Source: Acidobacteriota bacterium (GTDB lineage: Bacteria; Acidobacteriota; Vicinamibacteria; Marinacidobacterales; Marinacidobacteraceae). Taken from it: a stretch of 64,000 bases of DNA. Every line of letters starts with the position of its first letter. The first letter of the stretch is position 1. The notes under the pieces are model-generated. The model was not told the origin of the DNA and did no database searches. It was given only the letters and a program-made list of their open reading frames with translations. Shown in pieces: positions 1-64,000 of this stretch. Location: the NCBI GenBank assembly GCA_022822745.1, contig JAJEAO010000006.1:9509-73508 (forward strand), in the 5' to 3' direction. The translations under genes were made by a program, and so were the position numbers.

Positions 1-217
1 TCGGCGGCCACCGCGAGCACGGTGCAGCTCTTGGCCGGCTTCCCGTTCAGCAGCACGGTGCAGGCGCCGCACGACGTCGTGTCGCACCCGATGTGGGTCC
101 CGGTGAGTCCGAGCTCCTCGCGCAGGAAGTGGACGAGGAGGAGGCGCGATTCGATCTCGCGCTCCATCGGTTCGCCGTTGACCGTGATCGTCACGTGGTG
201 CGCGCTCATGCCGCTTC
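1..217 (-). CDS. Partial [2Fe-2S]-binding small subunit of a molybdopterin dehydrogenase (CoxS/XdhC-like); the window cuts off the 3' end
   Basis: The reverse complement from the ATG at 215-217 reads [69 protein letters not shown], which is the classic CODH/XDH small-subunit ferredoxin N-terminus with the C-x4-C-x2-C cluster. Its start overlaps the stop of the upstream FAD-subunit gene. Confidence 0.8.
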
Positions 218-1131
218 TCCCCTGGCGCGGGCGATCGCCTTCGACGCGGCCCGGAACGTGAGCGTCCGGACGACCGCTCGCTTGTAGGCCTCCGAGCCGC
301 GGGCGTCGGCCATCGGCTCGGCTGCGGCCGCCGCGGCCGCCGCCGCCCGGTCGAGCGCCTCGTCACCGCCGTCCGAGCCGTTCAGCGCGCCTTCCGCCGC
401 CTCGGCCCGGATCGCGGTGAGCCCCACGTTCGTCAGGGCGACGCCGGCGTCGGCGATCACCCCGCCGTGGAAGCGGAGCTGGATCGCCACCGCCGCGACG
501 GCGTAGTCCCCCACCTTCCGCTCCAGCTTGGCGTACGCGCCCCCGGAGCCCGCCGACGGCGACGGGATCCGGATGCCGGTGAGGATCTCGCCTTCCCCGA
601 GCGCCGTCTCGAACGGTCCGGTGAAGAAATCATCCGCCTCGATCTCGCGCTTCTCCGGCGCGAGCGGCAGGCTTCGGCTGCCTTCGCCGGAGAGCGACGG
701 CGCGGGCCGATCCGGATACCCCACGGCGCACATCGTCGCGCCGTAGGCCAGCATGACGGCGGGAAGGTCGTTCCCGGGGTCGGCGTGGGCCACGTTCCCC
801 CCGACGGTGGCGAGGTTTCGCACGACCGGGTCCGCGATGACCCGCGCCGCGTCGCTGAGCAGCGGATACCGGCGCCGGGTCAGCCCGGACTTCTCGATCT
901 CGGCCTGGCGGGTCATCGCGCCGACCCACAGATGTCCGTTCTCCTCGCGGAGCCCGGACAGCCCCGGGACGCGCCGCAGATCCACGAGGGCCGGGGGCTG
1001 GGCGACCCGGAAGCGCATCATCGGGATGAGGCTGTGGCCCCCCGCGAGCAGCTTCGCGTCGTGTTTCTCGACGAGGAGACGACTCGCCTTGGCGAGGGTC
1101 TCCGGAGCGTGGTAGTCGAACGTTGGGGGGA
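206..1131 (-). CDS. FAD-binding medium subunit of a molybdopterin dehydrogenase (CoxM/XdhB-like)
   Basis: The translation contains [80 protein letters not shown] and a CO-dehydrogenase flavoprotein C-terminal domain. The family N-terminus (IPPxFxYH) lies upstream of the first ATG at 1021, with no in-frame ATG/GTG/TTG before a TGA at about 1208, so the start is uncertain (possibly CTG near 1129). Confidence 0.7.
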
Positions 1132-1198
1132 TCAGATCCGCATCCTCCTCTGGGCAGATTCCGAATATACCGAACGGCTCCGGTGCGCCCGTCCCGGT

Positions 1199-2212
1199 TC
1201 AGCGCTGCGAGCCGCCGAGCACGAAGTCCGGCGGGTCACGATCCACGTCGAGGTTCCCCGACGGACGCGCGTAGAGCACCTGCGCATGGAAGATGTCCCA
1301 CTCGGTGAAGTGAGGTGGCTCCAGCTCTCCCGAGTACCACATGTGCGACCGGCGGTGGCCGCCGAGCGGGTGGTAGAGGCCCAGCACGTGCCCGATCTCG
1401 TGGTGGACCGCCCAGGTCTCCTCGAGATGACGGAAGACAATCACGTTGGCCGGTCCGCCCACCTGGAAGGCGAAGGCGTTCGCGTTTCCCGCGCGGTCCG
1501 CCACCTCGGCCGCGTTCCAGCGGAGCACGACGGCGCCGTGGGTCAGGTCCGGCGGCGGATCGTCGGTCGCATGGACCTGCTCGCCGGTGAAGCGGCCGTC
1601 GGTGAGCAGCGGAACCGTGACCCGGATCGCCTCGCGCACGAAGGCCACCGTTTCCTCCGGGATCTCGTCTCCGGTGGTCGGTTCGGGGCGGGTGTCGATG
1701 TAGAAGGTCGGCTCGAAGTCCCACCGGGTGAGCGGCTCCAGTTCTCCTCCCCCGGCGCCGTTACGGACCAGCTCCCGGTAGAAATCCAGCGTCCACGGAC
1801 CGGCATCGGGGATCAGGTCGAGCGTCACGCCGGTCGCCGGAGCGCGCAGCCGCGTGCTCCGCTCCACGAACCCCGGGGCCGAGATCGCGACCTGGTGGAC
1901 TCCGTCCGGGAGATCGAGTCCGAACGCTCCGCCCGCGCCCGAGCCTCCCACGACCTGGCCTCCGACGGAGAAGGAGGCGTTCGGGACCGGGGCGCCGGTC
2001 ACGGTGGCGGTCACGGTTCCCGAGACGGTCGCCGACGGGGACGGCGCGGGCGCGGTGGGCGCCGGGCCGGCGCTGTCCCCGCCGCAACCGGCGAAGGTCA
2101 GCGCGACGGCAGCGCAACCGGCGAGGGTCAGCGCGACCGCCCGGCGACTGGCGAAGGCCAGCGCGACCGCCCCGAGCGCGGGGCGAAGGCGGCCGAGCGC
2201 GATCCCGGTCAC
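1199..2212 (-). CDS. Secreted metzincin-type zinc metallopeptidase lipoprotein
   Basis: Carries a HEIGHVLGLYH motif (HExxHxxGxxH). The N-terminus is a signal/lipobox region whose LAGC-type unit is triplicated by a 3x30-nt tandem repeat (2085-2174). Confidence 0.65.
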   Translation of the reverse strand: MTGIALGRLRPALGAVALAFASRRAVALTLAGCAAVALTFAGCGGDSAGPAPTAPAPSPSATVSGTVTATVTGAPVPNASFSVGGQVVGGSGAGGAFGLDLPDGVHQVAISAPGFVERSTRLRAPATGVTLDLIPDAGPWTLDFYRELVRNGAGGGELEPLTRWDFEPTFYIDTRPEPTTGDEIPEETVAFVREAIRVTVPLLTDGRFTGEQVHATDDPPPDLTHGAVVLRWNAAEVADRAGNANAFAFQVGGPANVIVFRHLEETWAVHHEIGHVLGLYHPLGGHRRSHMWYSGELEPPHFTEWDIFHAQVLYARPSGNLDVDRDPPDFVLGGSQR

Positions 2213-2222
2213 CGCGCGCCCC

Positions 2223-3446
2223 TCAGCCGCGGACCTTGCCCGGAGGCCCCACTTCTCCGGTCGTCGCGCCGGTGAAGACGGCGTTCGAGAACTGCCCGAT
2301 CAGGTTCCCCGTCGTCCGCAGGTGATCCAGGGGACGCTCCACGGCGAGGACCAGCGCCGAGAAATGGACCGGGAGCCCCATGGCTCCGAGCAGGATCGTG
2401 AGGTTCACGAAGCTGGCGCCGGGGACGGCGGAGACCGCCCAGGAGCTCAGGATCGCGGTGAACCAGAGCACGACGAGCTGCGAGATCGAGAGCGGCTCCC
2501 CGACGAGCTGCGCGATCGTGACGACCGAGACGACCTGGTAGATCCCGCTCGAGTCGCGTCCGGCCGCGGCGCCGAAGGGCAGCGCGAAGCCGGCGATCCG
2601 CTGCGAAATCCCCGTCTCGCGCGGGACGGCGACCATCGAGACCGGCAGCGCGGCGGCGGTGGAGACGGAGGCGAACGCGATCGGCAGCGGCTCCCGGAGC
2701 CCTCGCAACAGGTTCCCCAGCGGTTGTCCGGCGAGCAGGCGCACCGCGCCGCCGTGGACTCCCGCGACGTGCGCGGTGGTCGCGATGAGGCACACCCCGA
2801 CATACCAGCCGAGCGCGCCCAGGATGCCGAGCCCGGACTGCCCGACGACCGATGCGAGGATCGCGAAGACGCCCAGCGGGGCGAGCTGCACCACCCAGCC
2901 GACGATCCGGTAGAGCACCGCGTTCACGACCCGCAGCACCTCGAGGAGGGGCCGGGTGCGGTCGCGGCCGAGGGCGTTCACCGTGAAGCCGAACAGGATC
3001 GCGAGGAAGAGAACCTGCAGGACATCGCCGTCCACGAAGGCCCGCCCGATGCTGGAGGGGACGATGCCGACCACGATGTCGTGGAGCGACCGCCCCGAGG
3101 CCGCGACCGCGTCCCCCGGGTCCGAGGGCATCCCCCCGAGAGCGGAGAGGTCCACGCCCCGGCCCGGGCCCAGCCACACCGCGAAGGCGATCCCGATGGC
3201 CAGGGCGGCGGCCAGCGTGCCCAGGTTGTAGAGGAACGCGCGGATGCCGATCGCGCCCGCGGTCCGGCCCCGGATCCCCGTGATCGCGAGCCCCAGAGTC
3301 ACGAAGATGAGCGGCGCGATCAGCATCCGGAGAAGCTGGACGAACAGGTCGGCGATCGGCTGGAGGACGCTCGCGGCCTCGCCGAGCACGACTCCGGTGA
3401 GGATGCCGCCGGCGATGGCGATCAGGACCAGGATGTGGAGCGGCAT
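2223..3446 (-). CDS. Dicarboxylate/amino acid:cation symporter (DAACS family, GltP/DctA-like)
   Basis: About 10 TM segments with family-typical stretches (PLIFVTLGLAITGI, AFASVSTAAALPVSM, SGIYQVVSVVTIAQL). I chose the start at MPLHILVLIAIAGG (ATG 3444-3446), not the R-rich upstream extension. Confidence 0.85.
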   Translation of the reverse strand: MPLHILVLIAIAGGILTGVVLGEAASVLQPIADLFVQLLRMLIAPLIFVTLGLAITGIRGRTAGAIGIRAFLYNLGTLAAALAIGIAFAVWLGPGRGVDLSALGGMPSDPGDAVAASGRSLHDIVVGIVPSSIGRAFVDGDVLQVLFLAILFGFTVNALGRDRTRPLLEVLRVVNAVLYRIVGWVVQLAPLGVFAILASVVGQSGLGILGALGWYVGVCLIATTAHVAGVHGGAVRLLAGQPLGNLLRGLREPLPIAFASVSTAAALPVSMVAVPRETGISQRIAGFALPFGAAAGRDSSGIYQVVSVVTIAQLVGEPLSISQLVVLWFTAILSSWAVSAVPGASFVNLTILLGAMGLPVHFSALVLAVERPLDHLRTTGNLIGQFSNAVFTGATTGEVGPPGKVRG

Positions 3447-3785
3447 CTCTCTTCTGCGACTTCGTCGGGGGCGTTGGCGGACAGGAACCTCGAGATCGAG
3501 CCGGGGCCGGAGGGGCGCCGGGCGGCTCACTCTCGATGGTACCCGGCCCGCCCCCGGTCACCGGTGCGCCCGGAGGAGCGACGGGCTCCGCCATCTCTCC
3601 CGGCAGGGGCCCGGCGCGGGCGGCGCGAACGAACCCCGCCTCCCGGAAATCGAACCTCGAAAGAGCGGTGCCTCACCGGAACGCGACGGAGCGCCGCCGG
3701 GGCCGCGAATCGCCGCGCTGGGGGGCGGCGCTCCCCGCCAGAGAACCGAGCGCGACGGATGGCCCCGTCCCTAGACTCCCGCCCC

Positions 3786-6700
3786 ATGACCAGCGCGCGG
3801 ACGGCCTTCCGGCAGGCGCTCTCCGAGCGGATCGTCGTCTTCGACGGCGCCGGCGGGACGATGCTGCAGTCGCTCCATCTCGACGAAGCCGGATTCCGCG
3901 GCGAGCGGCTCGCGGACCACCCGGAGCCGCTCTCCGGACTCCACGACGCGCTGTGCCTCACCCGCCCCGAACTCGTGGAACGGGTCCACCGCGACTACCT
4001 CGCCGCCGGCGCCGAAGCGCTCACCACGAACACGTTCAACGCGAACGCGGTCTCGCTGGCCGACTACGGCGCCTCGCACCTCGCCTTCGAGATGAACCGG
4101 GAGGGCGCCCGGGCGGCGCGGCGGGCCGTCGAAGCCTTCGCGCCGGACCGCCGGGTGTTCGTGCTCGGTTCGATCGGCCCGACGAACCGCACTCTCGGCA
4201 TCTCGCCCCGGGTCGAGGATCCCGGGTACCGCGCGGTCTCGTGGGAAGCGCTCCGCTCCGCCTACCTGGAGCAGGCGCGGGGGCTCCTCGCCGGGGGGGC
4301 CGACCTGCTGCTGGTCGAGACCTGCTTCGACACGCTGAACGCCAAGGCGGCGCTCGACGCCTGCCGGGAAGCGCTGGACGAGGTGGACGCGGGCTCCGGC
4401 CTGATCGTCTCGTTCACCGCGGTGGATCGAGGAGGACGGAACCTGACCGGCCAGGACTCCGAGGCCTTCTGGATCTCGGTGGCCCACGCCGGGGTCACCG
4501 CCGCCGGCGTGAACTGTTCCTTCGGGGCCGAGACGATGCGCCCGTTCGTGGAGCGGCTCGCCGCCTGCGCCCCGGTTCCGGTCGGAGCGGTCCCCAACGC
4601 GGGGCTCCCGAACGACCTCGGCGAGTACGACGAGACCCCGGCCACGACTGCCGAGGCCCTTGCCGAGCTCGCGGACAGCGGACTCCTGAACTTCACCGGC
4701 GGCTGCTGCGGCACGACGCCCGATCACATCGCCGCCGTCCGCGCCGCCGTCCGCGGAGCGGCGCCTCGGCGACTCCCGGAGCCTCGCGCCGGGCTCCGCC
4801 TCGCGGGGACCGATCCCCTGGTGCGGCCGGAGCGGGCGTTCCTCGTCGTCGGCGAGCGGACGAACGTCACCGGAAGCCGCCGATTCGCCCGGCTCATCCG
4901 CCGCCGGAAGTTCGAGGCCGCCGCCCGGGTGGCCCGCGGCCAGGTCCGCGGCGGCGCGAACCTCCTCGACGTGAACATGGACGCAGCGCTCCTGGACTCC
5001 GCCTCCCGCATGCGCCGCTTCCTCCGGTTTCTGGCGATGGAGCCCGACATCGCGCGCCTTCCGATCCTGGTGGACAGCTCGAAGCTGGAGGTGATCGAGA
5101 CCGGGCTCCGCTGCCTCCCGGGAAAAGGCGTCGTGAACTCGCTCTCGCTGAAGGACGGGGAGTCCGCGTTCCTCGAAGCCGCCCGGCGGGTGCGGCGCTA
5201 CGGGGCGGCGATCGTGGTGATGGCCTTCGACGAGGTCGGCCAGGCGGTGGACGCCGACCGCAAGACCGCCATCTGCCTCCGCGCCTACCGGCTCCTGACC
5301 GGCATCGACGTCCCTCCCGAGGACATCGTGTTCGATCCGAACGTCCTCGCGGTGGCCACCGGGATGGCGGAGCACGACCGATACGCGGTGGAGTTCCTCG
5401 AGGCCCTGCCCCGGATCGCGGCCGCCTGCCCCGGCGCCCTCCTCTCCGGCGGAATCTCGAACCTCTCGTTCGCCTTCCGCGGCCACGAGACGGTGCGGGG
5501 AGCGATGAACGCGGTGTTCCTGCACCACGCCATCGCCGCCGGACTCGACATGGCCATCGTGAACGCCGGGCGCCTGCCGGTCGTGGACGACATCCCGGCG
5601 GAGCTGCGGGAACGGGTGGAGGACGTGATCTTCGCGAGGCGGCCGGACGCCACCGCGCGGCTCGTGGCGCTCGCCTCCCGCACCGGTCGTCGCGCCGGCG
5701 CCCGGCGGGCGAAGGAGACCTGGCGCGGTCTCCCGGTGGGTGAGCGGCTCGCCCACGCCGTGATCCACGGCATCCTCGACCACGTCGGAGAGGACGCGAT
5801 CGAGGCCATCGGCGCGGAGGGCTCGGCGCTCTCCGTGATCGAGGGTCCGCTCATGGACGGGATGCGCGTCGTCGGAGACCGCTTCGGCGACGGGCGCATG
5901 TTTCTGCCCCAGGTCGTCAAGAGCGCCCGGGTGATGAAGCGCGCGGTGGCCCGGCTCCGTCCGCACATGGAGACCGGCGAGCGAGCCGCCGCCCGCCGGC
6001 CCCGGATCGTGCTGGCCACGGTCCGGGGGGACGTGCATGACATCGGCAAGAGCATCGTCGGCATCGTGCTCGCCTGCAGCGGATACGAAGTGGAGGATCT
6101 CGGCGTCATGGTCCCCGCCGACGGGATCCTCGCCGCGGCGGAAGCCGGCGACGCGGCTCTCGTCGGGCTCTCCGGGCTGATCACCCCGTCGCTCGACGAG
6201 ATGGAGCGGTTCGCGGTCGAAATGGAGCGCCGCGGCGACTCCCGACCGCTGCTGATCGGAGGCGCCACCACCTCGGCGCGGCACACGGCGCTCCGGATCG
6301 CTCCCCGCCGTTCCGGGCCGGTCGTCCACGTGCGCGACGCCTCCCGGGCGACCGGCGTGGCGCGGTCCCTCCTCGGGGCGGACCGCGAGAGCTACCTCGC
6401 CGCGGTGCGCGAGCGGCAGGCGCGGGAGCGGGGTCGAAGGGCCGGCCGGGGGCGCCGCCGGCTGCTCCCGCTCGAGGAGGCCCGCCGCCGGGCGCCGAGG
6501 TTCTCTCGGGCGAAGGACGTGCGCGCCAGCTTCCTCGGAGTCCGCCTCCTGCCCGACGTCCCCCTCCGGGAACTGCTCCCGTTCGTGGACTGGACCCCGT
6601 TCTTCCACGCCTGGCAGTTCCGGGGAACCTGGCCGGGGCTCCTCGATCACCCCGAGGCCGGACCCCCGGCGCGGGAGCTCCTCGAAGCCGCCCGCGCCCG

Positions 6701-7421
6701 CGCCGAGTCGCTGGCGGAGACGCGGGCGATCCGCGCCGCGGGGGCCTACGGCTTCTTCCCCGCGGCCCGCGAAGGCGACGACCTCCTCCTGTGGGAGGAC
6801 GGGGACGCCCGGGGCTCTCCGCGCTTCCGCATCCCCACGCTGCGGCAGCAGGAGGACCGCCCCGGCCCGCGTCTCGCCGCGGCGGATTTCGTGGCGCCGG
6901 CGAACGCGGACGGCCCGGAGGATGTGGTCGGGCTCTTCTGCGTCACCGCCGGGCTGGGCCTCCGCGCCGCGGTGGCGGCGGCCGAGCGCCGCGAGGACGA
7001 CTACGAGGCGCTCCTGCTCCGCTCGCTCGCCGACCGCCTCGCCGAAGCCTTCGCCGAGAGACTCCACCAGCGGGCGCGGCGCGATCTCGGCTACGGAGCG
7101 GCGGAGGATCTCTCCCCCCGGGAACTCCTCCGGGGCCGCTACCGCGGGATCCGCCCGGCCCCGGGCTACCCGGCGACGCCCGATCTCTCGATTCTGCAGC
7201 CGGTCTTCGAAGCGCTCGGCGCGGAGGCGGCGCTCGGGGTCCGCCTCACCGAGTCCTTCGCCATCGAGCCCGCAGCCTCGGTCGCCGGGCTCTACTTCGG
7301 GAGCGCCGAGGCCCGGTATTTCTCCGTGGGGAGGATCGGCCGCGACCAGCTCGAGGACTACGCCGGCCGGCGGCAGATCCCGATGGAGCGCGCCGAAGCG
7401 CTCCTCCGCCGCGTGCTCTGA
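3786..7421 (+). CDS. metH: Cobalamin-dependent methionine synthase
   Basis: Full four-module architecture at 1211 aa: homocysteine S-methyltransferase (IVVFDGAGGTMLQS), pterin-binding, B12-binding (GDVHDIGKSIVGIVL) and the AdoMet activation domain. The ATG at 3786 is in frame with the long ORF, whose 5' extension I reject. Confidence 0.95.
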   Translation: MTSARTAFRQALSERIVVFDGAGGTMLQSLHLDEAGFRGERLADHPEPLSGLHDALCLTRPELVERVHRDYLAAGAEALTTNTFNANAVSLADYGASHLAFEMNREGARAARRAVEAFAPDRRVFVLGSIGPTNRTLGISPRVEDPGYRAVSWEALRSAYLEQARGLLAGGADLLLVETCFDTLNAKAALDACREALDEVDAGSGLIVSFTAVDRGGRNLTGQDSEAFWISVAHAGVTAAGVNCSFGAETMRPFVERLAACAPVPVGAVPNAGLPNDLGEYDETPATTAEALAELADSGLLNFTGGCCGTTPDHIAAVRAAVRGAAPRRLPEPRAGLRLAGTDPLVRPERAFLVVGERTNVTGSRRFARLIRRRKFEAAARVARGQVRGGANLLDVNMDAALLDSASRMRRFLRFLAMEPDIARLPILVDSSKLEVIETGLRCLPGKGVVNSLSLKDGESAFLEAARRVRRYGAAIVVMAFDEVGQAVDADRKTAICLRAYRLLTGIDVPPEDIVFDPNVLAVATGMAEHDRYAVEFLEALPRIAAACPGALLSGGISNLSFAFRGHETVRGAMNAVFLHHAIAAGLDMAIVNAGRLPVVDDIPAELRERVEDVIFARRPDATARLVALASRTGRRAGARRAKETWRGLPVGERLAHAVIHGILDHVGEDAIEAIGAEGSALSVIEGPLMDGMRVVGDRFGDGRMFLPQVVKSARVMKRAVARLRPHMETGERAAARRPRIVLATVRGDVHDIGKSIVGIVLACSGYEVEDLGVMVPADGILAAAEAGDAALVGLSGLITPSLDEMERFAVEMERRGDSRPLLIGGATTSARHTALRIAPRRSGPVVHVRDASRATGVARSLLGADRESYLAAVRERQARERGRRAGRGRRRLLPLEEARRRAPRFSRAKDVRASFLGVRLLPDVPLRELLPFVDWTPFFHAWQFRGTWPGLLDHPEAGPPARELLEAARARAESLAETRAIRAAGAYGFFPAAREGDDLLLWEDGDARGSPRFRIPTLRQQEDRPGPRLAAADFVAPANADGPEDVVGLFCVTAGLGLRAAVAAAERREDDYEALLLRSLADRLAEAFAERLHQRARRDLGYGAAEDLSPRELLRGRYRGIRPAPGYPATPDLSILQPVFEALGAEAALGVRLTESFAIEPAASVAGLYFGSAEARYFSVGRIGRDQLEDYAGRRQIPMERAEALLRRVL

Positions 7422-7458
7422 ATCGGGAGTTCAGGACGCGCCGGTCAGGATCCGGGGT

Positions 7459-7890
7459 TCAGGACGCGCCGGTCGGGATCCGGTACTTCTCCACCGGCGC
7501 GCCGCCGCGGAGGTGGCTCTCGATGACCTCCTCGAGCGCCTCCGGGGTCATGTTCCGGTACCAGACGGCTTCCGGATAGACGACCGCCACCGGACCCTCG
7601 GCGCAGATCCGGAGGCAGTCCGCCTTCGTCCGCGCGACCGGACCCCGGGCGGGACCGCAGGCGAGGCCCAGCGCATCGAGACGCGCCTTCAGCAGGCGCC
7701 AGGAACGGGCGCCCGTCTCGGGATCGCAGCACTTCGGCTTCGAGGGGTCGGCGCAGAGGAAGATGTGCCGGCGGACGCCCGCGAGCCCGAGAGCCTCCGC
7801 CTTGCGGGCCGCGGCCGAGGGTTCGCCGGCAGCGGCCGCTCCCTTCCCGCGGCCGGCGGCTGGCGTCTTCTCGCGGCCGGCGGCTGGCAA
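7459..7890 (-). CDS. Thioredoxin-like [2Fe-2S] ferredoxin domain protein
   Basis: The C-terminal approx. 100 aa read VRRHIFLCADPSKPKCCDPETGARSWRLLKARLDALGLACGPARGPVARTKADCLRICAEGPVAVVYPEAVWYRNMTPEALEEVIE, matching the TRX-like Fd family. There is no in-frame ATG; I propose a TTG at 7890. The N-terminal low-complexity region contains a 2x24-nt tandem repeat. Confidence 0.5.
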   Translation of the reverse strand: MPAAGREKTPAAGRGKGAAAAGEPSAAARKAEALGLAGVRRHIFLCADPSKPKCCDPETGARSWRLLKARLDALGLACGPARGPVARTKADCLRICAEGPVAVVYPEAVWYRNMTPEALEEVIESHLRGGAPVEKYRIPTGAS

Positions 7891-7910
7891 TTTCCCGCCC
7901 CGCGGCGCCC

Positions 7911-8504
7911 TCACGCTCCGTTCGCGTCCCGCAGGATCCCCGCCGGACACGAGACGCCGGTCCGGACGATCCCGCAGTAGCCCCCCGGATTCTTCGCCAG
8001 GTACTGCTGGTGGTACTCCTCGGCGTAGTAGAACGGCTGTTCCCGGCGGATCTCGGTCGTGACCTCCGGGAACCCGGCGGCGGCGAAACGAACCCCGTAG
8101 GCCTCCTTCGCCGCGACCGCCGCCCGGAACTGGGCGTCGTCCGCCGGGTAGATCGTGGAGCGGTACTGCGTGCCCACATCGTTCCCCTGACGCATGCCCT
8201 GGGTCGGGTCGTGGTTCTCCCAGAACACCCGCAGCAGCTCGCCGAACGAAACCCGGTCCGGCCGGAACACGACCCGAACGACTTCGGCGTGCCCGGTCCG
8301 ACCGCTGCAGACTTCCCGGTAGGTCGGGTTCCGGGTGATTCCGCCCGCATACCCGACCGCGGTGCTGTACACCCCCGGCAGCTTCCAGAAGAGCCGTTCG
8401 GCGCCCCAGAAACACCCCATCCCGACGAGAGTCTCCGCCGTCCCCTCGGGCCACGGGGGGGTCAGCGGCGCGTCGAGCACGAAATGGCGGCGGGGCACCC
8501 GCAT
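7911..8504 (-). CDS. msrA: Peptide methionine sulfoxide reductase A
   Basis: 197 aa with [28 protein letters not shown] and EYHQQYL signatures. The ATG at 8502-8504 was located by counting back from the stop. Confidence 0.9.
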
Positions 8505-8705
8505 GGCTTTCACCCGGTGCGGCAGGGCGGTGGCCGGGGAGGGCAGCGTGGAGGGACGGGCGAAGGGAATCACGGCGGCCGGGCAGTCTATCCGGGGTCG
8601 GCGACGGCTCCTCCCGCCCGCGCGGACGCCGTTCGACGGGACCGTCCTCGCCGGCGCGCGCCGGCGCCCGGATCCGGCGCGCTCCCGGACGCCCAGTACA
8701 AGCGG

Positions 8706-8802
8706 CGGCGACGGCCAGGAGGAATCCCGGACCGCACCGGCGACAGCCAGGAGGAATCCCGTACCGCGCCGGCGACCGCCAGGGGAAATCCCCGGACCGT
8801 GC
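8706..8802. repeat. Three perfect-tandem copies of a 32-33 bp unit (cggcgacRgccaggRgaatcccSgaccgYRc) in the msrA/ALDH divergent intergenic region
   Basis: Read directly: copies at 8706-8737, 8738-8769 and 8770-8802, followed immediately by TATACT (8805-8810) and the GTG start of the ALDH gene at 8821. Confidence 0.85.
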
Positions 8803-8804
8803 CT

Positions 8805-8810
8805 ATACTC
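8805..8810 (+). promoter_or_regulatory. Candidate -10 element (TATACT) 10 nt upstream of the ALDH GTG start; possible leaderless or short-leader transcript
   Basis: This is the only AT-rich hexamer in a >70% GC intergenic region, positioned directly after the iteron array. Confidence 0.35.
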
Positions 8811-8820
8811 GCCCCCGCCA

Positions 8821-10197
8821 GTGGGAGAGAGCCCGGAACGAGCCGTCGCCCGCGCTCGACGGCTCGCATCGTCGGGCGCCCCCGCCTCCCGCGCGTTCCG
8901 GCGCCGCGCGCTCGGCTCGCTCCAGCGCCTCCTCGTCTCCAGGCGTTCGGCGTGGGAGGCGGCGCTCGCCGAGGATCTGGGCGTCCCCCCCTTCGAGGCG
9001 TGGGCGGCGCAGACGGGCGTGGTCCTCCAGGAAATCCGCCACGCCCGACGAAGGCTCCGGGGCTGGATGCGACCCGAGCGGGTCGGCTCTCCCCTCGCGC
9101 TCCTCCCGTCGCGGAGCCGGATCGAGCCCGCGCCGCTCGGGGTCGTGCTCGTCATCGCTCCCTGGAACTACCCGCTGCAGTTGAGCCTCGCCCCGGCGGT
9201 CGCGGCGCTGGCGGCGGGGAACACCGTCGTCCTGAAGCCCTCGGAGCACGCCCCGGCGACGGCGGCGCTCCTCGCCGAACTCCTCCCGGCGGCGCTCCCC
9301 GAGGGCCTCGTGGAAGTGGTTCCCGGAGGTCCGGATGTCGGGGCGGCCCTCGGCGGTTCCGGTGCGTTCGATCACATTCTCTTCACCGGCAGCCGCGGCG
9401 TGGGGGCGAGAGTGGCCGAGGCCGCCGGACGCACCCTGACCCCCGTCACCCTCGAGCTGGGAGGCAAGTGCCCAGTCCTCCTCGACAAGACTGCGAGCCT
9501 GCGGGTCGCGGCCCGGCGCATTGCCTGGGGAAAGTTCCTGAACGCCGGACAGACCTGCGTCGCCCCCGACTTCGCCCTCGTTCCGTCGAACCGCGCCGAG
9601 CGGTTCCACCGGGAGCTCGGCCGCGCCCTGGACCGGTTCTACGGACCCGACCCCGAGCAGAGCCCCGACTACGCCCGCATCGCGCACCGGGCGCACTTCG
9701 ACCGGCTCGCCCGGCTGCTCGAGGGCCTCCCGATCCGGCGCGGCGGAACCCGCGACCGGGAAACGCTCTACTTCGCGCCGACCGTGACCGGCCCCTGGCC
9801 CGACGGCCACGCCGCGGGCCGGGAGGAGATCTTCGGGCCCATTCTCCCGGTCCTTCCGTACGACACCCTCGATCAGGCGATCACCCTCGCCGCCGAACTG
9901 CCCCCTCCGCTCGCGCTCCACATCTTCACCCGTCGGCGACGGGTCGCGCGACGGGTCGCGGCGGCGGTGCGCTCCGGCGCCGTCCTCGTGAACGACGCCG
10001 TGCTCCACTGCGCGAACCCGGCGCTCCCGTTCGGCGGCGTCGGGGCGAGCGGGTATGGGGCGTACCACGGCGTCCACGGGTTCGACCGGCTCTCCCAGCC
10101 GCGCGCCTGGCTGACCTCCCTGCCCTGGTTCGACATCCCGCTCCGCTACCCGCCCTACCGGGGCAAACTGCCCATCCTCCGCCGGATCCTTCGTTGA
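8821..10197 (+). CDS. Class 3 (fatty/aromatic) aldehyde dehydrogenase
   Basis: 458 aa with LELGGKCP and [11 protein letters not shown] (catalytic Cys), plus [12 protein letters not shown]. The GTG at 8821 gives the class-3 N-terminus ([17 protein letters not shown]...). Its stop overlaps the start of the next gene (TGATG). Confidence 0.85.
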
Positions 10198-12614
10198 TGA
10201 CCTCGAACCCCGCACTCGCCCTCCTCGATCCGGTGTCCGGCCGGCCGCCGCTGAAGCCGCCGGAGGCCGCCCGCATCGCGGCGGAGATCTGGGGCCTCGA
10301 AGCGGACGCATCGCCGCTGCCGGGCGAGCGCGACGCGAACTTCCTCCTGACCTCCCGCTCGGGCGAGCGGTTCGTGCTCAAGGTCTCGGGCGCCGCCGAA
10401 GTCCCGGAGCGGGTCGAACTCCAGACCGCGATGCCGGCGCACATCCGGAAACGCGACCCCCGCCTCCGGACGCCGCGCGCCGTCCCCGCCCGAACCGGAT
10501 CCCCGGGCCCGAACGGGATCGCTGCATGCCGCATTCGGGGCCGAAGCCACGCGGCCCGGCTCCTCGTCCACCAGGACGGCGTGCCCCTCTCGGCCTTCCC
10601 TTCCCCCGCCCCGGCGATTCTCGATGCCGTCGGAAGTTTCGCGGGGCGGCTCCAGCGGACCCTCGCCGACTTCGATCATCCCGGCCTCCGCGCCCGGGAC
10701 CTGCCGTGGGCGCCGCAGCACGGGGCGCGGGTGATCTCCGCCGCAACGGGGCGAATCGAGGGCCCGGCGCGGCGAGCTCTCCACGCCCGGACGGCGGATT
10801 CCGTCCTGCCGCGGCTGCCGGCCCTGCTCGCTCTGCCGCAGGCCCCCCTCCACAACGACCTGAACGACGACAACCTGCTCCTCGCCGCCGGCGCGCCGGA
10901 GAGCGCGGGCCCCGAGGATCTGGCCGTTCTGGATTTCGGCGACGCCCTCGAGGGACCGGCGGTCGTCGAGGTCGCGACCGCGGCGCTCTATGCGGCGGGG
11001 GCCTCCGACGAGCCCCTGGCGGCGGCCGCCGCGGTCCTCGCCGGATTCGTCCGGGAGCGGCCGCTCTCGCGGGCGGAAGCGGGCGCCTTCCGCACCGCCC
11101 TCGCGCTCCGGGCGCTGGTGAGCGGGGGCATCGCCGCCATCCGACGGGCCGAGGTGCCGGGCGCCGCCGCCGACCCCTACCTGATGACCAGCGAGGCCGC
11201 CGTGTGGCGCGTGCTGGCGGCCCTCGATCGGGAATCGGCGCGCGAGTCCGGGGCCCGCTTCCTCGAGGCCGCCGGTCTCGCTCCTCCCGGCGCAGCTCGA
11301 GCCGGAGGCGACGACCCGAGGCGCCTCCTCGCCCGCCGGCGTCGCTGGTTCAGCCGCGCCCTGAGCATCTCCTACGACGATCCGATCCCGGTCGTCCGGG
11401 GCGCGGGCGCCCGGCTCCACGACCCCGACGGACGAAGCTACCTCGACATGGTGAACAACGTCTGCCATGTCGGGCACGCCCACCCCCGGGTCGCGGGGGC
11501 GATCGCCCGGCAGGCGGCGCGCGTCAACACGAACACGCGCTTCCTCTACCGGGAGCTCACCGATTACGCCGAGCGCCTCCTCGCCACGCTGCCGGACCCG
11601 CTCGAAGTCGTCTTCTTCACGAACTCGGGGAGCGAGTCGAACGACCTCGCGCTCCGGATCGCGAGAAACCGGCTGGGACGCTCCGCCACGCTCGTCTTCG
11701 ACGGCGCCTACCACGGCAACCTCACCTCCCTCATCGAGATCAGTCCCTACAAGCTGGATGGCCCCGGGGGCCGGCCCGGTCCGCCGTGGCTGCACCGTCT
11801 GCCGCTGCCCGACGGGTTCCGGGGACGATTCCGAGCGGAGGCGCCCGACTTTCCCGACGCGATGATCGCGGACGCTCGCCGGCGGGTGGCGGCCGCGGGC
11901 CCGGCCACTCTCGTCTCGGAGGCGATCCTCGGCTGCGGGGGGCAGGTCGTGCCTCCGCCGGGCTACCTGCGGGCGCTCTACCGGGCGGTCCGGGACGGGG
12001 GCGGGCTCATCGTCGCCGACGAGGTCCAGACCGGTTTCGGACGGGTGGGGCCCGCGTTCTGGGCCTTCGTCGAGGCGCAGCGCGGACCCGAAGCCGCCGA
12101 GCCCCCCGTGGTCCCGGACATCGTGACCCTGGGCAAACCCGCCGGAAACGGCCATCCGCTCGGGGCCGTGGTCACGACCCGCGAGCTCGCGAACTCGTTC
12201 GAGACCGGGATGGAGTACTTCAACACCTACGGCGGCAACCCGGTCTCCTGCGCCGCCGGACTCGCGGTCCTCGACGTCATCGAGAGCGAGGACCTGGCGG
12301 CCCACGCGGAACGGGTCGGCAACCGGCTGCTCGACGGCCTGAACCGGCTCGCGAACCGGTACCCTCTCATCGGAGAAGCGCGCGGGCGCGGTCTGTTCCT
12401 CGGCTTCGAGCTGGTGCGGGATCCCGAGACCCGCGCTCCCGCGACCGCGGAGGCGCGACGGCTGGTGAACCGCCTCCGCCAGGCGCGCATCCTGAACAGC
12501 ACCGACGGCCCCGACGCGAACGTCATCAAGATCAAGCCGCCGCTTCCGTTCTCGGCGGCGGACGCGGACCACTACCTGGAAGTCCTCGATCGAACGCTGA
12601 GTACCCCCGAATGA
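10197..12614 (+). CDS. Bifunctional fusion: N-terminal APH-fold (hydroxylysine-kinase/HYKK-like) amino-alcohol kinase plus C-terminal class-III aminotransferase-fold phospho-lyase (AGXT2L/ETNPPL-like)
   Basis: N-domain has [19 protein letters not shown] and VLDFGDA (APH/HYKK motifs). C-domain has [16 protein letters not shown]...[47 protein letters not shown] and [12 protein letters not shown], nearly colinear with eukaryotic phospho-lyases as I remember them. 805 aa; the ATG shares its A with the upstream TGA. Confidence 0.9.
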
Positions 12615-13312
12615 GCCCGACCCGGACCCTGCCCCGCTGGAGCCTGGTCGAGGTTCCGCCCCCCGGCGCGCATCGGACGACGATCGTCTGGCTCCACGGG
12701 CTCGGCGCCGACGGCCGGGACTTCGCTCCGGTCATCCCGGCGCTGCGGCTGCCGCGCCCCCTCGGGGTCCGGTTCCTGTTCCCGGAGGCGCCCATCCGTC
12801 CGGTCACCCTGAACGGCGGGATGGCGATGCGCGCCTGGTACGACATCGGCTCCATCACCGACTCCCGTGAACTGAACCGGGACCAGCTCGACGAGTCCGT
12901 CTCCGGGGTGCGGGCGCTCCTCGCCGCCGAACAAGAGCGCGGGATCCCGCCCGAGCGTCAGCTCCTCGTGGGCTTCTCGCAGGGGGGCGCGGTCGCGCTG
13001 AGCGCCGCCACCGCACGGGGGCCGGACGGATCCCCGCCTCCCCCGATCGGGGGGCTGGCTGCGCTCTCGACCTACCTGCCGCAGCCGGAGCGGCTCGTTC
13101 CCGGGGGGCGGGCGCCGATCTTCCTCGCCCACGGCTACTACGACGAAACGGTCCCGTTCCAGGCGGGAGCCAGGACCCGGGACGCCCTGGTGGCGGCCGG
13201 GTGGACCACGGACTTCCACGGCTACGCGATGGGCCACGCGGTGTGCGAAGAAGAGATCCGGGCGCTGGGCGCCTTCTTTCGGCAGGCGCTCGGCGGCGAG
13301 GCCGAATCGTGA
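12611..13312 (+). CDS. Alpha/beta-hydrolase carboxylesterase/phospholipase family (Abhydrolase_2-like)
   Basis: GFSQGG nucleophile elbow, downstream D and H (HGYAMGHAV), about 233 aa. ATGA overlap with the previous stop. Confidence 0.8.
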   Translation: MSPTRTLPRWSLVEVPPPGAHRTTIVWLHGLGADGRDFAPVIPALRLPRPLGVRFLFPEAPIRPVTLNGGMAMRAWYDIGSITDSRELNRDQLDESVSGVRALLAAEQERGIPPERQLLVGFSQGGAVALSAATARGPDGSPPPPIGGLAALSTYLPQPERLVPGGRAPIFLAHGYYDETVPFQAGARTRDALVAAGWTTDFHGYAMGHAVCEEEIRALGAFFRQALGGEAES

Positions 13313-14328
13313 CCGGCCCCGAACCGGTCACCCTGGTCACCGGCTCCGCGGGCGAGATCGGGGCCAACCTGGTGCGGGAGCTCGTCCGCCGGGGCGACCG
13401 GGTCGTCACGGTGGACCTCCGACCCGGCCGAGAGGGATCGGGCGCCCTCGCTCACTTCGCCGGGGACATCACCGATCCGGCGCTCTGGAACGCGTTCGGG
13501 GCCCGCTACCTCCCCCGGACGACGTTCCACCTGGCCGCGGTGCTCTCCACCCACGCCGAGCGGAGCCCCACGCTCGCGCACCGGGTGAACATCGAGGGAA
13601 CGGCCCGGCTGCTGCGCCTCGCTCGCGACGCCGGATCGGCCGCGAACCCGGCGCGGTTCCTGTTTCCCAGCTCGATCGCCGTGTACGGCTTCCCGTCCCG
13701 ATCGCGGAAGGCGGCCGCGGGCAACGTGCGGGAAGACGAGCACCTCGATCCGGCCACGCTCTACGGACAGCAGAAGCTCTACATCGAGCGGCTCGGCGCC
13801 GCCCTCGAACGGGAGCGTCCGGGGCTCGATTTCCGAGCGGTCCGGTTCCCCGGGCTGATCTCCTGCGACACCGTGCCCCAGGGCGGCACGAGCGACTGGG
13901 CGCCGGAACTCCTCCACGCCGCCGCCCGCGGCGAGCCCTGCGCGTTCTTCGTCCGGGGCGACGCGCGGCTCCCGTTCTGCGCCATGCCGGACGCCGTCCG
14001 CGGCCTTCTCCAGCTCGCGGGCAGCGACCGGGCGAACCTGCGCCGGACCGCCTACAACCTGGGCGGATCCAGTTTCTCCGCCGATGAAGTCATTGCGCGC
14101 GTCCGGAGGGACTTCCCCGATGTCCGGGTTCACCGCGCGCTCGACGAGGAGCGGGACCGGATCGTTGCGAGCTGGCCGGGCGCGGTGGACGACGGCGCCG
14201 CGCGCCGCGACTTCGGCTGGGCGCCCGCCCACGACCGGGAGACCCTGTTCTCCCGCTACCTGATTCCCGGCATCCGGGCCCGCTACCGGCGGACTCGGGA
14301 CGAGCCGTCCGTCGCGGAGGTCCGATGA
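13309..14328 (+). CDS. Extended-SDR NAD-dependent epimerase/dehydratase-fold enzyme, L-threonine 3-dehydrogenase (TDH)-like
   Basis: TLVTGSAGEIG Rossmann motif. SSIAVYG, FPGLISCDTVPQGGTSDWAPELL, YNLGGSSFSADEV and ASWPGAVDDGAARRDFGW each match remembered signatures of SDR-type TDH. GTGA overlap with the previous stop. Confidence 0.75.
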   Translation: MTGPEPVTLVTGSAGEIGANLVRELVRRGDRVVTVDLRPGREGSGALAHFAGDITDPALWNAFGARYLPRTTFHLAAVLSTHAERSPTLAHRVNIEGTARLLRLARDAGSAANPARFLFPSSIAVYGFPSRSRKAAAGNVREDEHLDPATLYGQQKLYIERLGAALERERPGLDFRAVRFPGLISCDTVPQGGTSDWAPELLHAAARGEPCAFFVRGDARLPFCAMPDAVRGLLQLAGSDRANLRRTAYNLGGSSFSADEVIARVRRDFPDVRVHRALDEERDRIVASWPGAVDDGAARRDFGWAPAHDRETLFSRYLIPGIRARYRRTRDEPSVAEVR

Positions 14329-15092
14329 CGATGCAGCGCCCCGTTCCTTCCCCCCTGTGGCCCGGCCTCGCGGCCCCGCTGCTGTCGGCCGCTCTCGGAG
14401 CGGTCACCTACATCGGGCTCACGCGGCTCAGCCCGGACCCCGATCAGGACTATCTCCTCCGCCTCTCGGTGGTCGCGCTCGTCATGCTCGCGCCCCCGGT
14501 GTGGGCGCTGCGGCGCTTCGTCCTCGCCCGGCGCGCCGGAGCGCTCACGGCCGGCGGCTGGGCGGGCGCGGGAGTCGCGCTGCTGTCGCTGGGCCTCGTG
14601 GCCGCCCCCATCGGCGGCGCGCTCCGCCGCGCCCGCCAGGCGGCGAACCTCGCGCTCGAAGGGGTTCCGGCCCCTGAGTTCCGCGCCGCCGACCTCGACG
14701 GCAACGTCCACCGGCTCTCCGACCACGCCGGATCCGTCGTCCTCGTGAACATCTGGGCCACCTGGTGCCCGCCCTGCCGGGCCGAGATGCCCGAACTGGA
14801 CCGCCTCGCGAAGGAGCGGGCGGAACAGGGCTTCGCGGTCTTCGGGGTCTCCACCGAGGACGCCGCCACCCAGGAAGCCTTCCGCCGGGAGATGGTGTCG
14901 GTGGACTATCCGCTGCTCCTCCCCGACGCGCTCGCGGACGGCGTCATGCCGGACATCTTCACCGAGACCGCCCGCTACCCGGCGAACTTCCTGATCGACC
15001 GGGACGGACTCCTCCACCCGGCGCCGAGCACGGATCAGCCATTCTCGGCGCTCGAAGCGGCAGTGGACCGGCTCCTGGAAGACATCCGTTAG
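14325..15092 (+). CDS. Membrane-anchored TlpA/ResA-type thiol:disulfide oxidoreductase
   Basis: WATWCPPC motif in a thioredoxin fold, with an N-terminal TM segment. ATGA overlap with the TDH-like gene. Confidence 0.8.
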   Translation: MTMQRPVPSPLWPGLAAPLLSAALGAVTYIGLTRLSPDPDQDYLLRLSVVALVMLAPPVWALRRFVLARRAGALTAGGWAGAGVALLSLGLVAAPIGGALRRARQAANLALEGVPAPEFRAADLDGNVHRLSDHAGSVVLVNIWATWCPPCRAEMPELDRLAKERAEQGFAVFGVSTEDAATQEAFRREMVSVDYPLLLPDALADGVMPDIFTETARYPANFLIDRDGLLHPAPSTDQPFSALEAAVDRLLEDIR

Positions 15093-15120
15093 CGCCGCGC
15101 CGCGATGCCTGGAAGAAACC

Positions 15121-16575
15121 ATGAAGAACATCCTCCGGATTGCCCGGCGGCAGATCCACTCCATCCTCGAGACGCGCTCCACGATCCTCCTTCTGGTTCT
15201 CGTCGCCGCTCTCGGCATCGTCTCCGGCCTCGGCGCCCGCCACCACGCCGTCCGGGAAGCGGAGGCGCGGCTCGAACAGCAGTCCCTGGTGGAGCGCCAG
15301 TGGCTGGAGCAGCCGGGCCGTCATCCGCACCGGGTGATCCACTACGGGTTCCTGCTCTTCCGCGAAGAAGCGCCCCTCGCCTTCTTCGACCCCGGAGTCA
15401 GTCCCTGGGCCGGGACCGCGCTCTACCTCGAAGGGCACCGCCAGAACTCCGCCAGTTTCGGTGACGCGCGCCACGCGACCAGCGCGGCGAGCTTCGGACG
15501 GCTCACGCCGGCTGCCGTGCTCGGGCTCCTCGCGCCGCTGCTCATCATCGTCGCCGGGTTCGCCTCGGTGAGCGGCGAGCGGGAGCAGGGCACGCTGCCG
15601 CTGCTCCTGGCGCAGGGCGCGACCCCGGGGCAGATCGTGGCGGGGAAGTCGCTGGGCATCGGCGCGGCCGCAGCCGCCGCCGCGCTTCCCGTCGGGCTGG
15701 TGACCGCCGCCTTCATGGCGTTCGGTGGCGCAGAAGCGCCCTCGTGGCTCCGGGTCGGGGCGCTCGTCGCCACCTATGGCGCCTACCTGGCTGGGTGGGT
15801 GCTGGTCACGGTCTGGATCTCCTCGCGCCGGAAGTCCTCGGGCGCCGCTCTCGCCCACCTCGTCGCGCTGTGGGTCGTCCTGGGCGTCGGCGCGCCTCGC
15901 CTCGCCGCTTCCGTGGCGGCGGGACTCCATCCAGAGCCCTCGCGCGCCGAGCTCACGGCGCAGGTGCAGGCGGCGGAACGGCAAGTCGGCGAGAGCCACA
16001 ACCCCGACGACCCCTTCTTCGCCGCGCTGCGCGACGAGTACCTGACGCGCTACCAGGTGTCCTCGGTGGAGGAGCTTCCGGTCAACTGGCGAGGCCTGGT
16101 CAGCCGCGAGGGGGAGGCGGCAACGAGCCGCATCCACGAGGAGCACCAGCTCGAACTGCTGGGTGTTCACCAGCGTCAGAACCGCGTCATCGGATGGTTC
16201 GGGCTGCTCGCGCCGCACCTGGCGATGCGGGATCTCTCCATGTCGGCGGCGGGCACCGGACCCGAGGCAGTGGAGGCATTCCGGGCGCAGGCCGAAGCGC
16301 ACCGTTACGACCGCATCCAGCGCCTCAACGACCTCCACATCCACCAGATCCATCTCGAGAACGACCGCGCGCAGCGGCTGTCGCGGGAGGAGTGGGAGCG
16401 GTTTCCGGAGTTTCGGCTGGAACCGCCTTCGCTGCGTCAGGCCCTCGCGGACCGCCCGCAGGCGCTGGCCGGACTGGGGCTGTGGATGCTGGTCCCCTTG
16501 CTGGGGCTGGCGCTCGGTCGCGAACGGCTCTCGCGCGTGAGCGAGCCGGCGTCGAGAAAGGAGCCGGCGGCATGA
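15121..16575 (+). CDS. ABC-2-type transporter permease-like membrane protein (DUF3526-like)
   Basis: 484 aa with an N-terminal TM, a central 4-5 TM block and a C-terminal TM; the architecture recalls the paired DUF3526 permeases. No ATPase gene is adjacent. Confidence 0.55.
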   Translation: MKNILRIARRQIHSILETRSTILLLVLVAALGIVSGLGARHHAVREAEARLEQQSLVERQWLEQPGRHPHRVIHYGFLLFREEAPLAFFDPGVSPWAGTALYLEGHRQNSASFGDARHATSAASFGRLTPAAVLGLLAPLLIIVAGFASVSGEREQGTLPLLLAQGATPGQIVAGKSLGIGAAAAAAALPVGLVTAAFMAFGGAEAPSWLRVGALVATYGAYLAGWVLVTVWISSRRKSSGAALAHLVALWVVLGVGAPRLAASVAAGLHPEPSRAELTAQVQAAERQVGESHNPDDPFFAALRDEYLTRYQVSSVEELPVNWRGLVSREGEAATSRIHEEHQLELLGVHQRQNRVIGWFGLLAPHLAMRDLSMSAAGTGPEAVEAFRAQAEAHRYDRIQRLNDLHIHQIHLENDRAQRLSREEWERFPEFRLEPPSLRQALADRPQALAGLGLWMLVPLLGLALGRERLSRVSEPASRKEPAA

Positions 16576-18017
16576 GATCCACGCGGTGGCGACTGCTCCG
16601 GCTGGAATGGGCCCGGATGTTCCGTTCGGGCGGCTCCACGGTCGCGGCGTGCCTGGTGATCGCCCTCGGGGCGTACGCCGCCTGGGAGGGACGGCAGCGA
16701 CTCGGAGCGGTCGAAGCGAGCGCCGCAGCGGCCGAGGAAGGCTACCGGAGCCAGCTCGAATTTCTCGTCGGGCGCTATCCCCCGACGACGGAAGCCGGCG
16801 AGCTGCTGTACTACCTGACGTTTCCGGCTTCGCAGCCACCATCCCGTCTCTCGGGACTCGCGAGCGGGAGGGAGGCCGTCGAGACGGCGAATCTCCGGAT
16901 CCGGTTGCTCGCGCTCGAAGGGCAGCTCTACGAGCAGGAGACGCTCAATCCGCGTCTCGCCGCCGCCGGGAGGCTCGACCTCGGCTTCGTGCTGCTCGCG
17001 CTGCTGCCGCTTCTCATCATCGCCATCACCTACGATCTCGTCTCCGGGGAGCGCGAGCGCGGGACATGGCGGCTGGCGCAGCTCTTCGTCCCGTCGAGTC
17101 GGCTCGTGGGGGTGAAGACCGGCGCCCGGATCCTCGTGGTGGCAGGTCTCGTCGTTTCGCTGCTCGCGATCGGGGCGCTTGCCACCGGACTCGACGGGGA
17201 CGGGCGCCCCGGCTGGGCTGCGGCTCTCGTCGTCCTGCACACGGCGTTCTGGTTCGCTCTGTGTCTGGCGGTCGCCACGGGTCGCCGCTCATCCACGGCC
17301 AACGCGATGGTGCTGGTCGGCGCCTGGGTGGCGCTCACCTTCCTGGCGCCAGCGGTGCTGAGCCTCATGAACACGATCCTCCACCCGGCGCCGGAAGCTC
17401 TCGATCTGACCGTCCGCCAGCGACAGGGCTACCACGAAGCCTGGGATCTCCCTCGGGAGGAAACGATGGAGGAGTTCTTCGAGGACTACCCCGAGTGGAG
17501 CGACTGGATCGTCCCGCAGGATCGGTTCACCTGGGCCTGGTACTACGCGATGAATCACCGGGGGGATCAGGCCGCCCGCGAGACCTCACGCGCCTACCGG
17601 GATGTGCTCGCCCGCCGGGATGCCTGGGCCGGGCGGTGGTCCCTCCTCGTCCCGCCTCTCGCGGCCCGGATCGCCCTCGACCGGCTGGCGTCGAGCGACC
17701 TGGAAGCTCAGCTCGCTTACCAGGAGGCGGTCCGCAGCTATCACGAGCGGCTCAAGACGCACTTCCAGCCGATCCTGTTCGCGGAGACGCCGCACCCCGA
17801 AGTGGACTGGAGCCGAGTGCCGATCTTCGAACCCGCCGCTCCGGTGGAAGCGCCTGCCGCCGCAGGGCTCCCGGCCGCCGCCTCGCTGGCGCTCGCCTCG
17901 CTGCTGGCCCTCTGGGGCGCTCGTGGCCGCCGAGCGCTCTCGTTCAGCGCTCTCCGCCGAGGAAGCCGAACGCCATCACCGCCGGCACCGCGATTCCGTT
18001 CAGCGTCGCCGGGCTGA
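16572..18017 (+). CDS. Second DUF3526-like ABC-2 permease-like membrane protein
   Basis: Paralogous architecture to the previous gene with an ATGA overlap. The 3' end may be shorter than the ORF (convergent overlap with the TPR gene). Confidence 0.55.
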   Translation: MRSTRWRLLRLEWARMFRSGGSTVAACLVIALGAYAAWEGRQRLGAVEASAAAAEEGYRSQLEFLVGRYPPTTEAGELLYYLTFPASQPPSRLSGLASGREAVETANLRIRLLALEGQLYEQETLNPRLAAAGRLDLGFVLLALLPLLIIAITYDLVSGERERGTWRLAQLFVPSSRLVGVKTGARILVVAGLVVSLLAIGALATGLDGDGRPGWAAALVVLHTAFWFALCLAVATGRRSSTANAMVLVGAWVALTFLAPAVLSLMNTILHPAPEALDLTVRQRQGYHEAWDLPREETMEEFFEDYPEWSDWIVPQDRFTWAWYYAMNHRGDQAARETSRAYRDVLARRDAWAGRWSLLVPPLAARIALDRLASSDLEAQLAYQEAVRSYHERLKTHFQPILFAETPHPEVDWSRVPIFEPAAPVEAPAAAGLPAAASLALASLLALWGARGRRALSFSALRRGSRTPSPPAPRFRSASPG

Positions 18018-19362
18018 AGCGTCCTCGGAGGAGCGACATCATCGTCTGGTGAAGGCGGCCCGAACTCTCGGGATTGAAGTGGGCCGACTTCACGTCGCCG
18101 GTGTGGTCGATCAGGAGCATGACGCCGTCGTTCTCGGAGGACCGTCGTGATCCGCCCCCTCCCCGCAGCGGGACCTCGGTGCTCCGGAGCGTCGGCGGCT
18201 CGTAGATCGCCTCCTCCGAGGCGCTCCGCCGAACCGCGACGAGGAACGGCGCCAGATCGTGCATCAGGTAGTCGAAGTCGGTCTCGAAGGCGACCTCGAA
18301 GGAGGCGCGCGACGCCTCCGCTTCCTCGCGCAGGGCGTGGAAGAACCCGAGCTGCAGGTGCGCTTCCGCGTCGCGGGGACGCAGGTCGAGCACCGCCTGG
18401 TAGAGGCCCTCGGCATCCTCGAGGTTGCCGTTCAGGGAGTGGGACCGGGCGAGGAGCCGCAGCGCCCGCAGGTTCGAGGGGTTCTGGAGGAGAACTTCGC
18501 CGAGTTCCTCGATGGCGAGTTCCAGGTCGCGCGACCCGAGATGGGCCTCGCCCACGAGGAGCCGGACCTCGTTCCGGTGCCGGTCCGAAACCGGCATGAA
18601 GGTGGACAGCCAGTTGATCGCCTGGGCGAACTTGCCGTCCTCGATGTACCGGCGCGCCTGACGGATGGGGTCCTCGACACCGACGATCATCTCGAGCGGC
18701 GGGTCGGGGCGGGTCGGCCGCAGCATGAAGTGGCGCTGCGGAACCACCGACGACTCGGAGAGGCTGGTGGCGAGCGCCGGATAGGTCAGCGAGAGCCGGT
18801 CCATCGCCTGGTCGAAGTCGTCGAGGACGCGGAGCTTCTGCCCCTCGTACACCATGCCCTGGCGCTCGGCGGCGGCCCGGATCGTGCCGATGTACACCGG
18901 ACGGTCCGGCGGCACGGCGATGAGCGGGTCCGATGTCTCGTGCGCTCGGGGGGCGACGCTGAACCGCTGCCGGATCGGCCGGAACCGCCTGGGATTCATC
19001 GGGCGGATGTTCGGGAAATACACGGCCTCGATCCCGCGGACCTCGTACACCCCCGGCTCGACGAGCTCGTGGATCAGCCCCAGACCGTCGTCAATGGACA
19101 GCCGCTCTTCCCTGCCGGTGTCGCGGTGGCGCACGACGAGGCGGCGCGACCGGAAGTCGGGGCTCTCGAACTTGCCGACGAAGCGGCCGATCACGAGGGA
19201 CTTGCCGTCGCGGAGCACTTCGGGCCAGACCTGATCGCGGGACGGCCGTTCGGCGACGGCGAGTCCCGCTGTCATGAGGATCGCGAGCGCAGCCCCGGCG
19301 GAGCGACGGAGCCAGACCCTGGAAGGAGATTCGGAGACAGTCACTGCGCGGGATCGTCTCAC
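17944..19362 (-). CDS. Secreted TPR-repeat protein
   Basis: Signal peptide (AALAILMTAGLAVA) and TPR-like helical repeats (AEAHLQLGFFHALREEAEA, NLRALRLLARSH). Confidence 0.55.
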   Translation of the reverse strand: MRRSRAVTVSESPSRVWLRRSAGAALAILMTAGLAVAERPSRDQVWPEVLRDGKSLVIGRFVGKFESPDFRSRRLVVRHRDTGREERLSIDDGLGLIHELVEPGVYEVRGIEAVYFPNIRPMNPRRFRPIRQRFSVAPRAHETSDPLIAVPPDRPVYIGTIRAAAERQGMVYEGQKLRVLDDFDQAMDRLSLTYPALATSLSESSVVPQRHFMLRPTRPDPPLEMIVGVEDPIRQARRYIEDGKFAQAINWLSTFMPVSDRHRNEVRLLVGEAHLGSRDLELAIEELGEVLLQNPSNLRALRLLARSHSLNGNLEDAEGLYQAVLDLRPRDAEAHLQLGFFHALREEAEASRASFEVAFETDFDYLMHDLAPFLVAVRRSASEEAIYEPPTLRSTEVPLRGGGGSRRSSENDGVMLLIDHTGDVKSAHFNPESSGRLHQTMMSLLRGRFSPATLNGIAVPAVMAFGFLGGER

Positions 19363-19393
19363 TCTTTCGGGCCGGGATTCAACCGCCGCGATC

Positions 19394-20734
19394 TCACTCC
19401 AGCCCGAGGAGGATCAGGAACACGACCGCGAGCGCGTGGACCGCGAGCGGCGTCTCCCGGGCTTTCCCGGCGACGATGTGGAGGACGGACCACGCGATGA
19501 AGCCGGCGCTGATCCCGTTCGTGATGCTCGTGGTGAGGGGCATCCCGACGACGGTGACGAACGCGGGGATCGCGACGAGGGGCCGATCCCAGGCGATGTC
19601 CCGAACCTGCGGCATCATGAAGACGCCGACCAGGATCAGCACCGGCGCCACGACCGGGTAGATCGTCTCCGAGCCCAGGGGCACGCCCCCCACGAGGGAC
19701 AGCAGCGGGTTCACGAAGACGCAGAGGAACAGCAGCGCGGAGGTCGCGAGCGCGGCGAGCCCGGTGCGTCCGCCGGCGGCCACGCCGGAGGCGCTCTCGA
19801 TGTAGGTCGTCACCGTCGAGGTGCCGAGCACGCTCCCGGCGATCGTCCCGCCGGCGTCGGCGGCGAAGGCGGCCTCGGAACCGGGGAGCTTTCCGTCGCG
19901 CATGAGCCCGGTGCGCGAACCGACGCCGACGAGGGTTCCCACGGTGTCGAACATGTCCACGAGGAGGAGAACCAGGACCGCCGCGACCCAGGTCGGCGCC
20001 GCGAACAGGCCGCCGAAGTCGAGGGCGAGGAACGTCGGCGCCAGGGAGGTCGGCGCCGCGACGACCCCGGTGAACTCGGTGAGCCCGAACGCGGCGGCGA
20101 CGGCGCCCGAAGTCGCCGCCGCCAGGATCAGCGCTCCCGGGACTCGCCGCACGGTGAGAGCGGCGCCCACCCCGAGGCCCGCGAGCGCCGCCACCACGGG
20201 CGGCGCCGCCAGATCGCCGAGCCCGATGTAGGCCCCCGGCGTCGCGACCAGGATCCCCGCCCACCGGAGTCCGATCACGGCGATCATGAGGCCGATCCCG
20301 GCCACGATCGCGCTGCGAAGCGGGGCCGGGACGATCGTGATGATCCGCGACCGGAGCCGGAACAGCGACCCGGCGAGAAACAGCACCCCTGCGAGGAAGG
20401 TGGCCGCGAGCGCCTGCTGCCAGCTCAGGCCGAAGCCTCCGGCCGCCGCGGGAGCGCAGAGCGTGAAGGCGAAGAAGAAGTTGAGCCCCATGCCGGGGGC
20501 GAGGGCCAGCGGCAGTCGGGCGAAGAGGCCGGCGGCGAGGGTCGCGAGGCCAGCGGCCACCGCCGTGGCGACGAGGACCGCTCCCCGATCCATCCCGGCG
20601 AGGCCGAGCACGATCGGGTTCACGAGCACGATGTAGGAGAGCGCCACGAAGGTCGTGACGCCTGCGAGCAGCTCGCGGCCGATCGTGCTGCCGCGCGCGG
20701 TGACCCCGAAGGCGCGGTCGAGTGCCTGTCTCAT
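19394..20734 (-). CDS. NCS2-family purine permease (AzgA-like adenine/guanine/hypoxanthine transporter)
   Basis: 446 aa with 12+ TM segments and typical NCS2/AzgA stretches (FVALSYIVLVNP, GMGLNFFFAFT, TTYIESASGVAAGGRTGL). Confidence 0.9.
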   Translation of the reverse strand: MRQALDRAFGVTARGSTIGRELLAGVTTFVALSYIVLVNPIVLGLAGMDRGAVLVATAVAAGLATLAAGLFARLPLALAPGMGLNFFFAFTLCAPAAAGGFGLSWQQALAATFLAGVLFLAGSLFRLRSRIITIVPAPLRSAIVAGIGLMIAVIGLRWAGILVATPGAYIGLGDLAAPPVVAALAGLGVGAALTVRRVPGALILAAATSGAVAAAFGLTEFTGVVAAPTSLAPTFLALDFGGLFAAPTWVAAVLVLLLVDMFDTVGTLVGVGSRTGLMRDGKLPGSEAAFAADAGGTIAGSVLGTSTVTTYIESASGVAAGGRTGLAALATSALLFLCVFVNPLLSLVGGVPLGSETIYPVVAPVLILVGVFMMPQVRDIAWDRPLVAIPAFVTVVGMPLTTSITNGISAGFIAWSVLHIVAGKARETPLAVHALAVVFLILLGLE

Positions 20735-21003
20735 GGCGGTGGTCCTCCCTCACCGGCGGATTCCCCGATCCGGGCCCGAACACTCCCGGACTTCCGCGCG
20801 CGATGGAGCGCGAGAGTACCGGAGCGAACTCCCGACCGGGGCGCGGCGGAGGAACCCGGATCCTCCGGGGGATCGCCCGACTCCCGGTCCGCCCGAAGTC
20901 GCTGAGGGGCGCCGGATGGGCGCTCCCGGGATCCGGACGCTGGCCCGCTCCCGATGCGACCGACTCCGCGCGCTGCCCGGAGCCCCCGACTCCAGTCCGC
21001 GAC

Positions 21004-21050
21004 TTCCGGGGGCTTCGGGAACTTTCCGGGGGGACTTTCCGGGGGCTTCC
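21004..21050. repeat. Four TTCCGGGGG-type repeats plus an AGCCCCCG/CGGGGGCT inverted repeat in the HEAT-gene 3' region / purine-permease 5' region
   Basis: Read as cttccgggggcttcgggaactttccggggggactttccgggggcttccggg. Confidence 0.6.
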
Positions 21051-21053
21051 GGG

Positions 21054-22394
21054 CTACCGCGCCGGAGGACCGCCCTCCTCGACCGGTCCCCGGAGTCTCC
21101 GGACGGCCAGCCGCGCTCGCGCCGCCGCCTGGTCGTCCGCCCGCGCCGCGAACGCCTCGAGGGCCGGCGCCGCCGCCGGGTCGCCGAGCCGCTCGAGGAG
21201 ATCCACCAGCGCCAGGCGCACGTTCCGATCCGGGTCGTCCAGATAGGCCGTCAGCTCGTCCACCAGCGGGGCGCCGAGCTCGATCAGGTAGGCGCGCGCC
21301 ACCTCCGCGTCCGCCGAGTCGGCGAGCGAAAGCACGAGCCGGTCCACGAACGGCATCTCGCCGAGCCGCGCCAGCGAGAAGCAGAAGGCGAGCTGCACCC
21401 TCCGGTCCTCCTCGCGCAGGAAGTCGCGGATCAGCCCGTCCACCAGCGTCTCGTCGCCGAGCCGTCCGATTCCGGCGGCGGCCGCCGCCCGGCGCCGATC
21501 ATCGCGGCTCGCCAGCTCGTGGTAGAGCGTGCCGCGCGCCAGGGGAGTGCCGGATCGCGCCAGGGCAACGAGCGCCCGCAGCCCGTCGCCTCCCTCCGGA
21601 TCCTCGTCGTAGATCCCGATCAGGCGCTCCGCCGCCGCTGGATGGGGCGTCTCGCCCAGGGCCTCCAGCGCGGTCCGCCGCAACCGGTCGTCGCCGAGGA
21701 ACTGGAACAGGAGCTCGCCCGCCTCCTCCCCTCCCAGTTCGCCGAGGGACCGCACCGCCTCGCGCGCGACCTCATCGTCCGGATCCGATGCGGCGGCGCT
21801 CCCGAGCGCCGCAATGGACGCCGCCGAACCGAGCGCTCCCAGCCCGACGGCCGCGCGTCGCCGCACTTCCCTGTCTTCGTCGCCGGTGAGGCGGCCGCCG
21901 ATCCTCTCGACGACGACGGGGTCCACGGGCCGGAGCGGATCGAGAACGAACTCCGCTTCCCGACGCATGAGCCAGTTCAGGGCGCGCGTCGAAAAACCGG
22001 CGGGGGCTTCGCGCCCGTGAATCGCGACCAGGCCGGTCAGAGCCTCCCGCCGATGGTCCCGCTCCTCGTCCTCGAGGAACCGGAGCAGCACCGGCGCGGC
22101 GTCCGGGCGACGCAGCGCCGCGAGCGACCCGATGGCCGCGCGGCGCACCGCCCGCTCCGGATCCTCGGCGACCCCGGCGAGAGCGGCCACCGCGCTCTCC
22201 GACCCGTTCTCGCCGAGAGCCACGACGGCGTCGCGACGCACCCTGGGATCCGCGCTGGCGAGCCGGATCGTCAGCTCCTCCACGCTCGACTGCGCCGACG
22301 CGCCCGCGGCGACGAGCAGGAAAGCGCCGATGCAGATCGCGACCAGCAGCCGGACGCCGAGCCGAAGCGCGGTCAGACGCCCGAACGGGAGCAC
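21054..22394 (-). CDS. HEAT-repeat (PBS-lyase-like) protein with N-terminal signal/TM
   Basis: Repeated RVRRDAVVALG, VRRAAIGSLA, VRRRAAVGLGALG and VAREAVRSLGELG HEAT units. Confidence 0.75.
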   Translation of the reverse strand: MLPFGRLTALRLGVRLLVAICIGAFLLVAAGASAQSSVEELTIRLASADPRVRRDAVVALGENGSESAVAALAGVAEDPERAVRRAAIGSLAALRRPDAAPVLLRFLEDEERDHRREALTGLVAIHGREAPAGFSTRALNWLMRREAEFVLDPLRPVDPVVVERIGGRLTGDEDREVRRRAAVGLGALGSAASIAALGSAAASDPDDEVAREAVRSLGELGGEEAGELLFQFLGDDRLRRTALEALGETPHPAAAERLIGIYDEDPEGGDGLRALVALARSGTPLARGTLYHELASRDDRRRAAAAAGIGRLGDETLVDGLIRDFLREEDRRVQLAFCFSLARLGEMPFVDRLVLSLADSADAEVARAYLIELGAPLVDELTAYLDDPDRNVRLALVDLLERLGDPAAAPALEAFAARADDQAAARARLAVRRLRGPVEEGGPPAR

Positions 22395-22404
22395 GTCCGC
22401 CGGA

Positions 22405-24087
22405 TCACTCGCTGGCCGACGCCCCGGCGAGGAAGGCCTCGGGGTCGTTCAGCAGCAGGGCCGCCCGCGGCATCGCTCCCAGAGCCGCGCGAATCTGCGG
22501 ATCCCGGTCCAGCGTCGCGCTCCGCGCCGGCCCGGGCCCCCACAGCAGGCTGAACACTTCGGTGTCGATGCGCAGGGCGACCCGGTCCCGGTGCTCGTCG
22601 AGACCGACCCGGTCGTAGGGGATCTCCTCTTCGTCGAGGAAGGCGTAGAACTCCTCCAGCGTCGCATCGTCGGCCCGGAAGTCCTGGTCCACGGAACGGA
22701 TCTGGTCGCCGCGAGCCTGGAGCTCGTCCGGCCGGATGCCGGCGCCATCCACCGCGCCCCGCCCGTCGGCGGGGGCGAACCGGGTCGCGAACCGGAAGAA
22801 CGCGCCGTGCCGCTCGACGGCCAGGAGCGGCTCCGGAATCTCCGGTGAAGGGACCGTGATGTCGGGGCCGATGCCGCCGCCGCCGGAAATCTCGCGGCCG
22901 AGCGCGGTCACGATCACGGTGCCGGCTTCGTCGTTCGAGTCGTGCTCGCCGCGCCCCTCGTAGTACGCGAGGAAGTCTCCCGATTCGTAGTCGCGCTGGA
23001 TTCCTCGTCCGCTCGGCGTGAAGTACTCGGCCGAGGTGAGCCCGAGCGCGTAGCCCTGGGGCAACTGGAAGACGGACTGGACGAGGCCCTTGCCGTAGGT
23101 GTTCTCTCCGAGGATCAGCCCCCGGTCGTGGTCCTGAACCGCGCCGGCGACGATCTCGGAGGCGGAAGCGCTCTCGCGGGACACGAGCACCACGAGCGGC
23201 AGGTCCGCATGAGCGCTGGGTTTCGCCGCGTGGAACACCTGGTCGTTCTCGGAATGGCGTCCTCGGATCGAGACGACTTCCGCGCCCTGCTTCAGGAAGA
23301 CGTTGGAAACCGCGACCGCCTGGTTCAGGAGCCCACCCGGGTTCTGGCGCAGATCCACCACGAGTCGGGTCGCGCCCTGGAGCCGAAGCTCCACGATCGC
23401 TTCGTCGAGCTCGGTCTCGGTGTTCTCGTTGAAGTCGGAGATCCGGACGTAGCCGGTCGCTTCGGTGCTCGCCGGGTCGTCGAGAACGAAGAAGTAGGGA
23501 ACGCTCTTCAGGGGGATCCGGTCGCGGATCACGGTGAATTCGAGCGGGGCGTCGTAACCGGGCCGCGTGATCGTGATCTGCACCGGCGTTCCCCGGGGGC
23601 CGCGAAGGAGGTTGACCGCCTCGTCCATCGTGTATTCCGTCGCATCCACCCCCTCGATGCGCGAAATGACGTCCGCGGCGCGGATCCCGAGCCGGTAGGC
23701 GGGAGTCCCCTCGAACGGCGAGACGACGGTCAGGAGACCGTTGCGCTCCTGGACCCGGATGCCGAGGCCCACGTACTCCCCCTGCTGGCGCTCGCGCATC
23801 TGCCGGTAGTTGCGCGGCACGAACAGGCTCGAATGCGGATCGAGGCGCCGGAGCATCCCCGCCACCGTCGCCCTCGTCACGGTCTCGATCGGGATCTCCC
23901 GCACATAGGCGGTCTCGATGGCTCGGAGCACGTTCGCGTGGCGCTGGATCAGCGGCCGGAACTCGTCGCCGGAGACCCGTCCGGGCGCCGGGCGCGGCCC
24001 GAGAACGGTGGCGCCGATCACGCCTCCGACCGCGACCGGCAGGATCAGGGACAGGACACCGCGGCGGAATCTCGGCATGAAACCCAT
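22405..24087 (-). CDS. ctpA: Carboxyl-terminal processing protease (S41 family)
   Basis: PDZ domain plus the S41 catalytic region (GLILGENTYGKGLVQSV, VLVSRESASASEI). Confidence 0.9.
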   Translation of the reverse strand: MGFMPRFRRGVLSLILPVAVGGVIGATVLGPRPAPGRVSGDEFRPLIQRHANVLRAIETAYVREIPIETVTRATVAGMLRRLDPHSSLFVPRNYRQMRERQQGEYVGLGIRVQERNGLLTVVSPFEGTPAYRLGIRAADVISRIEGVDATEYTMDEAVNLLRGPRGTPVQITITRPGYDAPLEFTVIRDRIPLKSVPYFFVLDDPASTEATGYVRISDFNENTETELDEAIVELRLQGATRLVVDLRQNPGGLLNQAVAVSNVFLKQGAEVVSIRGRHSENDQVFHAAKPSAHADLPLVVLVSRESASASEIVAGAVQDHDRGLILGENTYGKGLVQSVFQLPQGYALGLTSAEYFTPSGRGIQRDYESGDFLAYYEGRGEHDSNDEAGTVIVTALGREISGGGGIGPDITVPSPEIPEPLLAVERHGAFFRFATRFAPADGRGAVDGAGIRPDELQARGDQIRSVDQDFRADDATLEEFYAFLDEEEIPYDRVGLDEHRDRVALRIDTEVFSLLWGPGPARSATLDRDPQIRAALGAMPRAALLLNDPEAFLAGASASE

Positions 24088-24096
24088 CCTAGCCGA

Positions 24097-24903
24097 TCAG
24101 CCCTCGTCCCCGTCGGCCCGGCTCCGGCCGCGCAATCGGTTGCCCACCCAGGTGATCCCGATGGAAAGGACGTAGAGCACGATCATCGGCCCCGCCAGGA
24201 TGATCTGGGTCGTGGGATCCGGAGGCGTGAGAAGCGCCGCCAGGACGAAGATCACCAGGATCGCGTACTTGAAGTACCGGAGCATGAACGACGGCGTGAT
24301 GAGTCCGAGTCGGGACAGCAGGAGCGCCAGCGATGGAATCTGGAACACGACCGCCGTGCCGATCACGAGGCGGGCGTAGAAGCTGAACACCTCGGACACC
24401 CGGTACCGGATCTCGATCTCCTCTCCGCCACCCCCGAACGTGCCGAGGAAGTTGGCCGCCGCCGGGAACAGCACGTAGTGGCAGAACACCGCGCCCGCGA
24501 TGAAGAACGCCGAGCCGATCACGATGAACGGCATCGCGAGCCGGCGCTCGTGGGTGTAGAGGCCCGGCGCCACGAATCCCCACACCTGACCCAGCCAGGC
24601 CGGGGTGGAGATGACGAGCGCCACCAGGAAGCTCATCTTGAGCCCCAGGACGAAGATCTCCGGCGGCGTCGTCGCGATCAGTTCGCCGCCGAGCGGTTCG
24701 ATGACCTCTCGGAGGGGCTGCATCAGGAAGGTGAAGATCTGCCGGTAGAAGAAGAAGCAGCCGACGAACGCCACCAGGATGGCGATCGCGGCGCGGATGA
24801 GCCGCCGGCGCAGCTCGTCGAGGTGCTCGAGGAAGGTCATGCGGTCCTCGGGCCGCTCGGCGGCGGATTCAGATGTAGGGGGCACCGGTTCCCGGTCGCT
24901 CAC
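24097..24903 (-). CDS. tatC: Twin-arginine translocase subunit TatC
   Basis: About 6 TM segments with MTFLEHLDELRRRLI and LTPPDPTTQ motifs. Confidence 0.9.
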   Translation of the reverse strand: MSDREPVPPTSESAAERPEDRMTFLEHLDELRRRLIRAAIAILVAFVGCFFFYRQIFTFLMQPLREVIEPLGGELIATTPPEIFVLGLKMSFLVALVISTPAWLGQVWGFVAPGLYTHERRLAMPFIVIGSAFFIAGAVFCHYVLFPAAANFLGTFGGGGEEIEIRYRVSEVFSFYARLVIGTAVVFQIPSLALLLSRLGLITPSFMLRYFKYAILVIFVLAALLTPPDPTTQIILAGPMIVLYVLSIGITWVGNRLRGRSRADGDEG

Positions 24904-25292
24904 GCGGACGAAGATCCCTTCGTCGCGGCGGCCTCGGGGGACTCGCTCTCCTCCGATTCGGGCGGGGCCGTCTTCCGCCCGTCCGCCGCCGCCGTCTTCG
25001 GCTCCGCAGGCTTCGAGGGGGCCGCCGCGGGACCGCTCGGACCCGACGATGAGGGTTGCGGACGGGCGTCCGGGTCGAGTTCCTTCCCGAGATCGCGCCC
25101 CAGGCCGGCTACCTCCTGGCGAGCCTGCCGGAACTCCTCCATCTGCACCTCGCGCTCGAGAGTGTTCCTGAGCTGCTGGCTCTGGCTTCGGAACTCGCGG
25201 ACGGTCTTGCCGAGGGTCTTCCCGATCGTGGGCAGCTTTCTCGGGCCGAAGACGATCAGGGCGACGCCCATGATGATGAGCAGCTCCTGCAT
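24900..25292 (-). CDS. tatA: Twin-arginine translocase subunit TatA/E (or TatB-like with an acidic tail)
   Basis: MQELLIIMGVALIVFGPRKLPTIGKTLGKTVREF. Start ATG at 25290-25292; the longer ORF extension is rejected. Confidence 0.85.
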   Translation of the reverse strand: MQELLIIMGVALIVFGPRKLPTIGKTLGKTVREFRSQSQQLRNTLEREVQMEEFRQARQEVAGLGRDLGKELDPDARPQPSSSGPSGPAAAPSKPAEPKTAAADGRKTAPPESEESESPEAAATKGSSSA

Positions 25293-25364
25293 TCCGAGGG
25301 GGCCGAAGAGAAGCGGCAAGGGGGCGAGATGGATCACGGCAGCGGAGATTCTACGGAGCCGGCG

Positions 25365-25540
25365 GAACCGATGCGCCGCGCGAGAGGAGCCCGGCCCCTG
25401 CCGGCGCGCCACGCGAGACGAGCCCGGCCCCTGCCGGCGCGTCGGGCCGATTCTCGCGGTAGCGGCCCTGCCCGGCACGGATGCCGGGCGCAACCGATGC
25501 GCCGCGCGAGAAGAGCCCGGCCCCTGCCGGCGCGTCGGGG
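25365..25540. repeat. Intergenic repeat cluster between tatA and ubiE: three copies of cgcgagaNgagcccggcccctgccggcgcg (each with a CCGGC-cccT-GCCGG mini-hairpin) plus a GCCCGGCAcggaTGCCGGGC hairpin
   Basis: Copies at about 25381-25410, 25413-25443 and 25504-25534. The longer unit aaccgatgcgccgcgcgagaRgagcccggcccctgccggcgcg occurs twice (25365-25410 and 25490-25535), and the hairpin is at 25468-25487. Confidence 0.8.
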
Positions 25541-25558
25541 GCGTCAGACTTCCGGCCC

Positions 25559-26425
25559 ATGGAACCGTCGAGACCCCGGCTCGCCCCCGACGAGCGCCGA
25601 AGGACCCCGGGCGCCATCCGCCGCATGTTCGAGGCGGTGGCCCCCGGCTACGACCGGATGAACCGCCTGCTCAGCTTCGGCCTGGATCAGGGCTGGCGAA
25701 GGGCGGCGCTGCGGGATCTGAAGGTGAAGCCGAACGCCCGGATCCTCGACCTCTGCTGCGGCACCGGAGATCTGGGGCTCGCCCTGCCCCGCGGGCCGCT
25801 GCGGGTGGGATGCGACTTCACGCCGGCGATGCTCGAGATCGCGGCCCGGAAGGCGAGGACCGGGCGCGTCGCGTTCCCGGTGGTCGCGGGCGACGCGATG
25901 CGCCTCCCCTTCCGTCCGGAGAGTTTCGACCGCCTGATCGTCGGCTTCGGAGCCCGCAACCTCTCTGACCTGCGCGCGGCGTTCCGGGAGATGCATCGGG
26001 TGCTGCGGCCCGGCGGCCGGGTGGTCATCCTCGAGTTCTCCCAGCCGACCGGCCGGTTCGCCCGCTGGGGGAACCGGCTCTGGCTGCGGACCGGCGTGCC
26101 GTGGCTCGCCCGGCTGCTCGCTCCCGGGCCGGACGCCTACGGATACCTGCGCGATTCGGTCCTCGAGTTTCCCGAGCCCGAGGCGATCGCGCGAACCCTC
26201 GCATCGGGGGGCTTCGAGCGCGTCTCGTGGCGCCCGCTGTGGTTCGGGACGGTCGCCATCCACTCGGGCCGCGCGGTCACCGAAGGACGTCCAGGATCGG
26301 ACCGAGGAATCGGAGCGGCCCCACCCGGGGCACCTCGGCGAGCACCGCCTTCTGCTGCATCGCTTCCTCCCACAGCCGCCGGTCGGCCCCGGCCGCCGCG
26401 ACCCGGAGCCCGACGCGCCGAGTGA
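25559..26425 (+). CDS. ubiE: Demethylmenaquinone/ubiquinone C-methyltransferase
   Basis: MFEAVAPGYDRMNRLLSFGLDQGWRR, ILDLCCGTGDL and RVLRPGGRVVILEFS motifs. The real C-terminus probably lies before 26425: the tail is low-complexity and overlaps the convergent pilin gene. Confidence 0.8.
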   Translation: MEPSRPRLAPDERRRTPGAIRRMFEAVAPGYDRMNRLLSFGLDQGWRRAALRDLKVKPNARILDLCCGTGDLGLALPRGPLRVGCDFTPAMLEIAARKARTGRVAFPVVAGDAMRLPFRPESFDRLIVGFGARNLSDLRAAFREMHRVLRPGGRVVILEFSQPTGRFARWGNRLWLRTGVPWLARLLAPGPDAYGYLRDSVLEFPEPEAIARTLASGGFERVSWRPLWFGTVAIHSGRAVTEGRPGSDRGIGAAPPGAPRRAPPSAASLPPTAAGRPRPPRPGARRAE

Positions 26426-27749
26426 AGCTGCGGCTGAGGCGGCCCTTGCCCGCTTCGTCCCCGGGATTCGCGGCGTAGCGGCCGACCGTGGAGCGCATCC
26501 GCACCGTGACCTCCACCGCCCGAACGACATGGCGACTGAGAGCTCCGGCCCCACTCATGTCACCGACGTATCCGGGCGGGTCATCGGAACCGGAGGCGGC
26601 ATCGTCGCCGGTGAAATACCGCACCTGGAAGTCCTCCACGAACGCGACTGGCTGCGGCGTCTCGTCGTCCACCTGCCGCAGCAGGAGGCGCTGCCCGTCC
26701 TCATCGGGCTCCCCCACCCGGTAGCGGATCCGCGCCACCGGCACCAGCCCCGGCTGGCCGAGGCCGAAGAGCCCGGAGCCATCGTCGAGATCCTCGTCGT
26801 CGCCGGGAAGGCTCGATCCCGGCGCCCCCCCACCGGTGGTCTTCCCGGATTTCTTCCCCTTCGCCTTCTTTCCCTTGCGGGCGCGGATGATGTCCACGAC
26901 GGCTGAAGTGAGCTTCTCGGTCACGGCCGACTTCATGACGGGGGGCACGCCCGGCAGCGCGGATTCCACGAACCCGCCGAGGAGCGCCTGCAGCGACCTT
27001 CCGATGAGGCCGCCCTGCCCCGGGGAGAACGTGCCCCCGTCCCCCGCGTGGAAGCGTCGGTGCCAGTCGCCGGGCAGCGCGCGGAGCTGCACCGACGCGC
27101 CTCCGGACGCCGGCTCGTCTCCCGCCTTCTCGCGGCCCTTCCGCAGGAGATCGGACAGCGCGCCCGAACCCTCCGACCGGACCGAGACCACTTCACCCAC
27201 GACCCATCGGGGCATGAACTTGTCGTCGTTGAACACCGCCGCCAGCGGGCGCGTTCGGGGATCGAGACCGGTGCCCGGAACCGCGAGCGTCACCCGGGTT
27301 CCGTCGAACTCGGCGACGGGCTCGAACACGACCTCGCCGAGCCGCGCCGGCGCAGCGAGGAAGTCCAGCCCATCCGGGCGACCGCCGCCGTCGCCCGCCG
27401 GACCGAGGTCGGCGAACACCGGGATTTCGGGAGGAAGCCCGGACCCCGCCCGGACGAGGTCCCGGGCGATCCGGTCCAGCGCCCCGCGCGCATCCTGGCG
27501 GATGGCGGCGAGCTCCGGCTCGAGGCGAAGCGCGCCTCCGCCGTGGCGGAACAGCAGGAGGAAGCACGCGGTGACGGCGATGGTGATCGCAAGCGCAACC
27601 ATCGCCTCCACCAGGGTGAAGCCGGTGCTCGCGCCGAGCGACCGGTCGGGTGGGGACGCGCCGCGGGGACGCGCCGGAGGCGAGGCGGGACCGGAGGATC
27701 CGGCGCCGGTTTCAGGAATACGGGGGGAGAGAAGACTCATGATCATCAT
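26277..27749 (-). CDS. Type IV pilus minor pilin / pseudopilin with a prepilin cleavage-methylation N-terminus (PilW-like)
   Basis: STGFTLVEAMVALAITIAVTACFLLLF sits about 50 aa from the proposed start (MMIMSLL at 27749), followed by a large periplasmic domain. Confidence 0.6.
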   Translation of the reverse strand: MMIMSLLSPRIPETGAGSSGPASPPARPRGASPPDRSLGASTGFTLVEAMVALAITIAVTACFLLLFRHGGGALRLEPELAAIRQDARGALDRIARDLVRAGSGLPPEIPVFADLGPAGDGGGRPDGLDFLAAPARLGEVVFEPVAEFDGTRVTLAVPGTGLDPRTRPLAAVFNDDKFMPRWVVGEVVSVRSEGSGALSDLLRKGREKAGDEPASGGASVQLRALPGDWHRRFHAGDGGTFSPGQGGLIGRSLQALLGGFVESALPGVPPVMKSAVTEKLTSAVVDIIRARKGKKAKGKKSGKTTGGGAPGSSLPGDDEDLDDGSGLFGLGQPGLVPVARIRYRVGEPDEDGQRLLLRQVDDETPQPVAFVEDFQVRYFTGDDAASGSDDPPGYVGDMSGAGALSRHVVRAVEVTVRMRSTVGRYAANPGDEAGKGRLSRSFTRRVGLRVAAAGADRRLWEEAMQQKAVLAEVPRVGPLRFLGPILDVLR

Positions 27750-27760
27750 GCCTCGGGAAG

Positions 27761-30700
27761 TCAGAAGGGGGATCGCCGGAATCCCTCGACGAAGAGGGTG
27801 ATCGGCTCGAGCGCGCTGTCCCGGATCCGGAACCGGAAGTCGCCGATGACCGTGTCCAGGACCCCGCCGGCGGCCTCGGTGACGCTGAGCGCCATGTTGC
27901 CGGTGGACGAGAGGGAAACGCCCCGGATGCGGCTTGGTCCGAAGTCCACGAACGGGGCGTCGTCGGCCACGACTCCGGCGAGGGGTTCGCCGCTGACCCC
28001 GTCGAACGCCCGCAGCCGGGAAACGCCGACCTCGGTGCGCACGCCGCCGCATCCGATCGAGGATGACGAGGCGGTCGTCAGTGTCGGGAGCACGACCTCG
28101 ACCCCGAAGTTGTCGGCTCGGACCACCGGCCGCCCCTGGGGCGCCTCTTCGGCGGGAAGCGGCTTCCGCCAGACCTCCTCCATCCGGTCCCCCAGATCCC
28201 GCAGGAGCACCATGTGAGCCGGGCCGCCCGGCAGCCGGCGGTCGCCGCCGGTCACGACCAGCAGGTGCGGCTCGGCGCGTCCCGGAAACGGAAACGCCAC
28301 CGGGCGGGCGTGGACCGGGTGGCGTCCGCCGAGGCGATGGACGGTCCGCAGTTCGAGGGCGCCGGGGCTGCCGGTCGGGCGTAGCCGGTGGATCTGCCCG
28401 TGGAGGTCGGCGACATAGACGGCGCTCACGTGATCCGGAGCCGCGCGCGAGGCCCAGCGAGGGCTCCAGGGCGCCGGCGCCGTCGGCGCTCCGTTTCGCG
28501 GGATCGCGGCGTCCGGGGCCGAGGGGAGGTGGAACGCGCGGCGGAGCCGGCCGTCCGCCGGCTCGAGGACGAACAGCGAGGCGCCGGCGCTCCCGGCCCC
28601 GTCGCCGCTGCTCTGGAACACGAGCCACTCGGCGCCGAATCCGGGCGAGACCTCGGCGAAGACGGGCGCCGGCGTCTCCCGCAGGCCGGCGAACCCCGGC
28701 GCCTCCGGACCCATGCTCCACAGCAGGCGCGGCCGCTTCGCTCCCGCCGGCCACCGCGACGGGGGCTCACGGTCCCCGCTCCAGGCGCCACCGATGGCAG
28801 TCACGTCCAGCGCGGTCACGAAACGCCCGCCGAACGAGCGGCCGAACGCGAGGACCGTCGCCCACTCGCCCCCTGCGAGCGGCAGATCCCGAACGACGGG
28901 CGAGCCGGCCAGGCTGAAGCGGCTCTCCAGCCCCCGGCGCAGCCCCGGCGCGCCGCGGACGCGGGCGAGAGCCAGATCGCGCAGGAACGGGCCTGCCCCG
29001 GAGTCGCCCGGGAGCGGCCCCAGGGCGTCGGCGGGGATGAAGGCGAACGCCTCGGCGCCGGTCTCCGCCGAGAAGGCGTGGAGCATGCCCCCGTTCGCGG
29101 GCAGATAGACCATGGTCCGGCGGTTCACCTGCGCGTGGAAGAACCGTTCCCACGCCGGTCCCGCGCCCGTCCGCGACGGCGGCGCCCCGACGACCACCGG
29201 CGAGGCCAGGCTCTCCCGGAGTTTCGGGCTTCCCGCGCCGCCCACGAAGTGGAGTCCGCCGTCGGACCCGTAGATCGAGCCGGTCTCGGGATGGACTTCG
29301 ATCTCCTCGCCGCGGATCAGGCGGACGACGATCTCGGCGGCATCGGCAGCGGATCGCGCCCCTGCGCCGTCGAGCGCATCGAGGTAGCCCGCGCCGACGC
29401 CGAGATCCTCGGGACGCACCTCGGCCACGGTGAACGGCCGCAGCCGGGTCTCGCCGCGGCGATGGAACCAGATGAGCCGATCCTCGGGATCGCGCGCCGC
29501 GAGAAGAGCCCCCGCGTCCCAGACCGGAGCCCCGGAGACGTCCCCCTCCTCCGAGACCGGGACGGCCCGAACTGTCGCCTGGAGACCGCGGAGATCGGCT
29601 TCCGTCGTGACCAGCACGTTGTCCTGGTGCTCCCGGCGCCGCGCCAGGACTTCGTTCAGCGCGGCCGGGTCGTTCGGATCGGCGACGAAGTCGCGCCGGC
29701 GCCCACCGTTCACATCCCCACCAGTCAACTCCCCACCGGCCAACTCCTTGACGGCCGCGAGTCGGGGTTCCGCCAGCTTCACCGACCCGTCAGGCAGCGT
29801 GACCTCGGAGAGCACGGCGCTGATGGCCGACCGGAGCCCCTCGCGGTCGGCGGCGTGGATCGCCGGCCGCTCCAGGTCGGACGCCATCCAGGCCAGGTGA
29901 TTCGTCAGCCCCCGGCTGAACTCCGCCTCCATGGCGAACCCCACGATGTGGATTTCCCCGAATCCGTTGGCCGGATCGCCGCGATTGAGGCGAAGCATCG
30001 CGTCCCTCGCCTTGAGGCCGGCGTTGTGCGCCTGCATAACGCGTGTCCGCGCACTGCCCTCGATCCCGTGCTGTTCGACGAGAGTCGGCGCCGTTCCCAG
30101 AACCCGGAGCTCCACCGGTCGCCTTCTCAGCACTCCAGGGGAACCCGCGGTGAAGTCGTTCCAGATCCGTTTGCCGCACTCGCAGGAGTCCACGCCGTCC
30201 GTCAGGAACAGCACGATGTTCCGCTGCCCGGGCGCCAGGTCCTCGGTCGCCTCGTTCGCGATGTAGCTCGCAAGCTGAAGCAGGGCGATGCCCGCCGGCG
30301 TGTGGGTGGAGTTCGCTTCCCAGGGAAGCCTCCGGAGAATGGCGCTGCGCTGCGCGACGAAGTTGCACCCCGCGGGCCTGGCGAGAAGCGACAGTCCGCC
30401 GCACTGGATCATCGAGGTCGCGGGCGGTCCGCTCGGAGAGAGGGACGGGACTCCCGCCCCGAAGTAGGGATCCCGGCACACGCCTTCGGACCGGTTCTGC
30501 AAATCGAAGTCGCGAAACCGCGCCAGTCCCCACGCAACGAGGGGGTCGCCTGCATCGGAGACGAACGTGGAAGCGGCCCAGCGGATCACCTCGCGCGCCT
30601 CATGCAGCCGCGTCCGCCGCCGGCCGCCCGCGCGACGGTCCATCGAGGTCGAGGTGTCGAGGAGCACCCACACCCGGGGCGGGACCAGGGTGCGAACGAG

Positions 30701-30856
30701 ACCGAGCGGGTCACGGCCCCGCGACGAGCCGTCGAGGATGCGGTCCACCGACCGGCTGGCGGGAGCGGGGGCCGCCGGTCCGGATGCGGAGGCGAAGAGC
30801 AGGAGAGAAGCCGCGGCCAGGAAGAGGGCGCGGCGGGCGGCGGATGTGGAATTCAC
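27761..30856 (-). CDS. pilY1: PilY1-like type IV pilus tip adhesin/biogenesis protein with an N-terminal vWA domain
   Basis: vWA MIDAS-like VWVLLDTSTSM...LFLTDG, and the PilY1 C-terminal propeller signature RTMVYLPANGGMLHAFSAETGAEAFAFIP. The GTG start at 30856 follows a GGAGG 9 nt upstream and gives a signal peptide; the R-rich ORF extension is rejected. Confidence 0.8.
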   Translation of the reverse strand: MNSTSAARRALFLAAASLLLFASASGPAAPAPASRSVDRILDGSSRGRDPLGLVRTLVPPRVWVLLDTSTSMDRRAGGRRRTRLHEAREVIRWAASTFVSDAGDPLVAWGLARFRDFDLQNRSEGVCRDPYFGAGVPSLSPSGPPATSMIQCGGLSLLARPAGCNFVAQRSAILRRLPWEANSTHTPAGIALLQLASYIANEATEDLAPGQRNIVLFLTDGVDSCECGKRIWNDFTAGSPGVLRRRPVELRVLGTAPTLVEQHGIEGSARTRVMQAHNAGLKARDAMLRLNRGDPANGFGEIHIVGFAMEAEFSRGLTNHLAWMASDLERPAIHAADREGLRSAISAVLSEVTLPDGSVKLAEPRLAAVKELAGGELTGGDVNGGRRRDFVADPNDPAALNEVLARRREHQDNVLVTTEADLRGLQATVRAVPVSEEGDVSGAPVWDAGALLAARDPEDRLIWFHRRGETRLRPFTVAEVRPEDLGVGAGYLDALDGAGARSAADAAEIVVRLIRGEEIEVHPETGSIYGSDGGLHFVGGAGSPKLRESLASPVVVGAPPSRTGAGPAWERFFHAQVNRRTMVYLPANGGMLHAFSAETGAEAFAFIPADALGPLPGDSGAGPFLRDLALARVRGAPGLRRGLESRFSLAGSPVVRDLPLAGGEWATVLAFGRSFGGRFVTALDVTAIGGAWSGDREPPSRWPAGAKRPRLLWSMGPEAPGFAGLRETPAPVFAEVSPGFGAEWLVFQSSGDGAGSAGASLFVLEPADGRLRRAFHLPSAPDAAIPRNGAPTAPAPWSPRWASRAAPDHVSAVYVADLHGQIHRLRPTGSPGALELRTVHRLGGRHPVHARPVAFPFPGRAEPHLLVVTGGDRRLPGGPAHMVLLRDLGDRMEEVWRKPLPAEEAPQGRPVVRADNFGVEVVLPTLTTASSSSIGCGGVRTEVGVSRLRAFDGVSGEPLAGVVADDAPFVDFGPSRIRGVSLSSTGNMALSVTEAAGGVLDTVIGDFRFRIRDSALEPITLFVEGFRRSPF

Positions 30857-30930
30857 GGTGCGGTTCCTCCGTTGGTCAGGTCGGGTCGGGAAGCCGGGTC
30901 GAGAGGCGGCGGCGGATCGGCGGGGGGTCT

Positions 30931-31695
30931 TCACGGCCGTTTCCGTCGGGACGAGCCGCCCGGGCGCGGGCCGCGGTTCTTGAGGACGTCGCTGTAGCCC
31001 TCGCCCGAGTCCTCGGCCTCCCGCGAGGGACGCGGGGCCACCCGAAGGGCGAGTTCGAGGCGGACGACCGCGTGGGGATCGTCCGGGCGAGAGGGCGGCG
31101 GAAACGTCCCCTCGGCGGTCACGACGGCCCGGTCGCTTCCCTCGGCGTCGCGCCCTCCGACGAGCGGGCGACGCACCCAGACGGTGACCCCGGCGAGGTC
31201 GGGTTCGCCGTCGCGGTCCAGATCGGGGGACCAGCCCGCCCGCGGCGCGCGGGGATCGTGGAGGAGAGCACGCCCGGCCGGGTCCCTCAGGACCCGGCCC
31301 ACGTAGATGCGCGCCGTCCCGCCAGCGGTCGTCTCGTCGAGGAAGAGTTCGTAGTCGCGGCACCCGGCGCGGCCCGGGTCACGACAGGAGCGCCGGTCGC
31401 GCGGGAGAGCGGCCCCCCAGCCCTGGCCAGGCCGCGCCGAGACATTGGGCCGCGCCGGCGGAAGCGCCGCCTCGAGGCTGCCGTCGGCGGCGCGGGCGTG
31501 CGCGGCGAGAACGGTCTTGGCGAACTCGAGTCCGGCCTCGGCCCTCGCCGCCGCCGTTTCGCCCCACTGCTCGTTGCGGGCCATGGATCCGCCTCCGGCC
31601 ACCGCGAGGACGACGGCCGCCGCGATCCCGGCGAGCGCCGCGACCATCAGGACGGCGACGAGGAGCGCCGCGCCCCTCTCCCGGGCGCTATTCAC
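30931..31695 (-). CDS. PilX-like minor pilin/pilus assembly protein
   Basis: N-terminal hydrophobic helix ERGAALLVAVLMVAALAGIAAAVVLAV typical of PilX. The GTG start at 31695 (VNS..., as in pilY1) is uncertain; an ATG at 31764 is the alternative. Confidence 0.5.
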   Translation of the reverse strand: MNSARERGAALLVAVLMVAALAGIAAAVVLAVAGGGSMARNEQWGETAAARAEAGLEFAKTVLAAHARAADGSLEAALPPARPNVSARPGQGWGAALPRDRRSCRDPGRAGCRDYELFLDETTAGGTARIYVGRVLRDPAGRALLHDPRAPRAGWSPDLDRDGEPDLAGVTVWVRRPLVGGRDAEGSDRAVVTAEGTFPPPSRPDDPHAVVRLELALRVAPRPSREAEDSGEGYSDVLKNRGPRPGGSSRRKRP

Positions 31696-32188
31696 GGTTC
31701 GCCGCCCGGATCGAGACGAAGCGGACGACCGGCCCCCGGCCTCCATGGGCCGGGCCGGCGGCAACCTCGAAGCGGAGGGCCGCGAGCCGGTCGGACCCCG
31801 GCCGGGCCACCTCCTCGACGCGCCAGCGCACCTGGATCGAGGCGGAGTCGCGCCCGGCGGGGAGACCGGCCTCGTCGAAGTACTCGACGTATCCCGGCGT
31901 CGGGGGCCCGGTGAAGTCGGCGCTGCCCCCGGGAGCGACGGCGCCGTGGTAGCCGGAACCCAGCCACCCGGCGGTGAATCGGGCGGCGTGGAGGCGGTCC
32001 AGCCGAGCCCGCGCGATGCGGGACGCGAGGCCGTTGTCCGCCGTCGCCCGGCCGCTGGCGGTGGCGGCGGCGAGGCCGCGGGCGAGTCCCCCCGCAGCCG
32101 CCACCAGGAGCAGGGCCGCCAGGAGCGCCTCGACGAGAGTGAAGCCGGCGGCAGTGCGCCGGGGATTGGAACTGCGGGATCGAGCCAT
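31688..32188 (-). CDS. Type IV pilin-like minor pilin (PilV/FimT/GspH-like)
   Basis: Prepilin motif AAGFTLVEALLAALLLVAAAGGLARGL close to the N-terminus; 166 aa. Confidence 0.75.
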   Translation of the reverse strand: MARSRSSNPRRTAAGFTLVEALLAALLLVAAAGGLARGLAAATASGRATADNGLASRIARARLDRLHAARFTAGWLGSGYHGAVAPGGSADFTGPPTPGYVEYFDEAGLPAGRDSASIQVRWRVEEVARPGSDRLAALRFEVAAGPAHGGRGPVVRFVSIRAANRE

Positions 32189-32220
32189 TTCGGAATGTCC
32201 TCCTCAGCCCGATCCCCAAC

Positions 32221-32275
32221 GGGAAAACGGGGTCCATCCGCCCGTTTTCGGGGCGCGGTGTCGAAAACTCGGGGC
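32221..32275. promoter_or_regulatory. Alternating inverted-repeat element (GGGAAAACGGGG-n8-CCCGTTTTCGGGG-n6-GTCGAAAACTCGGGG) in the 5' region of the minor-pilin operon; a near-identical element precedes pilM
   Basis: Read directly; compare 50211-50260. The half-sites CCCGTTTTCG and CGAAAAC(N)CGGG are reverse complements. Confidence 0.6.
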
Positions 32276-32323
32276 CCCGGGGCCGCGCTGCCGCTCCGTG
32301 GAGCGCGCGGGCGGAAGACGGCG

Positions 32324-33058
32324 TCAGGCGGGCGAGGGCGCGACGAGGACGACGACGGCGCCGAGAGCCAGAAAGGCTCCGAAGGGCAGCGGCGTCTCTC
32401 TCCGGATGCGTCCGGCGGCGAGGAGCGGCGCCGCCACGATCAGCCCGGCGGCGGACGCGGCGCCCAGACTCGCGAGAGCCCCGACCGGTCCGAGGAAGGC
32501 GCCGATCAGCAGGAGCAGCTTCACATCCCCGAGACCGAGCGCCTCCACCCCCCGCCACCGCAGCCAGACGGCCCGCAACCCCAAGAGAACCCCGGCGCCG
32601 AGGAGCGCCCCGCCCGCCGCGGCAGGCAGGCCCGCCCCTCCGGGAGCGAGACTCAGCAGGAGCCCCGCCGCCGCGCCCGGGAGGGTCAGAAGGTCGGGCA
32701 GCACGAGGTGCTCGAGGTCGGTCGCGGCGAGCGCGAGGAGGAGCAGCAGCAGGACGGACCAGGAGACTCCAGGCCACACGCCGACATGCCAGGGCGCGAA
32801 ACCGACCGCGGCCGCGGAAAGCGCCTCCACGACCGGGTATCGCCACCGGATGCGGACGCCGCAGTCGCGGCAGCGACCCGCGAGCAGGAGGAAGGAGACG
32901 ATCGGGACGTTGTCGCGCCAACGCACGCGAGCGGCGCAGTCGGGACATCGGGAGGGTGGAGACACGACCGATTCCCCGCGCGGGAGCCGGTGGATGAGCA
33001 CGTTCAGGAAGCTGCCGACGACGAGCCCCGCGGCGCCCGCGAGGATGACCCCGTACAC
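32324..33058 (-). CDS. pilD: Prepilin peptidase (A24 family)
   Basis: VVGSFLNVLIHRLP...CPDCAARVRWRDNVPIVSFLLLAGRCRDCGVRIRWRYP, the tetracysteine zinc motif plus the peptidase TM core. GTG start at 33058. Confidence 0.85.
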   Translation of the reverse strand: MYGVILAGAAGLVVGSFLNVLIHRLPRGESVVSPPSRCPDCAARVRWRDNVPIVSFLLLAGRCRDCGVRIRWRYPVVEALSAAAVGFAPWHVGVWPGVSWSVLLLLLLALAATDLEHLVLPDLLTLPGAAAGLLLSLAPGGAGLPAAAGGALLGAGVLLGLRAVWLRWRGVEALGLGDVKLLLLIGAFLGPVGALASLGAASAAGLIVAAPLLAAGRIRRETPLPFGAFLALGAVVVLVAPSPA

Positions 33059-33087
33059 GCTGCGACTCCGTCCGGCGCCCGCCCGCC

Positions 33088-33966
33088 TCAGCGAACCGGC
33101 CGCCCGGGGTAGCCGGCGAGCGGCGATCCCGCGGCGATTTCCACCGCCCCTCCGGGCCCCAGGATGAAGGGCGCGCCGACGGGATCGACGGGAACCGCTT
33201 CCAGAAACCCGGCGTCCACGAGATCCTTCCACCGCCGCGGCGGCCGCCCGAACTCCGCCCGGAATCCCGTGACGACGCGCAGCAGCTCGTCCCGCCGGTC
33301 CAGCGCATCGAGCTGACGCAGGTGTGTCGCGGCGTTGGCGCGCTCTCGCGGCGACTCCGCCGCCTCGAGGGCCGCCCGCCAGAGGAAACGCGCAGCCTCG
33401 CGGGATCCCGCCTCCTCGAGCATGCGCGCCGCGAGGCCCTCGAACCACGCGGGCGCCCCGGGCTCGCGGGCTGCGTTCCGGAGCAGCCGCGCCGCCGCTC
33501 CCGGATCCGCGAGATGCCAGTGACGGACCAGACCCTCGAGGAGGCGGGCCGACCAGTCCCGGTGATGCCGGGCCGTCCAGTCCGACAGCAGCTCCGCCGC
33601 CGCCCGCGGGTCGCCGGCGCCCAGTGGCGGCGGCTCGGCCAGGAGGAGCGCTCCCTCGACGGCAGGCGCCCGGAACCCGGGATCGAAGTCCGCCGCCCGC
33701 CGGACGCGTCCGGCGAGGCGCGGGAATTCAGCGCCCCCTTCGAGCCGGATCCGTCCGTAGTGCTGGACCGCTCCGAGCCAGGCCAGGTCGGCGAGGAGAC
33801 GGCGGACGCCGGCGGGCAGCGCGGTCACGACCTCGCGGTCCAGCCCGGCGCCCGGAGCGGAGTCCGCGATGGCCGGGTCGCCCGAACGCCCCGCGGCCGT
33901 CCACAGCGCGACGAGTCCCGCGAGGAGGACGCCGCCCGCGCGCAACCGGGCCGAGAGCCGCGTCAT
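33088..33966 (-). CDS. Hypothetical secreted/membrane-anchored protein in the pilus operon (possible PilG-like accessory to the ABC pair)
   Basis: N-terminal TM/signal (GGVLLAGLVALWTAAG) and no recognisable catalytic motif. It is translationally coupled (ATGA) to the upstream permease. Confidence 0.45.
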   Translation of the reverse strand: MTRLSARLRAGGVLLAGLVALWTAAGRSGDPAIADSAPGAGLDREVVTALPAGVRRLLADLAWLGAVQHYGRIRLEGGAEFPRLAGRVRRAADFDPGFRAPAVEGALLLAEPPPLGAGDPRAAAELLSDWTARHHRDWSARLLEGLVRHWHLADPGAAARLLRNAAREPGAPAWFEGLAARMLEEAGSREAARFLWRAALEAAESPRERANAATHLRQLDALDRRDELLRVVTGFRAEFGRPPRRWKDLVDAGFLEAVPVDPVGAPFILGPGGAVEIAAGSPLAGYPGRPVR

Positions 33967-34700
33967 CGTCCCGACCGACGAAGCACAGCCGGAAAGGCGG
34001 CCGTCGCGACGAGAAGGACGCCCGCGACGTAGAGCGCGGCGTAGAGCGTCGCGTCACCCGGGGGAGCGCCCTGCCCGAAGCCGGGATGATCCAGCCGGGA
34101 CAGGTCGGGCAGGATCCGGCGCGCGACGGCGGCGGCGGGGCGAAGCCACCCCTCCGCCTCGGGCCCGGGCAGGCGGTGGGAGAGCCAGCCGGCGCTCGAC
34201 ACCGCGGCCGCGAGCGGGGCCGCGAGGGCCGGACGGGACAACGCGAAGAGCGCGGTCGCCACGCTCAGCACGACGAGGAGGCGCAGACCCAGGAGCCACC
34301 CCGTCAGCAGCGTCCCGGATCCGCTCGAGCCAAGCCCCACCAGGAGTGTGGCGGCCGCCGCATGGACGACGAGTCCCCCGGCGTGGCCGGCGAAGCGGGC
34401 GAACAGCAGCGCCGAGGGCGAGATCGGGCGCGCGAGGACGGCCGGCGCGACCACGCCGCCCCCTCCGACGACCCCGCTCCCGTGACCGAGCGCCAGGATC
34501 CACCCGAGAAGGCCGGCGGCGCCCCAGCCCAGATCGGCGGCGAGCCGGCCGCCGTCGTCCACCGAGGCCGGCGTCAGCGCCATGCCAGCGGCGACGGCCG
34601 CCGCCACCAGACCAACCGACCCGACGAGCCCCCCCTCCCTCGCAAGACCGCGAAAGCCCGCCAGCGCCGCCGACGCGACGGGGAGCCAGCGCCGGGTCAT
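33963..34700 (-). CDS. ABC-2-type transporter permease (PilI-like)
   Basis: About 245 aa with 6 predicted TM segments. ATGA overlap with the ABC ATPase stop. I chose the start at MTRRWLP; the R-rich 5' extension is rejected. Confidence 0.7.
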   Translation of the reverse strand: MTRRWLPVASAALAGFRGLAREGGLVGSVGLVAAAVAAGMALTPASVDDGGRLAADLGWGAAGLLGWILALGHGSGVVGGGGVVAPAVLARPISPSALLFARFAGHAGGLVVHAAAATLLVGLGSSGSGTLLTGWLLGLRLLVVLSVATALFALSRPALAAPLAAAVSSAGWLSHRLPGPEAEGWLRPAAAVARRILPDLSRLDHPGFGQGAPPGDATLYAALYVAGVLLVATAAFPAVLRRSGR

Positions 34701-35524
34701 CCCCGCGCGACGGAGGCGGGAGGGTCTCCGCCTCCCCGGTTCGGTCCGGAGGATCGAAGCAGGTCGCCGAGCCACCCGGCGCCGTCCTCCGGACCTCCTG
34801 CCCGTGGTCTTCGTCGAAGCTCTTCCACCGGCCCGGCGGCCACGACGGTCCCCGCCGCGATCGCGACCACGCGCTCGGCGATGGCTTCCACTGCGCGCTC
34901 GTCGTGGAGGCTGACGAGAACGGCCGCGCCGCGGTCGGCGGATCGCCGCACGGCGACGAAGGCCCGCCCGCGAGCCACCGGATCGAGGCCGGTGAAGGGC
35001 TCGTCCAGAACGAGGATCGCGGGTCGGCCGAGGATCGCCTGAGCGAGGCTCACGCGCCTCCGCACGCCTCGGGAACAGCGCGACGGGCGCCGGGACAGCC
35101 AGGGACCCAGGTCCAGGGCGGCGGCGGCGCGCGTCGCCGCCGCCTTCGCCTCGGAGCCGCGGAGCCCGGCCAGGCTGGCGTGGAGTCGCAGCACGCCCCG
35201 AACGTCGAGCCCTCCCGGGAACCGGTCTTCCTCGGCCGCGAAGCCGAGCCGGCGCCGGGCTGCGGGAAACGTCGCCGGGCAGCCGGCGATCCGCGCGTCC
35301 CCGGAGTCCGGAGCGAGGAGTCCGGCGAGGAGGCGCAGCGTCGTCGTCTTGCCGGACCCGTTCTCGCCGACGAGCGCCACGACTTCGCCCGCTTCGACCG
35401 CGAGGTCCAGCTCCCGGACGGCGAACCGGCGACGGGCGCGCCATCCGCTCCGGCCGCGAACCGGGAACGAGCGCGTCAGGCGCCGGGCCAGGATCTCTGG
35501 CTCCCGGCGCCGACCCGGCGTCAC
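34697..35524 (-). CDS. ABC transporter ATP-binding protein (PilH-like)
   Basis: Walker A GENGSGKTT, signature LSRRPSRCSRGVRRRVSLAQA and Walker B ILVLDEP. GTG start at 35524 overlaps the pilA stop. Confidence 0.85.
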   Translation of the reverse strand: MTPGRRREPEILARRLTRSFPVRGRSGWRARRRFAVRELDLAVEAGEVVALVGENGSGKTTTLRLLAGLLAPDSGDARIAGCPATFPAARRRLGFAAEEDRFPGGLDVRGVLRLHASLAGLRGSEAKAAATRAAAALDLGPWLSRRPSRCSRGVRRRVSLAQAILGRPAILVLDEPFTGLDPVARGRAFVAVRRSADRGAAVLVSLHDERAVEAIAERVVAIAAGTVVAAGPVEELRRRPRAGGPEDGAGWLGDLLRSSGPNRGGGDPPASVARG

Positions 35525-36132
35525 TCGAGGAACGCGGTGCCGCCCGGAACCGGACAGTCTATGGCGGCGCCGGAGGGGTCGTTGTAGAGCGCGCCGGCGC
35601 TGGTCGCCGAGAACGAGCGGACCCCGGTGCGGCCCACGTCGGCGGGCTCGGCGTGGTAGCAGTAGTCGAGCAGGCTCTGTGGATCGCAGTGGGCCGGAAC
35701 GCTCGTCGGGTTGCCGTTTCCGGTCAGGCTCCGGTTGTAGCCCGACTTGACGTACGGGGTGGTGCGACCGAGGTCGCCGCCGACGAACTCGGGTGCGGCG
35801 TCGGGATAATTCGGAATGCCCACGCCGGCGCAGTCGCCGCCGTCGCGACACAGGTTCACCAGATCCGAGAAGAAGCCGCAGTTCGAGGCGGCGTAGGTCT
35901 GCTGGGCCGCGATCACGGCGCGCGAGTCGCCGATCGCCTGAGCCTCGTTCGCGGAGAGGCGGGCCCGGAGGAGCTGCGGAATCGCGATCCCGGCGATGAC
36001 GCCGATGATCGCGACGACGATGAGCAGCTCGATGAGCGTGAACCCGCGCTCGCGCCGGGCGGGAGCGGGGCGCGGCGACGGGACCGGCGGCGGACGGGAG
36101 GAAAGGGGGGTGAACACGGGAACGCGGCTCAT
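35521..36132 (-). CDS. pilA: Type IV major pilin
   Basis: GFTLIELLIVVAIIGVIAGIAIPQLLRARLSANEAQAIGDSRAV, then a C-terminal domain with 7 Cys. The leader is unusually long (about 25-30 aa, Pro-rich) if the ATG at 36132 is used. Confidence 0.85.
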   Translation of the reverse strand: MSRVPVFTPLSSRPPPVPSPRPAPARRERGFTLIELLIVVAIIGVIAGIAIPQLLRARLSANEAQAIGDSRAVIAAQQTYAASNCGFFSDLVNLCRDGGDCAGVGIPNYPDAAPEFVGGDLGRTTPYVKSGYNRSLTGNGNPTSVPAHCDPQSLLDYCYHAEPADVGRTGVRSFSATSAGALYNDPSGAAIDCPVPGGTAFLE

Positions 36133-36233
36133 AAGGATAGACCTCCGGGGAGCGACGATGAGGGCCGCGGAGAGGTCCCGCGACCGATGGAACGGAAAGA
36201 GCGCGGCGAGCGCCGCGAGAGGGAGACGCCGGA

Positions 36234-37385
36234 TCACGACAGGCGTCCGACCAGGGTCCAGATCGGCATGTACATCGCCACCACGATGCCCCCGATGACC
36301 GCGCCGAGCACCACGATCAGCAACGGCTCGAGGAGGGGCAGGACGGTGGCGTGGATCCGGGTGACCTCCTGCTCGTAGAACTCGGCCACCTTCTCGAGGG
36401 CGCCCTCGAGTTCGCCGGTCCGCTCCCCGACGGCCACCATCTGGTGGACCATGGGAGGAAACAGCCCGGTCGCCTGGAGCGGACGAGAGAGCGAGGATCC
36501 GGCGGCGACCCGCTGCCGGACGTCGCCCACGGCGCGCTCGAGATGGAGATTGCCGACCGTGTGGCGGGCGATCTGAAGCCCCTCCAGAAGCGGGACCCCG
36601 GCGCCGGTGAGCGCGGAGAGCGTGCGGCAGAACCGGGCCAGAGCGGCGCGGTGGGACAGCCTGCCGAAGAGGGGAACGCGCAGGACGAGCCGGTCCACCG
36701 CCGCGCCGCCCACGCTCGTCCGGCGGATGCGCCAGACCGCCGCCGCCAAGCCGAGGGCGAGAAGGCCCGCCACCGCGGCCCACCATCCGAACGACTCCGA
36801 AACGCTCACCACGACCCGGGTGGCCAGGGGAAGTTCCGCGTCCAGTCCGGCGTAGAGCTCGGTGAAGACCGGCACGACCTTCCACAGGATGACGGCGACC
36901 ACCGCCACGCCGATCCCGCACACCACGAGCGGATAGGCGAAGGCGCCCCGCACCCTGGACGCGGTCTCGGCCGCCTTCTCCAGTTCGGTGGCGAGCCGAA
37001 GCAGGCTGTCGTCCAGCCGTCCGCTGGACTCCCCGATGCCCGTCATCGCCACCGCCAGCCGGTTGAACACCTGCGGGTGGCGCCCCATCGCGCTTCCCAG
37101 GGAACTTCCGGCTCGAACGTCCCGGGCGACCGAGGCGACCGCGTTCCGGAGCCGACTGTTCTGCTGCTGGTCGTGGAGAACGGCGAGGCTCTCGGCGAGC
37201 GGCAGCCCGGCGCCGATCATCACCGCAAGCTGGCGGACGAGGATCGCTACCTGGCGACGCCGCACCGGCAGCGCGAGCGCCGCTCCCGGTCCGCGGATGT
37301 CGAGGCCGACGGCGAGGGCCGATCCACGCCCGGGGCGGCCCGCCCGGATCGCGGCCAGACCCGGAATGCGGGGAAGCGGCTTCAC
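36234..37385 (-). CDS. pilC: Type IV pilus inner-membrane platform protein (PilC/GspF family)
   Basis: Two GspF repeats (LVRQLAVMIGAGLPLAESL and FCRTLSALTGAGVPLLEGL); 383 aa. Confidence 0.9.
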   Translation of the reverse strand: MKPLPRIPGLAAIRAGRPGRGSALAVGLDIRGPGAALALPVRRRQVAILVRQLAVMIGAGLPLAESLAVLHDQQQNSRLRNAVASVARDVRAGSSLGSAMGRHPQVFNRLAVAMTGIGESSGRLDDSLLRLATELEKAAETASRVRGAFAYPLVVCGIGVAVVAVILWKVVPVFTELYAGLDAELPLATRVVVSVSESFGWWAAVAGLLALGLAAAVWRIRRTSVGGAAVDRLVLRVPLFGRLSHRAALARFCRTLSALTGAGVPLLEGLQIARHTVGNLHLERAVGDVRQRVAAGSSLSRPLQATGLFPPMVHQMVAVGERTGELEGALEKVAEFYEQEVTRIHATVLPLLEPLLIVVLGAVIGGIVVAMYMPIWTLVGRLS

Positions 37386-38533
37386 GGCGCGTGCTCCCCG
37401 CCCGGACGAAGCCGCTCCGCGAGCCCCTCGGGGTCGTTCGAGGCGGCCAGGGCGTCCGATGCGACCACGACGCCCCGACGGACCAGGGAGCGGAGCGCGT
37501 CGTTCAGCGACGCCGAGCGCGCAGGGCCCGCGCCCGCATCCATGACAGCGAGGAGCTGATGGAGCTTGTCCTCCCGGATCAGGTTGCGCGCCGCGGGGGT
37601 CGGAGCGAGGTGCTCCACCGCGAGAACCCGCCCGCGGCCATCGGCGCGCGGCACCAGCCGCTGGCAGTAGATGGTCTCCACCGAGGTCGCCAACCGGTTC
37701 CGGATCTGACGGTGCTGCGACGGAGGAAACAGCTCGACGAGCCGCTGGAGGGCGTGGAGCACCGAACGGGCGTGGAGGGTGGCGAGGGCGAGATGGCCGG
37801 TCTCCGCGACCCGGAGGGTGGCGTCGGCCGTTTCCCGGTCACGAATCTCGCCGATCATGACGACGTCGGGATCGGACCGAAGCACCGAGCGCAGGGCGGC
37901 GTGCACCGACGCCGTGTCGGATCCCACCTGGCGCTGGGTCACCAGGGCCCGCGCGTTCCGATGGAGGGCTTCGACCGGATCCTCGATGGTCAGCACGTGG
38001 ACCGGACGGGTCCGGTTGATCCGGTCCACGATCCCGGCGAGGGTCGTGGACTTGCCGGATCCCACCGGCCCGGTCGTCAGGACCAGACCGGAAGTCAGCG
38101 CCGCGAGGCGGACGGCGCCCTCGGGCAATCCGAGAGCGTCGAGCGAGGGGACCCGTTCGTTCACGACCCGGTACACCGCGCCGAGCCCGCCGCGCCGCCG
38201 GAAGACGCTCGCGCGGAATCGCGCCGCGCCCGCCAGCGTGAAGGAGAAGTCGGCCTCCTCCCCGGCTTCGACCTGTTCGCGGGCGCGGGTCGGCATCGCG
38301 GTGGCGACCATGGCCTCGACCCGCGACGCCGGCAACGCTTCCTCGCCCGCCCGGGTGAGGGCGCCGTTCACCCGGAAGCGGGGCGCGACCCCCGGCGCCA
38401 GGTGCAGGTCGCTCCCACCGAGCTCCACCAGCCCGGACAGGAGCCGCCCGAGCTCCTCCTTCGGTTCGGTCGCGGGGGACACGCGATGCACAACTTCGGC
38501 CATACCCCATGCATGACGGATTTTCGGGAGCAA
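37382..38533 (-). CDS. pilT: Twitching-motility ATPase PilT family
   Basis: Walker A LVLTTGPVGSGKSTTLA, DPVMIGEIRD and His box ATLHARS; its length matches PilT, not PilB. An alternative start at 38503 (MAEVV) is possible. Confidence 0.9.
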   Translation of the reverse strand: MLPKIRHAWGMAEVVHRVSPATEPKEELGRLLSGLVELGGSDLHLAPGVAPRFRVNGALTRAGEEALPASRVEAMVATAMPTRAREQVEAGEEADFSFTLAGAARFRASVFRRRGGLGAVYRVVNERVPSLDALGLPEGAVRLAALTSGLVLTTGPVGSGKSTTLAGIVDRINRTRPVHVLTIEDPVEALHRNARALVTQRQVGSDTASVHAALRSVLRSDPDVVMIGEIRDRETADATLRVAETGHLALATLHARSVLHALQRLVELFPPSQHRQIRNRLATSVETIYCQRLVPRADGRGRVLAVEHLAPTPAARNLIREDKLHQLLAVMDAGAGPARSASLNDALRSLVRRGVVVASDALAASNDPEGLAERLRPGGEHAP

Positions 38534-38715
38534 CGCGCCAAAGTCGCTCCCCGGGGGCCCGGAAGGGCCATACCGGCCCGGCGCTTGCTTTCGACCCGGC
38601 CGCCCCGGGCGTCGCTGCTACCATTCTGCTCCGCATGGCGGGCCAGCGGGGCGGAGCACCGGGGGGACGGGGCTCCGGGGGCGAGAGGGGATCGAATCGA
38701 GGGGCGCCGCCGCCG

Positions 38716-40353
38716 TTGCAGATCCCCCCCGAGACGCGTTTCCTGTTCGTCACCGGGGGCGTGATCTCCTCGCTGGGCAAGGGGATCGCATCGGCCTCGG
38801 TGGGAAGGCTGCTCAAGTCGCAGGGGTACTCGGTGAGTTTTCTGAAGCTCGACCCCTATCTGAACGTGGACCCGGGGACGATGAGTCCGTTCCAGCACGG
38901 CGAGGTCTTCGTCACCCACGACGGCGCCGAAACAGACCTGGATCTGGGGCACTACGAGCGCTTCACCGGAGGGGCGTTCTCGTCGCTGTCCAACGTGACC
39001 AGCGGGCAGATCTACGAAGCGGTCATCGAACGGGAGCGTCAGGGCGGCTACCTCGGGGCGACCGTTCAGGTCGTCCCTCACGTGACCGACGAGATCAAGC
39101 GGCGCGTCGCCGCGGTCGCGGTGGCCGACCGTCCCGACGTCGTGATCGCCGAGATCGGAGGCACGATCGGCGACATCGAGGGGCAGCCCTTCCTCGAGGC
39201 CGCTCGGCAGTTCCGCCTGGACGCCGGTCCCGGACGGGTCTGCTTCCTCCACCTGACGCTCGTGCCCCTGATCCGGGCGGCGGGGGAGTACAAGACGAAG
39301 CCCACGCAGCACAGCGTCCGCGAGCTGCGCGCCATCGGCATCCAGCCCGATGTCCTGCTGTGCCGGGCCGAGGAGCCTCTCTCGGCGGAGCTCAAGGCCA
39401 AGATCGGCCTCCACACGTCGGTTTCTCCGGATGCGGTCTTCACCGCGGTGGACGCCGCTTCAGTGTATGAAGTACCGCTGAACCTCGCCGCCGAGGGCGT
39501 GGACACGCAGATCCTGGCCCACTTCCGCCTCGAGTCCCGCGAGCGGCGGCTCGACGACTGGCGACGCCTGGTGGAGCGGCTCCGGACCGGCAGCCGCGAC
39601 GTGCGAATCGCCGTCGTGGGCAAGTACGTCGAGCACAAGGACTCCTACAAGAGTCTGGGAGAGGCGCTCGTCCACGCCGGGGTCGCGCACGGCGCCCGCG
39701 TGGACATTCGCTGGATCGAGGCCGAGAGCCTGGAGCGCGGCGACCTTTCCCCGCTCGAGGAGGCCGACGGAATCCTCGTTCCCGGGGGGTTCGGGAAGCG
39801 GGGAACGGAGGGGATGGCCGCCGCCGCCGGACGCGCCCGGACCGGCGAGGTCCCGTTCCTCGGGATCTGCTACGGGTTCCAGTGGGCGCTCGTGGAGTTC
39901 GCCCGCTCCCGGTGCGGCCTCGAAGGGGCGAGCACCGAGGAGATCGACCCGGACGCGCCCCACCGGATCTTCGCCCTGCTCAGGCACCTCGAGGGCGCCG
40001 AACCCATGGGCGGCACGATGCGGGTCGGCGCGGTGACCTGTCTCCTGGAGGAGGGATCGCTGGCGGCGCAGGCCTACGGCGTCACCCGGATCCGGGAGCG
40101 GCACCGCCATCGCTACGAGTTCCACCACGACTACGAGCAGCGGCTCGCCGACCAGGGGATGCGCTTCACCGGGTCCACCGAGGACGGCTTCTTCGAGGTC
40201 TGCGAGCTACCGGAGCACCCGTGGTTCGTGGCCGTTCAGTTCCATCCCGAGTTCCAGTCGAACCCGCTTCGTCCCCATCCGCTGTTCCGCGAGTTCGTGG
40301 GTGCGGCGCTGGAACAGCGGGAGAACGGACCCGCCGAACCGGTCGCGGTCTGA
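38716..40353 (+). CDS. pyrG: CTP synthase
   Basis: RFLFVTGGVISSLGKGI and the glutamine amidotransferase GICYGFQ...HPEF motifs. The TTG start at 38716 yields 545 aa with GAGGGG 13 nt upstream; the 5' ORF extension is rejected. Confidence 0.95.
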   Translation: MQIPPETRFLFVTGGVISSLGKGIASASVGRLLKSQGYSVSFLKLDPYLNVDPGTMSPFQHGEVFVTHDGAETDLDLGHYERFTGGAFSSLSNVTSGQIYEAVIERERQGGYLGATVQVVPHVTDEIKRRVAAVAVADRPDVVIAEIGGTIGDIEGQPFLEAARQFRLDAGPGRVCFLHLTLVPLIRAAGEYKTKPTQHSVRELRAIGIQPDVLLCRAEEPLSAELKAKIGLHTSVSPDAVFTAVDAASVYEVPLNLAAEGVDTQILAHFRLESRERRLDDWRRLVERLRTGSRDVRIAVVGKYVEHKDSYKSLGEALVHAGVAHGARVDIRWIEAESLERGDLSPLEEADGILVPGGFGKRGTEGMAAAAGRARTGEVPFLGICYGFQWALVEFARSRCGLEGASTEEIDPDAPHRIFALLRHLEGAEPMGGTMRVGAVTCLLEEGSLAAQAYGVTRIRERHRHRYEFHHDYEQRLADQGMRFTGSTEDGFFEVCELPEHPWFVAVQFHPEFQSNPLRPHPLFREFVGAALEQRENGPAEPVAV

Positions 40354-40454
40354 ATCGCCGGGTCGCAGGACTCTCTGCCGCTGGTACGATCGGGGCTTCG
40401 CCGGCGCCCTCCGCTGCGCGCCGGAACAGTCCGTTCCCGGGAGGTTCCGTATCC

Positions 40455-40934
40455 GTGAGGCCAGGTGTCGTTCTGCTGATCGCCGCCCTGGCCGCCGGCT
40501 GCAGCCCGCCCGCCGAGGAGACGTCCGACATGCGCGACCTGACGCCATTCCTCACGTTCCAGGAAGGACGCGCCGAGGAAGCGATGCGCTTCTACGTTTC
40601 AGTCGTTCCGGGAAGCTCGATCCTCGAGATCCAGAGGTGGCAGGAAGGCGAGACGGGAGCGGTCGAGTTCGCCGGCAGGGTGAAGCTCGCCCGCTTCTCG
40701 CTGGGCGGCCTCGAGGTGCGCGCGAGCGACAGCCCGATCCCCCACGATTGGGGGTTCAGCCCAGCCGTCTCCCTCTTCCTGACCTGCCGGGACGATGACG
40801 AGATCGAGCGCCTGGCGGAGGCGCTGGTCGAGGGCGGCCAGGCCCTCATGCCGCTCGACAACTACGGCTTCAGCCGCCGGTTCACCTGGATCGAGGACCG
40901 GTTCGGGGTCTCCTGGCAACTGAACCTCGAGTGA
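40455..40934 (+). CDS. PhnB-like / VOC (glyoxalase-fold) protein, possibly a lipoprotein
   Basis: MRDLTPFLTFQEGRAEEAMRFYVSVVPGS matches the PhnB-like N-terminus. The in-frame upstream GTG gives an LIAALAAGC lipobox signal; an ATG start at 40529 is the alternative. Confidence 0.6.
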   Translation: MRPGVVLLIAALAAGCSPPAEETSDMRDLTPFLTFQEGRAEEAMRFYVSVVPGSSILEIQRWQEGETGAVEFAGRVKLARFSLGGLEVRASDSPIPHDWGFSPAVSLFLTCRDDDEIERLAEALVEGGQALMPLDNYGFSRRFTWIEDRFGVSWQLNLE

Positions 40935-41455
40935 ACCACCCGGAGGCGGCCATCGAGGCCATCCTGTTCGATGTGGACGGGGTGCTCACCGACGGGACGT
41001 TCGAACCCGAGGATCCGGGCCTCGATCTCCCGGAGCGGAAACGCTTCCATGCCCGCGACGGCCTGGGCCTCCTCCTCGCCCGGCGAGCCGGGCTCCGGCT
41101 CGGTTTCGTGACCGGCAGGCGCTCCGCCATCGTCCGCCGACGGGCGCGCGAGATCAACGCGGCGTTCCTGCGCGAGGGCTGCTTCACCAAGGGCGTCGCC
41201 TTCGAGGAAGCGTGCGAGACGCTCGGGCTGTCGCCGGCGCAGATCGCCTTCGTGGGCGACGACGTGCAGGATCTCCCGGCGATGCGCCGGGCCGGCTTCT
41301 CCGCCGCCCCGGCGGACGCGCATCCGCGGGCGCTTGCGGCGGCCGACTTCGTCAGCGCCTTTCCGGGCGGCCGGGGCGCGGTGCGGGAAATCGTGGAGCG
41401 GATCCTCGAGGCGCGGGGCGCCCTCGAGGCCGCCGAGAACTCGTTCGGCGACTGA
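40931..41455 (+). CDS. kdsC: HAD-family KDO-8-phosphate phosphatase-like
   Basis: ILFDVDGVLTDG (HAD motif I) and GDDVQDLPAM (motif III). GTG start with GTGA overlap. Confidence 0.7.
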   Translation: MNHPEAAIEAILFDVDGVLTDGTFEPEDPGLDLPERKRFHARDGLGLLLARRAGLRLGFVTGRRSAIVRRRAREINAAFLREGCFTKGVAFEEACETLGLSPAQIAFVGDDVQDLPAMRRAGFSAAPADAHPRALAAADFVSAFPGGRGAVREIVERILEARGALEAAENSFGD

Positions 41456-41471
41456 ACGGACGAGGCGCCGG

Positions 41472-42080
41472 TCAGCCGGCGTCCGACCGCAGGAAACGTC
41501 GCGCCAGCTCTTCCGCCCGCGCCACGGTCTCCGCGAGTGCGCCACTGGTGTCGAGGACGTCGCTGGCCCGCGAGACCTTCTCCTCGAGCGGGAGCTGCGC
41601 CGCGAGCCGGAGCCGGCCTTCGTCGGGGGTCATCCCGGGAGTGCGCGCGAGCAGCCGTTCGAGCTGGAGATCCGGCGGGCACGCGGCCAGGACGACGCGG
41701 TCGTAGTTCCGGTAGCTCCCGGTCTCGATCAGAAGCGCCGCCTCGACGCCGGCGACGGATCGCCCATCGGCTTCGCGGGCGTCGAGGAAGGCGCCGATGT
41801 CGCGGCGGATGCGCGGGTGCGTCTGCCGATGGAGCCAGCGCCTCGCCGCCTCGTCCAGGAACACCCGCGCGCCGAGCGCCTTGCGATCCACTCCGCCTCT
41901 CCGGTCGAGCACCTCGGCGCCGAACCGCCCCGCGACCTCGGCCACGAGCGCGCCTCCGGGAGCGAGGTAGCCGTGGACCGTCTCGTCGGCATCCAGCATC
42001 GGGATCCCCAGGCGCTCGAACACCCGCCGGACGACCGACTTGCCCGATGCGATGCCGCCGGTGAGCCCGACCCGCAGCAC
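41472..42080 (-). CDS. coaE: Dephospho-CoA kinase
   Basis: GLTGGIASGKS P-loop at the N-terminus; 202 aa. GTG start. Confidence 0.8.
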   Translation of the reverse strand: MLRVGLTGGIASGKSVVRRVFERLGIPMLDADETVHGYLAPGGALVAEVAGRFGAEVLDRRGGVDRKALGARVFLDEAARRWLHRQTHPRIRRDIGAFLDAREADGRSVAGVEAALLIETGSYRNYDRVVLAACPPDLQLERLLARTPGMTPDEGRLRLAAQLPLEEKVSRASDVLDTSGALAETVARAEELARRFLRSDAG

Positions 42081-42091
42081 CAGGTCGCGCC

Positions 42092-43021
42092 TCAGCCGTT
42101 CCCGGCGGCTCGACGGGCCCGGGCGAGTTCGACCGTGTTGGAGAGCAGCGTCGCGATCGTCAGCGGTCCGACGCCTCCCGGCACCGGGGTGTAGCGGGAG
42201 GCGCGTTCCCGCATCGCCCGCGGGTCCACGTCCCCCACGAGCGTGTAACCGTGGCGGCGGAACCGCGTCAGCCTCCGGGACCGGTCCCCGAAGAGCTCCC
42301 GCACGCGGGTCTCGTCCACGATCCGGTTCATCCCCACGTCCACGACGACGGCTCCCGGCCGGATCGCGTCCGCGCCCAGCAATCCGGCGCGACCCACGGC
42401 GGCGCACAGGATGTCCGCCTGCGAACAGAGCGCCGCCAGATCCCGGGTCCGGGAGTGGCAGATCGTGACCGTGGCGTGAGCATGGAGCAGAAGCAGCGCG
42501 AGGGGTTTTCCCACGATGTTGCTGCGTCCCACGACGACGGCGCGGCGACCCGCCACCTCGACGCCCTTCCGCCGGAACATCTCCAGGATGCCGGCCGGGG
42601 TGCACGGACGGGGGCCGGGCGCCCCGGACGCGAGGCGCCCCACGTTGACCGGATGGAAACCGTCCACATCCTTGTCGGGACGGATCCGGGCCAGGAATTT
42701 CCCCGCGTCGAGTCCCCGCGGGAGGGGGAGCTGGAGGAGGATTCCGTCCACGCCGGAATCCTCGTTGAGCGCGTCGAGGCGGGCTCCGAGCGCCTCGGCC
42801 GTGGCGTCCGCGGGGAGCCGGTGGGTCTCGGACCGGATCCCGGCCTTCCTCGACGCGCGGACCTTGCCGCGCACGTAGATCGCGGACGCCGGGTCGTCGC
42901 CGACGAGCACGACCGCGAGCCCCGGCGGACGCCCTCCGCCCGCGAAATCGCGAGCCGCCTCGCCGGCGTCGGCGCGGATCGCGGCCCCGATCTTCTTCCC
43001 GTCGAGAATCCTTCCCGCCAT
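42092..43021 (-). CDS. folD: Bifunctional methylenetetrahydrofolate dehydrogenase/cyclohydrolase
   Basis: ILDGKKIG, VVLVGDDPASAIYVRGK, DVDGFHPVNVGRL and VVVGRSNIVGKPLA; 309 aa. Confidence 0.9.
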   Translation of the reverse strand: MAGRILDGKKIGAAIRADAGEAARDFAGGGRPPGLAVVLVGDDPASAIYVRGKVRASRKAGIRSETHRLPADATAEALGARLDALNEDSGVDGILLQLPLPRGLDAGKFLARIRPDKDVDGFHPVNVGRLASGAPGPRPCTPAGILEMFRRKGVEVAGRRAVVVGRSNIVGKPLALLLLHAHATVTICHSRTRDLAALCSQADILCAAVGRAGLLGADAIRPGAVVVDVGMNRIVDETRVRELFGDRSRRLTRFRRHGYTLVGDVDPRAMRERASRYTPVPGGVGPLTIATLLSNTVELARARRAAGNG

Positions 43022-43026
43022 GGCTC

Positions 43027-43671
43027 CTACTCCGGACCGGCGGTCGTGAGGCAGCGCAGCAGCTCGCGGGCGCGCTCGGCCGTTTCCGCGGGCGACGGCG
43101 CCGCCACCGCCGAGATGACCGCGATCATGTCGGCGCCGGCGTCGAGCGCCTTGCGGCCGCGGGGGCCATCCAGCCCCCCGATCGCCACCAGCGTCCTGCG
43201 GGTGCGACGACGAGCATCCGCCACGCCCCGGAGCCCGACGACGGGCTCGGCGTCCACCTTCGCGCCGGTGGGATAGACGGGTCCGATCGCGAGATAGTCG
43301 GCGGCGTCCGGGGACTCGGCCACCTGGCGCGGCGAGTGCGTGGACAGGCCGATCCACCGGCTCTCCCCGAGGAACCGTCGGGCGCGTCGCGGGGAGAGAT
43401 CGTCCTGCCCGAGATGGACGCCGGCGGCGTCCGCGAGCAGGGCCACATCGGCCCGGTCGTTCACGATGACGCGCACCCCCGATGTCCCGGCGCTCCGAAG
43501 GCCGGCGCTCACCCAGGTCCAGTAGTCCCGAGCGGAGAGGGCCTTGCCCCGCAACTGCGTCACCCGGACGCCCGCGTCGGCGAGCGCAGCGAGGAACGGT
43601 CCCGGATCGCGGTCACCGATCAGCGAGGCGTCGAGGATCGGGTAGAGCGGGCCGGGGCCGAAACCGGTCAC
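43027..43671 (-). CDS. thiE: Thiamine-phosphate synthase
   Basis: LYPILD...VTQLRGK...VIVNDRADVAL...HLGQDD...IGLSTHS...DYLAIGPVYPT; 214 aa. GTG start with GTGA overlap on the accC stop. Confidence 0.85.
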   Translation of the reverse strand: MTGFGPGPLYPILDASLIGDRDPGPFLAALADAGVRVTQLRGKALSARDYWTWVSAGLRSAGTSGVRVIVNDRADVALLADAAGVHLGQDDLSPRRARRFLGESRWIGLSTHSPRQVAESPDAADYLAIGPVYPTGAKVDAEPVVGLRGVADARRRTRRTLVAIGGLDGPRGRKALDAGADMIAVISAVAAPSPAETAERARELLRCLTTAGPE

Positions 43672-45014
43672 TGCCCCTCCGGCGGCAAGCGGGTCAGGAA
43701 CCCGGTGTCGAAGCCTCCGGCGAGGAACTCCGGGCTCCGGAGGATGCGGCGGTGCAGCGGAATCGTGGTGCGGATCCCCTCGACCTCCATCTCGGCGAGC
43801 GCCCGGCGCATCCGGGCGGCGGCGTGGGCGCGGTCTTCCCCGTGGGTAATCAGCTTGGCGACCAGGGAGTCGTAATAGGGAGGGATCACCGCGCCGGCGT
43901 GAGCCGCCGTATCCACCCGGACCCCCGGTCCGCCCGGGCTGTGGAAGGTGTCTATGGTTCCGGGACTCGGCACGAAGGTCTCCGGATCCTCGGCGTTGAC
44001 GCGGCACTCGATCGCGGCGCCCGAGACCTCGACATCCTCCTGGGCGAACGAGAGCGGCTCGCCGGCGGCCACGCGGATCTGCTCGCGCACCAGGTCCAGC
44101 CCGGTGACCATCTCGGTGACCGGATGCTCGACCTGGATCCGCACATTCATCTCGCTGAAGTAGAACCGGCCCTCCGGGTCCATCAGAAACTCCACGGTGC
44201 CTGCGTTCCGGTAGTCCACCGCCTCCGCGGCGCGAACCGCCGCCTCGCCCAGCTCGCTTCGGGTGGAAGCGGAGAGTCCAGGCGCGGGCGCCTCTTCGAC
44301 CAGCTTCTGGTGCCGTCGCTGGACCGAGCAATCCCGCTCGCCGAGATGCACGGTGCTGCCGCGAGCGTCGGCGAAGACCTGCACCTCGATGTGTCGCACG
44401 CTGGACAGGTAGCGCTCGAGGTAGATCTCTCCATCGCCGAAGGCCGCCGTGGCCTCTGCCGCTGCGGATGCGAACGCGCCCTCGATGCCGCTCTCGTCCT
44501 CGACGATGCGCATGCCGCGGCCGCCGCCGCCGAACGACGCCTTGAGGAGCACCGGGTACCCCACCTCCCCCGCGATCCGCCTCGCTTCGCCGGCGTTCGG
44601 GATGGGCTCCTCGGTGCCGGGGAGAATCGGCACGCCGGCTGCCTTCATGGTGCGCCGGGCGAGCGCCTTGTCCCCCATGACCCGGATCGCCCGTCGCGGC
44701 GGCCCGATGAACGTGACGCGGCACGCCTCGCAGACCTCGGCCAGGTCATGACTCTCGGCGAGGAAGCCGTACCCGGGGTGGATCGCCTCCGCGCCGGCGA
44801 TCTCCGCCGCCGTGAGGATCCGGGGCACGTCGAGGTAGCTCTCCCGGGGGGAGGGCGGGCCGATGCAGATCGCCTCGTCGGCGAGCCGCACCGGAAGCGA
44901 GTCGCGGTCCGCCACCGAATACACGATCACGGTGCGGATCCCCAGATCGCGACAGGCGGCGATCACGCGCACCGCGATCTCGCCGCGGTTCGCGATCAGG
45001 ATCTTGCGGAACAC
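43668..45014 (-). CDS. accC: Acetyl-CoA carboxylase biotin carboxylase subunit
   Basis: MFRKILIANRGEIAVRVIRA...GGGGRGMR...EMNVRIQVEHPVTE; 448 aa. Confidence 0.95.
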   Translation of the reverse strand: MFRKILIANRGEIAVRVIAACRDLGIRTVIVYSVADRDSLPVRLADEAICIGPPSPRESYLDVPRILTAAEIAGAEAIHPGYGFLAESHDLAEVCEACRVTFIGPPRRAIRVMGDKALARRTMKAAGVPILPGTEEPIPNAGEARRIAGEVGYPVLLKASFGGGGRGMRIVEDESGIEGAFASAAAEATAAFGDGEIYLERYLSSVRHIEVQVFADARGSTVHLGERDCSVQRRHQKLVEEAPAPGLSASTRSELGEAAVRAAEAVDYRNAGTVEFLMDPEGRFYFSEMNVRIQVEHPVTEMVTGLDLVREQIRVAAGEPLSFAQEDVEVSGAAIECRVNAEDPETFVPSPGTIDTFHSPGGPGVRVDTAAHAGAVIPPYYDSLVAKLITHGEDRAHAAARMRRALAEMEVEGIRTTIPLHRRILRSPEFLAGGFDTGFLTRLPPEGQ

Positions 45015-45048
45015 CGGCTCGGCACGAACCCGCCGCTGCCGCGGAACC

Positions 45049-45531
45049 TCAGGACGGGCGCACGAGGAACAGCGGATCCCCGAACTGGACCGGCGAGGCG
45101 TCTTCGGGGAGAACCTCGACGACCTCGCCGGCGGCCTCCGCCTCGATGTTGTTCATCAGCTTCATCGCTTCGATGATGCAAAGCACCTGGCCCTTCTTCA
45201 CCCGATCGCCGACCTCCACGAAGGCGTCGGCATCGGGTCGCGGCCGCCGGTAGAAGGTCCCGACCATCGGAGACGACACGGTCAGGAGGGCGTCGTCGGC
45301 CTCGGCGGGGGCGGCAGCGGGTGCGGACGGAGGCGGAGGCGCCGCCTCCACGGGCGGGACAGGCGGAGGGGCAGCCTCGACGGATCGAACCGGGACCGAC
45401 GGACCCCGCGAGACCCGGAGCCGCACACCGCCGAAACGGAGGTCCGCCTGGTGGAAGCCGGACGCGGCGAGCCGGTCCACCGCGTCGAGCAGCTCGTCGA
45501 GGGTAGGTTCCGGGGACCGGTCTGCAGGCAC
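45049..45531 (-). CDS. accB: Biotin carboxyl carrier protein
   Basis: Pro/Ala linker then the EAMKLMN biotinyl-lysine motif. Confidence 0.9.
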   Translation of the reverse strand: MPADRSPEPTLDELLDAVDRLAASGFHQADLRFGGVRLRVSRGPSVPVRSVEAAPPPVPPVEAAPPPPSAPAAAPAEADDALLTVSSPMVGTFYRRPRPDADAFVEVGDRVKKGQVLCIIEAMKLMNNIEAEAAGEVVEVLPEDASPVQFGDPLFLVRPS

Positions 45532-45588
45532 GAAGCGGAGCGGGGCTCGGCCCGCGAGGGGAGGAAAATACCACAGCCCCCCGCGCGA

Positions 45589-47448
45589 TCAGCGGATGCG
45601 CGGGGTGAGGAAGATGAGCAGCTCGTCGTCGCGGCGGGATTCCTCGCGGGACCGGAACAGATGACCCAGGAGCGGGATGCGGTGGAGCCCGGGAACCCGG
45701 CCGCTGCGGTCGGACTCCCGCCGGGCGAAGACACCGCCGACGACCGTGGTTTCGCCGTCGGCGACGCGGACCCGGGTCGTGGCTCTCTGGGTCACGATGC
45801 TGGGGATTCCCCCGACGGCCTGGCCGAAGTCGAGGCTGTCGTTGCTGACTTCGAGATCGAGCAGCACCGTGCCGCCGGGACTGACCTGCGGGGTGACGGT
45901 CAGTTCGAGGACGGCATCCTGGAACTGGACGGTGACCGTGTTGTTCGCCACGACTTGCACCGGGAACGTGACGCCCTGCTTGATCGTGGCGGGACGGGCG
46001 TTCTGCGCCACGATCCGGGGGGCGGACAGGATCCGGACCTCTCCATCCCGCTCGGCGGCGGCGAGGACGAAGTCGAGATGGGCGAGGCCGTCGAGCGCGC
46101 CAAGCGCGAGTCCGAGAGCGCCGGTCGGGAGATCGCTGATCGGGAGATCCACGCCGTAGCCCGGCCGGGCTCCTTCCTCGTCGGCAGGTGGCAGGACGCC
46201 GCCGCTCCCCGGCGTGGCGAACGACGAGGTGCCGGACCCGATCGCGTCGCCGCCGACCACGACCGACTGGGGAAACCGCTTGCCGGTGCGCGGCTCGATG
46301 AGCCCCCCGCCCCACTGGATACCCAGCTCCTGGGACAGCGTCCTCGACGCGAGGACGATGCGCGCCTCGATCTCGACCCCCGGAACCGGAATGTCGAGGG
46401 CGTCCATCAGGTCGGTGATTTCCTCCACCCGGCTCCGGACATCCCGCAGCAGCACCGTGCCGGTGCGCGGGTCCGCCACCAGGACGCCCCGCTCGCTCAG
46501 GCGCGCCTCCAGCACCTCGCGCACTTCCTCCGGTCGGACATAGGCGAGGCGGCGACGCACCGCCACGATCTCGCCGGCGAGATCCCGGGCTTCGGCGTGA
46601 AGCTGCAGATCCCGCCGCTCCTCCACCAGATCGGCGAGAGGGCCCACGCGCAGCACGCCGCCCTCGGTCAGATAGCCGAGCCGGTGGGAGCGCAGGATGA
46701 CTTCGAGGGCCTGGTCCCACGGGGTCTCGGTCAGTCGCACGGAGACGCGCCCGGTGACGCCCGGCTGAAGCACGAAGTCATAGCCGCTGACCTCGCTCAG
46801 GATCCGCAGCACATCGCGGAGATCGGCGTCGCGAAAGTCCAGACTGACCGGAGTCGCGGGTTCGTCGGGGTTCGGGGCCTCTCCCCGCGGATCCGCATCC
46901 GGGTCGCCCCCCGCATCCGGTGACGCGACGTCTTCCGGGTCGGACAGTTCAGTGTCGGTGGGTTCGGGGACGGACGGTTCCGGGTCTGGCCCGTCGTCGG
47001 GGCCGGACGCCGGCTCCGAGGTGACGGCGTCGGTCAGCGGGAGGACGATCGCCTCCGGCGGATCCTCGGCGCGGCACCGGACCTCGAGCCCGGACTCCCT
47101 CCGGTCCAGATCGCAGGAGACCCCCGGCCGCAGCTCGAGTTCGAGCCCGGCGCCCCCGGTGTTGTCGGCGCCCACCCGCACGGCCACGACCTCATTCGTC
47201 GCCGCGTTCCACCCCCCGGTGACTTCGCTCAGATCCGAGAAGGGCAGCAGGACGCCGAACCGGGTGCCGGCGCGGACCACCGCGGCGGCTTCCAGAGGCC
47301 CGTCCGCGCCGAGCCGCACGACCGTCTCTCCGGGATCCTGGCGAAGCTCCAGCCGACGAACGGCGCTCGCCGTCCGGTCCGACTGCGCGGCGGCGGCGAC
47401 GGGCAGCAGGCCCGCGATGAGGACGAGCCGGAACGCGGCGCCAGTCAT
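45589..47448 (-). CDS. pilQ: Type IV pilus secretin
   Basis: Signal peptide, an AMIN-like N-terminus and the C-terminal secretin domain (VLSAPRIVAQNARPATIKQG...VVGGVF...IPLLGHLFRSR...LLIFLTPRI). Confidence 0.9.
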   Translation of the reverse strand: MTGAAFRLVLIAGLLPVAAAAQSDRTASAVRRLELRQDPGETVVRLGADGPLEAAAVVRAGTRFGVLLPFSDLSEVTGGWNAATNEVVAVRVGADNTGGAGLELELRPGVSCDLDRRESGLEVRCRAEDPPEAIVLPLTDAVTSEPASGPDDGPDPEPSVPEPTDTELSDPEDVASPDAGGDPDADPRGEAPNPDEPATPVSLDFRDADLRDVLRILSEVSGYDFVLQPGVTGRVSVRLTETPWDQALEVILRSHRLGYLTEGGVLRVGPLADLVEERRDLQLHAEARDLAGEIVAVRRRLAYVRPEEVREVLEARLSERGVLVADPRTGTVLLRDVRSRVEEITDLMDALDIPVPGVEIEARIVLASRTLSQELGIQWGGGLIEPRTGKRFPQSVVVGGDAIGSGTSSFATPGSGGVLPPADEEGARPGYGVDLPISDLPTGALGLALGALDGLAHLDFVLAAAERDGEVRILSAPRIVAQNARPATIKQGVTFPVQVVANNTVTVQFQDAVLELTVTPQVSPGGTVLLDLEVSNDSLDFGQAVGGIPSIVTQRATTRVRVADGETTVVGGVFARRESDRSGRVPGLHRIPLLGHLFRSREESRRDDELLIFLTPRIR

Positions 47449-47867
47449 CGTGCGCTCCCGCGGGGCTCGACCGGCTCCGTTCCGGCGCCGACAGGCGCGA
47501 AGAGCTCGCGGTTCGCCTCGCCGAAACGCCGGAACACCGCGCCCCCGATTTCCACGCGCTCGAGGAAGCCATCGAGAAGCCGGTCCCCGGGCGCGACGAT
47601 GAAGCCGACGCCCTCCGCGGTCTCGAGGACGGCAAGGCCGCGGGGCCGCCCCTCGCGGACCTCGGGGGTCAGGATCAGGACGCCGCGGACCGCGGTTTCG
47701 CTGATCCGCACTCCGGCGAGCCCGGGAGGCCGGGGCGCCGCGGCGCGGCCCGCCGGCCAGGAGAAGGGATCGCGGGCCTCGGCCTCCTGACGGGAACCGG
47801 CGGGGGACGCGAATCCGAGGACGAAGACGAGCAGGGCGCCGAGGAAGGCGCCAGACCTCCAGACCAT
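47445..47867 (-). CDS. pilP: PilP-like pilus assembly lipoprotein
   Basis: Small signal-peptide protein in the position between pilO and pilQ, with ATGA overlap to pilQ. This is a positional/size call with weak sequence support. Confidence 0.55.
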   Translation of the reverse strand: MVWRSGAFLGALLVFVLGFASPAGSRQEAEARDPFSWPAGRAAAPRPPGLAGVRISETAVRGVLILTPEVREGRPRGLAVLETAEGVGFIVAPGDRLLDGFLERVEIGGAVFRRFGEANRELFAPVGAGTEPVEPRGSAR

Positions 47868-47883
47868 GAAAGACCTCCTTCGG

Positions 47884-48447
47884 TCAACGGGACGGCGGAA
47901 AGGGGGGACCGGGAGCGGTCACTGCGACGGCGGTCAGGCGAGCCCGAATCGTTCCCCCGGACTCGCCCAGGCTCTCGAAGTCCGCCTCCTCGATCACGAT
48001 GAGATGGGGTAGTCGGGCGACCCGCTCGACGAACCCGAGGAGCTCGAAGAAGCCGCCCTCGGCGGTCAGCACCACGGCGCGCGCCCGAAAGCGGTCGAGG
48101 AGCATCCCGGCCTCCGGGGCAAACCGGACGATCCGGACCCGCTCGCGGGCGGCGGCGGCCCGCAGCGCGTGGAGCAGGTCGTCGGGTTCGGCCGGAGGAG
48201 CGAACAGCGCCCAGGCGGACTCGACGCGGGCGCGGCGTTGCGACAGCTCCTCCTCCAGCCGTTCCGCTTCGGCCGCCAGATCCTCGGCGGTCCCGACCGG
48301 ATCGCTCTCGAGACGCGCGACCTCCCGGGCGGCCGCCTCGGCGGCGGCCCGCCGGGAGGGGTGGATCAGGAGCGAAAAGACGCCGGCGGTGAGACCGGCG
48401 AAGAGCAGGAAGGCCAGACACGAGGTCCACGGGCGGGCGCGCGACAT
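47884..48447 (-). CDS. pilO: PilO-like pilus assembly protein
   Basis: N-terminal TM then a coiled-coil and a periplasmic domain; operon position. Confidence 0.65.
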   Translation of the reverse strand: MSRARPWTSCLAFLLFAGLTAGVFSLLIHPSRRAAAEAAAREVARLESDPVGTAEDLAAEAERLEEELSQRRARVESAWALFAPPAEPDDLLHALRAAAARERVRIVRFAPEAGMLLDRFRARAVVLTAEGGFFELLGFVERVARLPHLIVIEEADFESLGESGGTIRARLTAVAVTAPGPPFPPSR

Positions 48448-49088
48448 CAGCGATCCGGGCCCTCCACCGGCGCAACCGCCCCGAAGGGCGCCGGTTCGGG
48501 GGAGGAATACCCGAGGATCCCCTCGAGCGCGAAGCGCTGCGCGCCTCCGGCGGGCAGATCCTCCGAGTCCCCGGGAGGACGATCTGCCCCCGCGTCCCGC
48601 TCGACGAACAGGAGATCGAGCTGCGCGACGGGATCGAGGCGTCCGAGCTCGCGCACCGCCGCCGTCACCGCATCGCCGGAAGCCGCGCGCCCGGTGATCG
48701 CGAACCCGCGTCCGTCCCGACGGAGGCTGTCGAGAACCACGTCATCGCGCAGCCGACCGGAGAGGCCACGCAGGAGCGTGGCCAGGATCTCGCGCTCCTC
48801 GACCCAGCGGGCCACCCGGCGTTCGAGCCGACCGGCCCGCTCGTGGGCCTCGCGGGCGGCCAGCAGTCGCGCCTCGGCCTGCTCCCGGTCCCGGGCCGCC
48901 TGGCGCAGTCGCGCCAGCTCGATTTCCGCGGCCTGCCGGCGGCGATCCATCGAGCGGCTCTCGAAGACGCCCCAGGCGGCGGCCGCGAGGATCAGGAACA
49001 CGCCGACGGCCGTGACGAGTCGGGACGGCGCCGCCGGAATCCCGATCCGGGGCCGGTTTCGCCGTGGCGCGGCGGAGCCCAGGTTCAC
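48447..49088 (-). CDS. pilN: PilN-like pilus assembly protein
   Basis: TM helix VTAVGVFLILAAAAWGV followed by a coiled-coil. GTG start at 49088 with GTGA overlap on pilM; the R-rich extension is rejected. Confidence 0.7.
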   Translation of the reverse strand: MNLGSAAPRRNRPRIGIPAAPSRLVTAVGVFLILAAAAWGVFESRSMDRRRQAAEIELARLRQAARDREQAEARLLAAREAHERAGRLERRVARWVEEREILATLLRGLSGRLRDDVVLDSLRRDGRGFAITGRAASGDAVTAAVRELGRLDPVAQLDLLFVERDAGADRPPGDSEDLPAGGAQRFALEGILGYSSPEPAPFGAVAPVEGPDR

Positions 49089-50188
49089 GGCGAACCTCGC
49101 CGGGCCCGGACCGCCGCCCGGACCTGGATCCAGGCCAGTCCGGCGGCGATCGCGAAGGCCGGTCCGCCGGGGGAATCTCCGGCGCCGGCCTCCACGCCCT
49201 CCGCGCCGGGCCGGCGGAGCCCGGCGAGCGGGTCGAGAACGGACGGCCCGCCTCCGAGGGCCGCCCGAGCCCCCTCGGGAAGGGCGCCGCCTCCGCTGAC
49301 CCACACGCGGGCGGCGGAGCGGACCCCGGCTTCTCGGAGTCCCTCGCGAAACGCGGCGACGATCCGCGCGGCCGCCCCCGAGTCACCGGCCGCGTCCCGG
49401 CGCCCGTTCTCCCGCGCCGGGAGGGAGAGCGCGTCGTTCGCCAGCGGCGGCGCCTCGACGCTCGCGAGAAGGTCTCCCGGCCCCTCGTCCCCGGGCGAAT
49501 CGGCGAAGATGTGGACGGATGCCCGGCGGGCGCCCAGTTCGACGAACGCCGCAGGACCCGGAGGCGACGGAGCCCCGTCTCCGTCGCCCACCACCCCTCG
49601 CAGGCGAGCGGCCGCGAACAGCGCGTACGGTTCGAGGTCCACGCGGGTCGTCTGCCTCCCGCAGCGGGTGACCGCGTCGCAGTGGGCCCGCACCATCTCC
49701 CGGGGAGCCGCCCCGAACACGATCGCCTTCGGGGGGCCGGTCTCGGGGCCGTCTTCGCCGTCCGCGGTGGCCTCGCCGCCGGCCGCGGGTGGCGAGGCGA
49801 CCCAGTCGAACTCGAGCGACTCGATGTGGAACGGCACGTGCCGCGCCGCCTCCTGCGCGACCGCGTCGCGGAAGTCGGGCGACGCCGGATCAGCGGCCGG
49901 AGGCGGGAGCCGGCGAATGAAGACCGAGCTGCCGCCGACCGCGACCGCCACCTCCCGGGTCCGGGCGCCGATCCGGGTGAGCAGCCGGCCGAGCGCGTCG
50001 CCGACTTCGTCCGGATCGCTCGTCATCCCGTCGGAGATCGAGCCGGGAGGCAACGGCTCCCGGCCCGCCCCGACGAGGAACGGGCCGTCCCGGTCCCAGC
50101 CGAGCTCGACCGCCTTCACGCCCGCCGAGCCGATGTCCACGCCGATGCCGGAGAGAGGTTTCCGGAGTCCGAAGGGAATCTGCGCCAT
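49085..50188 (-). CDS. pilM: Type IV pilus assembly ATPase-fold protein
   Basis: Actin/FtsA-like fold beginning GIGVDIGSAGVKAVEL; 367 aa. Confidence 0.85.
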   Translation of the reverse strand: MAQIPFGLRKPLSGIGVDIGSAGVKAVELGWDRDGPFLVGAGREPLPPGSISDGMTSDPDEVGDALGRLLTRIGARTREVAVAVGGSSVFIRRLPPPAADPASPDFRDAVAQEAARHVPFHIESLEFDWVASPPAAGGEATADGEDGPETGPPKAIVFGAAPREMVRAHCDAVTRCGRQTTRVDLEPYALFAAARLRGVVGDGDGAPSPPGPAAFVELGARRASVHIFADSPGDEGPGDLLASVEAPPLANDALSLPARENGRRDAAGDSGAAARIVAAFREGLREAGVRSAARVWVSGGGALPEGARAALGGGPSVLDPLAGLRRPGAEGVEAGAGDSPGGPAFAIAAGLAWIQVRAAVRARRGSP

Positions 50189-50210
50189 GCCCGGGGAATG
50201 ACGCAGCGGC

Positions 50211-50260
50211 GGGTCGAAAATCCCGTTTTCGGGCGCTTTGTCGAAAACCGGGCGCCTCGC
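50211..50260. promoter_or_regulatory. Alternating inverted-repeat element (GGGTCGAAAATCCCGTTTTCGGGcgctttGTCGAAAACCGGG) 20-70 nt upstream of pilM; paralogous to the element at 32221-32275
   Basis: Read directly; about 30 of 35 positions are identical to the minor-pilin copy. Confidence 0.6.
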
Positions 50261-50390
50261 CCGGACTTACCAGCCCCGGAAAGCGCCCGACGGGTGCTCC
50301 GGGGCCGCCCTCCCGGCGATTCGGACGCTCCCCCGAGCCGGTCGGATCAGAGCAGAAGCGCTGCCGAAAGCACCGCCTCGAACGCGGCCC

Positions 50391-50450
50391 GTGCGGAGCG
50401 CGAACAGTCCGGGTTGGTCCGTGCGGGGCAGGAGCGATCCGGGCTTGTCC
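50391..50450. repeat. 2x30-nt tandem repeat (gtgcggRgcRMgaRcRRtccgggYttgtcc) in the pilM upstream region
   Basis: Copies at 50391-50420 and 50421-50450. Confidence 0.8.
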
Positions 50451-50482
50451 GGGCCGCCGGCGAGGGGCCGGGGCCCCGCCGC

Positions 50483-51664
50483 TCAATCCGGAGGGGGCTC
50501 GGCGTGCTCTTCCTCTTCCACGCCGCACCGGATCGGCCAGTCGCCCGCGGGGATCCGCACCCGGGGCGCGAGGCTCAGCCTGGCGACCCGACCGCCGGGA
50601 AGCGGCTCCCACCACCGGCTGCGAGCCGTGTCGAGGCAGTCGCTGCGGCCGTGCCCGAAGTAGTCGTCGCGGCCCCGATCGATCACGGCCTCCGGGCGCT
50701 GCACCCGATCCTGCTTCGTGTACATCAGATCGGCGGGATCATCGCCCACATGGGAACCCGGGATGTGATTGGGGGCGCAGGGATCCACGGCTCGGAAGAC
50801 ATGGAGCAGCTCGTGAACCATGACGGCTTCGAACGTGGAGATCTCGTCCGGGTCGGCCCCGAGCGTGGCGTCGCTGCAGGACAGGTACACCGCGGCGCCC
50901 GGGCCGCCGAATGGAGCGCTGCCGCACACGCCTGCCTGCCTGCCGTCGTAGTAGATGGCGTAGATCTTGTCCGGGTCGAGACCCATCGCGGCCTCGATCT
51001 CGTCGGTCAGCCCATGCACCAGCCCTCCGGCCTGGCCGTCGCCTTCCTGGTGGGTGAACGACACGCGCAGGAAGCTCACGTCGAGCTCGCCCCCGTAGGT
51101 GTCCAGTTTCAGCCGGTACCCGATTTCCTCGGCCAGCCAGTTCTGGATCGCCTCGAAGGATGTCGCGACATCCCCCCACCGGTCCAGGTTCCGATCCTCC
51201 CGGTCGCTCGGGACCGCGTACACGGCGTGGATCTGGGGCCCCTCGAAGTCGTCCGGTCGGTCGCGGGTCGAGCGATCGTCGGGCTCGGAAACCTCGAGGA
51301 CCACGGAGGATGAGAACATCTCGAAACTCGCGGTGATTTCCGCCGACCCAGCCCCTTCCCCGGTGACGACCCCCTCCGCATCCACCGAAGCCACCGCCTC
51401 GTCCGAGGAGGACCAGCTCGCCGCCAGCGTGCCGGTCGTGCCGTTGTCGTAGAGACCGTAGGCCACCAGAGGGGCCAGGGTCTGGCCGATCCTCAACGAG
51501 GCCCGCGGGGCGACGATCTCGAGGCCGGTGAGCTGCCGCGCGACGGCTTCCGGCGCCTGCGGGGTGACGGCGTTGCCGCTGTCGCCGCCCCCGCACGACA
51601 GGCACAGGCCGGTGACGAGCGGGAGCAGGGCCGCGGGGATCCGATGGGTCCGCCTGATCGTCAT
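50483..51664 (-). CDS. Secreted HExxH zinc metallopeptidase lipoprotein with an N-terminal Big_2 (bacterial Ig-like) domain
   Basis: Lipobox LVTGLCLSC; Big_2-like VDAEGVVTGEGAGSAEITAS; HELLHVF zinc motif. The ATG at 51664 follows GGAGGTGA 9 nt upstream; the 230-aa R-rich ORF extension is rejected. Confidence 0.7.
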   Translation of the reverse strand: MTIRRTHRIPAALLPLVTGLCLSCGGGDSGNAVTPQAPEAVARQLTGLEIVAPRASLRIGQTLAPLVAYGLYDNGTTGTLAASWSSSDEAVASVDAEGVVTGEGAGSAEITASFEMFSSSVVLEVSEPDDRSTRDRPDDFEGPQIHAVYAVPSDREDRNLDRWGDVATSFEAIQNWLAEEIGYRLKLDTYGGELDVSFLRVSFTHQEGDGQAGGLVHGLTDEIEAAMGLDPDKIYAIYYDGRQAGVCGSAPFGGPGAAVYLSCSDATLGADPDEISTFEAVMVHELLHVFRAVDPCAPNHIPGSHVGDDPADLMYTKQDRVQRPEAVIDRGRDDYFGHGRSDCLDTARSRWWEPLPGGRVARLSLAPRVRIPAGDWPIRCGVEEEEHAEPPPD

Positions 51665-51672
51665 CGTCCGGT

Positions 51673-52287
51673 TCACCTCCCCGCTTCTCCCGCTGCGAAG
51701 TCTGCCGTACCACAGCGGGGACACAGCGGAGCGTGGCGGAAGCAGGAGACGACGTGGTCGTTCACGAGACCGGTCGCCTGCATGTGGGCGTAGAGGATCG
51801 TGCTCCCCACGAAGCGGAAACCGCGCCGTTTCATGGCCCGGGTGAGCGCGTCGGATGCCTCCGAAGTCGCCGGTACGTCCTCGTCCTTCTCCCGGCACGG
51901 AGGCGTCGAGCGGGCGGTGACGGTCGAGAGGAACGCGAGGAAACTCCCGAACTCCCGCCGGACCTCGAGGAACCGGGCGGCGTTGTTCACCGCCGCTTCC
52001 ACCTTGGCCCGGTTTCGCACGATGCCGGGGTTTCGCAGCAGCCGCTCCACCGTCGCCCGATCGAACCGGGCGACCGCCTCCGGGTCGAAGCCGGCGAAGG
52101 CCTCCCGGTAGCCTTCGCGGCGCTTCAGGATCGTCGCCCACGAGAGGCCGGCCTGGGCCGACTCGAGGACGAGGAACTCGAACTGCGCCCGGTCGTCCAG
52201 CGCGGGAACGCCCCACTCCTCGTCGTGGTAGCGGACGCCGGCCGGGAAGGACGCTTCCGCCCACCCGCAGCGGACGAGGCCGGTCAT
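51673..52287 (-). CDS. tag: DNA-3-methyladenine glycosylase I
   Basis: RCGWAEASFPAGVRYHDEEWGVP...FEFLVLESAQAGLSWATILKRRE..., with a C-terminal Cys/His-rich extension. Confidence 0.85.
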   Translation of the reverse strand: MTGLVRCGWAEASFPAGVRYHDEEWGVPALDDRAQFEFLVLESAQAGLSWATILKRREGYREAFAGFDPEAVARFDRATVERLLRNPGIVRNRAKVEAAVNNAARFLEVRREFGSFLAFLSTVTARSTPPCREKDEDVPATSEASDALTRAMKRRGFRFVGSTILYAHMQATGLVNDHVVSCFRHAPLCPRCGTADFAAGEAGR

Positions 52288-52865
52288 TCCCTCGGGAGGC
52301 CGTCCTCGTAGGCGACGATCCGCTCCTCGTGCGAGAGGAGGAAGTCCAGGGGCGAGAGCCCGGTGAGCAGGCAGCGCCGGGCGAACGGGTCCAGCGTGAA
52401 GCGGGCCGAGCCGCCCCCGGGGAAGGTCGCCACCCCGGTTTCCAGCGCGATCGAGACCTCCGCGCCCGGCGACGCGACCAGTTCGGCGTGCGCCGCGGCA
52501 TCGAGCTCCACCGGCGCGAGACCGTTGCGGGCTGCGTTCCCCCGGAAGATGTCGGCGAACGAGGTGCTGATCACCGCCTCGAATCCGGCGTCCACGAGCG
52601 CCCACGGGGCGTGCTCGCGGGACGAGCCGCAGCCGAAGTTGGCCCCCGCGACGAGGATTCGGGCGCCCTCCGCCTCGGGACGGTTCAGCGGAAAGTCGGG
52701 CCGGAGGGACCCCGACGCGTCCCGCCGCCAGTCGGCGAAGAGGCCGGCGCCGAGTCCCTCGCGCGTCGTCGCGGTGAGGAACCGCGCCGGGATGATCTGA
52801 TCCGTGTCCACGTGGTCCCCCGGGAGAACGACGGTGCGGGAGACGATGCGGCTCAGGGGCTTCAT
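52284..52865 (-). CDS. leuD: 3-isopropylmalate dehydratase small subunit
   Basis: VLPGDHVDTDQIIPARFL...ILVAGANFGCGSSREHAPWAL. Confidence 0.9.
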   Translation of the reverse strand: MKPLSRIVSRTVVLPGDHVDTDQIIPARFLTATTREGLGAGLFADWRRDASGSLRPDFPLNRPEAEGARILVAGANFGCGSSREHAPWALVDAGFEAVISTSFADIFRGNAARNGLAPVELDAAAHAELVASPGAEVSIALETGVATFPGGGSARFTLDPFARRCLLTGLSPLDFLLSHEERIVAYEDGLPRE

Positions 52866-52878
52866 GGGTTCTCGAGGA

Positions 52879-54276
52879 TCAGGGATCCAGCCAGGGGCGG
52901 GGGTCGCTGACCGCGCCGGCGAGAGCGGAGGCGGCGGCGGTGGCGGGCGATGCGAGGATGGTGCGGCCGCCGGGACCCTGCCGGCCCTCGAAGTTGCGGT
53001 TCGATGTGGAGACCGCGAGTTCTCCGGAGCGGAGGTGATCCCCGTTCATGCCGATGCACATCGAGCAGCCCGGCGCCCTCCACTCCGCGCCGGCGGCGAG
53101 GAACGCCTCATCGAGCCGTTCCGCGCGCGCCTGCTCGCGCACGGAAGCGGAACCGGGCACGACGAGCACCCGCGTGCCGGGATGCACCCGGCGGCCGCGG
53201 AGGACTCCCGCCGCGACGCGCAGATCCGAAATCCTCGCGTTGGTGCAGCTTCCGATGAACACGACATCCACCGGCCGACCCGCGAGCGGCCGACCCGGCT
53301 CGAGTCCCATGTAGTCGAGCGCCGCCCGGGCCTCGGGCCCGCGCGGCTCCGGAAGCGGCTCGCTGACGCCGCAGGCCATCGAGGGGTTCGTGCCCCAGGT
53401 CACCATCGGCTCGAGACGCGAAGCGTCGAAGTGGAGTTCGGCGTCGAAGCGGGCATCCTCATCGGTGGCCAGCCTCCGCCAGCCTTCCACGGCGCGATCG
53501 AACCCGTCGCCCCGGGGAACCATCTCGCGGCCTTCGAGCCAGGCGAAGGTCTCGTCATCGGGGCCGACGAGCCCGGCGCGAGCCCCCGCCTCGATGGACA
53601 TGTTGCAAACGGTCATCCGCGCCTCCATGCCCAGACGACGGATCGCGGGACCCCGGTACTCGATCACGTGACCGCGCCCCGCCGCGACTCCGAACCGCGC
53701 GATCAGGCCCAGGATCAAATCCTTGGCGGAGACCCCGGGACGGAGCGCGCCGGAGACCTCGATGGACAGCGTGCGGGGACGCGACTGGAGCAGGCACTGG
53801 GACGCGAGAACCTGCGCCACCTCGCTGGTGCCGATCCCGAACGCCCAGGCCCCGAAGGCGCCGTGGGTGCTCGTGTGGCTGTCGCCGCACACGATCGTGC
53901 GCCCCGGCTGCGTGAGCCCCATCTCGGGGCCGATCACGTGGACGATCCCCTGCCCCGGATCCCCGGCCCGGAACAGGGGAACGCGGTGGCGGACGCAGTT
54001 CCTCTCGAGCGTCTCGACCTGGCGCCGGGTGGCGGCGTTCAGCCACGCCGGGCGGCCGCCGGTCTGCCGGGTGGGAATCGAGTGGTCCACCGTGGCCCAG
54101 GTCCGGTCGGGCCGGCGGACGGGCAGCCCCCGGTCCCGAAGCATCGAAAACGCCTGCGGCGAGGTCACCTCGTGGATCAGGTGAACATCCACGTAAACGA
54201 CGGCGGGGTGATCGGCGGCCTCCGGGACGACCGTGTGGGCCTCCCAGATCCGGTCGAAGAGCGTTCGCGGTCTCAT
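52879..54276 (-). CDS. leuC: 3-isopropylmalate dehydratase large subunit
   Basis: [38 protein letters not shown] and [11 protein letters not shown]; 465 aa. I chose the start at MRPRTLF (54276). Confidence 0.95.
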
Positions 54277-54803
54277 CGCCCGCCCCGCCCCCGCCGGGCC
54301 CGGATCCGGGCCCGATTCTCCGCGTCGCGGACCTTCCACCGACGCTCCGCCTCCGCCGACGCTGCGACCAGGACGACGCCGACGAGAAGCGCGACGCGCG
54401 GAGTCTCCTCCCAGCCGCCTGCCGGATCCACCTCGGCGAGACGGCGACAGATCGCTTCCGGGTCGCGCTCGATCCGCATCCGGTCGAGCGCATCGTCGGA
54501 GAGGCGGCCGAGCGGCGAATCGTCGTCGCCGAGGGCGAGCAGACGACTCCCGGCGACGCCAAGCGCGGCGGTCTCCTCCGGCTTGAGGACCTGCTCCCCC
54601 AGCCGACTCGCTCGTCTCGCCTCCCGCTCGGCGAGAAGCTTCCGAGCCGTCTCCTTCCAGACCCGAAGGGGATGGCGCACCGCCACCCGCGGCCCTACGA
54701 GCGCCGGCAGCCCGGCGGGATCCTCGAGCGCCTCCACCTGGCGGAGACGACGGGCCGAATGCCTCCGGAGCGAGGTGCGGGCGGGGACCGGGGAAGCGGG
54801 CAC
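54273..54803 (-). CDS. Hypothetical protein with a C-terminal TM segment, translationally coupled upstream of leuC
   Basis: ATGA overlap with leuC. No recognisable family, so it could be a high-GC artefact. Confidence 0.3.
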
Positions 54804-54928
54804 GGACGGGAGGGCGCGGGAGAGTAGCAGCGGGGCGCGGCGGGGCCTCGAGGCCGTGTACGGGCCGACCGCTAGCGACCGGCTCCCGGGGGTGGCGGCC
54901 TCGGCGTCGCCCGGCTAAAGTCACAGCC

Positions 54929-55216
54929 ATGCGCGAGACCCGGAACACCATCGCCCTCACGGCGGTCATCATCGCGGCCGCCGGATTCCTCGGCCTGGGG
55001 CAGCGGGACATCCGCGCGGACCTCCGCGCCGCGACCGACGATCGCTCCGCGATCCGGGCGGAAGTCGCCGATGTCCGGGCGGAAGTCGCCGATGTCCGCG
55101 CCGAGCTCGCCGACCTTCGGGCCGACTTCCGGGCGCTGGCGCAGCGCGTCGCGCGGATCGAAGGCGCCCTGCCCTTCCTCGCCGAGCAACCGGGAGCCGG
55201 GGACGCCAGCCGCTAG
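54929..55216 (+). CDS. Small membrane-anchored coiled-coil protein with an internal heptad-like repeat
   Basis: N-terminal TM ([16 protein letters not shown]) then [26 protein letters not shown], encoded by a 2x21-nt tandem repeat (55055-55096). Confidence 0.4.
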
Positions 55217-55387
55217 CCGGTCGCAGTCCCGGGAAGGCTCACCCGCTCCCGGCATCCCCCACTGCCAGAGAGGGTGGCCCGTACAGAGGGTGGACCCGTA
55301 CTACAATCCGGTGACACGCGGGGAACATGAAACCGGGTTCGGACCCGCCGTTCCCGGATCCCTCCCCTGCCGAGCATCTCCCGCCCC

Positions 55388-56566
55388 GTGACGTCCCTTC
55401 CCGATCGCGTCCGGATCTTCGACACGACGCTCCGCGACGGCGAGCAGTCGCCCGGCTGCAGCATGGGGCTCGACGGGAAACTGGAGATGGCCCGCCAGCT
55501 CGCCCGGCTGCGCGTTGACATCATCGAAGCCGGGTTCCCGGCGGTCTCGGAAGGAGACCGGGAGGCGGTCCGGGCCATCGCCCGGGAGGTCGAGGGCCCC
55601 CGGATCGCGGCGCTCGCGCGGTGCGTCCCCGCCGACATCGAAGCGGCGTGGGACGCGCTCGCCGACGCTCCCCGGCCCCGGCTCCACGTGTTCCTCGCCA
55701 CCAGCGCGCTCCATCGGCAGTACAAGCTGCGGATGGCGAAGCGGGAGATCCTGCGCCGCGCCGTCGAGTCGGTCGCCGCCGCCCGGGAGCGGACGGACGA
55801 CGTCGAGTTCTCTCCGGAGGACGGCTCCCGCACCGAGCCGGACTTCCTCGCCGAGGTCGTCGAGCGCGTGATCGAAGCCGGCGCCACGACGGTGAACATC
55901 CCGGACACGGTGGGTTACACGATGCCCCAGGAGTTCTCCGCCCTGATCCGGCGCCTGCGGGCCACCGTCAACGGCATCGAGAACGCGGTGATCAGCGTGC
56001 ACTGCCACAACGACCTCGGGATGGCGGTCGCGAACAGCCTCGCCGCGGTCGGGGCGGGCGCGCGGCAGGTCGAGTGCACCGTGAACGGGATCGGCGAGCG
56101 GGCCGGCAACGCGTCGCTCGAAGAGGTCGTGATGGCGCTTCGCACCCGGCGCGATCTGTTCGAGGTGGACACCGGCGTCGAAACGCGCGAGATCCACGCT
56201 TCCAGCCGACTGCTCACCCGGATCACCGGGGCGGTGGTGCAGCGGAACAAGGCGATCGTGGGCCGCAACGCCTTTGCCCACGAGGCGGGCATCCACCAGC
56301 ACGGCGTCCTCCGGCACCGGGCCACCTACGAGATCATGCGGCCCGAGGATGTGGGGGCCGCCGGCAACGAACTCGTGCTCGGCAAGCACAGCGGCCGCCA
56401 CGCGCTTCGGTCGCGGCTGGAGGAGATCGGATTCGCTCCGGCGGAGGCGGAGATGGACGAGATCTTCGTCCAGTTCAAGCGCCTCGCCGACCGGATCGGG
56501 GAAATCGGAGACGCCGACCTCACCGCGCTCATGGGCCAGCGCCGGGTCGCTCCACCCCCCTCCTGA
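55388..56566 (+). CDS. LeuA/CimA/NifV-family alpha-keto-acid acetyl-transferase, short form without the C-terminal regulatory domain
   Basis: [15 protein letters not shown] and [17 protein letters not shown]...[16 protein letters not shown]. Only 392 aa, which is homocitrate/citramalate-synthase-like in size. GTG start at 55388. Confidence 0.85.
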
Positions 56567-56573
56567 CCTCCGG

Positions 56574-57377
56574 ATGCGGGCGCGCGCCCTCGCCGACGCC
56601 CGGCGGCTGGTGCGCGGCGCCCGGCGGATCGTCGGCTTCACCGGGGCCGGGATCTCGACCGAGTCGGGGATCCCGGACTTCCGCAGCCCGGACGGAGTGT
56701 GGGCGACGAACCGCACCGTGACCTTTCAGGAGTTCCTCGCCAGCGAAGCGGGCCGGATCGAGTACTGGCGGCAGAAGGTGGCGGCGTGGCCGGCCATGCG
56801 GAAGGCGACTCCGAACGCCGGGCATGCCGCGTTCGTCGAACTCCACCGCCAGGGCCGGCTCGGGACGCTCGTCACCCAGAACATCGACGGCCTCCATCAG
56901 CGCGCCGGCCTGCCCGCCGACCAGGTTCTCGAGCTCCACGGAACGACGCGGGAGGCGGCGTGCCTCCGGTGCGACGACCGGATTTCCGCCGATGAGGCCG
57001 CGCGCCGAGTGGCCGCCGGCGAGCTGTCCCCGCGTTGCCGGGACTGCGGAGGGTTCCTGAAACCCGCGACGATCTCGTTCGGACAGAGCCTGACCCCCGA
57101 GGTGGTGACCGCCGCGTTCGAAGCGGCTCGCCGCTGCGACCTGCTGCTCGCAGTGGGCTCCTCGCTCGTCGTGGAGCCCGCCGCCTCCATCCCGCGGGCG
57201 GCCCGCCTCGCGGGCGCCGGACTCGTCATCGTGAACCGGGAGGCGACCCCCCTCGACGGGATGGCCACCGTCGTGGTGCGGGGAGAGATCGGGGAGGTGC
57301 TGCCGGACATCGTGGACAGCCGGTCTTCCGACCGGGAGGTTCCGGAGGGCGGAGTCGAGCCGGAGCGGACGGCATGA
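56574..57377 (+). CDS. cobB: NAD-dependent protein deacylase (sirtuin)
   Basis: GAGISTESGIPDFRS, QNIDGLH and a Cx2C...Cx2C zinc module. Confidence 0.85.
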   Translation: MRARALADARRLVRGARRIVGFTGAGISTESGIPDFRSPDGVWATNRTVTFQEFLASEAGRIEYWRQKVAAWPAMRKATPNAGHAAFVELHRQGRLGTLVTQNIDGLHQRAGLPADQVLELHGTTREAACLRCDDRISADEAARRVAAGELSPRCRDCGGFLKPATISFGQSLTPEVVTAAFEAARRCDLLLAVGSSLVVEPAASIPRAARLAGAGLVIVNREATPLDGMATVVVRGEIGEVLPDIVDSRSSDREVPEGGVEPERTA

Positions 57378-58747
57378 CGGATCCGGTCCCGACGGGAGGA
57401 CTCGAGGCGTGGCGGGGGTTCCTCGCCGGACAGGGCGTCTCCGACGACGAGGCCGAGCCGAGAGTGGCCGCCGTGCGCGAAGAGGCGCAGACGCTCGAGG
57501 AGGCCGGTCTCACCGCGGAGGAGGCCTTCTCGGTCGCCATTCGCCGCCACGCCGACCGCGACCCGCTCGCCCGCCGCTTCGCCGGCCCCCCGAGACGCTG
57601 GCCGTCGTCCGGGACGCCCGGCGCTTCCACGGACGCGAGGCGCGCGATCCTCGCATCCACGGACCCGAGGCGCGCAATCCTGGCCGCCATCGGCCTCGCC
57701 GTCGCGGCGGCGGCGGCGGTGAAGCTCCCCGAACTCTTCGGGATCTCCTTCGACTCCCCGGCCGCCGACCGCTTCTACCTGCGGAACCTGAGCCTCCTGA
57801 TCCTGCCGTCACTGTCGGTGTGGGTGGCCTGGAGGCAGCGGTTTCCCCGGCCGCAGATCCTCGCCCTGCTCGGCGTCTTCCTCCTCGGCGCCGTTCTCAT
57901 CAACGGGATTCCGTTCGCCGCCGGCGGCTCCACCGAGACGCTCGCGGCGATCCATCTTCCGCTCGCCCTCTGGCTCGCGGTGGGACTCGTCGGGAGCGGA
58001 GCGGAGTCCGGGAACATCGTGGGGCGGCGGCTGCGCTTCGCGCGCTTCACCGGCGAGCTGCTGCTCACGCTGCCGCTCCTCGGCCTCGGCGGGCTCATTC
58101 TCGTCGGACTCACGATCGGTCTGTTCGGCCTCATCGGGCTCGAGGCGGAGGGCTTCGTGGAGCGCTGGATGCTGCCCGCCGGGGCCGCCGGCGCGATCGT
58201 GATCGCCGGCTTCCTCGCGGAGACGCGCCGCCGACTCACCGGACAGCTCGCGCCCGTGCTGATCCGGGTGTTCTCCCCGATGTTCGCTGGCGTGCTCGTC
58301 GTCTTCCTCGCCACGATGGCGTGGACCGGCGCCGGGCTGCAACCGGACCGGGAAGTCCTGATCGGGCTGGACCTGCTTCTCGTCCTGGTCGTCGGGCTCG
58401 TCCTGCTCCACGTGGCCGCCCGCGACGAGGAAGCGAAGCCCGGACTCTTCGATGGCGTCACCGCGGCCCTCGTCGTCCTCGCCCTGATCGTGGACGGGAT
58501 CGCGCTCGGCGCCATCGCCGGGCGAATCTCGGAATTCGGCCCCAGCCCGAACCGGGTCGCCGCCGTGGGCATCAACCTGATCCTGCTGGCGAACCTCGCC
58601 GGATCGGGGTGGCTCCTCCTCGGCTTCCTGCGCGAGAGGGCGGGATTCGACCGGCTGCGGCGCTGGCAGGCGGCGTTCCTGCCGATCTACGCCGGATGGG
58701 CGGCCTTCGTCATCGCCGTGCTCCCGCTGGTGTTCTCCTTCGCCTGA
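57374..58747 (+). CDS. Multi-pass integral membrane protein of unknown function with a soluble N-terminal domain
   Basis: About 10 TM segments after an approx. 100-aa cytoplasmic N-terminus. Contains a 2x30-nt in-frame tandem repeat (57626-57685) encoding ...STDARRAILASTDPRRAILA. ATGA overlap with cobB. Confidence 0.55.
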   Translation: MTDPVPTGGLEAWRGFLAGQGVSDDEAEPRVAAVREEAQTLEEAGLTAEEAFSVAIRRHADRDPLARRFAGPPRRWPSSGTPGASTDARRAILASTDPRRAILAAIGLAVAAAAAVKLPELFGISFDSPAADRFYLRNLSLLILPSLSVWVAWRQRFPRPQILALLGVFLLGAVLINGIPFAAGGSTETLAAIHLPLALWLAVGLVGSGAESGNIVGRRLRFARFTGELLLTLPLLGLGGLILVGLTIGLFGLIGLEAEGFVERWMLPAGAAGAIVIAGFLAETRRRLTGQLAPVLIRVFSPMFAGVLVVFLATMAWTGAGLQPDREVLIGLDLLLVLVVGLVLLHVAARDEEAKPGLFDGVTAALVVLALIVDGIALGAIAGRISEFGPSPNRVAAVGINLILLANLAGSGWLLLGFLRERAGFDRLRRWQAAFLPIYAGWAAFVIAVLPLVFSFA

Positions 58748-58757
58748 GCCGCGGCGG

Positions 58758-59135
58758 TCAGCGCCAGTAGCCCACCGCGAACCCGAGCGCCGCGCCGATC
58801 CCCCAGAGAACGACGCCGAACGCGGCGAGAGCGGCGAGACTCCGCGAGGCCAGCGCGCCCAGCCCGCCGGGAGGCTTCGGGCGCAGGAGGATGCCGGCCT
58901 GAGCTCCCATCCCCGCGAAGCACGCCCCCGCCGAGACCGCCGGCCAGGCGCAGAACGGGCAGTCCGGAGGACCGGGGATCCGGATGTTGCAGTGGGCGGC
59001 GCCGCCGGCCCACCACGCCACGCACCCGCAGCGGTAGATCAGGTCGCACAGGTCGAGGAAGAGCAGGGCTCCGGCCGCGGCCACGGCGGCGAAGGCCAGC
59101 GCCGGACCCAGGAACGGCCGAAGGGACGAGGACAA
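58758..59135 (-). CDS. Small Cys-rich membrane protein (DUF2752-like?)
   Basis: Two TM segments flanking CGC...HCN...CPFC; the assignment is weak. Confidence 0.3.
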   Translation of the reverse strand: MSSSLRPFLGPALAFAAVAAAGALLFLDLCDLIYRCGCVAWWAGGAAHCNIRIPGPPDCPFCAWPAVSAGACFAGMGAQAGILLRPKPPGGLGALASRSLAALAAFGVVLWGIGAALGFAVGYWR

Positions 59136-59258
59136 GGCGAACGAACCCTACTCCGGATCCCGGATCGCGGCTTCGGATCCCCCGGCAGGCGCGGAACGAC
59201 GTCATGCCGACGGACCGCGGGACGAAGGACGGGATCCCGCCCGTAGAATCCGACCCGC

Positions 59259-60125
59259 ATGGACAGCCCGGGCGACCGCCGGCGGCGGCGCGCGGCCGCT
59301 CTCCTGCTGCTGCCGGCGCTCGCGGTCGTCGGGGTCGCGGCGGCGATCCCGGTCGGCGTCCTGGTGCGGGTCTCCCTGATCCCGCCGGGTCCGCTGGCGC
59401 CGCTCGAAGGCGGCCCGACTCTCGCCGCCTTCCGCGGGCTGCTCGCGGCGCCCTGGGCGGAGGTCGCCGGCGGCACCGCGGGACTCGCTCTCGCGACAAC
59501 CGCGCTCACCGTCGTCCTGGCGTTTCCGGCGGCGTGGGTCCTTTCCCGCGCCACCGGCTCGATCCGAAGCGTTCTGACGCTGCTCGTCGTCGCGCCGCTC
59601 CTCATGTCCGTCGTGGTGCGCGCCTACGGCTGGACCCTGATCCTCGGCGCCCGCGGCTTTCTCGGCGAATCTCTCGCAGCGGTGGGGCTGCCCCGGGTCG
59701 GCCTCCTCCACACCGGAGCCGGCGTTCTCATCGCGCTCACCGAGGCGTTCCTGCCGTTCATGATCCTCGCCCTGACCGCCAGTCTCGACCGAAGCGACCG
59801 GTCGCTCGTGGACGCGGCCCGCGGCCTCGGCGCCTCCCCGGCGTCGGCATTCCTTCGGGTCACGCTGCCGCTCGCGCTCCCCGGTCTCGTCGCCGGGGCC
59901 GGTTTCGTCCTCGTCGGTTGCCTCTCGGCCTACGCCACACCCGCGCTCCTCGGGGGAAGCGCGACCCGCACGCTCGTTCTCGAGATCTACGAACGCATCA
60001 CGATCCACTTCGACTGGCCCGCCGCCGCGGCCGCCTCGCTGGTGCTGCTGGCCGCCGCGACCGCCCTGCTCACCGCCACCGCCGGCTTCAGCCGCCGACG
60101 GTCGGCGACGGTCTTCGGGGGCTGA
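59259..60125 (+). CDS. ABC transporter permease (PotB-like)
   Basis: Six TM segments and an EAA-type loop (LVDAARGLGASPASAFLRVTLPLALPG). Confidence 0.85.
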   Translation: MDSPGDRRRRRAAALLLLPALAVVGVAAAIPVGVLVRVSLIPPGPLAPLEGGPTLAAFRGLLAAPWAEVAGGTAGLALATTALTVVLAFPAAWVLSRATGSIRSVLTLLVVAPLLMSVVVRAYGWTLILGARGFLGESLAAVGLPRVGLLHTGAGVLIALTEAFLPFMILALTASLDRSDRSLVDAARGLGASPASAFLRVTLPLALPGLVAGAGFVLVGCLSAYATPALLGGSATRTLVLEIYERITIHFDWPAAAAASLVLLAAATALLTATAGFSRRRSATVFGG

Positions 60126-60131
60126 GACGCC

Positions 60132-60950
60132 GTGTCCGACCGAACCAGCCGCCGCCTCCCGAGACTCGCCCTCGGCCTCGGCGCCGCCGCCGCGTTCGCC
60201 GTGCTGCTGGCGTCGCCGCTCGCGGTCATCCTCTACTCGTTCAGCCCCACGGCCGCGCTCGAAGTGCCCCCGACGGGATTCAGCCTCCGCTGGTACGCCG
60301 GCCTGGCCGGACACCCCCGCCTCCTCGACGGGCTGTGGACGAGCCTGGCGCTGGCCGCGGTCGCGAGCGGGGCGGCGGCGCTGGTCGGCGTCCCGGCCGC
60401 GCTCGCCCTCGCCCGCGGTTCGCTGCGCGGGCGCGAGGCGCTGGTCGCCGTTCTCCTCTCCCCGCTCGCGCTGCCCGGCCTGGTGCTCGGCGTGGGCCTC
60501 CTGACGGCCGCCTCGCTCACCGCCCGGACCACCGGGCTCCAGCTCGCGGGGACCGCAGCCCCCCTCCTGCTGGCGCACCTCCTCATCACGATCCCCTGGG
60601 TCACCCGCAACGTTCTCGCCTCGCTCGAATCGAGCGACCCTCTCCTCGAGGAGCAGGCCCGCAGCCTCGGCGCCAGCCCGCTCGCCACGCTGTTCCTGGT
60701 GACGCTCCCCGGCGCCCGGCCCGGTATCGTCGCCGGCGTCATCTCGGCGTTCGTGATCTCCTTCGGGAACTTCGCGCTCTCGCTGCTCCTCGCTTCCGGC
60801 CGCACGGTGACCCTCCCGGTCGCCATCTTCGAGGCGGTGGACCGCTTCCAGGATCCCACCGTCGCCGCCATCAGCACCGTGACCATTGCCGTCACCGGGA
60901 TCGCGGCGGTCGCGGCCGAGCGCCTGTCGCGCGCCGGCTCGACCCCATGA
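60132..60950 (+). CDS. ABC transporter permease (PotC-like)
   Basis: EAA loop EEQARSLGASPLATLFLVTLPGARPG. GTG start. Confidence 0.85.
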   Translation: MSDRTSRRLPRLALGLGAAAAFAVLLASPLAVILYSFSPTAALEVPPTGFSLRWYAGLAGHPRLLDGLWTSLALAAVASGAAALVGVPAALALARGSLRGREALVAVLLSPLALPGLVLGVGLLTAASLTARTTGLQLAGTAAPLLLAHLLITIPWVTRNVLASLESSDPLLEEQARSLGASPLATLFLVTLPGARPGIVAGVISAFVISFGNFALSLLLASGRTVTLPVAIFEAVDRFQDPTVAAISTVTIAVTGIAAVAAERLSRAGSTP

Positions 60951-61945
60951 TCCAGCGCCTCCTTCCCGCCGCCCTCCTCCTCGCCGCCCTCGCGGGTTGC
61001 GGTCCCGGCGAAGACGACCTGATCGTCGCCGCGCCGCCGGGTCGCATCGCCGACCTCGAGAGCCGCTTCGCTCCGGCCTTCGAAGCGCGGACCGGCGCGC
61101 AGATCGTCGCCATCGGGCTCCGCTCGAGCGACCAGGCTGCCCGCGTCCGGGTGGAGGCGGGCAACCCGTCGCTGGACGCGCTCTGGATCGACGCCGGCGA
61201 AGCGGCGCTGCTCGCGGCGGAGAGCCTGATCGAGGATGCCGGGACCGTCGGCCTCCCCGACCCGGAGCGACTGGATCCGGGGGCGCACATCCACGAGCGG
61301 GCGCTTCCGGCGACCTTCGCTTCTCCGGTCGGCTTCCTCTACAACACGGACGCCCTCCCGGAACCGCCGGCCTCGTGGCGGGCCCTCGAGGCCCCCCGGT
61401 TCCGGGAACGGCTCGCCCTGTTCGGATTCGGCAGCACGCTCGGCCCCCTGACGGTCGCCGCCCTCGCCCGTGCGGAGACGGGCGACGAGACCGACGCCGA
61501 CGCCGGATTCGCCCGGCTTCGGGCGCTCCGGTCGCAGGTCATGGTGTTCGGAACGAGCGGCCCGGCGAACAACCAGTTGGTCGCGCAGGGGGAGGCGTGG
61601 TTGACCCTGGGCCTCCCGGCGCAGGCGCGCCAGCTCGCCGCGGCCGGGGCTCCGGTCGCCTGGACCGCCCCGGCCGAAGGCGCGATCGCGCTGCCCCAGG
61701 GCATCCAGGTCGTCTCCGGCGCCCGGAGCGCCGGCCGGGCGCGCGCCTTCGCCGTCCGCATGTTCGGGCTGGAGGCGCAGTCGGTCGCGGCGCGCGAGCT
61801 GCTCCTGATCCCGTCGCGGATGGATGTGGAGCGCCCCGCCGGACTCCCGGCCGCGGAGGATGTCCTCTGGTTCGACATGGCTGCCCTCGGACGACTCCGG
61901 CCCGGGTGGGCCGAGCGATTCCGGCGGGAAATCGTCCCGGAATGA
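60947..61945 (+). CDS. ABC transporter periplasmic substrate-binding lipoprotein (PotD/PotF-like)
   Basis: Lipobox LLAALAGCG; about 330 aa. ATGA overlaps on both sides. Confidence 0.75.
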   Translation: MIQRLLPAALLLAALAGCGPGEDDLIVAAPPGRIADLESRFAPAFEARTGAQIVAIGLRSSDQAARVRVEAGNPSLDALWIDAGEAALLAAESLIEDAGTVGLPDPERLDPGAHIHERALPATFASPVGFLYNTDALPEPPASWRALEAPRFRERLALFGFGSTLGPLTVAALARAETGDETDADAGFARLRALRSQVMVFGTSGPANNQLVAQGEAWLTLGLPAQARQLAAAGAPVAWTAPAEGAIALPQGIQVVSGARSAGRARAFAVRMFGLEAQSVAARELLLIPSRMDVERPAGLPAAEDVLWFDMAALGRLRPGWAERFRREIVPE

Positions 61946-63441
61946 ACGCCGCCACCGCCCTCTTCGAGTGCCTCGGAGGGGGCGTTCGGGGGCCGCGGGC
62001 CACCGGACGCTGGATGCGGGACTGGGTCGCCGCCGGCTTCCGGCCGCCTTCCCGGGCCCCGCGGCCGGAGGGGCCGCCCGACCCTCGCGGCGCGGACCCC
62101 GCCCGCTGGCGCCTGGACCGGCAAGCCGGGCCCGGAGAGGTTCGCCGCGCCGCCCGGTGGGCCGCCGGAGCCCGGTTCGACGGACGGCAACGGGCAGCCG
62201 CCCTCGACTTCCTGACCGACGCGCTCGCGGTCGGCGCCGCGCGCCCCCCGCCCGGCATCGTGCCCGAGGCGGCAGCCGCCGCGATCCTCGGCGCTCCCGC
62301 GTCGTCGGACGCGGCCCGGCTGTGGCGCCCGGTGGGACATCGCCGCGCCGCCGGACTCGCCCCGGCGGTCCTGTGGAACCGCCTCCCGGGGGACGCCCTC
62401 GAACTCCACGCCGGACCGGAGATCGCCGCCGCCGCGGTGGCGGCGGCCGAGCGGGGCGGCCGGACCCTGGGAGAACTCCTCGACGCCCTCGCGGCCGGCG
62501 CCGGGATTTCGGCGTGGCACCGGGATCTCGTCGGAGCCGCGCTGGAAGACGCGGGAGTCCACTCCCCGGGCGCGCTCGCCGCCGTGTCCACCGCGGCCGC
62601 GGTCAGCCGACTCCTGGGCTGCGGTCCCCGGAGGATGGCGGCGGCGATGCTGCGCGCCGACCGGAGAATGCCGATCCATCCCTACCGGGCCTTCGCGGAA
62701 GGCGCCACCGTGAAGCTCGCCTACGGCGCCTGGGGTCAGGCGGTTGGCCTTCGGGAGGCCCTGGAAATCGCAGCCGTGGGCCTTCGGGCGCTTCCGGACA
62801 CCGCGGCCGGGTCCCCTCCCGTTCGGTCCGGCGGGGAGGGACGCGGCTTCGACGAGGCGAAAGCCGCCGCGGCGATCACCGCGCTCGCCTTCAAGCGGCG
62901 CCCCGGCTCCCGCGCTCTCGCACCCACCTTCGCCGCCCTTTCCGCGATGCCGCGATTCGACCCCGACCGGATCGCTTCCGTCGAGGTGGAAACCTACCCG
63001 TTCTCGGCGCTCCTCTCCTCCTGGGCCGACCCCGACGGGGGGCCGATCGCCCGGCAGATGCACCTCCCCGCCGCGGTCGCGCTCTTCCTCCGGACCCGGT
63101 TCCGCGGAGAACCCTTCCGAGCCGACGCCTACCGGGCGTGGGATCCCGGCGTCCGGTCGCTTGCCCGAAGAGTCCGGGTCGAGGCGCGCGACTTCGGCAA
63201 CCCGGAAGCGCCGCCCGGCAGCCGGATCCGACGCGCCCGGGTGCGGGTCACGACGCGGGATGGCCTCGTCCGGGAGGCGGAGGCCAACGCCGGCTACGCT
63301 CCCCCGCCGCCGGGAGCGCTGCGGACGCGGTTCCGGGAACTCGCCGGCGGGAGCGCATTGAAGGAACCCTGGACCCTGGCTCCGGACGCGCCGGCGCGCG
63401 ACCTGTTCCGGGCCGGCGAGCCCGGAAGGAGCGGCCGATGA
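61942..63441 (+). CDS. MmgE/PrpD-family protein (2-methylcitrate dehydratase / cis-aconitate decarboxylase superfamily) embedded in the ABC operon
   Basis: Size (499 aa), all-alpha N-region and a C-terminal RVEARDFGNPE...RVRVTTRDGLVREAEANAGYAPPPP region that resembles the PrpD C-domain. This is a moderate-confidence family call made from memory. Confidence 0.5.
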   Translation: MNAATALFECLGGGVRGPRATGRWMRDWVAAGFRPPSRAPRPEGPPDPRGADPARWRLDRQAGPGEVRRAARWAAGARFDGRQRAAALDFLTDALAVGAARPPPGIVPEAAAAAILGAPASSDAARLWRPVGHRRAAGLAPAVLWNRLPGDALELHAGPEIAAAAVAAAERGGRTLGELLDALAAGAGISAWHRDLVGAALEDAGVHSPGALAAVSTAAAVSRLLGCGPRRMAAAMLRADRRMPIHPYRAFAEGATVKLAYGAWGQAVGLREALEIAAVGLRALPDTAAGSPPVRSGGEGRGFDEAKAAAAITALAFKRRPGSRALAPTFAALSAMPRFDPDRIASVEVETYPFSALLSSWADPDGGPIARQMHLPAAVALFLRTRFRGEPFRADAYRAWDPGVRSLARRVRVEARDFGNPEAPPGSRIRRARVRVTTRDGLVREAEANAGYAPPPPGALRTRFRELAGGSALKEPWTLAPDAPARDLFRAGEPGRSGR

Positions 63442-64000
63442 AGCGGGAAGACGCGGGACTCGCCGCTCTGGACCTGACGAAGCGGTTCGACGACGTCGAA
63501 CCGGTCGCCGGGGTCACCCTCGAAGTCGGTCGCGGCGAACTGGTCGCCCTCCTCGGATCCAGCGGGGCCGGCAAGAGCACGATCCTCCGACTCATCGCCG
63601 GCCACCTCGAACCGGACGCCGGGGAGGTGTGGATCGGCGGGGAACCGATGGAGGGGATTCCCCCGGAGAAGCGGAACGTGGGGATGGTGTTCCAGAGCTA
63701 CGCGCTGTTCCCGCACCTGAACCTGCGCCGCAACGTGGCCTTCGGGCCCCAGCGGCGCGGCGAGTCCAGGCGCGCCGCCCGCCGGATCGCCGACGAGATG
63801 CTGGCGCGGGTGGGCCTCGCCGACCTCGCCGGACGGATGCCCCGCGAGATCTCCGGAGGGGAGGCGCAGCGCGCCGCGGTCGCGCGGGCCCTCGCCATCC
63901 GGCCCGATGTCCTGCTGCTCGACGAGCCGCTGTCGAGCCTCGACGCCGCCCTGCGGCGGGATCTGCGCACCCAGCTCGCCGAGCTTCAGCGCGAGTTCGC
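63438..64000 (+). CDS. ABC transporter ATP-binding protein (PotA-like), 5' partial at the window edge
   Basis: Read from the DNA: MKREDAGLAALDLTKRFDDVEPVAGVTLEVGRGELVALLGSSGAGKSTILRL...ISGGEAQRAAVARAL...LLLDEPLSSLD. GGAAGGA RBS; the ATG overlaps the previous stop. Confidence 0.9.
   Translation, partial: MKREDAGLAALDLTKRFDDVEPVAGVTLEVGRGELVALLGSSGAGKSTILRLIAGHLEPDAGEVWIGGEPMEGIPPEKRNVGMVFQSYALFPHLNLRRNVAFGPQRRGESRRAARRIADEMLARVGLADLAGRMPREISGGEAQRAAVARALAIRPDVLLLDEPLSSLDAALRRDLRTQLAELQREF

Follow-up and report, generated by a model that had tools for sequence, protein, structure and literature searches.

A diverged member of the GalE-like L-threonine 3-dehydrogenase clade encoded in an amino-alcohol kinase/phospho-lyase operon of Acidobacteriota

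The gene at 13309–14328 of the window (the whole 64-kb stretch of DNA that was analysed) encodes a protein which, by sequence, predicted fold, and phylogeny, is a member of the GalE-like L-threonine 3-dehydrogenase (TDH) clade. Sequence comparison further places it in a diverged subfamily, as no close copy of any characterised TDH, and it sits in a tightly packed operon with an aldehyde dehydrogenase (ALDH) and a kinase/phospho-lyase fusion. Our favoured reading, held tentatively at a probability of roughly 45%, is that the enzyme uses NAD+ to oxidise L-threonine or a close analogue, with the resulting keto acid decarboxylating to an amino-ketone that would feed the amino-alcohol route. The features of the region are as follows:

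7911–8504, minus strand: methionine sulfoxide reductase MsrA (GCFWG motif in the translation), divergent, upstream border of the operon
8821–10197, plus strand: class-3 ALDH, 458 aa (Pfam Aldedh, 2.6e-84)
10197–12614, plus strand: kinase/phospho-lyase fusion, 805 aa (Pfam APH, 2.9e-16; Aminotran_3, 4e-71)
12611–13312, plus strand: carboxylesterase/lysophospholipase-type alpha/beta hydrolase, 233 aa (Pfam Abhydrolase_2, 3.4e-36)
13309–14328, plus strand: focal gene, 339-aa extended SDR of the GalE-like TDH clade
14325–15092, plus strand: membrane-anchored TlpA/ResA-like thiol:disulfide oxidoreductase with a WCPPC motif (Pfam AhpC-TSA/Redoxin)
15121–16575 and 16572–18017, plus strand: two co-directional ABC-2/DUF3526 permease genes (Pfam)

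The focal open reading frame spans exactly 13309–14328 and begins with a GTG that overlaps the stop codon of the gene before it. In this frame the third codon positions have a GC content of 0.89–0.93, and the public annotation of the source scaffold (ENA), made independently, has the same 339-aa product; together these indicate that the gene proposed here in a preliminary description of the DNA is real. The ALDH, fusion, esterase, SDR, and redoxin genes are chained by start/stop overlaps of 1–4 nt, with the focal gene joined to the esterase through GTGA and to the redoxin through ATGA. That the gene lies in an amino-alcohol kinase/lyase operon, as had also been claimed, is borne out by these junctions, by the adjacent APH kinase and ETNPPL-type lyase, and by the ALDH upstream. 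A scan for promoters and terminators in the region returned hits at chance level, and a search against Rfam gave no match.

The fusion comprises an APH-fold kinase (residues 39–281) and a class-III-aminotransferase-fold phospho-lyase (approximately residues 376–803), and lacks the M23 domain that most of its relatives have. Against the PDB it matched human ETNPPL (6TOR, 4e-126, 425 bits) and the Arthrobacter phospholyase 5G4I (3e-89), with the next matches at 205 bits or below; the kinase domain alone found no PDB match by phmmer, and the score of the fusion against NCBIfam PRK06148 (777 bits) is below the cut-off. The ALDH most likely starts at the GTG at 8821, from which its N-terminus lines up with homologues of 424–481 aa; a 620-aa reading frame from 8335 was rejected as over-extended, since it runs across the divergent msrA. 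In PDB searches this protein is of the ALDH3A1/fatty-aldehyde dehydrogenase type (~350 bits). Class-3 ALDHs usually act on medium/long-chain or aromatic aldehydes, and for propanal or acetaldehyde another type would be expected; this was counted against the favoured reading. The esterase retains an intact GFSQG nucleophile motif along with candidate Asp and His residues, and its best PDB matches are P. aeruginosa PA3859 (6e-44), P. fluorescens carboxylesterase II, and APT1/2, while the redoxin matches NCBIfam TlpA at 4e-19, below the cut-off. A PMSR gene occupies the position of msrA in the loci of relatives, and in comparison loci L002, L003, L081, L083, and L092–L094 the redoxin and TPR genes have no permease pair between them.

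Three lines agree on the assignment as a TDH-like extended SDR. In a phmmer search of the PDB, SDR-type L-threonine 3-dehydrogenases made up all of the best 18 distinct sequences, at E-values well outside the range of chance (7e-48 to 4e-31; 112–167 bits), followed by MoeE5 at 1e-12 and GalE at ~1e-5, with everything other than TDHs at 51 bits or less. The AF2 model (pLDDT 94.2) gave TDHs for all of the top 50 Foldseek matches, at TM 0.75–0.85. A neighbour-joining tree, a distance method only, with GalE as the outgroup recovered the focal subfamily as monophyletic (99/100) and a canonical TDH clade (100/100), the subfamily being nested among TDH lineages, kbl-linked genes among them, and GalE falling far outside. 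Two entries that served as PDB anchors in this tree (7EPR and 7CGV) are engineered consensus TDHs and not natural enzymes, the natural anchors being kbl-linked genes of Ralstonia, Cupriavidus, Deinococcus, and Methylocystis. Since the protein clusters with TDHs, both solved and kbl-linked, and GalE stays apart, the placement among epimerases that the preliminary description had named as counting against its proposal was not what the phylogeny returned. The best NCBIfam match of the protein, D-erythronate dehydrogenase DenD (NF043036), falls below its cut-off (104 bits vs 325).

At the residue level, the Rossmann GxxGxxG motif reads GSAGEIG (residues 12–18; G12, G15, G18), and neither this stretch nor D36 varies among the 53 aligned sequences, of which GalE is one. 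Enzymes that use NAD, as opposed to NADP, typically have such an Asp at the end of beta-2. Segments specific to TDHs are likewise present, namely S80 (in LAAxLS), P181-G-L-I-S185, G192-G-T-S-D196, and W289-P290 (in SWP), and every residue that is invariant over all TDH groups in our residue table is retained. We take S80 and the GGT(S/T)D residues to be those that hold the amino-acid head group in the TvTDH and CnTDH complexes; Ser195, which replaces the second Thr of the GGT(T/S)D loop, is also found in a group of relatives that we term g50, to which some kbl-linked proteins belong. The catalytic set of S122 (within PSSIAVYG), Y152, and K156 (Y152-x3-K156) is invariant in the residue table, with Ser/Thr-Tyr catalytic roles as given for Thr130 and Tyr155 of TcTDH (PMC11910319). 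The signatures from which a TDH had originally been recognised were found with minor differences: SSIAVYG lies at residues 121–127 and YNLGGSSF, of the expected form YN(L)GG(S/M)SF, at residues 249–256. In the predicted PGLIS...PGGGT(S/T)D, both PGLIS and GGTSD are there and the protein reads PQGGTSD, and the expected SWP..IDD..AR.DWGW appears as SWPGAVDDGAARRDFGW, with VDD for IDD and DFGW for DWGW.

The subfamily itself is narrow and monophyletic and comes from Vicinamibacteria-type Acidobacteriota, with members 58–88% identical to one another across nine loci. It shows ~36% identity to characterised TDHs and ~49% to the g50 group; its 49% identity to ordinary TDHs compares with 62% among ordinary TDHs across phyla. 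Approximately ten substitutions are specific to it, including a Tyr to Trp change (W197) directly after the GGTSD loop, and the residue table lists Q155, W197, C224, G232, and F302. Tyr188 of CnTDH, the equivalent of W197, is one laboratory's criterion for TDH sequence libraries, which were curated with V-L-Y-M or I-I-Y-M at CnTDH positions 143/174/188/214 (PMC12798769). At these positions, which define sub-libraries and not the family, the focal protein has L151/L183/W197/F223 and the g50 group M/L/(Y or F)/F, the Trp at position 188 being unique to the focal subfamily. The g50 group is a widespread set of TDH homologues from Acidobacteriota, Chloroflexota, Planctomycetota, and Myxococcota that has no characterised member; the order in which it, the subfamily, and the canonical clade branch scores just 23–31/100 in the neighbour-joining tree. 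In a search with a Vicinamibacteria g50 protein, the 120 matches listed all shared 79% identity or more with that protein. Neighbour clustering of 80 related loci yielded no conserved partner for g50, and kbl is adjacent in only 5 of 77 g50 loci, which surfaced only via targeted tblastn; most of the 77 have neither kbl within 10 kb nor a conserved neighbour. The identity of ~36%, W197, and the lack of a characterised g50 member were counted against the favoured reading.

The coupled block of ALDH, fusion, esterase, SDR, and redoxin is present in all nine distinct subfamily loci examined, with the redoxin following in each of the eight that reach past the SDR (L001 ends ~100 bp beyond it). No kbl homologue was detected in the 64-kb window or at any subfamily locus, and no second TDH in the window. 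The whole 17-kb neighbourhood (MetH, MsrA, TPR, HEAT, S41 peptidase, TatC) is syntenic across the lineage, so the conserved order may reflect common descent and not function, and because the chain includes a periplasmic redoxin without an obvious role, co-transcription here is no guarantee of a shared pathway. In a second lineage, at 61% GC, an ordinary TDH homologue lies 1.8–2.5 kb downstream of the ALDH, fusion, and esterase genes. The neighbourhoods of other fusion homologues contain no TDH, ALDH, or esterase, which was counted against the favoured reading. In Rahnella and Sinorhizobium, an SDR oxidoreductase directly precedes the kinase and phospho-lyase; these neighbouring SDRs of other bacteria are classical enzymes of ~245 aa, unrelated to the TDH clade, and the sole PDB match of the Rahnella SDR is an unnamed structural-genomics protein. 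That kinase/phospho-lyase pairs in Proteobacteria likewise have an adjacent dehydrogenase was counted in favour of the amino-alcohol link.

In the mechanism we propose, Tyr152 would deprotonate L-threonine, or a closely related 2-amino-3-hydroxy compound, at the beta-hydroxyl, after which hydride would pass to NAD+, yielding a 2-amino-3-oxo acid that would lose CO2 to give an amino-ketone. An unlinked reductase, or the focal enzyme in reverse, may convert this to the amino alcohol, which the kinase domain would phosphorylate; the phospho-lyase domain would then remove phosphate and ammonia to leave an aldehyde, and the class-3 ALDH would oxidise the aldehyde to the acid. Decarboxylation of 2-amino-3-ketobutyrate to aminoacetone occurs when KBL or CoA is limiting (PMC9814548), and L-phenylserine dehydrogenase likewise leads to 2-aminoacetophenone and CO2 (PMC2963168). 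The block contains no classical SDR or dedicated amino-ketone reductase, the TDH-like gene being its only non-ALDH dehydrogenase; the reductase step without a gene in the block was counted against the amino-alcohol link.

Filling this single missing step is the attraction of a rather unlikely reading in which the focal enzyme would itself be an amino-ketone reductase or amino-alcohol dehydrogenase, e.g., converting aminoacetone to 1-aminopropan-2-ol, and so supply the kinase. It would match the location of the SDRs upstream of the kinase and phospho-lyase in Rahnella and Sinorhizobium, the RMM-locus short-chain dehydrogenase that interconverts amino-2-propanol and aminoacetone in Rhodococcus/Mycobacterium (PMC4207490), and the subfamily's divergence (49% vs 62%), which has altered positions next to the substrate loop (W197, C224, Q155). 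However, the comparison dehydrogenases belong to the unrelated classical SDRs, Asp36 suggests NAD and not the NADPH typical of reductive steps, and the residues common to TDHs, S80 and those of the GGT(S/T)D loop among them, are all kept, which argues against a reductase because lost carboxylate recognition would be expected to alter the head-group residues. A block with neither a separate reductase nor kbl, and a TDH-type enzyme translationally coupled to a kinase needing an amino alcohol, would also be accounted for by a redox-neutral, UXS-like threonine decarboxylase that oxidises the C3 hydroxyl, lets the bound beta-keto acid shed CO2, and returns the hydride to give 1-aminopropan-2-ol; the subfamily-specific substitutions, moreover, adjoin the substrate loop. 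Oxidation, decarboxylation, and reduction in one site are established for extended SDRs (UXS/ArnA), UDP-glucuronate decarboxylase being one. To our knowledge no TDH relative is a redox-neutral decarboxylase, and with ordinary TDHs as the nearest sequence relatives and few changes separating them, we consider this very improbable; if true, it would make a KBL-independent route from threonine through propanal to propionate in one operon.

Also unlikely, in our estimate, is an ordinary housekeeping TDH whose KBL is encoded elsewhere and whose product goes to glycine and acetyl-CoA, the enzyme being functionally independent of the kinase/lyase genes. Such a role would agree with the unchanged catalytic residues, the unrelated redoxin in the operon, the synteny of the entire region by descent, and the rarity of kbl or of any conserved neighbour at the g50 loci. 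Against it stand the tight 4-nt overlaps on both sides of the focal gene, a subfamily that is specifically diverged and confined to loci with the block, and the occurrence of a TDH near the same ALDH-fusion-esterase trio in the second lineage. The generic database label of sugar-nucleotide epimerase/dehydratase has in its favour the Pfam matches to Epimerase (E 1.9e-31) and GDP_Man_Dehyd, and public records call the relatives NAD-dependent epimerase/dehydratase family protein. Nevertheless, the NCBIfam models score far under their cut-offs (GalE, 52 bits vs 262; heptose epimerase, 43 vs 275; dTDP-glucose dehydratase, 23 vs 365), GalE structures match at 1e-5 vs 1e-48 for TDHs, the tree has GalE as a distant outgroup, and no glycan or nucleotide-sugar genes lie near the focal gene, leaving this label scarcely credible.

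The usual partner of TDHs with this fold is KBL, the pair giving glycine and acetyl-CoA. Should a diverged, lineage-specific TDH-type enzyme indeed be wired to this operon, it would provide a gene-level basis for the old threonine–aminoacetone–aminopropanol–propionate route; alternatively, the protein may be a relative of TDHs whose substrate has shifted. The analysis also draws attention to g50 as a large group of TDH homologues awaiting a characterised member, and its practical value is modest, offering a well-defined enzyme candidate from an uncultured soil and marine lineage.

As for known systems, the focal protein resembles the SDR-type TDHs (EC 1.1.1.103), including CnTDH of Cupriavidus necator (3WMX), TvTDH of Thermoplasma volcanium (3A9W), and the mouse and trypanosome TDHs, in fold, NAD motif, Ser/Thr-Tyr-Lys set, GGT(T/S)D loop, SWP motif, and length. 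Unlike those characterised, it forms its own clade at ~36% identity, reads GGTSDW and not GGTTDY, and carries Q155, C224, G232, and F302, with L-L-W-F and not V-L-Y-M at CnTDH positions 143/174/188/214. The neighbouring fusion, and not the focal gene, recalls animal ETNPPL/AGXT2L1, in that its C-terminal domain best matches human ETNPPL. We know of no TDH-type partner for the animal ETNPPL-type enzymes. The classical amino-alcohol route runs from the amino alcohol through its O-phosphate to the aldehyde. The pairing of kinase and lyase is as for ETNPPL and for hydroxylysine kinase with phosphohydroxylysine phospho-lyase, in a passage of PMC8154272 that cites them.

Typical tdh-kbl operons (PMC9814548) differ in that the focal gene has no adjacent kbl. 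More like the present block is the RMM locus of Mycobacterium/Rhodococcus, which brings together a kinase, a class-III-fold phospho-lyase, an ALDH, and a dehydrogenase, the shared dehydrogenase step being at the amino-ketone/amino-alcohol level (PMC4207490). In contrast to that locus, the focal dehydrogenase is an extended SDR of the TDH clade and not a classical SDR, the kinase and lyase are fused, the shell proteins, permease, and GntR regulator are absent from the block, and an esterase and a redoxin are added. Finally, the L-phenylserine dehydrogenase of Pseudomonas syringae, a classical SDR unrelated in sequence to the TDH clade, oxidises the beta-hydroxyl of a 2-amino-3-hydroxy acid with NAD+, and the product then decarboxylates spontaneously to an amino-ketone (PMC2963168). 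This is a precedent for non-threonine substrates, which would fit the aromatic/medium-chain type of the ALDH.

The gene with similarity to SDR-type L-threonine 3-dehydrogenases (TDHs) occupies nt. 13309–14328 on the forward strand, begins with a GTG start codon, and encodes a 339 a.a. protein. Long spurious ORFs are common in the window owing to its G+C content of 73%; here, a third-position GC plot showed a single forward-strand coding frame across ~13300–14300 (GC3 of 0.89–0.93), the gene shares bases with both neighbors, its start with the upstream stop codon (GTGA) and its stop with the downstream ATG (ATGA), and an identical 339 a.a. product was called independently on a public 139-kb metagenome scaffold carrying the sequence. 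The gene is real and its boundaries are correct. Of the motifs by which the preliminary description had recognized it, SSIAVYG and YNLGGSSF match exactly in the translation, and those of the loop and C-terminus are both there with small differences, reading PGLISCDTVPQGGTSD and SWPGAVDDGAARRDFGW, respectively.

Comparison of the protein with all PDB sequences (phmmer) returned TDHs as the first 18 matches (E-values of 7e-48 to 4e-31; from C. necator, T. volcanium, mouse, T. brucei, T. cruzi, P. infestans, C. difficile, F. frigidimaris, and engineered consensus TDHs), followed by MoeE5 (1e-12) and GalE (~1e-5). Pfam identified only a generic Epimerase domain, and no NCBIfam model scored above its cut-off, with DenD at 104 bits (cut-off of 325) and GalE at 52 bits (cut-off of 262). 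An AlphaFold2 model built with 78 homologues as input (mean pLDDT of 94.2) had TDH chains as its best 50 Foldseek matches in the PDB, at query TM-scores of 0.75–0.85. Every position that does not vary among the TDH groups is kept, including G12/G15/G18, D36, S80, S121-S122, Y152, K156, R176, R179, P181-G-L-x-S185, G192-G-T194, D196, and W289-P290. The protein is an extended SDR of the NAD type in which the TDH catalytic set is complete.

A phylogeny against epimerases, which the preliminary description had proposed as a check, was run by neighbor-joining with E. coli GalE as the root (100 bootstraps). The protein and its close relatives formed a monophyletic subfamily in 99/100 bootstraps, and the canonical clade, comprising PDB and kbl-linked TDHs, was recovered in 100/100; natural anchors were TDHs of Ralstonia, Cupriavidus, Deinococcus, and Methylocystis from plasmid or chromid records, each beside a kbl or kbl-like gene. 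Sequence, fold, tree, and residues agree, and every test available places the protein in the SDR-type TDH clade.

Two tiers can be distinguished among its database homologues. At 58–88% identity is a close-knit set (P0002–P0079), every member of which derives from metagenomes or MAGs with an Acidobacteriota or Vicinamibacteria label. After a drop to ~50% identity comes the g50 group, which is very large, spanning Acidobacteriota, Chloroflexota, Planctomycetota, Myxococcota, and others. Mean identity is 68% within the subfamily, 62% within g50 across phyla, and 49% between the two, so the subfamily diverges from g50 by more than g50 members of different phyla do from one another; identity to the canonical clade is 36% for the subfamily and 37% for g50. 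The branching order among the three groups was left unresolved by the tree. Given that kbl is adjacent in five of the 77 g50 loci (L032, L034, L035, L068, and L070), g50 plausibly consists of true TDHs, though without a characterized or solved member (L004–L080; ~37% identical to characterized TDHs); JGI often labels its proteins 'threonine 3-dehydrogenase', though so few are kbl-linked. The subfamily is uncharacterized and lineage-restricted.

Positions fixed in the subfamily and different in other TDHs (their residues in brackets) are W60 (Leu), R68-P69 (Glu-Ile), R100 (Asn), Q155 (Asn/Ser), L173 (Val), W197 (Tyr/Phe), C224 (Met), G232 (Ala), F302 (Trp), and L313 (Ala/Met). Ser195 (GGTSD) is common to the protein and g50, where canonical enzymes read GGTTD. 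The CnTDH residues Val143, Leu174, Tyr188, and Met214, used by the Nakano/Ito group to define TDH sequence libraries (PMC12798769), correspond to L151, L183, W197, and F223 here and to M, L, Y/F, and F in g50.

The surrounding forward-strand genes form a translationally coupled chain, with overlaps of 1, 4, 4, and 4 nt at the successive junctions from the ALDH to the redoxin gene:

7911–8504, reverse strand: msrA (GCFWG motif), divergent from the ALDH gene
8821–10197, forward strand: class-3 ALDH (likely start GTG 8821, not 8335; best PDB matches ALDH3A1/fatty-aldehyde type, ~350 bits)
10197–12614, forward strand: 805 a.a. fusion of an N-terminal APH-fold kinase (Pfam) and a C-terminal phospho-lyase
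12611–13312, forward strand: carboxylesterase of the PA3859/APT1 type, GFSQG motif intact
13309–14328, forward strand: TDH-like SDR
14325–15092, forward strand: membrane-anchored TlpA-like redoxin, WCPPC motif
15121–18017, forward strand: two ABC-2/DUF3526 permeases (Pfam), between the redoxin and a TPR gene

The TDH-like gene is co-transcribed with the kinase/phospho-lyase and ALDH genes. The C-terminal domain of the fusion matched human ethanolamine-phosphate phospho-lyase (4e-126) and an Arthrobacter phospholyase (3e-89) in the PDB, with ordinary class-III aminotransferases and racemases at ≤205 bits. The fusion lacks a Peptidase_M23 domain between its two parts, as does the 809 a.a. relative at L081; most same-operon relatives are 972–1070 a.a. 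and carry M23, the PRK06148 architecture. The mechanical ALDH ORF (8335–10197, 620 a.a.) overruns the gene by ~160 codons across msrA, an over-extension typical of shadow ORFs at 73% GC. The permease pair has no adjacent ATPase gene, is missing from the otherwise syntenic L002, L003, L081, L083, and L092–L094, and looks like a local insertion. Elsewhere in the window lie type IV pilus/type II secretion genes (27761–38482 and 45589–50188; PilY1-like, prepilin peptidase, T2SSF, T2SSE, secretin, PilM), and housekeeping genes (MetH, 3759–7421; CTP synthase, 38716–40353; FolD; biotin carboxylase; an aconitase-family protein, 52879–54276; a homocitrate-synthase-like protein, 55388–56566); none of these has a bearing on the TDH-like finding. 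No kbl, second TDH, classical SDR, or Rfam element was found within the 64 kb window.

ALDH, fusion, esterase, and SDR genes occur in that order at all nine distinct subfamily loci (the window, L001–L003, L081, L083, and L092–L094; L082 is the same place as L081), and the redoxin is present in the eight extending past the SDR (L001 stops ~100 bp after it). The wider region is also conserved (MetH and MsrA upstream; TPR, HEAT, S41 peptidase, and TatC downstream), and part of the arrangement is therefore synteny by descent. No kinase/lyase lay within 10 kb at any of the 77 g50 loci.

TDHs oxidize the threonine beta-hydroxyl via a conserved Tyr, assisted by Thr/Ser (PMC11910319), and the product, 2-amino-3-ketobutyrate, loses CO2 to give aminoacetone unless KBL consumes it (PMC9814548); analogous phenylserine-acting enzymes yield amino-ketones and CO2 (PMC2963168). 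O-phospho-amino alcohols lose phosphate and ammonia through the action of ETNPPL-type lyases (PMC8154272). The enzyme may accordingly be pictured as oxidizing threonine or a close 2-amino-3-hydroxy analogue, with the amino-ketone then reduced, phosphorylated, cleaved, and oxidized by the products of the neighboring genes. We give this whole reading a probability of about 45%. Its weak points are the missing reductase step, the unexplained esterase and redoxin, a class-3 ALDH that points to aldehydes larger than propanal, and common descent, which dilutes the synteny argument.

The RMM locus has a short-chain dehydrogenase that converts aminopropanol and aminoacetone into each other (PMC4207490), and an amino-ketone reductase, the alternative offered in the preliminary description, would supply the absent step; set against the retained TDH catalytic set, we consider this role unlikely. 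Slightly less probable still is a housekeeping TDH unconnected with its neighbors, which shared descent of the region would suit and the coupled, 9/9 conserved gene order would not. A UXS-like redox-neutral decarboxylase is improbable, and the clade placement leaves a sugar-nucleotide enzyme, the generic Epimerase domain notwithstanding, only the slimmest chance. Threonine or analogue oxidation feeding the amino-alcohol route remains our preferred reading, and both the observation of a TDH-like gene in an amino-alcohol kinase/lyase operon and its hedged interpretation stand. The operon label itself is justified for the kinase/lyase/ALDH part.

This operon context has not been described for TDHs. 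Another non-standard TDH context was noted on a Methylocystis heyeri plasmid (L085, 1–6483), with ALDH, DUF1338, canonical-type TDH, KBL-like aminotransferase, and cystathionine gamma-synthase-family genes. Searching outward from the fusion revealed a second lineage (61% G+C; L098, 4764–14672; L102, 6738–17076; L103, 6810–12683) in which an operon runs from an Exo_endo_phos gene (EEP phosphoesterase family) through ALDH and fusion genes to an esterase gene. Two of these three loci also have a TDH homologue and an AbgT-family transporter 1.8–2.5 kb downstream. The L098 TDH, the only copy compared, is g50-type (47% identical to the window protein, 58% to a Vicinamibacteria g50 protein). The EEP gene, lysophospholipase-like esterase, and ETNPPL-like lyase of this lineage point tentatively to phospholipid head-group (phosphoethanolamine) catabolism. 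Fusion homologues at a greater distance occur on their own. In Proteobacteria, kinase/phospho-lyase loci (L089, 5217–8264; L091, 3522–7230; L090, 4877–8254), each with an ABC transporter, look like a family of modular, uncharacterized amino-alcohol catabolic clusters, with a classical SDR upstream of the kinase/lyase in Rahnella and S. meliloti and a deacetylase-family (histone-deacetylase-family) gene in Bosea. A dehydrogenase therefore recurs beside amino-alcohol kinase/lyase genes, and its TDH-type form is specific to these Acidobacteriota lineages.

What the first reader, a model, noticed from the sequence alone, without database searches (positions are those of the whole stretch)
32221..32275. 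Conserved alternating-palindrome element shared by the 5' regions of two separate type IV pilus operons (minor-pilin operon and pilMNOPQ)
The elements at 32221-32275 and 50211-50260 share about 35 nt of near-identity (CCCGTTTTCGGG-n5/6-TGTCGAAAAC(N)CGGG, preceded by a third half-site GAAAA(T/C)...). The half-sites are reverse complements in alternating orientation, as expected for a dimeric regulator operator or a structured 5'-UTR. Both lie directly upstream of pilus gene starts on the same strand, suggesting a dedicated pilus regulon signal. A weaker half-site (GATTTTCGGGAG) sits upstream of pilT near 38515-38530.
Basis: seen in the sequence. Interest (0 to 1): 0.7.

Follow-up and report, generated by a model that had tools for sequence, protein, structure and literature searches.

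The report
Shared promoter module of two pilus operons
Two type IV pilus operons in this uncultured Acidobacteriota genome carry the same ~55-bp upstream DNA module, which related genomes conserve at the same two places, so it is most likely a shared promoter/regulator-binding signal and neither a palindromic operator, an RNA switch nor a junk repeat.

Summary
Windows 32241-32268 and 50222-50248 share CCCGTTTTCGGG-(6/7 nt)-TGTCGAAAAC, with 0 such pairs in 100 shuffles. Both copies lie on the coding (minus) strand just upstream of an operon: the minor-pilin/PilY1 operon (start 32188) and pilMNOPQ (start 50188).

I compared 12 orthologous copies from at least 7 related Acidobacteriota genomes. 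The inverted repeat (GTTTTCG/CGAAAAC) is perfect only in this genome.

What is conserved is an oriented three-box module:
- Box A, TTTTC(G/C)ACA, invariant in all 12 copies.
- Box B, 14-15 nt downstream and starting with GGG (GGGAAT, GGGAT or GGGCG).
- Box C, CGTC or CGTT, 35-37 nt after Box A in 12/12 copies.

The Box B-to-Box C geometry (GGAAT-N16-CGTC) resembles ECF-sigma promoters. Box A would then sit near -55, like an activator site.

Other readings find no support. There is no conserved RNA structure, no Rfam match, no sigma-54 or sigma-70 consensus, and no further copies in 177 kb of clade DNA (12 Box A hits against 0.23 expected, all at these two operon types).

Verdict: an undescribed but ordinary kind of feature, a regulon-specific promoter module. 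The binding factor and the transcription start are unknown. Interest is moderate to low.

The parts
32259..32269 (-). E1 Box A, AGTTTTCGACA. This is the invariant core TTTTC(G/C)ACA plus 2 flanking bases.
   Evidence: Coordinates checked. The core is invariant in 12 orthologous/paralogous copies.
32244..32250 (-). E1 spacer segment CGAAAAC. Lineage-specific.
   Evidence: 7/7 complement only in the two window copies and 3-6/7 elsewhere. Orthologs have GAAGC, GAAAC or GAAGT, or nothing similar.
32234..32243 (-). E1 Box B, GGGCGGATGG. GGG-led, at the -35-like position and degenerate in this copy.
   Evidence: GGG starts 14-15 nt after Box A in 10 of the 12 distinct copies (also in the duplicate L043); it starts at 10 nt in L034 and is absent in L033.
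32218..32232 (-). E1 T-rich tract plus Box C (CCCCGTTTTCC CGTT; CGTT at 32218-32221).
   Evidence: CGT(C/T) lies 35-37 nt after Box A in 12/12 copies.
32186..32205 (-). Shine-Dalgarno GAGGAGG (32199-32205) and ATG (32186-32188) of the first minor-pilin-like gene.
   Evidence: The N-terminus MARSRSSNPRRTAAG|FTLVEALL is a prepilin-type signal.
50239..50249 (-). E2 Box A, GGTTTTCGACA.
   Evidence: The same core stands upstream of pilM in L001, L036, L037, L038, L041, L042 and L043.
50225..50231 (-). E2 spacer segment CGAAAAC (lineage-specific complement of Box A).
   Evidence: The closest relative (73% PilM identity) has CGGAAGC here.
50215..50224 (-). E2 Box B, GGGATTTTCG. -35-like, compare GGGAAT in relatives.
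   Evidence: GGGAT-N16-CGTC here; GGAAT-N16-CGTC in L037, L038, L041 and L042.
50198..50203 (-). E2 Box C, CGTCAT. -10-like, 9 nt before the pilM ATG at 50186-50188.
   Evidence: The same CGTCAT-9 nt-ATG arrangement occurs in L001 and L036.
38513..38541 (-). pilT promoter region: TTGGCG-17 nt-CGTCAT, then 9 nt to the ATG at 38501-38503.
   Evidence: CTTTG(A/G)C-N17/18-CGTC is conserved upstream of pilT in 5 genomes. Model R1 gives no match here.

Best explanation
E1 and E2 are two copies of a ~55-bp, strictly oriented promoter module. It drives, and so co-regulates, the minor-pilin/PilY1 operon and the pilMNOPQ operon in a lineage of uncultured, high-GC Acidobacteriota related to Thermoanaerobaculia.

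The module, read on the coding strand, has three boxes:
- Box A: TTTTC(G/C)ACA.
- 14-15 nt spacer, then Box B: GGG(A)AT or GGGCG.
- 16-17 nt spacer, then Box C: CGTC or CGTT.

Inferred mechanism:
- Boxes B and C are the -35 and -10 elements of a promoter with ECF-sigma-like geometry, GGAAT-N16-CGTC. Published ECF consensuses are GGAAT-N17/18-cGTT and GAACTT-N16/17-TCtgA.
- Box A is the most conserved part. It would lie roughly at -59 to -49. I take it to be the docking site of a sequence-specific factor, either a monomeric or asymmetric activator or an UP-like contact, that makes both operons respond to the same signal.
- Transcription would start a few bases after Box C. That gives a 16-20 nt leader with a GGAGG ribosome-binding site for the minor-pilin operon. 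For pilM in this genome it gives an almost leaderless mRNA.

In this genome the spacer happens to read CGAAAAC, complementary to part of Box A.

Shown: the existence, conservation, orientation, spacing and pilus-specific location of the module, and the absence of a conserved RNA structure.
Inferred: that the boxes are promoter elements, the sigma type, the transcription start, and that a protein binds Box A.
For: 1. The pair is far beyond chance in the window (2 observed, 0 in 100 shuffles).
2. Box A is present at the orthologous place in every related locus read. These are the pilD-to-minor-pilin intergenic regions of L035, L033, L034 and L040 and the pilM upstream regions of L001, L036, L037, L038, L041, L042 and L043. 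PilM identity goes down to about 42-51%, while the flanking intergenic sequence has diverged.
3. There are 12 Box A hits in 177 kb of clade DNA against 0.23 expected. All are in the same orientation and place.
4. A sequence model of the module scores 31-50 bits at these sites. The next best score is no more than 10 bits in the window plus 113 kb of loci.
5. CGT(C/T) lies 35-37 nt after Box A in 12/12 copies. GGG lies 14-15 nt after it in 10/12.
6. GGAAT-N16-CGTC(TGA) is seen in L037, L038, L041 and L042, and GGGAT-N16-CGTC in the window's pilM copy and L001. This matches published ECF consensus geometry (PMC10012870, read; PMC10651043, read).
7. Distances from Box C to the start codon fit a transcription start just downstream. 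They are 23-27 nt including GGAGG for four of the five minor-pilin sites (21 nt with an AAGGA in L040), and 9 nt for pilM in three genomes.
8. In the one genome where pilD is not followed by minor pilins (L039), the module is absent there. It therefore tracks the operon and not the position.
Against: - No transcription start data exist.
- In the window's own E1 copy the -35-like box is poor (GGGCG) and Box C is CGTT.
- L033 and L034 deviate in Box B.
- No ECF sigma or regulator gene is seen in the window.
- pilT promoters share the CGTC box but have a different upstream element (CTTTGAC). CGTC could therefore be a general feature of this clade's promoters or leaders and not ECF-specific.
- With CGTC as the -10 element, the pilM ATG in this genome is about 12 nt from it. 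That implies an unusual 4-6 nt leader without a ribosome-binding site.
- The orthologous sites are phylogenetically related, so the counts overstate independence.
- The complete source genome could not be scanned.
Confidence: 0.55

Rival explanations
1. Box A itself is the -35 element (TCGACA/TCCACA, close to TTGACA) and Box B is the -10 element (GATTTT, GAATTT or GCGGAT, 16-17 nt downstream) of a sigma-70-family promoter. Box C then lies in the 5' leader.
For: TCGACA is 5/6 of TTGACA. A hexamer ending in T lies 16-17 nt downstream in 10/12 copies, and it is GA(A/T)TTT in the pilM copies.
Against: - 5 of the 12 putative -10 hexamers lack the essential A at position 2 (GCGGAT twice, CGCCAT, GCGGCT, ACGGGA).
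- The consensus scan finds no sigma-70-type promoter here.
- This reading does not explain why CGT(C/T) keeps a fixed 35-37 nt distance from Box A in 12/12 copies.
- It does not explain why 9 nt, not 6, are invariant in Box A.
Confidence: 0.2
2. One reading: an operator of alternating inverted half-sites (GAAAAC / GTTTTC / GAAAAC) bound by a dimeric or multimeric regulator.
For: In the window genome both copies have a perfect 7-bp inverted repeat, GTTTTCG-N10/11-CGAAAAC, plus a third similar hexamer.
Against: - The second arm is 3-6/7 in all ten copies from other genomes. The closest relatives read CGGAAGC (L001) and CGCGAAG (L035).
- The third half-sites of E1 and E2 sit at different distances and align to different module parts.
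- The element has a strict orientation relative to the gene in 12/12 copies, which a symmetric operator does not need.
Confidence: 0.05
3. A structured RNA in the 5' leader (riboswitch, attenuator or protein-binding hairpin) formed by the complementary segments.
For: In the window genome the middle segment can pair with either the upstream or the downstream segment. Small GC hairpins can be drawn in most spacers.
Against: - MFE z-scores are -0.04 and -0.42.
- RNAalifold predicts zero consensus pairs on 12 sequences.
- The spacer hairpin is paired in 54% of cells, against 50% in shuffles and 54% in the slid control.
- No Rfam family passes the gathering score. The best hit is 16 bits against a gathering score of 36.
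- The invariant parts are single-stranded-type boxes with no complementary partner.
Confidence: 0.03
4. Box A is a DnaA box, and DnaA acts as a transcription factor on the two pilus operons.
For: In six distinct copies (L037, L038, L040-L042, plus the duplicate L043) Box A is TTTTCCACA. That fits the DnaA-box consensus TTWTNCACA (consensus recalled from memory). The search listed PMC4674748, a paper on Cyanothece replication origins and DnaA, among papers holding both 'TTTTCCACA' and 'DnaA box'; I read only its title and abstract. Box A is an asymmetric 9-mer, like a DnaA box.
Against: The window genome and five other copies have G instead of the consensus C at position 6 (TTTTCGACA), outside the accepted consensus. 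There is only one box per promoter. No link to oriC or dnaA could be examined.
Confidence: 0.05
5. A generic dispersed repeat (REP-like), or the U-tract of an intrinsic terminator of the upstream gene (pilD, Big_2 gene), with no pilus-specific role.
For: GC-rich hairpins can be folded upstream of the T-run in several copies. In the window's pilM copy the hairpin has -25 kcal/mol and ends 3 nt before TTTT. The whole source genome could not be scanned.
Against: - There are no other copies in 177 kb of clade DNA.
- The GTDB-wide exact scan gave only 27 isolated single hits in unrelated phyla and none upstream of pilus genes where checked.
- The terminator scan finds nothing.
- Hairpin distance to the T-run varies from -2 to 7 nt, and hairpins are weak in several copies.
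- A terminator does not explain the invariant C(G/C)ACA or the fixed spacing to Boxes B and C.
Confidence: 0.04

Closest known systems
ECF (group 4) sigma-factor promoters, e.g. Corynebacterium/Mycobacterium SigH/SigE (GGAAT/C-N17-18-cGTT) and Pseudomonas/Azotobacter AlgU (GAACTT-N16/17-TCtgA)
   Same: Box B and Box C have the same geometry and near-consensus letters in several copies. GGAAT-N16-CGTC equals GGAAT-N17-GTC, and GAATTT-N16-TCTGA occurs in L038, L041 and L042 (consensus from PMC10012870 and PMC10651043).
   Different: The window's own copies have weaker -35 boxes (GGGAT, GGGCG). An extra invariant 9-bp box lies about 15 bp upstream of the -35, which is not part of ECF promoters. 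No cognate sigma has been identified and no TSS is known.
Class I activator sites, asymmetric monomer sites (MarA/SoxS-type 'marbox') and the UP element upstream of the -35 (from general knowledge)
   Same: An oriented, asymmetric, promoter-proximal element at a fixed distance upstream of the -35 region. It contains a T-run in a 73% GC genome.
   Different: There is no sequence resemblance to any characterised site. The binding protein is unknown. The invariance of C(G/C)ACA goes beyond a generic A/T-rich UP element.
AlgR-dependent fimU-pilVWXY1E promoter of Pseudomonas aeruginosa, where dedicated regulator sites stand upstream of the minor-pilin operon (from general knowledge)
   Same: The minor-pilin/PilY1 operon has its own promoter with a specific upstream recognition element.
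   Different: The motif is different (AlgR sites are CCGTTCGTC-like). Here the same module is also used for pilMNOPQ. No LytTR regulator was seen.
DnaA box TTWTNCACA
   Same: Box A is an asymmetric 9-mer. The TTTTCCACA variant in half of the clade fits the consensus exactly.
   Different: The window copies read TTTTCGACA (G at position 6). The context is a single box per promoter at pilus operons, not an origin.

Membership tests
REP / dispersed intergenic repeat | Many copies per genome, scattered in intergenic regions irrespective of gene function | tested here: not met
   Only 2 copies in the 64-kb window and 1 per relevant operon in 113 kb of related loci. Model R1 finds nothing else above 10 bits. 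The whole source genome was not available, so the test is partial.
REP / dispersed intergenic repeat | Imperfect palindrome forming a stable hairpin, conserved among copies | tested here: not met
   The inverted repeat is perfect only in the window genome. There is no consensus structure.
Palindromic operator of a dimeric regulator | Both arms of the inverted repeat conserved in orthologous sites | tested here: not met
   The second arm is 3-6/7 in all copies from other genomes.
Cis-regulatory RNA (riboswitch / attenuator / Rfam family) | Match to a curated covariance model | tested here: not met
   No hit at gathering score in the window. Permissive local scans give only Guanidine-III at 16 bits against a gathering score of 36. 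Nothing was found in relatives' modules.
Cis-regulatory RNA (riboswitch / attenuator / Rfam family) | Conserved secondary structure with covariation, more stable than shuffles | tested here: not met
   z-scores are -0.04 and -0.42. There are 0 consensus pairs. The hairpin test equals its controls.
ECF-sigma-type promoter | -35 GGAAC/T-like and -10 CGTC/GTT-like elements separated by about 16-18 nt | tested here: inconclusive
   The -10-like CGT(C/T) is present in 12/12 copies. The -35-like box is GGAAT in four distinct copies (plus the duplicate L043), GGAAA in one and GGGAT in two, and only GGGCG, GGACG or GCGCC in five, including window E1.
ECF-sigma-type promoter | Transcription start 5-9 nt after the -10 element; dependence on a cognate ECF sigma | not testable with these tools
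   No transcript data are available. No sigma gene is in the window.
Sigma-70 housekeeping promoter | TTGACA-N16-18-TATAAT with A2 and T6 in the -10 | tested here: not met
   No site in either region nor anywhere in the window at 9/12 or better.
Sigma-54 promoter (PilR-type control) | GG-N10-GC (TGGCAC-N5-TTGCW) at a fixed place | tested here: not met
   There is no consistent GG-N10-GC. The best scattered matches are 5-9/12 at different offsets, and there are none in either window copy.
DnaA box | 9-mer fitting TTWTNCACA | tested here: not met
   Both window copies are TTTTCGACA (G at position 6). The TTTTCCACA variant in L037, L038 and L040-L043 does fit.
Intrinsic terminator | GC-rich hairpin immediately followed by a U-run | tested here: not met
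   The tool finds none. Upstream hairpins exist, but at -2 to 7 nt from a 4-T run, and they are weak in several copies.

The most novel reading that the evidence does not exclude
The module defines a previously unknown, lineage-specific regulatory circuit for the type IV pilus machine in Acidobacteriota. In this reading an ECF-type sigma factor, with an obligatory partner bound at the invariant 9-bp Box A, jointly switches on the minor-pilin/PilY1 priming complex and the PilMNOPQ alignment/secretin complex. The partner could even be DnaA, since half of the clade carries a consensus DnaA box there, which would couple piliation to the cell cycle. The two promoter copies would be kept alike within each genome by gene conversion or by co-evolution with the factor.
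Probability: 0.2. Interest if true: 0.55.

Novelty: new member of a known kind. Interest (0 to 1): 0.38.

Why it matters
As far as I know, and as far as my literature searches found, nothing is known about how Acidobacteriota regulate type IV pili. The relatives recovered here were all metagenome-derived. A conserved, information-rich cis-element shared by the minor-pilin/PilY1 and pilMNOPQ operons gives three things:
- A handle for defining the pilus regulon in complete genomes by scanning with the module.
- A bait for finding the regulator or sigma factor, by co-occurrence or DNA pulldown.
- A marker for promoter architecture in a phylum where promoters are uncharacterised. No E. coli-type sigma-70 promoter is detectable anywhere in this 64-kb window.

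It remains one more regulon-specific promoter motif and not a new kind of system.

Tried and rejected
- RNA structure. Single-sequence folds, RNAalifold on 12 copies, an explicit hairpin count and Rfam at gathering and permissive thresholds were all negative.
- GTDB-wide exact scan for GTTTTCGACA-N4-12-CGAAAACGGG. It gave 27 isolated hits in unrelated taxa, roughly the number expected by chance for 20 specified bases in 596 Gb. The source genome was not among them. The one hit in a possibly related high-GC group (Longimicrobiales, L022) lies next to a convergent amidohydrolase and is not a pilus locus.
- Metagenome scan with a PilM alignment. It gave only 2 loci. Both carry the module.
- Sigma-54, sigma-70 and terminator readings were not supported.
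- Search for a regulator or sigma gene in the window by Pfam. None was found.
- pilA upstream regions. Only the ribosome-binding site is conserved, with no module, so pilA is probably co-transcribed with pilT-pilC.
- A named Thermoanaerobaculaceae genome (L044) has a different pilD context (pilS/pilR-like genes follow) and no module. The outer phylogenetic limit of the module is therefore unresolved.
- Literature searches for the motif and for pilus regulation in this class found nothing relevant.
- The repeat finder on the whole window was dominated by GC-rich chance matches and did not help.

Full report
**1. The observation**

On the + strand, E1 (32241-32272) reads CCCGTTTTCGGGGCGCGGTGTCGAAAACTCGGGG. 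E2 (50222-50251) reads CCCGTTTTCGGGCGCTTTGTCGAAAACCGGGC. That is 29 identical columns of 33. The composite pattern CCCGTTTTCGGG-N5-8-TGTCGAAAAC occurs twice in the window and in none of 100 dinucleotide-preserving shuffles. Each half is found only at these two places. The hexamer TTTTCG is not enriched overall (9 observed, 9.8 expected), but 5 of the 9 lie in the two elements.

**2. Context**

The window has 73% GC. Pfam scans and translations give this gene order on the minus strand:
- leuC/leuD-like genes, a Big_2-domain gene (stop 50483-50485), then E2, then pilM (ATG 50188), pilN, pilO, a 140-aa ORF with no Pfam match in the pilP position, pilQ (to 45589), then accB/accC.
- After the divergent pyrG: pilT (ATG 38503), pilC, a pilin, an unannotated stretch (in relatives: an ABC ATPase plus two unknown genes), pilD (stop 32324-32326), then E1.
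- After E1: a prepilin-like gene (ATG 32188, ...AAG|FTLVE), an unknown gene, a PilY1-like gene (to 27761), and another gene with a prepilin motif.

Names attached to PilD homologues place the organism in Acidobacteriota, near Thermoanaerobaculia. The exact PilM is on record from NCBI, ENA and four Logan runs. Its nearest relative is 73% identical, and all others are 51% or less.

**3. Orthologous sites**

I fetched the regions upstream of pilM and downstream of pilD from related contigs. Every region upstream of pilM contains TTTTC(G/C)ACA in the same orientation. These are L001 (73%), L036 (51%), L038 (47%), L037 (48%), L041, and L042/L043 (42-51%). The same holds for every pilD-to-minor-pilin intergenic region: L035 (76% PilD), L033 (68%), L034 (64%) and L040 (61%) (compiled). 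In the genome where pilD is followed by an unrelated gene (L039), the motif is absent.

In 177 kb of DNA from this clade, Box A occurs 12 times against 0.23 expected from composition, and only at these sites. A sequence-only model of the module (R1) scores 31-50 bits at these sites. The next best match is 7.2 bits in the window and 10.3 bits in 113 kb of loci.

**4. What is conserved**

Aligning 12 distinct copies shows an invariant TTTTC-ACA, usually preceded by (A/G)G. GGG starts 14-15 nt after it in 10/12 copies. CGT(C/T) lies 35-37 nt after it in 12/12.

The segment CGAAAAC makes the inverted repeat in the window. It is a 7/7 complement of Box A only in the two window copies and 3-6/7 elsewhere. 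The nearest relatives read CGGAAGC (L001) and CGCGAAG (L035).

In E2 it is Box B (GGGATTTTCG, 50215-50224). In E1 it is the T-rich tract just before Box C (32222-32232).

Within a genome the two copies resemble each other beyond the boxes. The window copies share CGAAAACGGG. L040 and L041 share 32 identical nucleotides, including 20 nt upstream of Box A. This points to gene conversion, or to co-evolution with a common factor.

**5. RNA readings**

- Single-strand folds of the two leaders are no more stable than shuffles (z = -0.04 and -0.42).
- RNAalifold on the 12 copies predicts no pair.
- The small GC hairpin that can be drawn between Boxes A and B is paired in 54% of cells. Shuffles give 50% and a slid control gives 54%.
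- Rfam gives nothing at gathering score. In local permissive scans it gives only a 16-bit Guanidine-III match, against a gathering score of 36.

The structured-leader reading is rejected.

**6. Promoter readings**

No sigma-70 consensus promoter and no terminator is found by the scanning tool in either region. No 9/12-or-better sigma-70 promoter exists anywhere in the window. No consistent GG-N10-GC sigma-54 promoter follows Box A.

Boxes B and C have ECF-like geometry:
- GGAAT-N16-CGTC in L037, L038, L041 and L042. In L038, L041 and L042 this reads GAATTT-N16-TCTGA.
- GGAAA-N16-CGTC in L040.
- GGGAT-N16-CGTC in the window's pilM copy and L001.
- Only GGGCG, GGACG or GCGCC in the other five, including E1.

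Published consensus sequences are GGAAT/C-N17-18-cGTT for SigH/SigE (PMC10012870) and GAACTT-N16/17-TCtgA for AlgU (PMC10651043).

A start just after Box C fits the distance to the start codons. That distance is 23-27 nt including a GGAGG site for the minor-pilin genes. It is 9 nt for pilM in the window, L001 and L036. It is 30-45 nt with a GGAG site for pilM in the TTTTCCACA subclade.

Under this reading Box A lies about 15 bp upstream of the -35, roughly at -59 to -49. This is where class I activators or the alpha C-terminal domain contact DNA (general knowledge).

The alternative is Box A as -35 and Box B as -10. It fails for five copies whose '-10' lacks A at position 2, and it leaves the fixed position of Box C unexplained.

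**7. pilT**

It shares the CGTC box but has no Box A, and model R1 does not match it. The pilin gene has only a conserved ribosome-binding site upstream and is probably co-transcribed with pilT-pilC.

**8. Dispersed-repeat test**

The GTDB-representative scan for GTTTTCGACA-N4-12-CGAAAACGGG returned 27 isolated single hits in unrelated phyla. That is about what 20 specified bases give by chance in 596 Gb. The source genome was not among them. The only hit in a high-GC relative-like group (L022) is not at a pilus locus. Together with section 3 this argues against a REP-type element.

**9. Other resemblances**

TTTTCCACA, the Box A variant in half of the clade, fits the DnaA-box consensus TTWTNCACA. 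A search listed papers that hold both that 9-mer and the term 'DnaA box'; I did not read them. The window's TTTTCGACA departs from the consensus at position 6, so I rank this reading low.

GC hairpins can be folded upstream of the T-run in several copies. Their distance and strength vary, and a terminator would not explain the invariant C(G/C)ACA.

**10. Verdict**

The finding is a real, conserved, pilus-specific cis-element. The best-supported explanation is a shared promoter module, made of an invariant upstream recognition box plus an ECF-like -35/-10 pair, that co-regulates the minor-pilin/PilY1 and pilMNOPQ operons.

The palindrome and the RNA-structure readings are not supported. The REP reading is not supported within the sequence available.

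The binding factor, the sigma factor and the transcription start are all inferred and have not been shown. This is a new example of a familiar kind of feature in a poorly studied phylum, of moderate interest.

Noticed in passing
window 25353-25539: Three copies of a ~61-nt GC-rich repeat (…GAGCCCGGCCCCTGCCGGCGCG…), 70-84% identical, with 33 and 93 nt spacing. They lie at and just upstream of the 5' end of the ubiE-type methyltransferase ORF (25463-26425, +) (family D2).
   Followed up: no
window 38501-38545; L033 300-345; L034 235-277; L040 1370-1420; L039 1450-1500: pilT promoters of five genomes share CTTTG(A/G)C-N17/18-CGTC(N)(T/G). The CGTC box lies only 8-10 nt from the start codon, with no Shine-Dalgarno. 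This suggests near-leaderless mRNAs, and that CGTC is a recurrent promoter or leader element of pilus genes in this clade.
   Followed up: partly
L040 7870-7901 and L041 2349-2380: In one relative the two module copies (minor-pilin and pilM) share 32 identical nucleotides, TGTGCAGCTTCGCTTCGACTTTTCCACATTGG, including 20 nt upstream of Box A. This implies recent gene conversion or duplication of the promoter between the two operons. The window copies show the same tendency (shared CGAAAACGGG).
   Followed up: partly
L037 2480-2488, L038 2412-2420, L040 7889-7897, L041 2368-2376, L042/L043 2422-2430: Here Box A reads TTTTCCACA, an exact fit to the DnaA-box consensus TTWTNCACA. The window subclade has TTTTCGACA.
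   Followed up: partly
whole window 1-64000: Not one sigma-70-type promoter at 9/12 or better (with A2 and T6) is found on either strand of the 64-kb window. Promoters of this lineage evidently do not follow the E. coli consensus. The pyrG upstream region shows a conserved TA(C/G)CAT that may be the housekeeping -10.
   Followed up: partly
window 33449-35444; L033 3388-6004; L034 3362-5954; L040 4514-6967: Between the pilin gene and pilD the cluster carries an ABC-transporter ATPase gene and two genes without Pfam domains, conserved in all relatives. This is reminiscent of the pilGHI ABC system in the Myxococcus pil cluster (resemblance from memory).
   Followed up: no
L038 2461-2500; L041 2413-2460; L042 2468-2505: In the TTTTCCACA subclade the pilM leader after Box C is itself conserved (CGTCTGA.G.A.TGTGCGC…GGAGACGC). 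In L042 it contains an inverted repeat (GAAGAAAT…ATTTCTT) next to the GGAG ribosome-binding site, a possible translational hairpin. It is absent from the window genome.
   Followed up: no
L007 3415-3504 and L018 1701-1775 (Akkermansia MAGs): The chance hits of the GTDB scan in two Akkermansia MAGs are part of a tandem array in which TTTTCGACA recurs every 33 nt. This is unrelated to the finding.
   Followed up: no
L044 9001-12358: In a named Thermoanaerobaculaceae genome, pilD is followed by a histidine kinase and a sigma-54 activator (PilS/PilR-like) instead of minor pilins, and no module is present. Pilus regulation therefore differs between branches of the class.
   Followed up: partly
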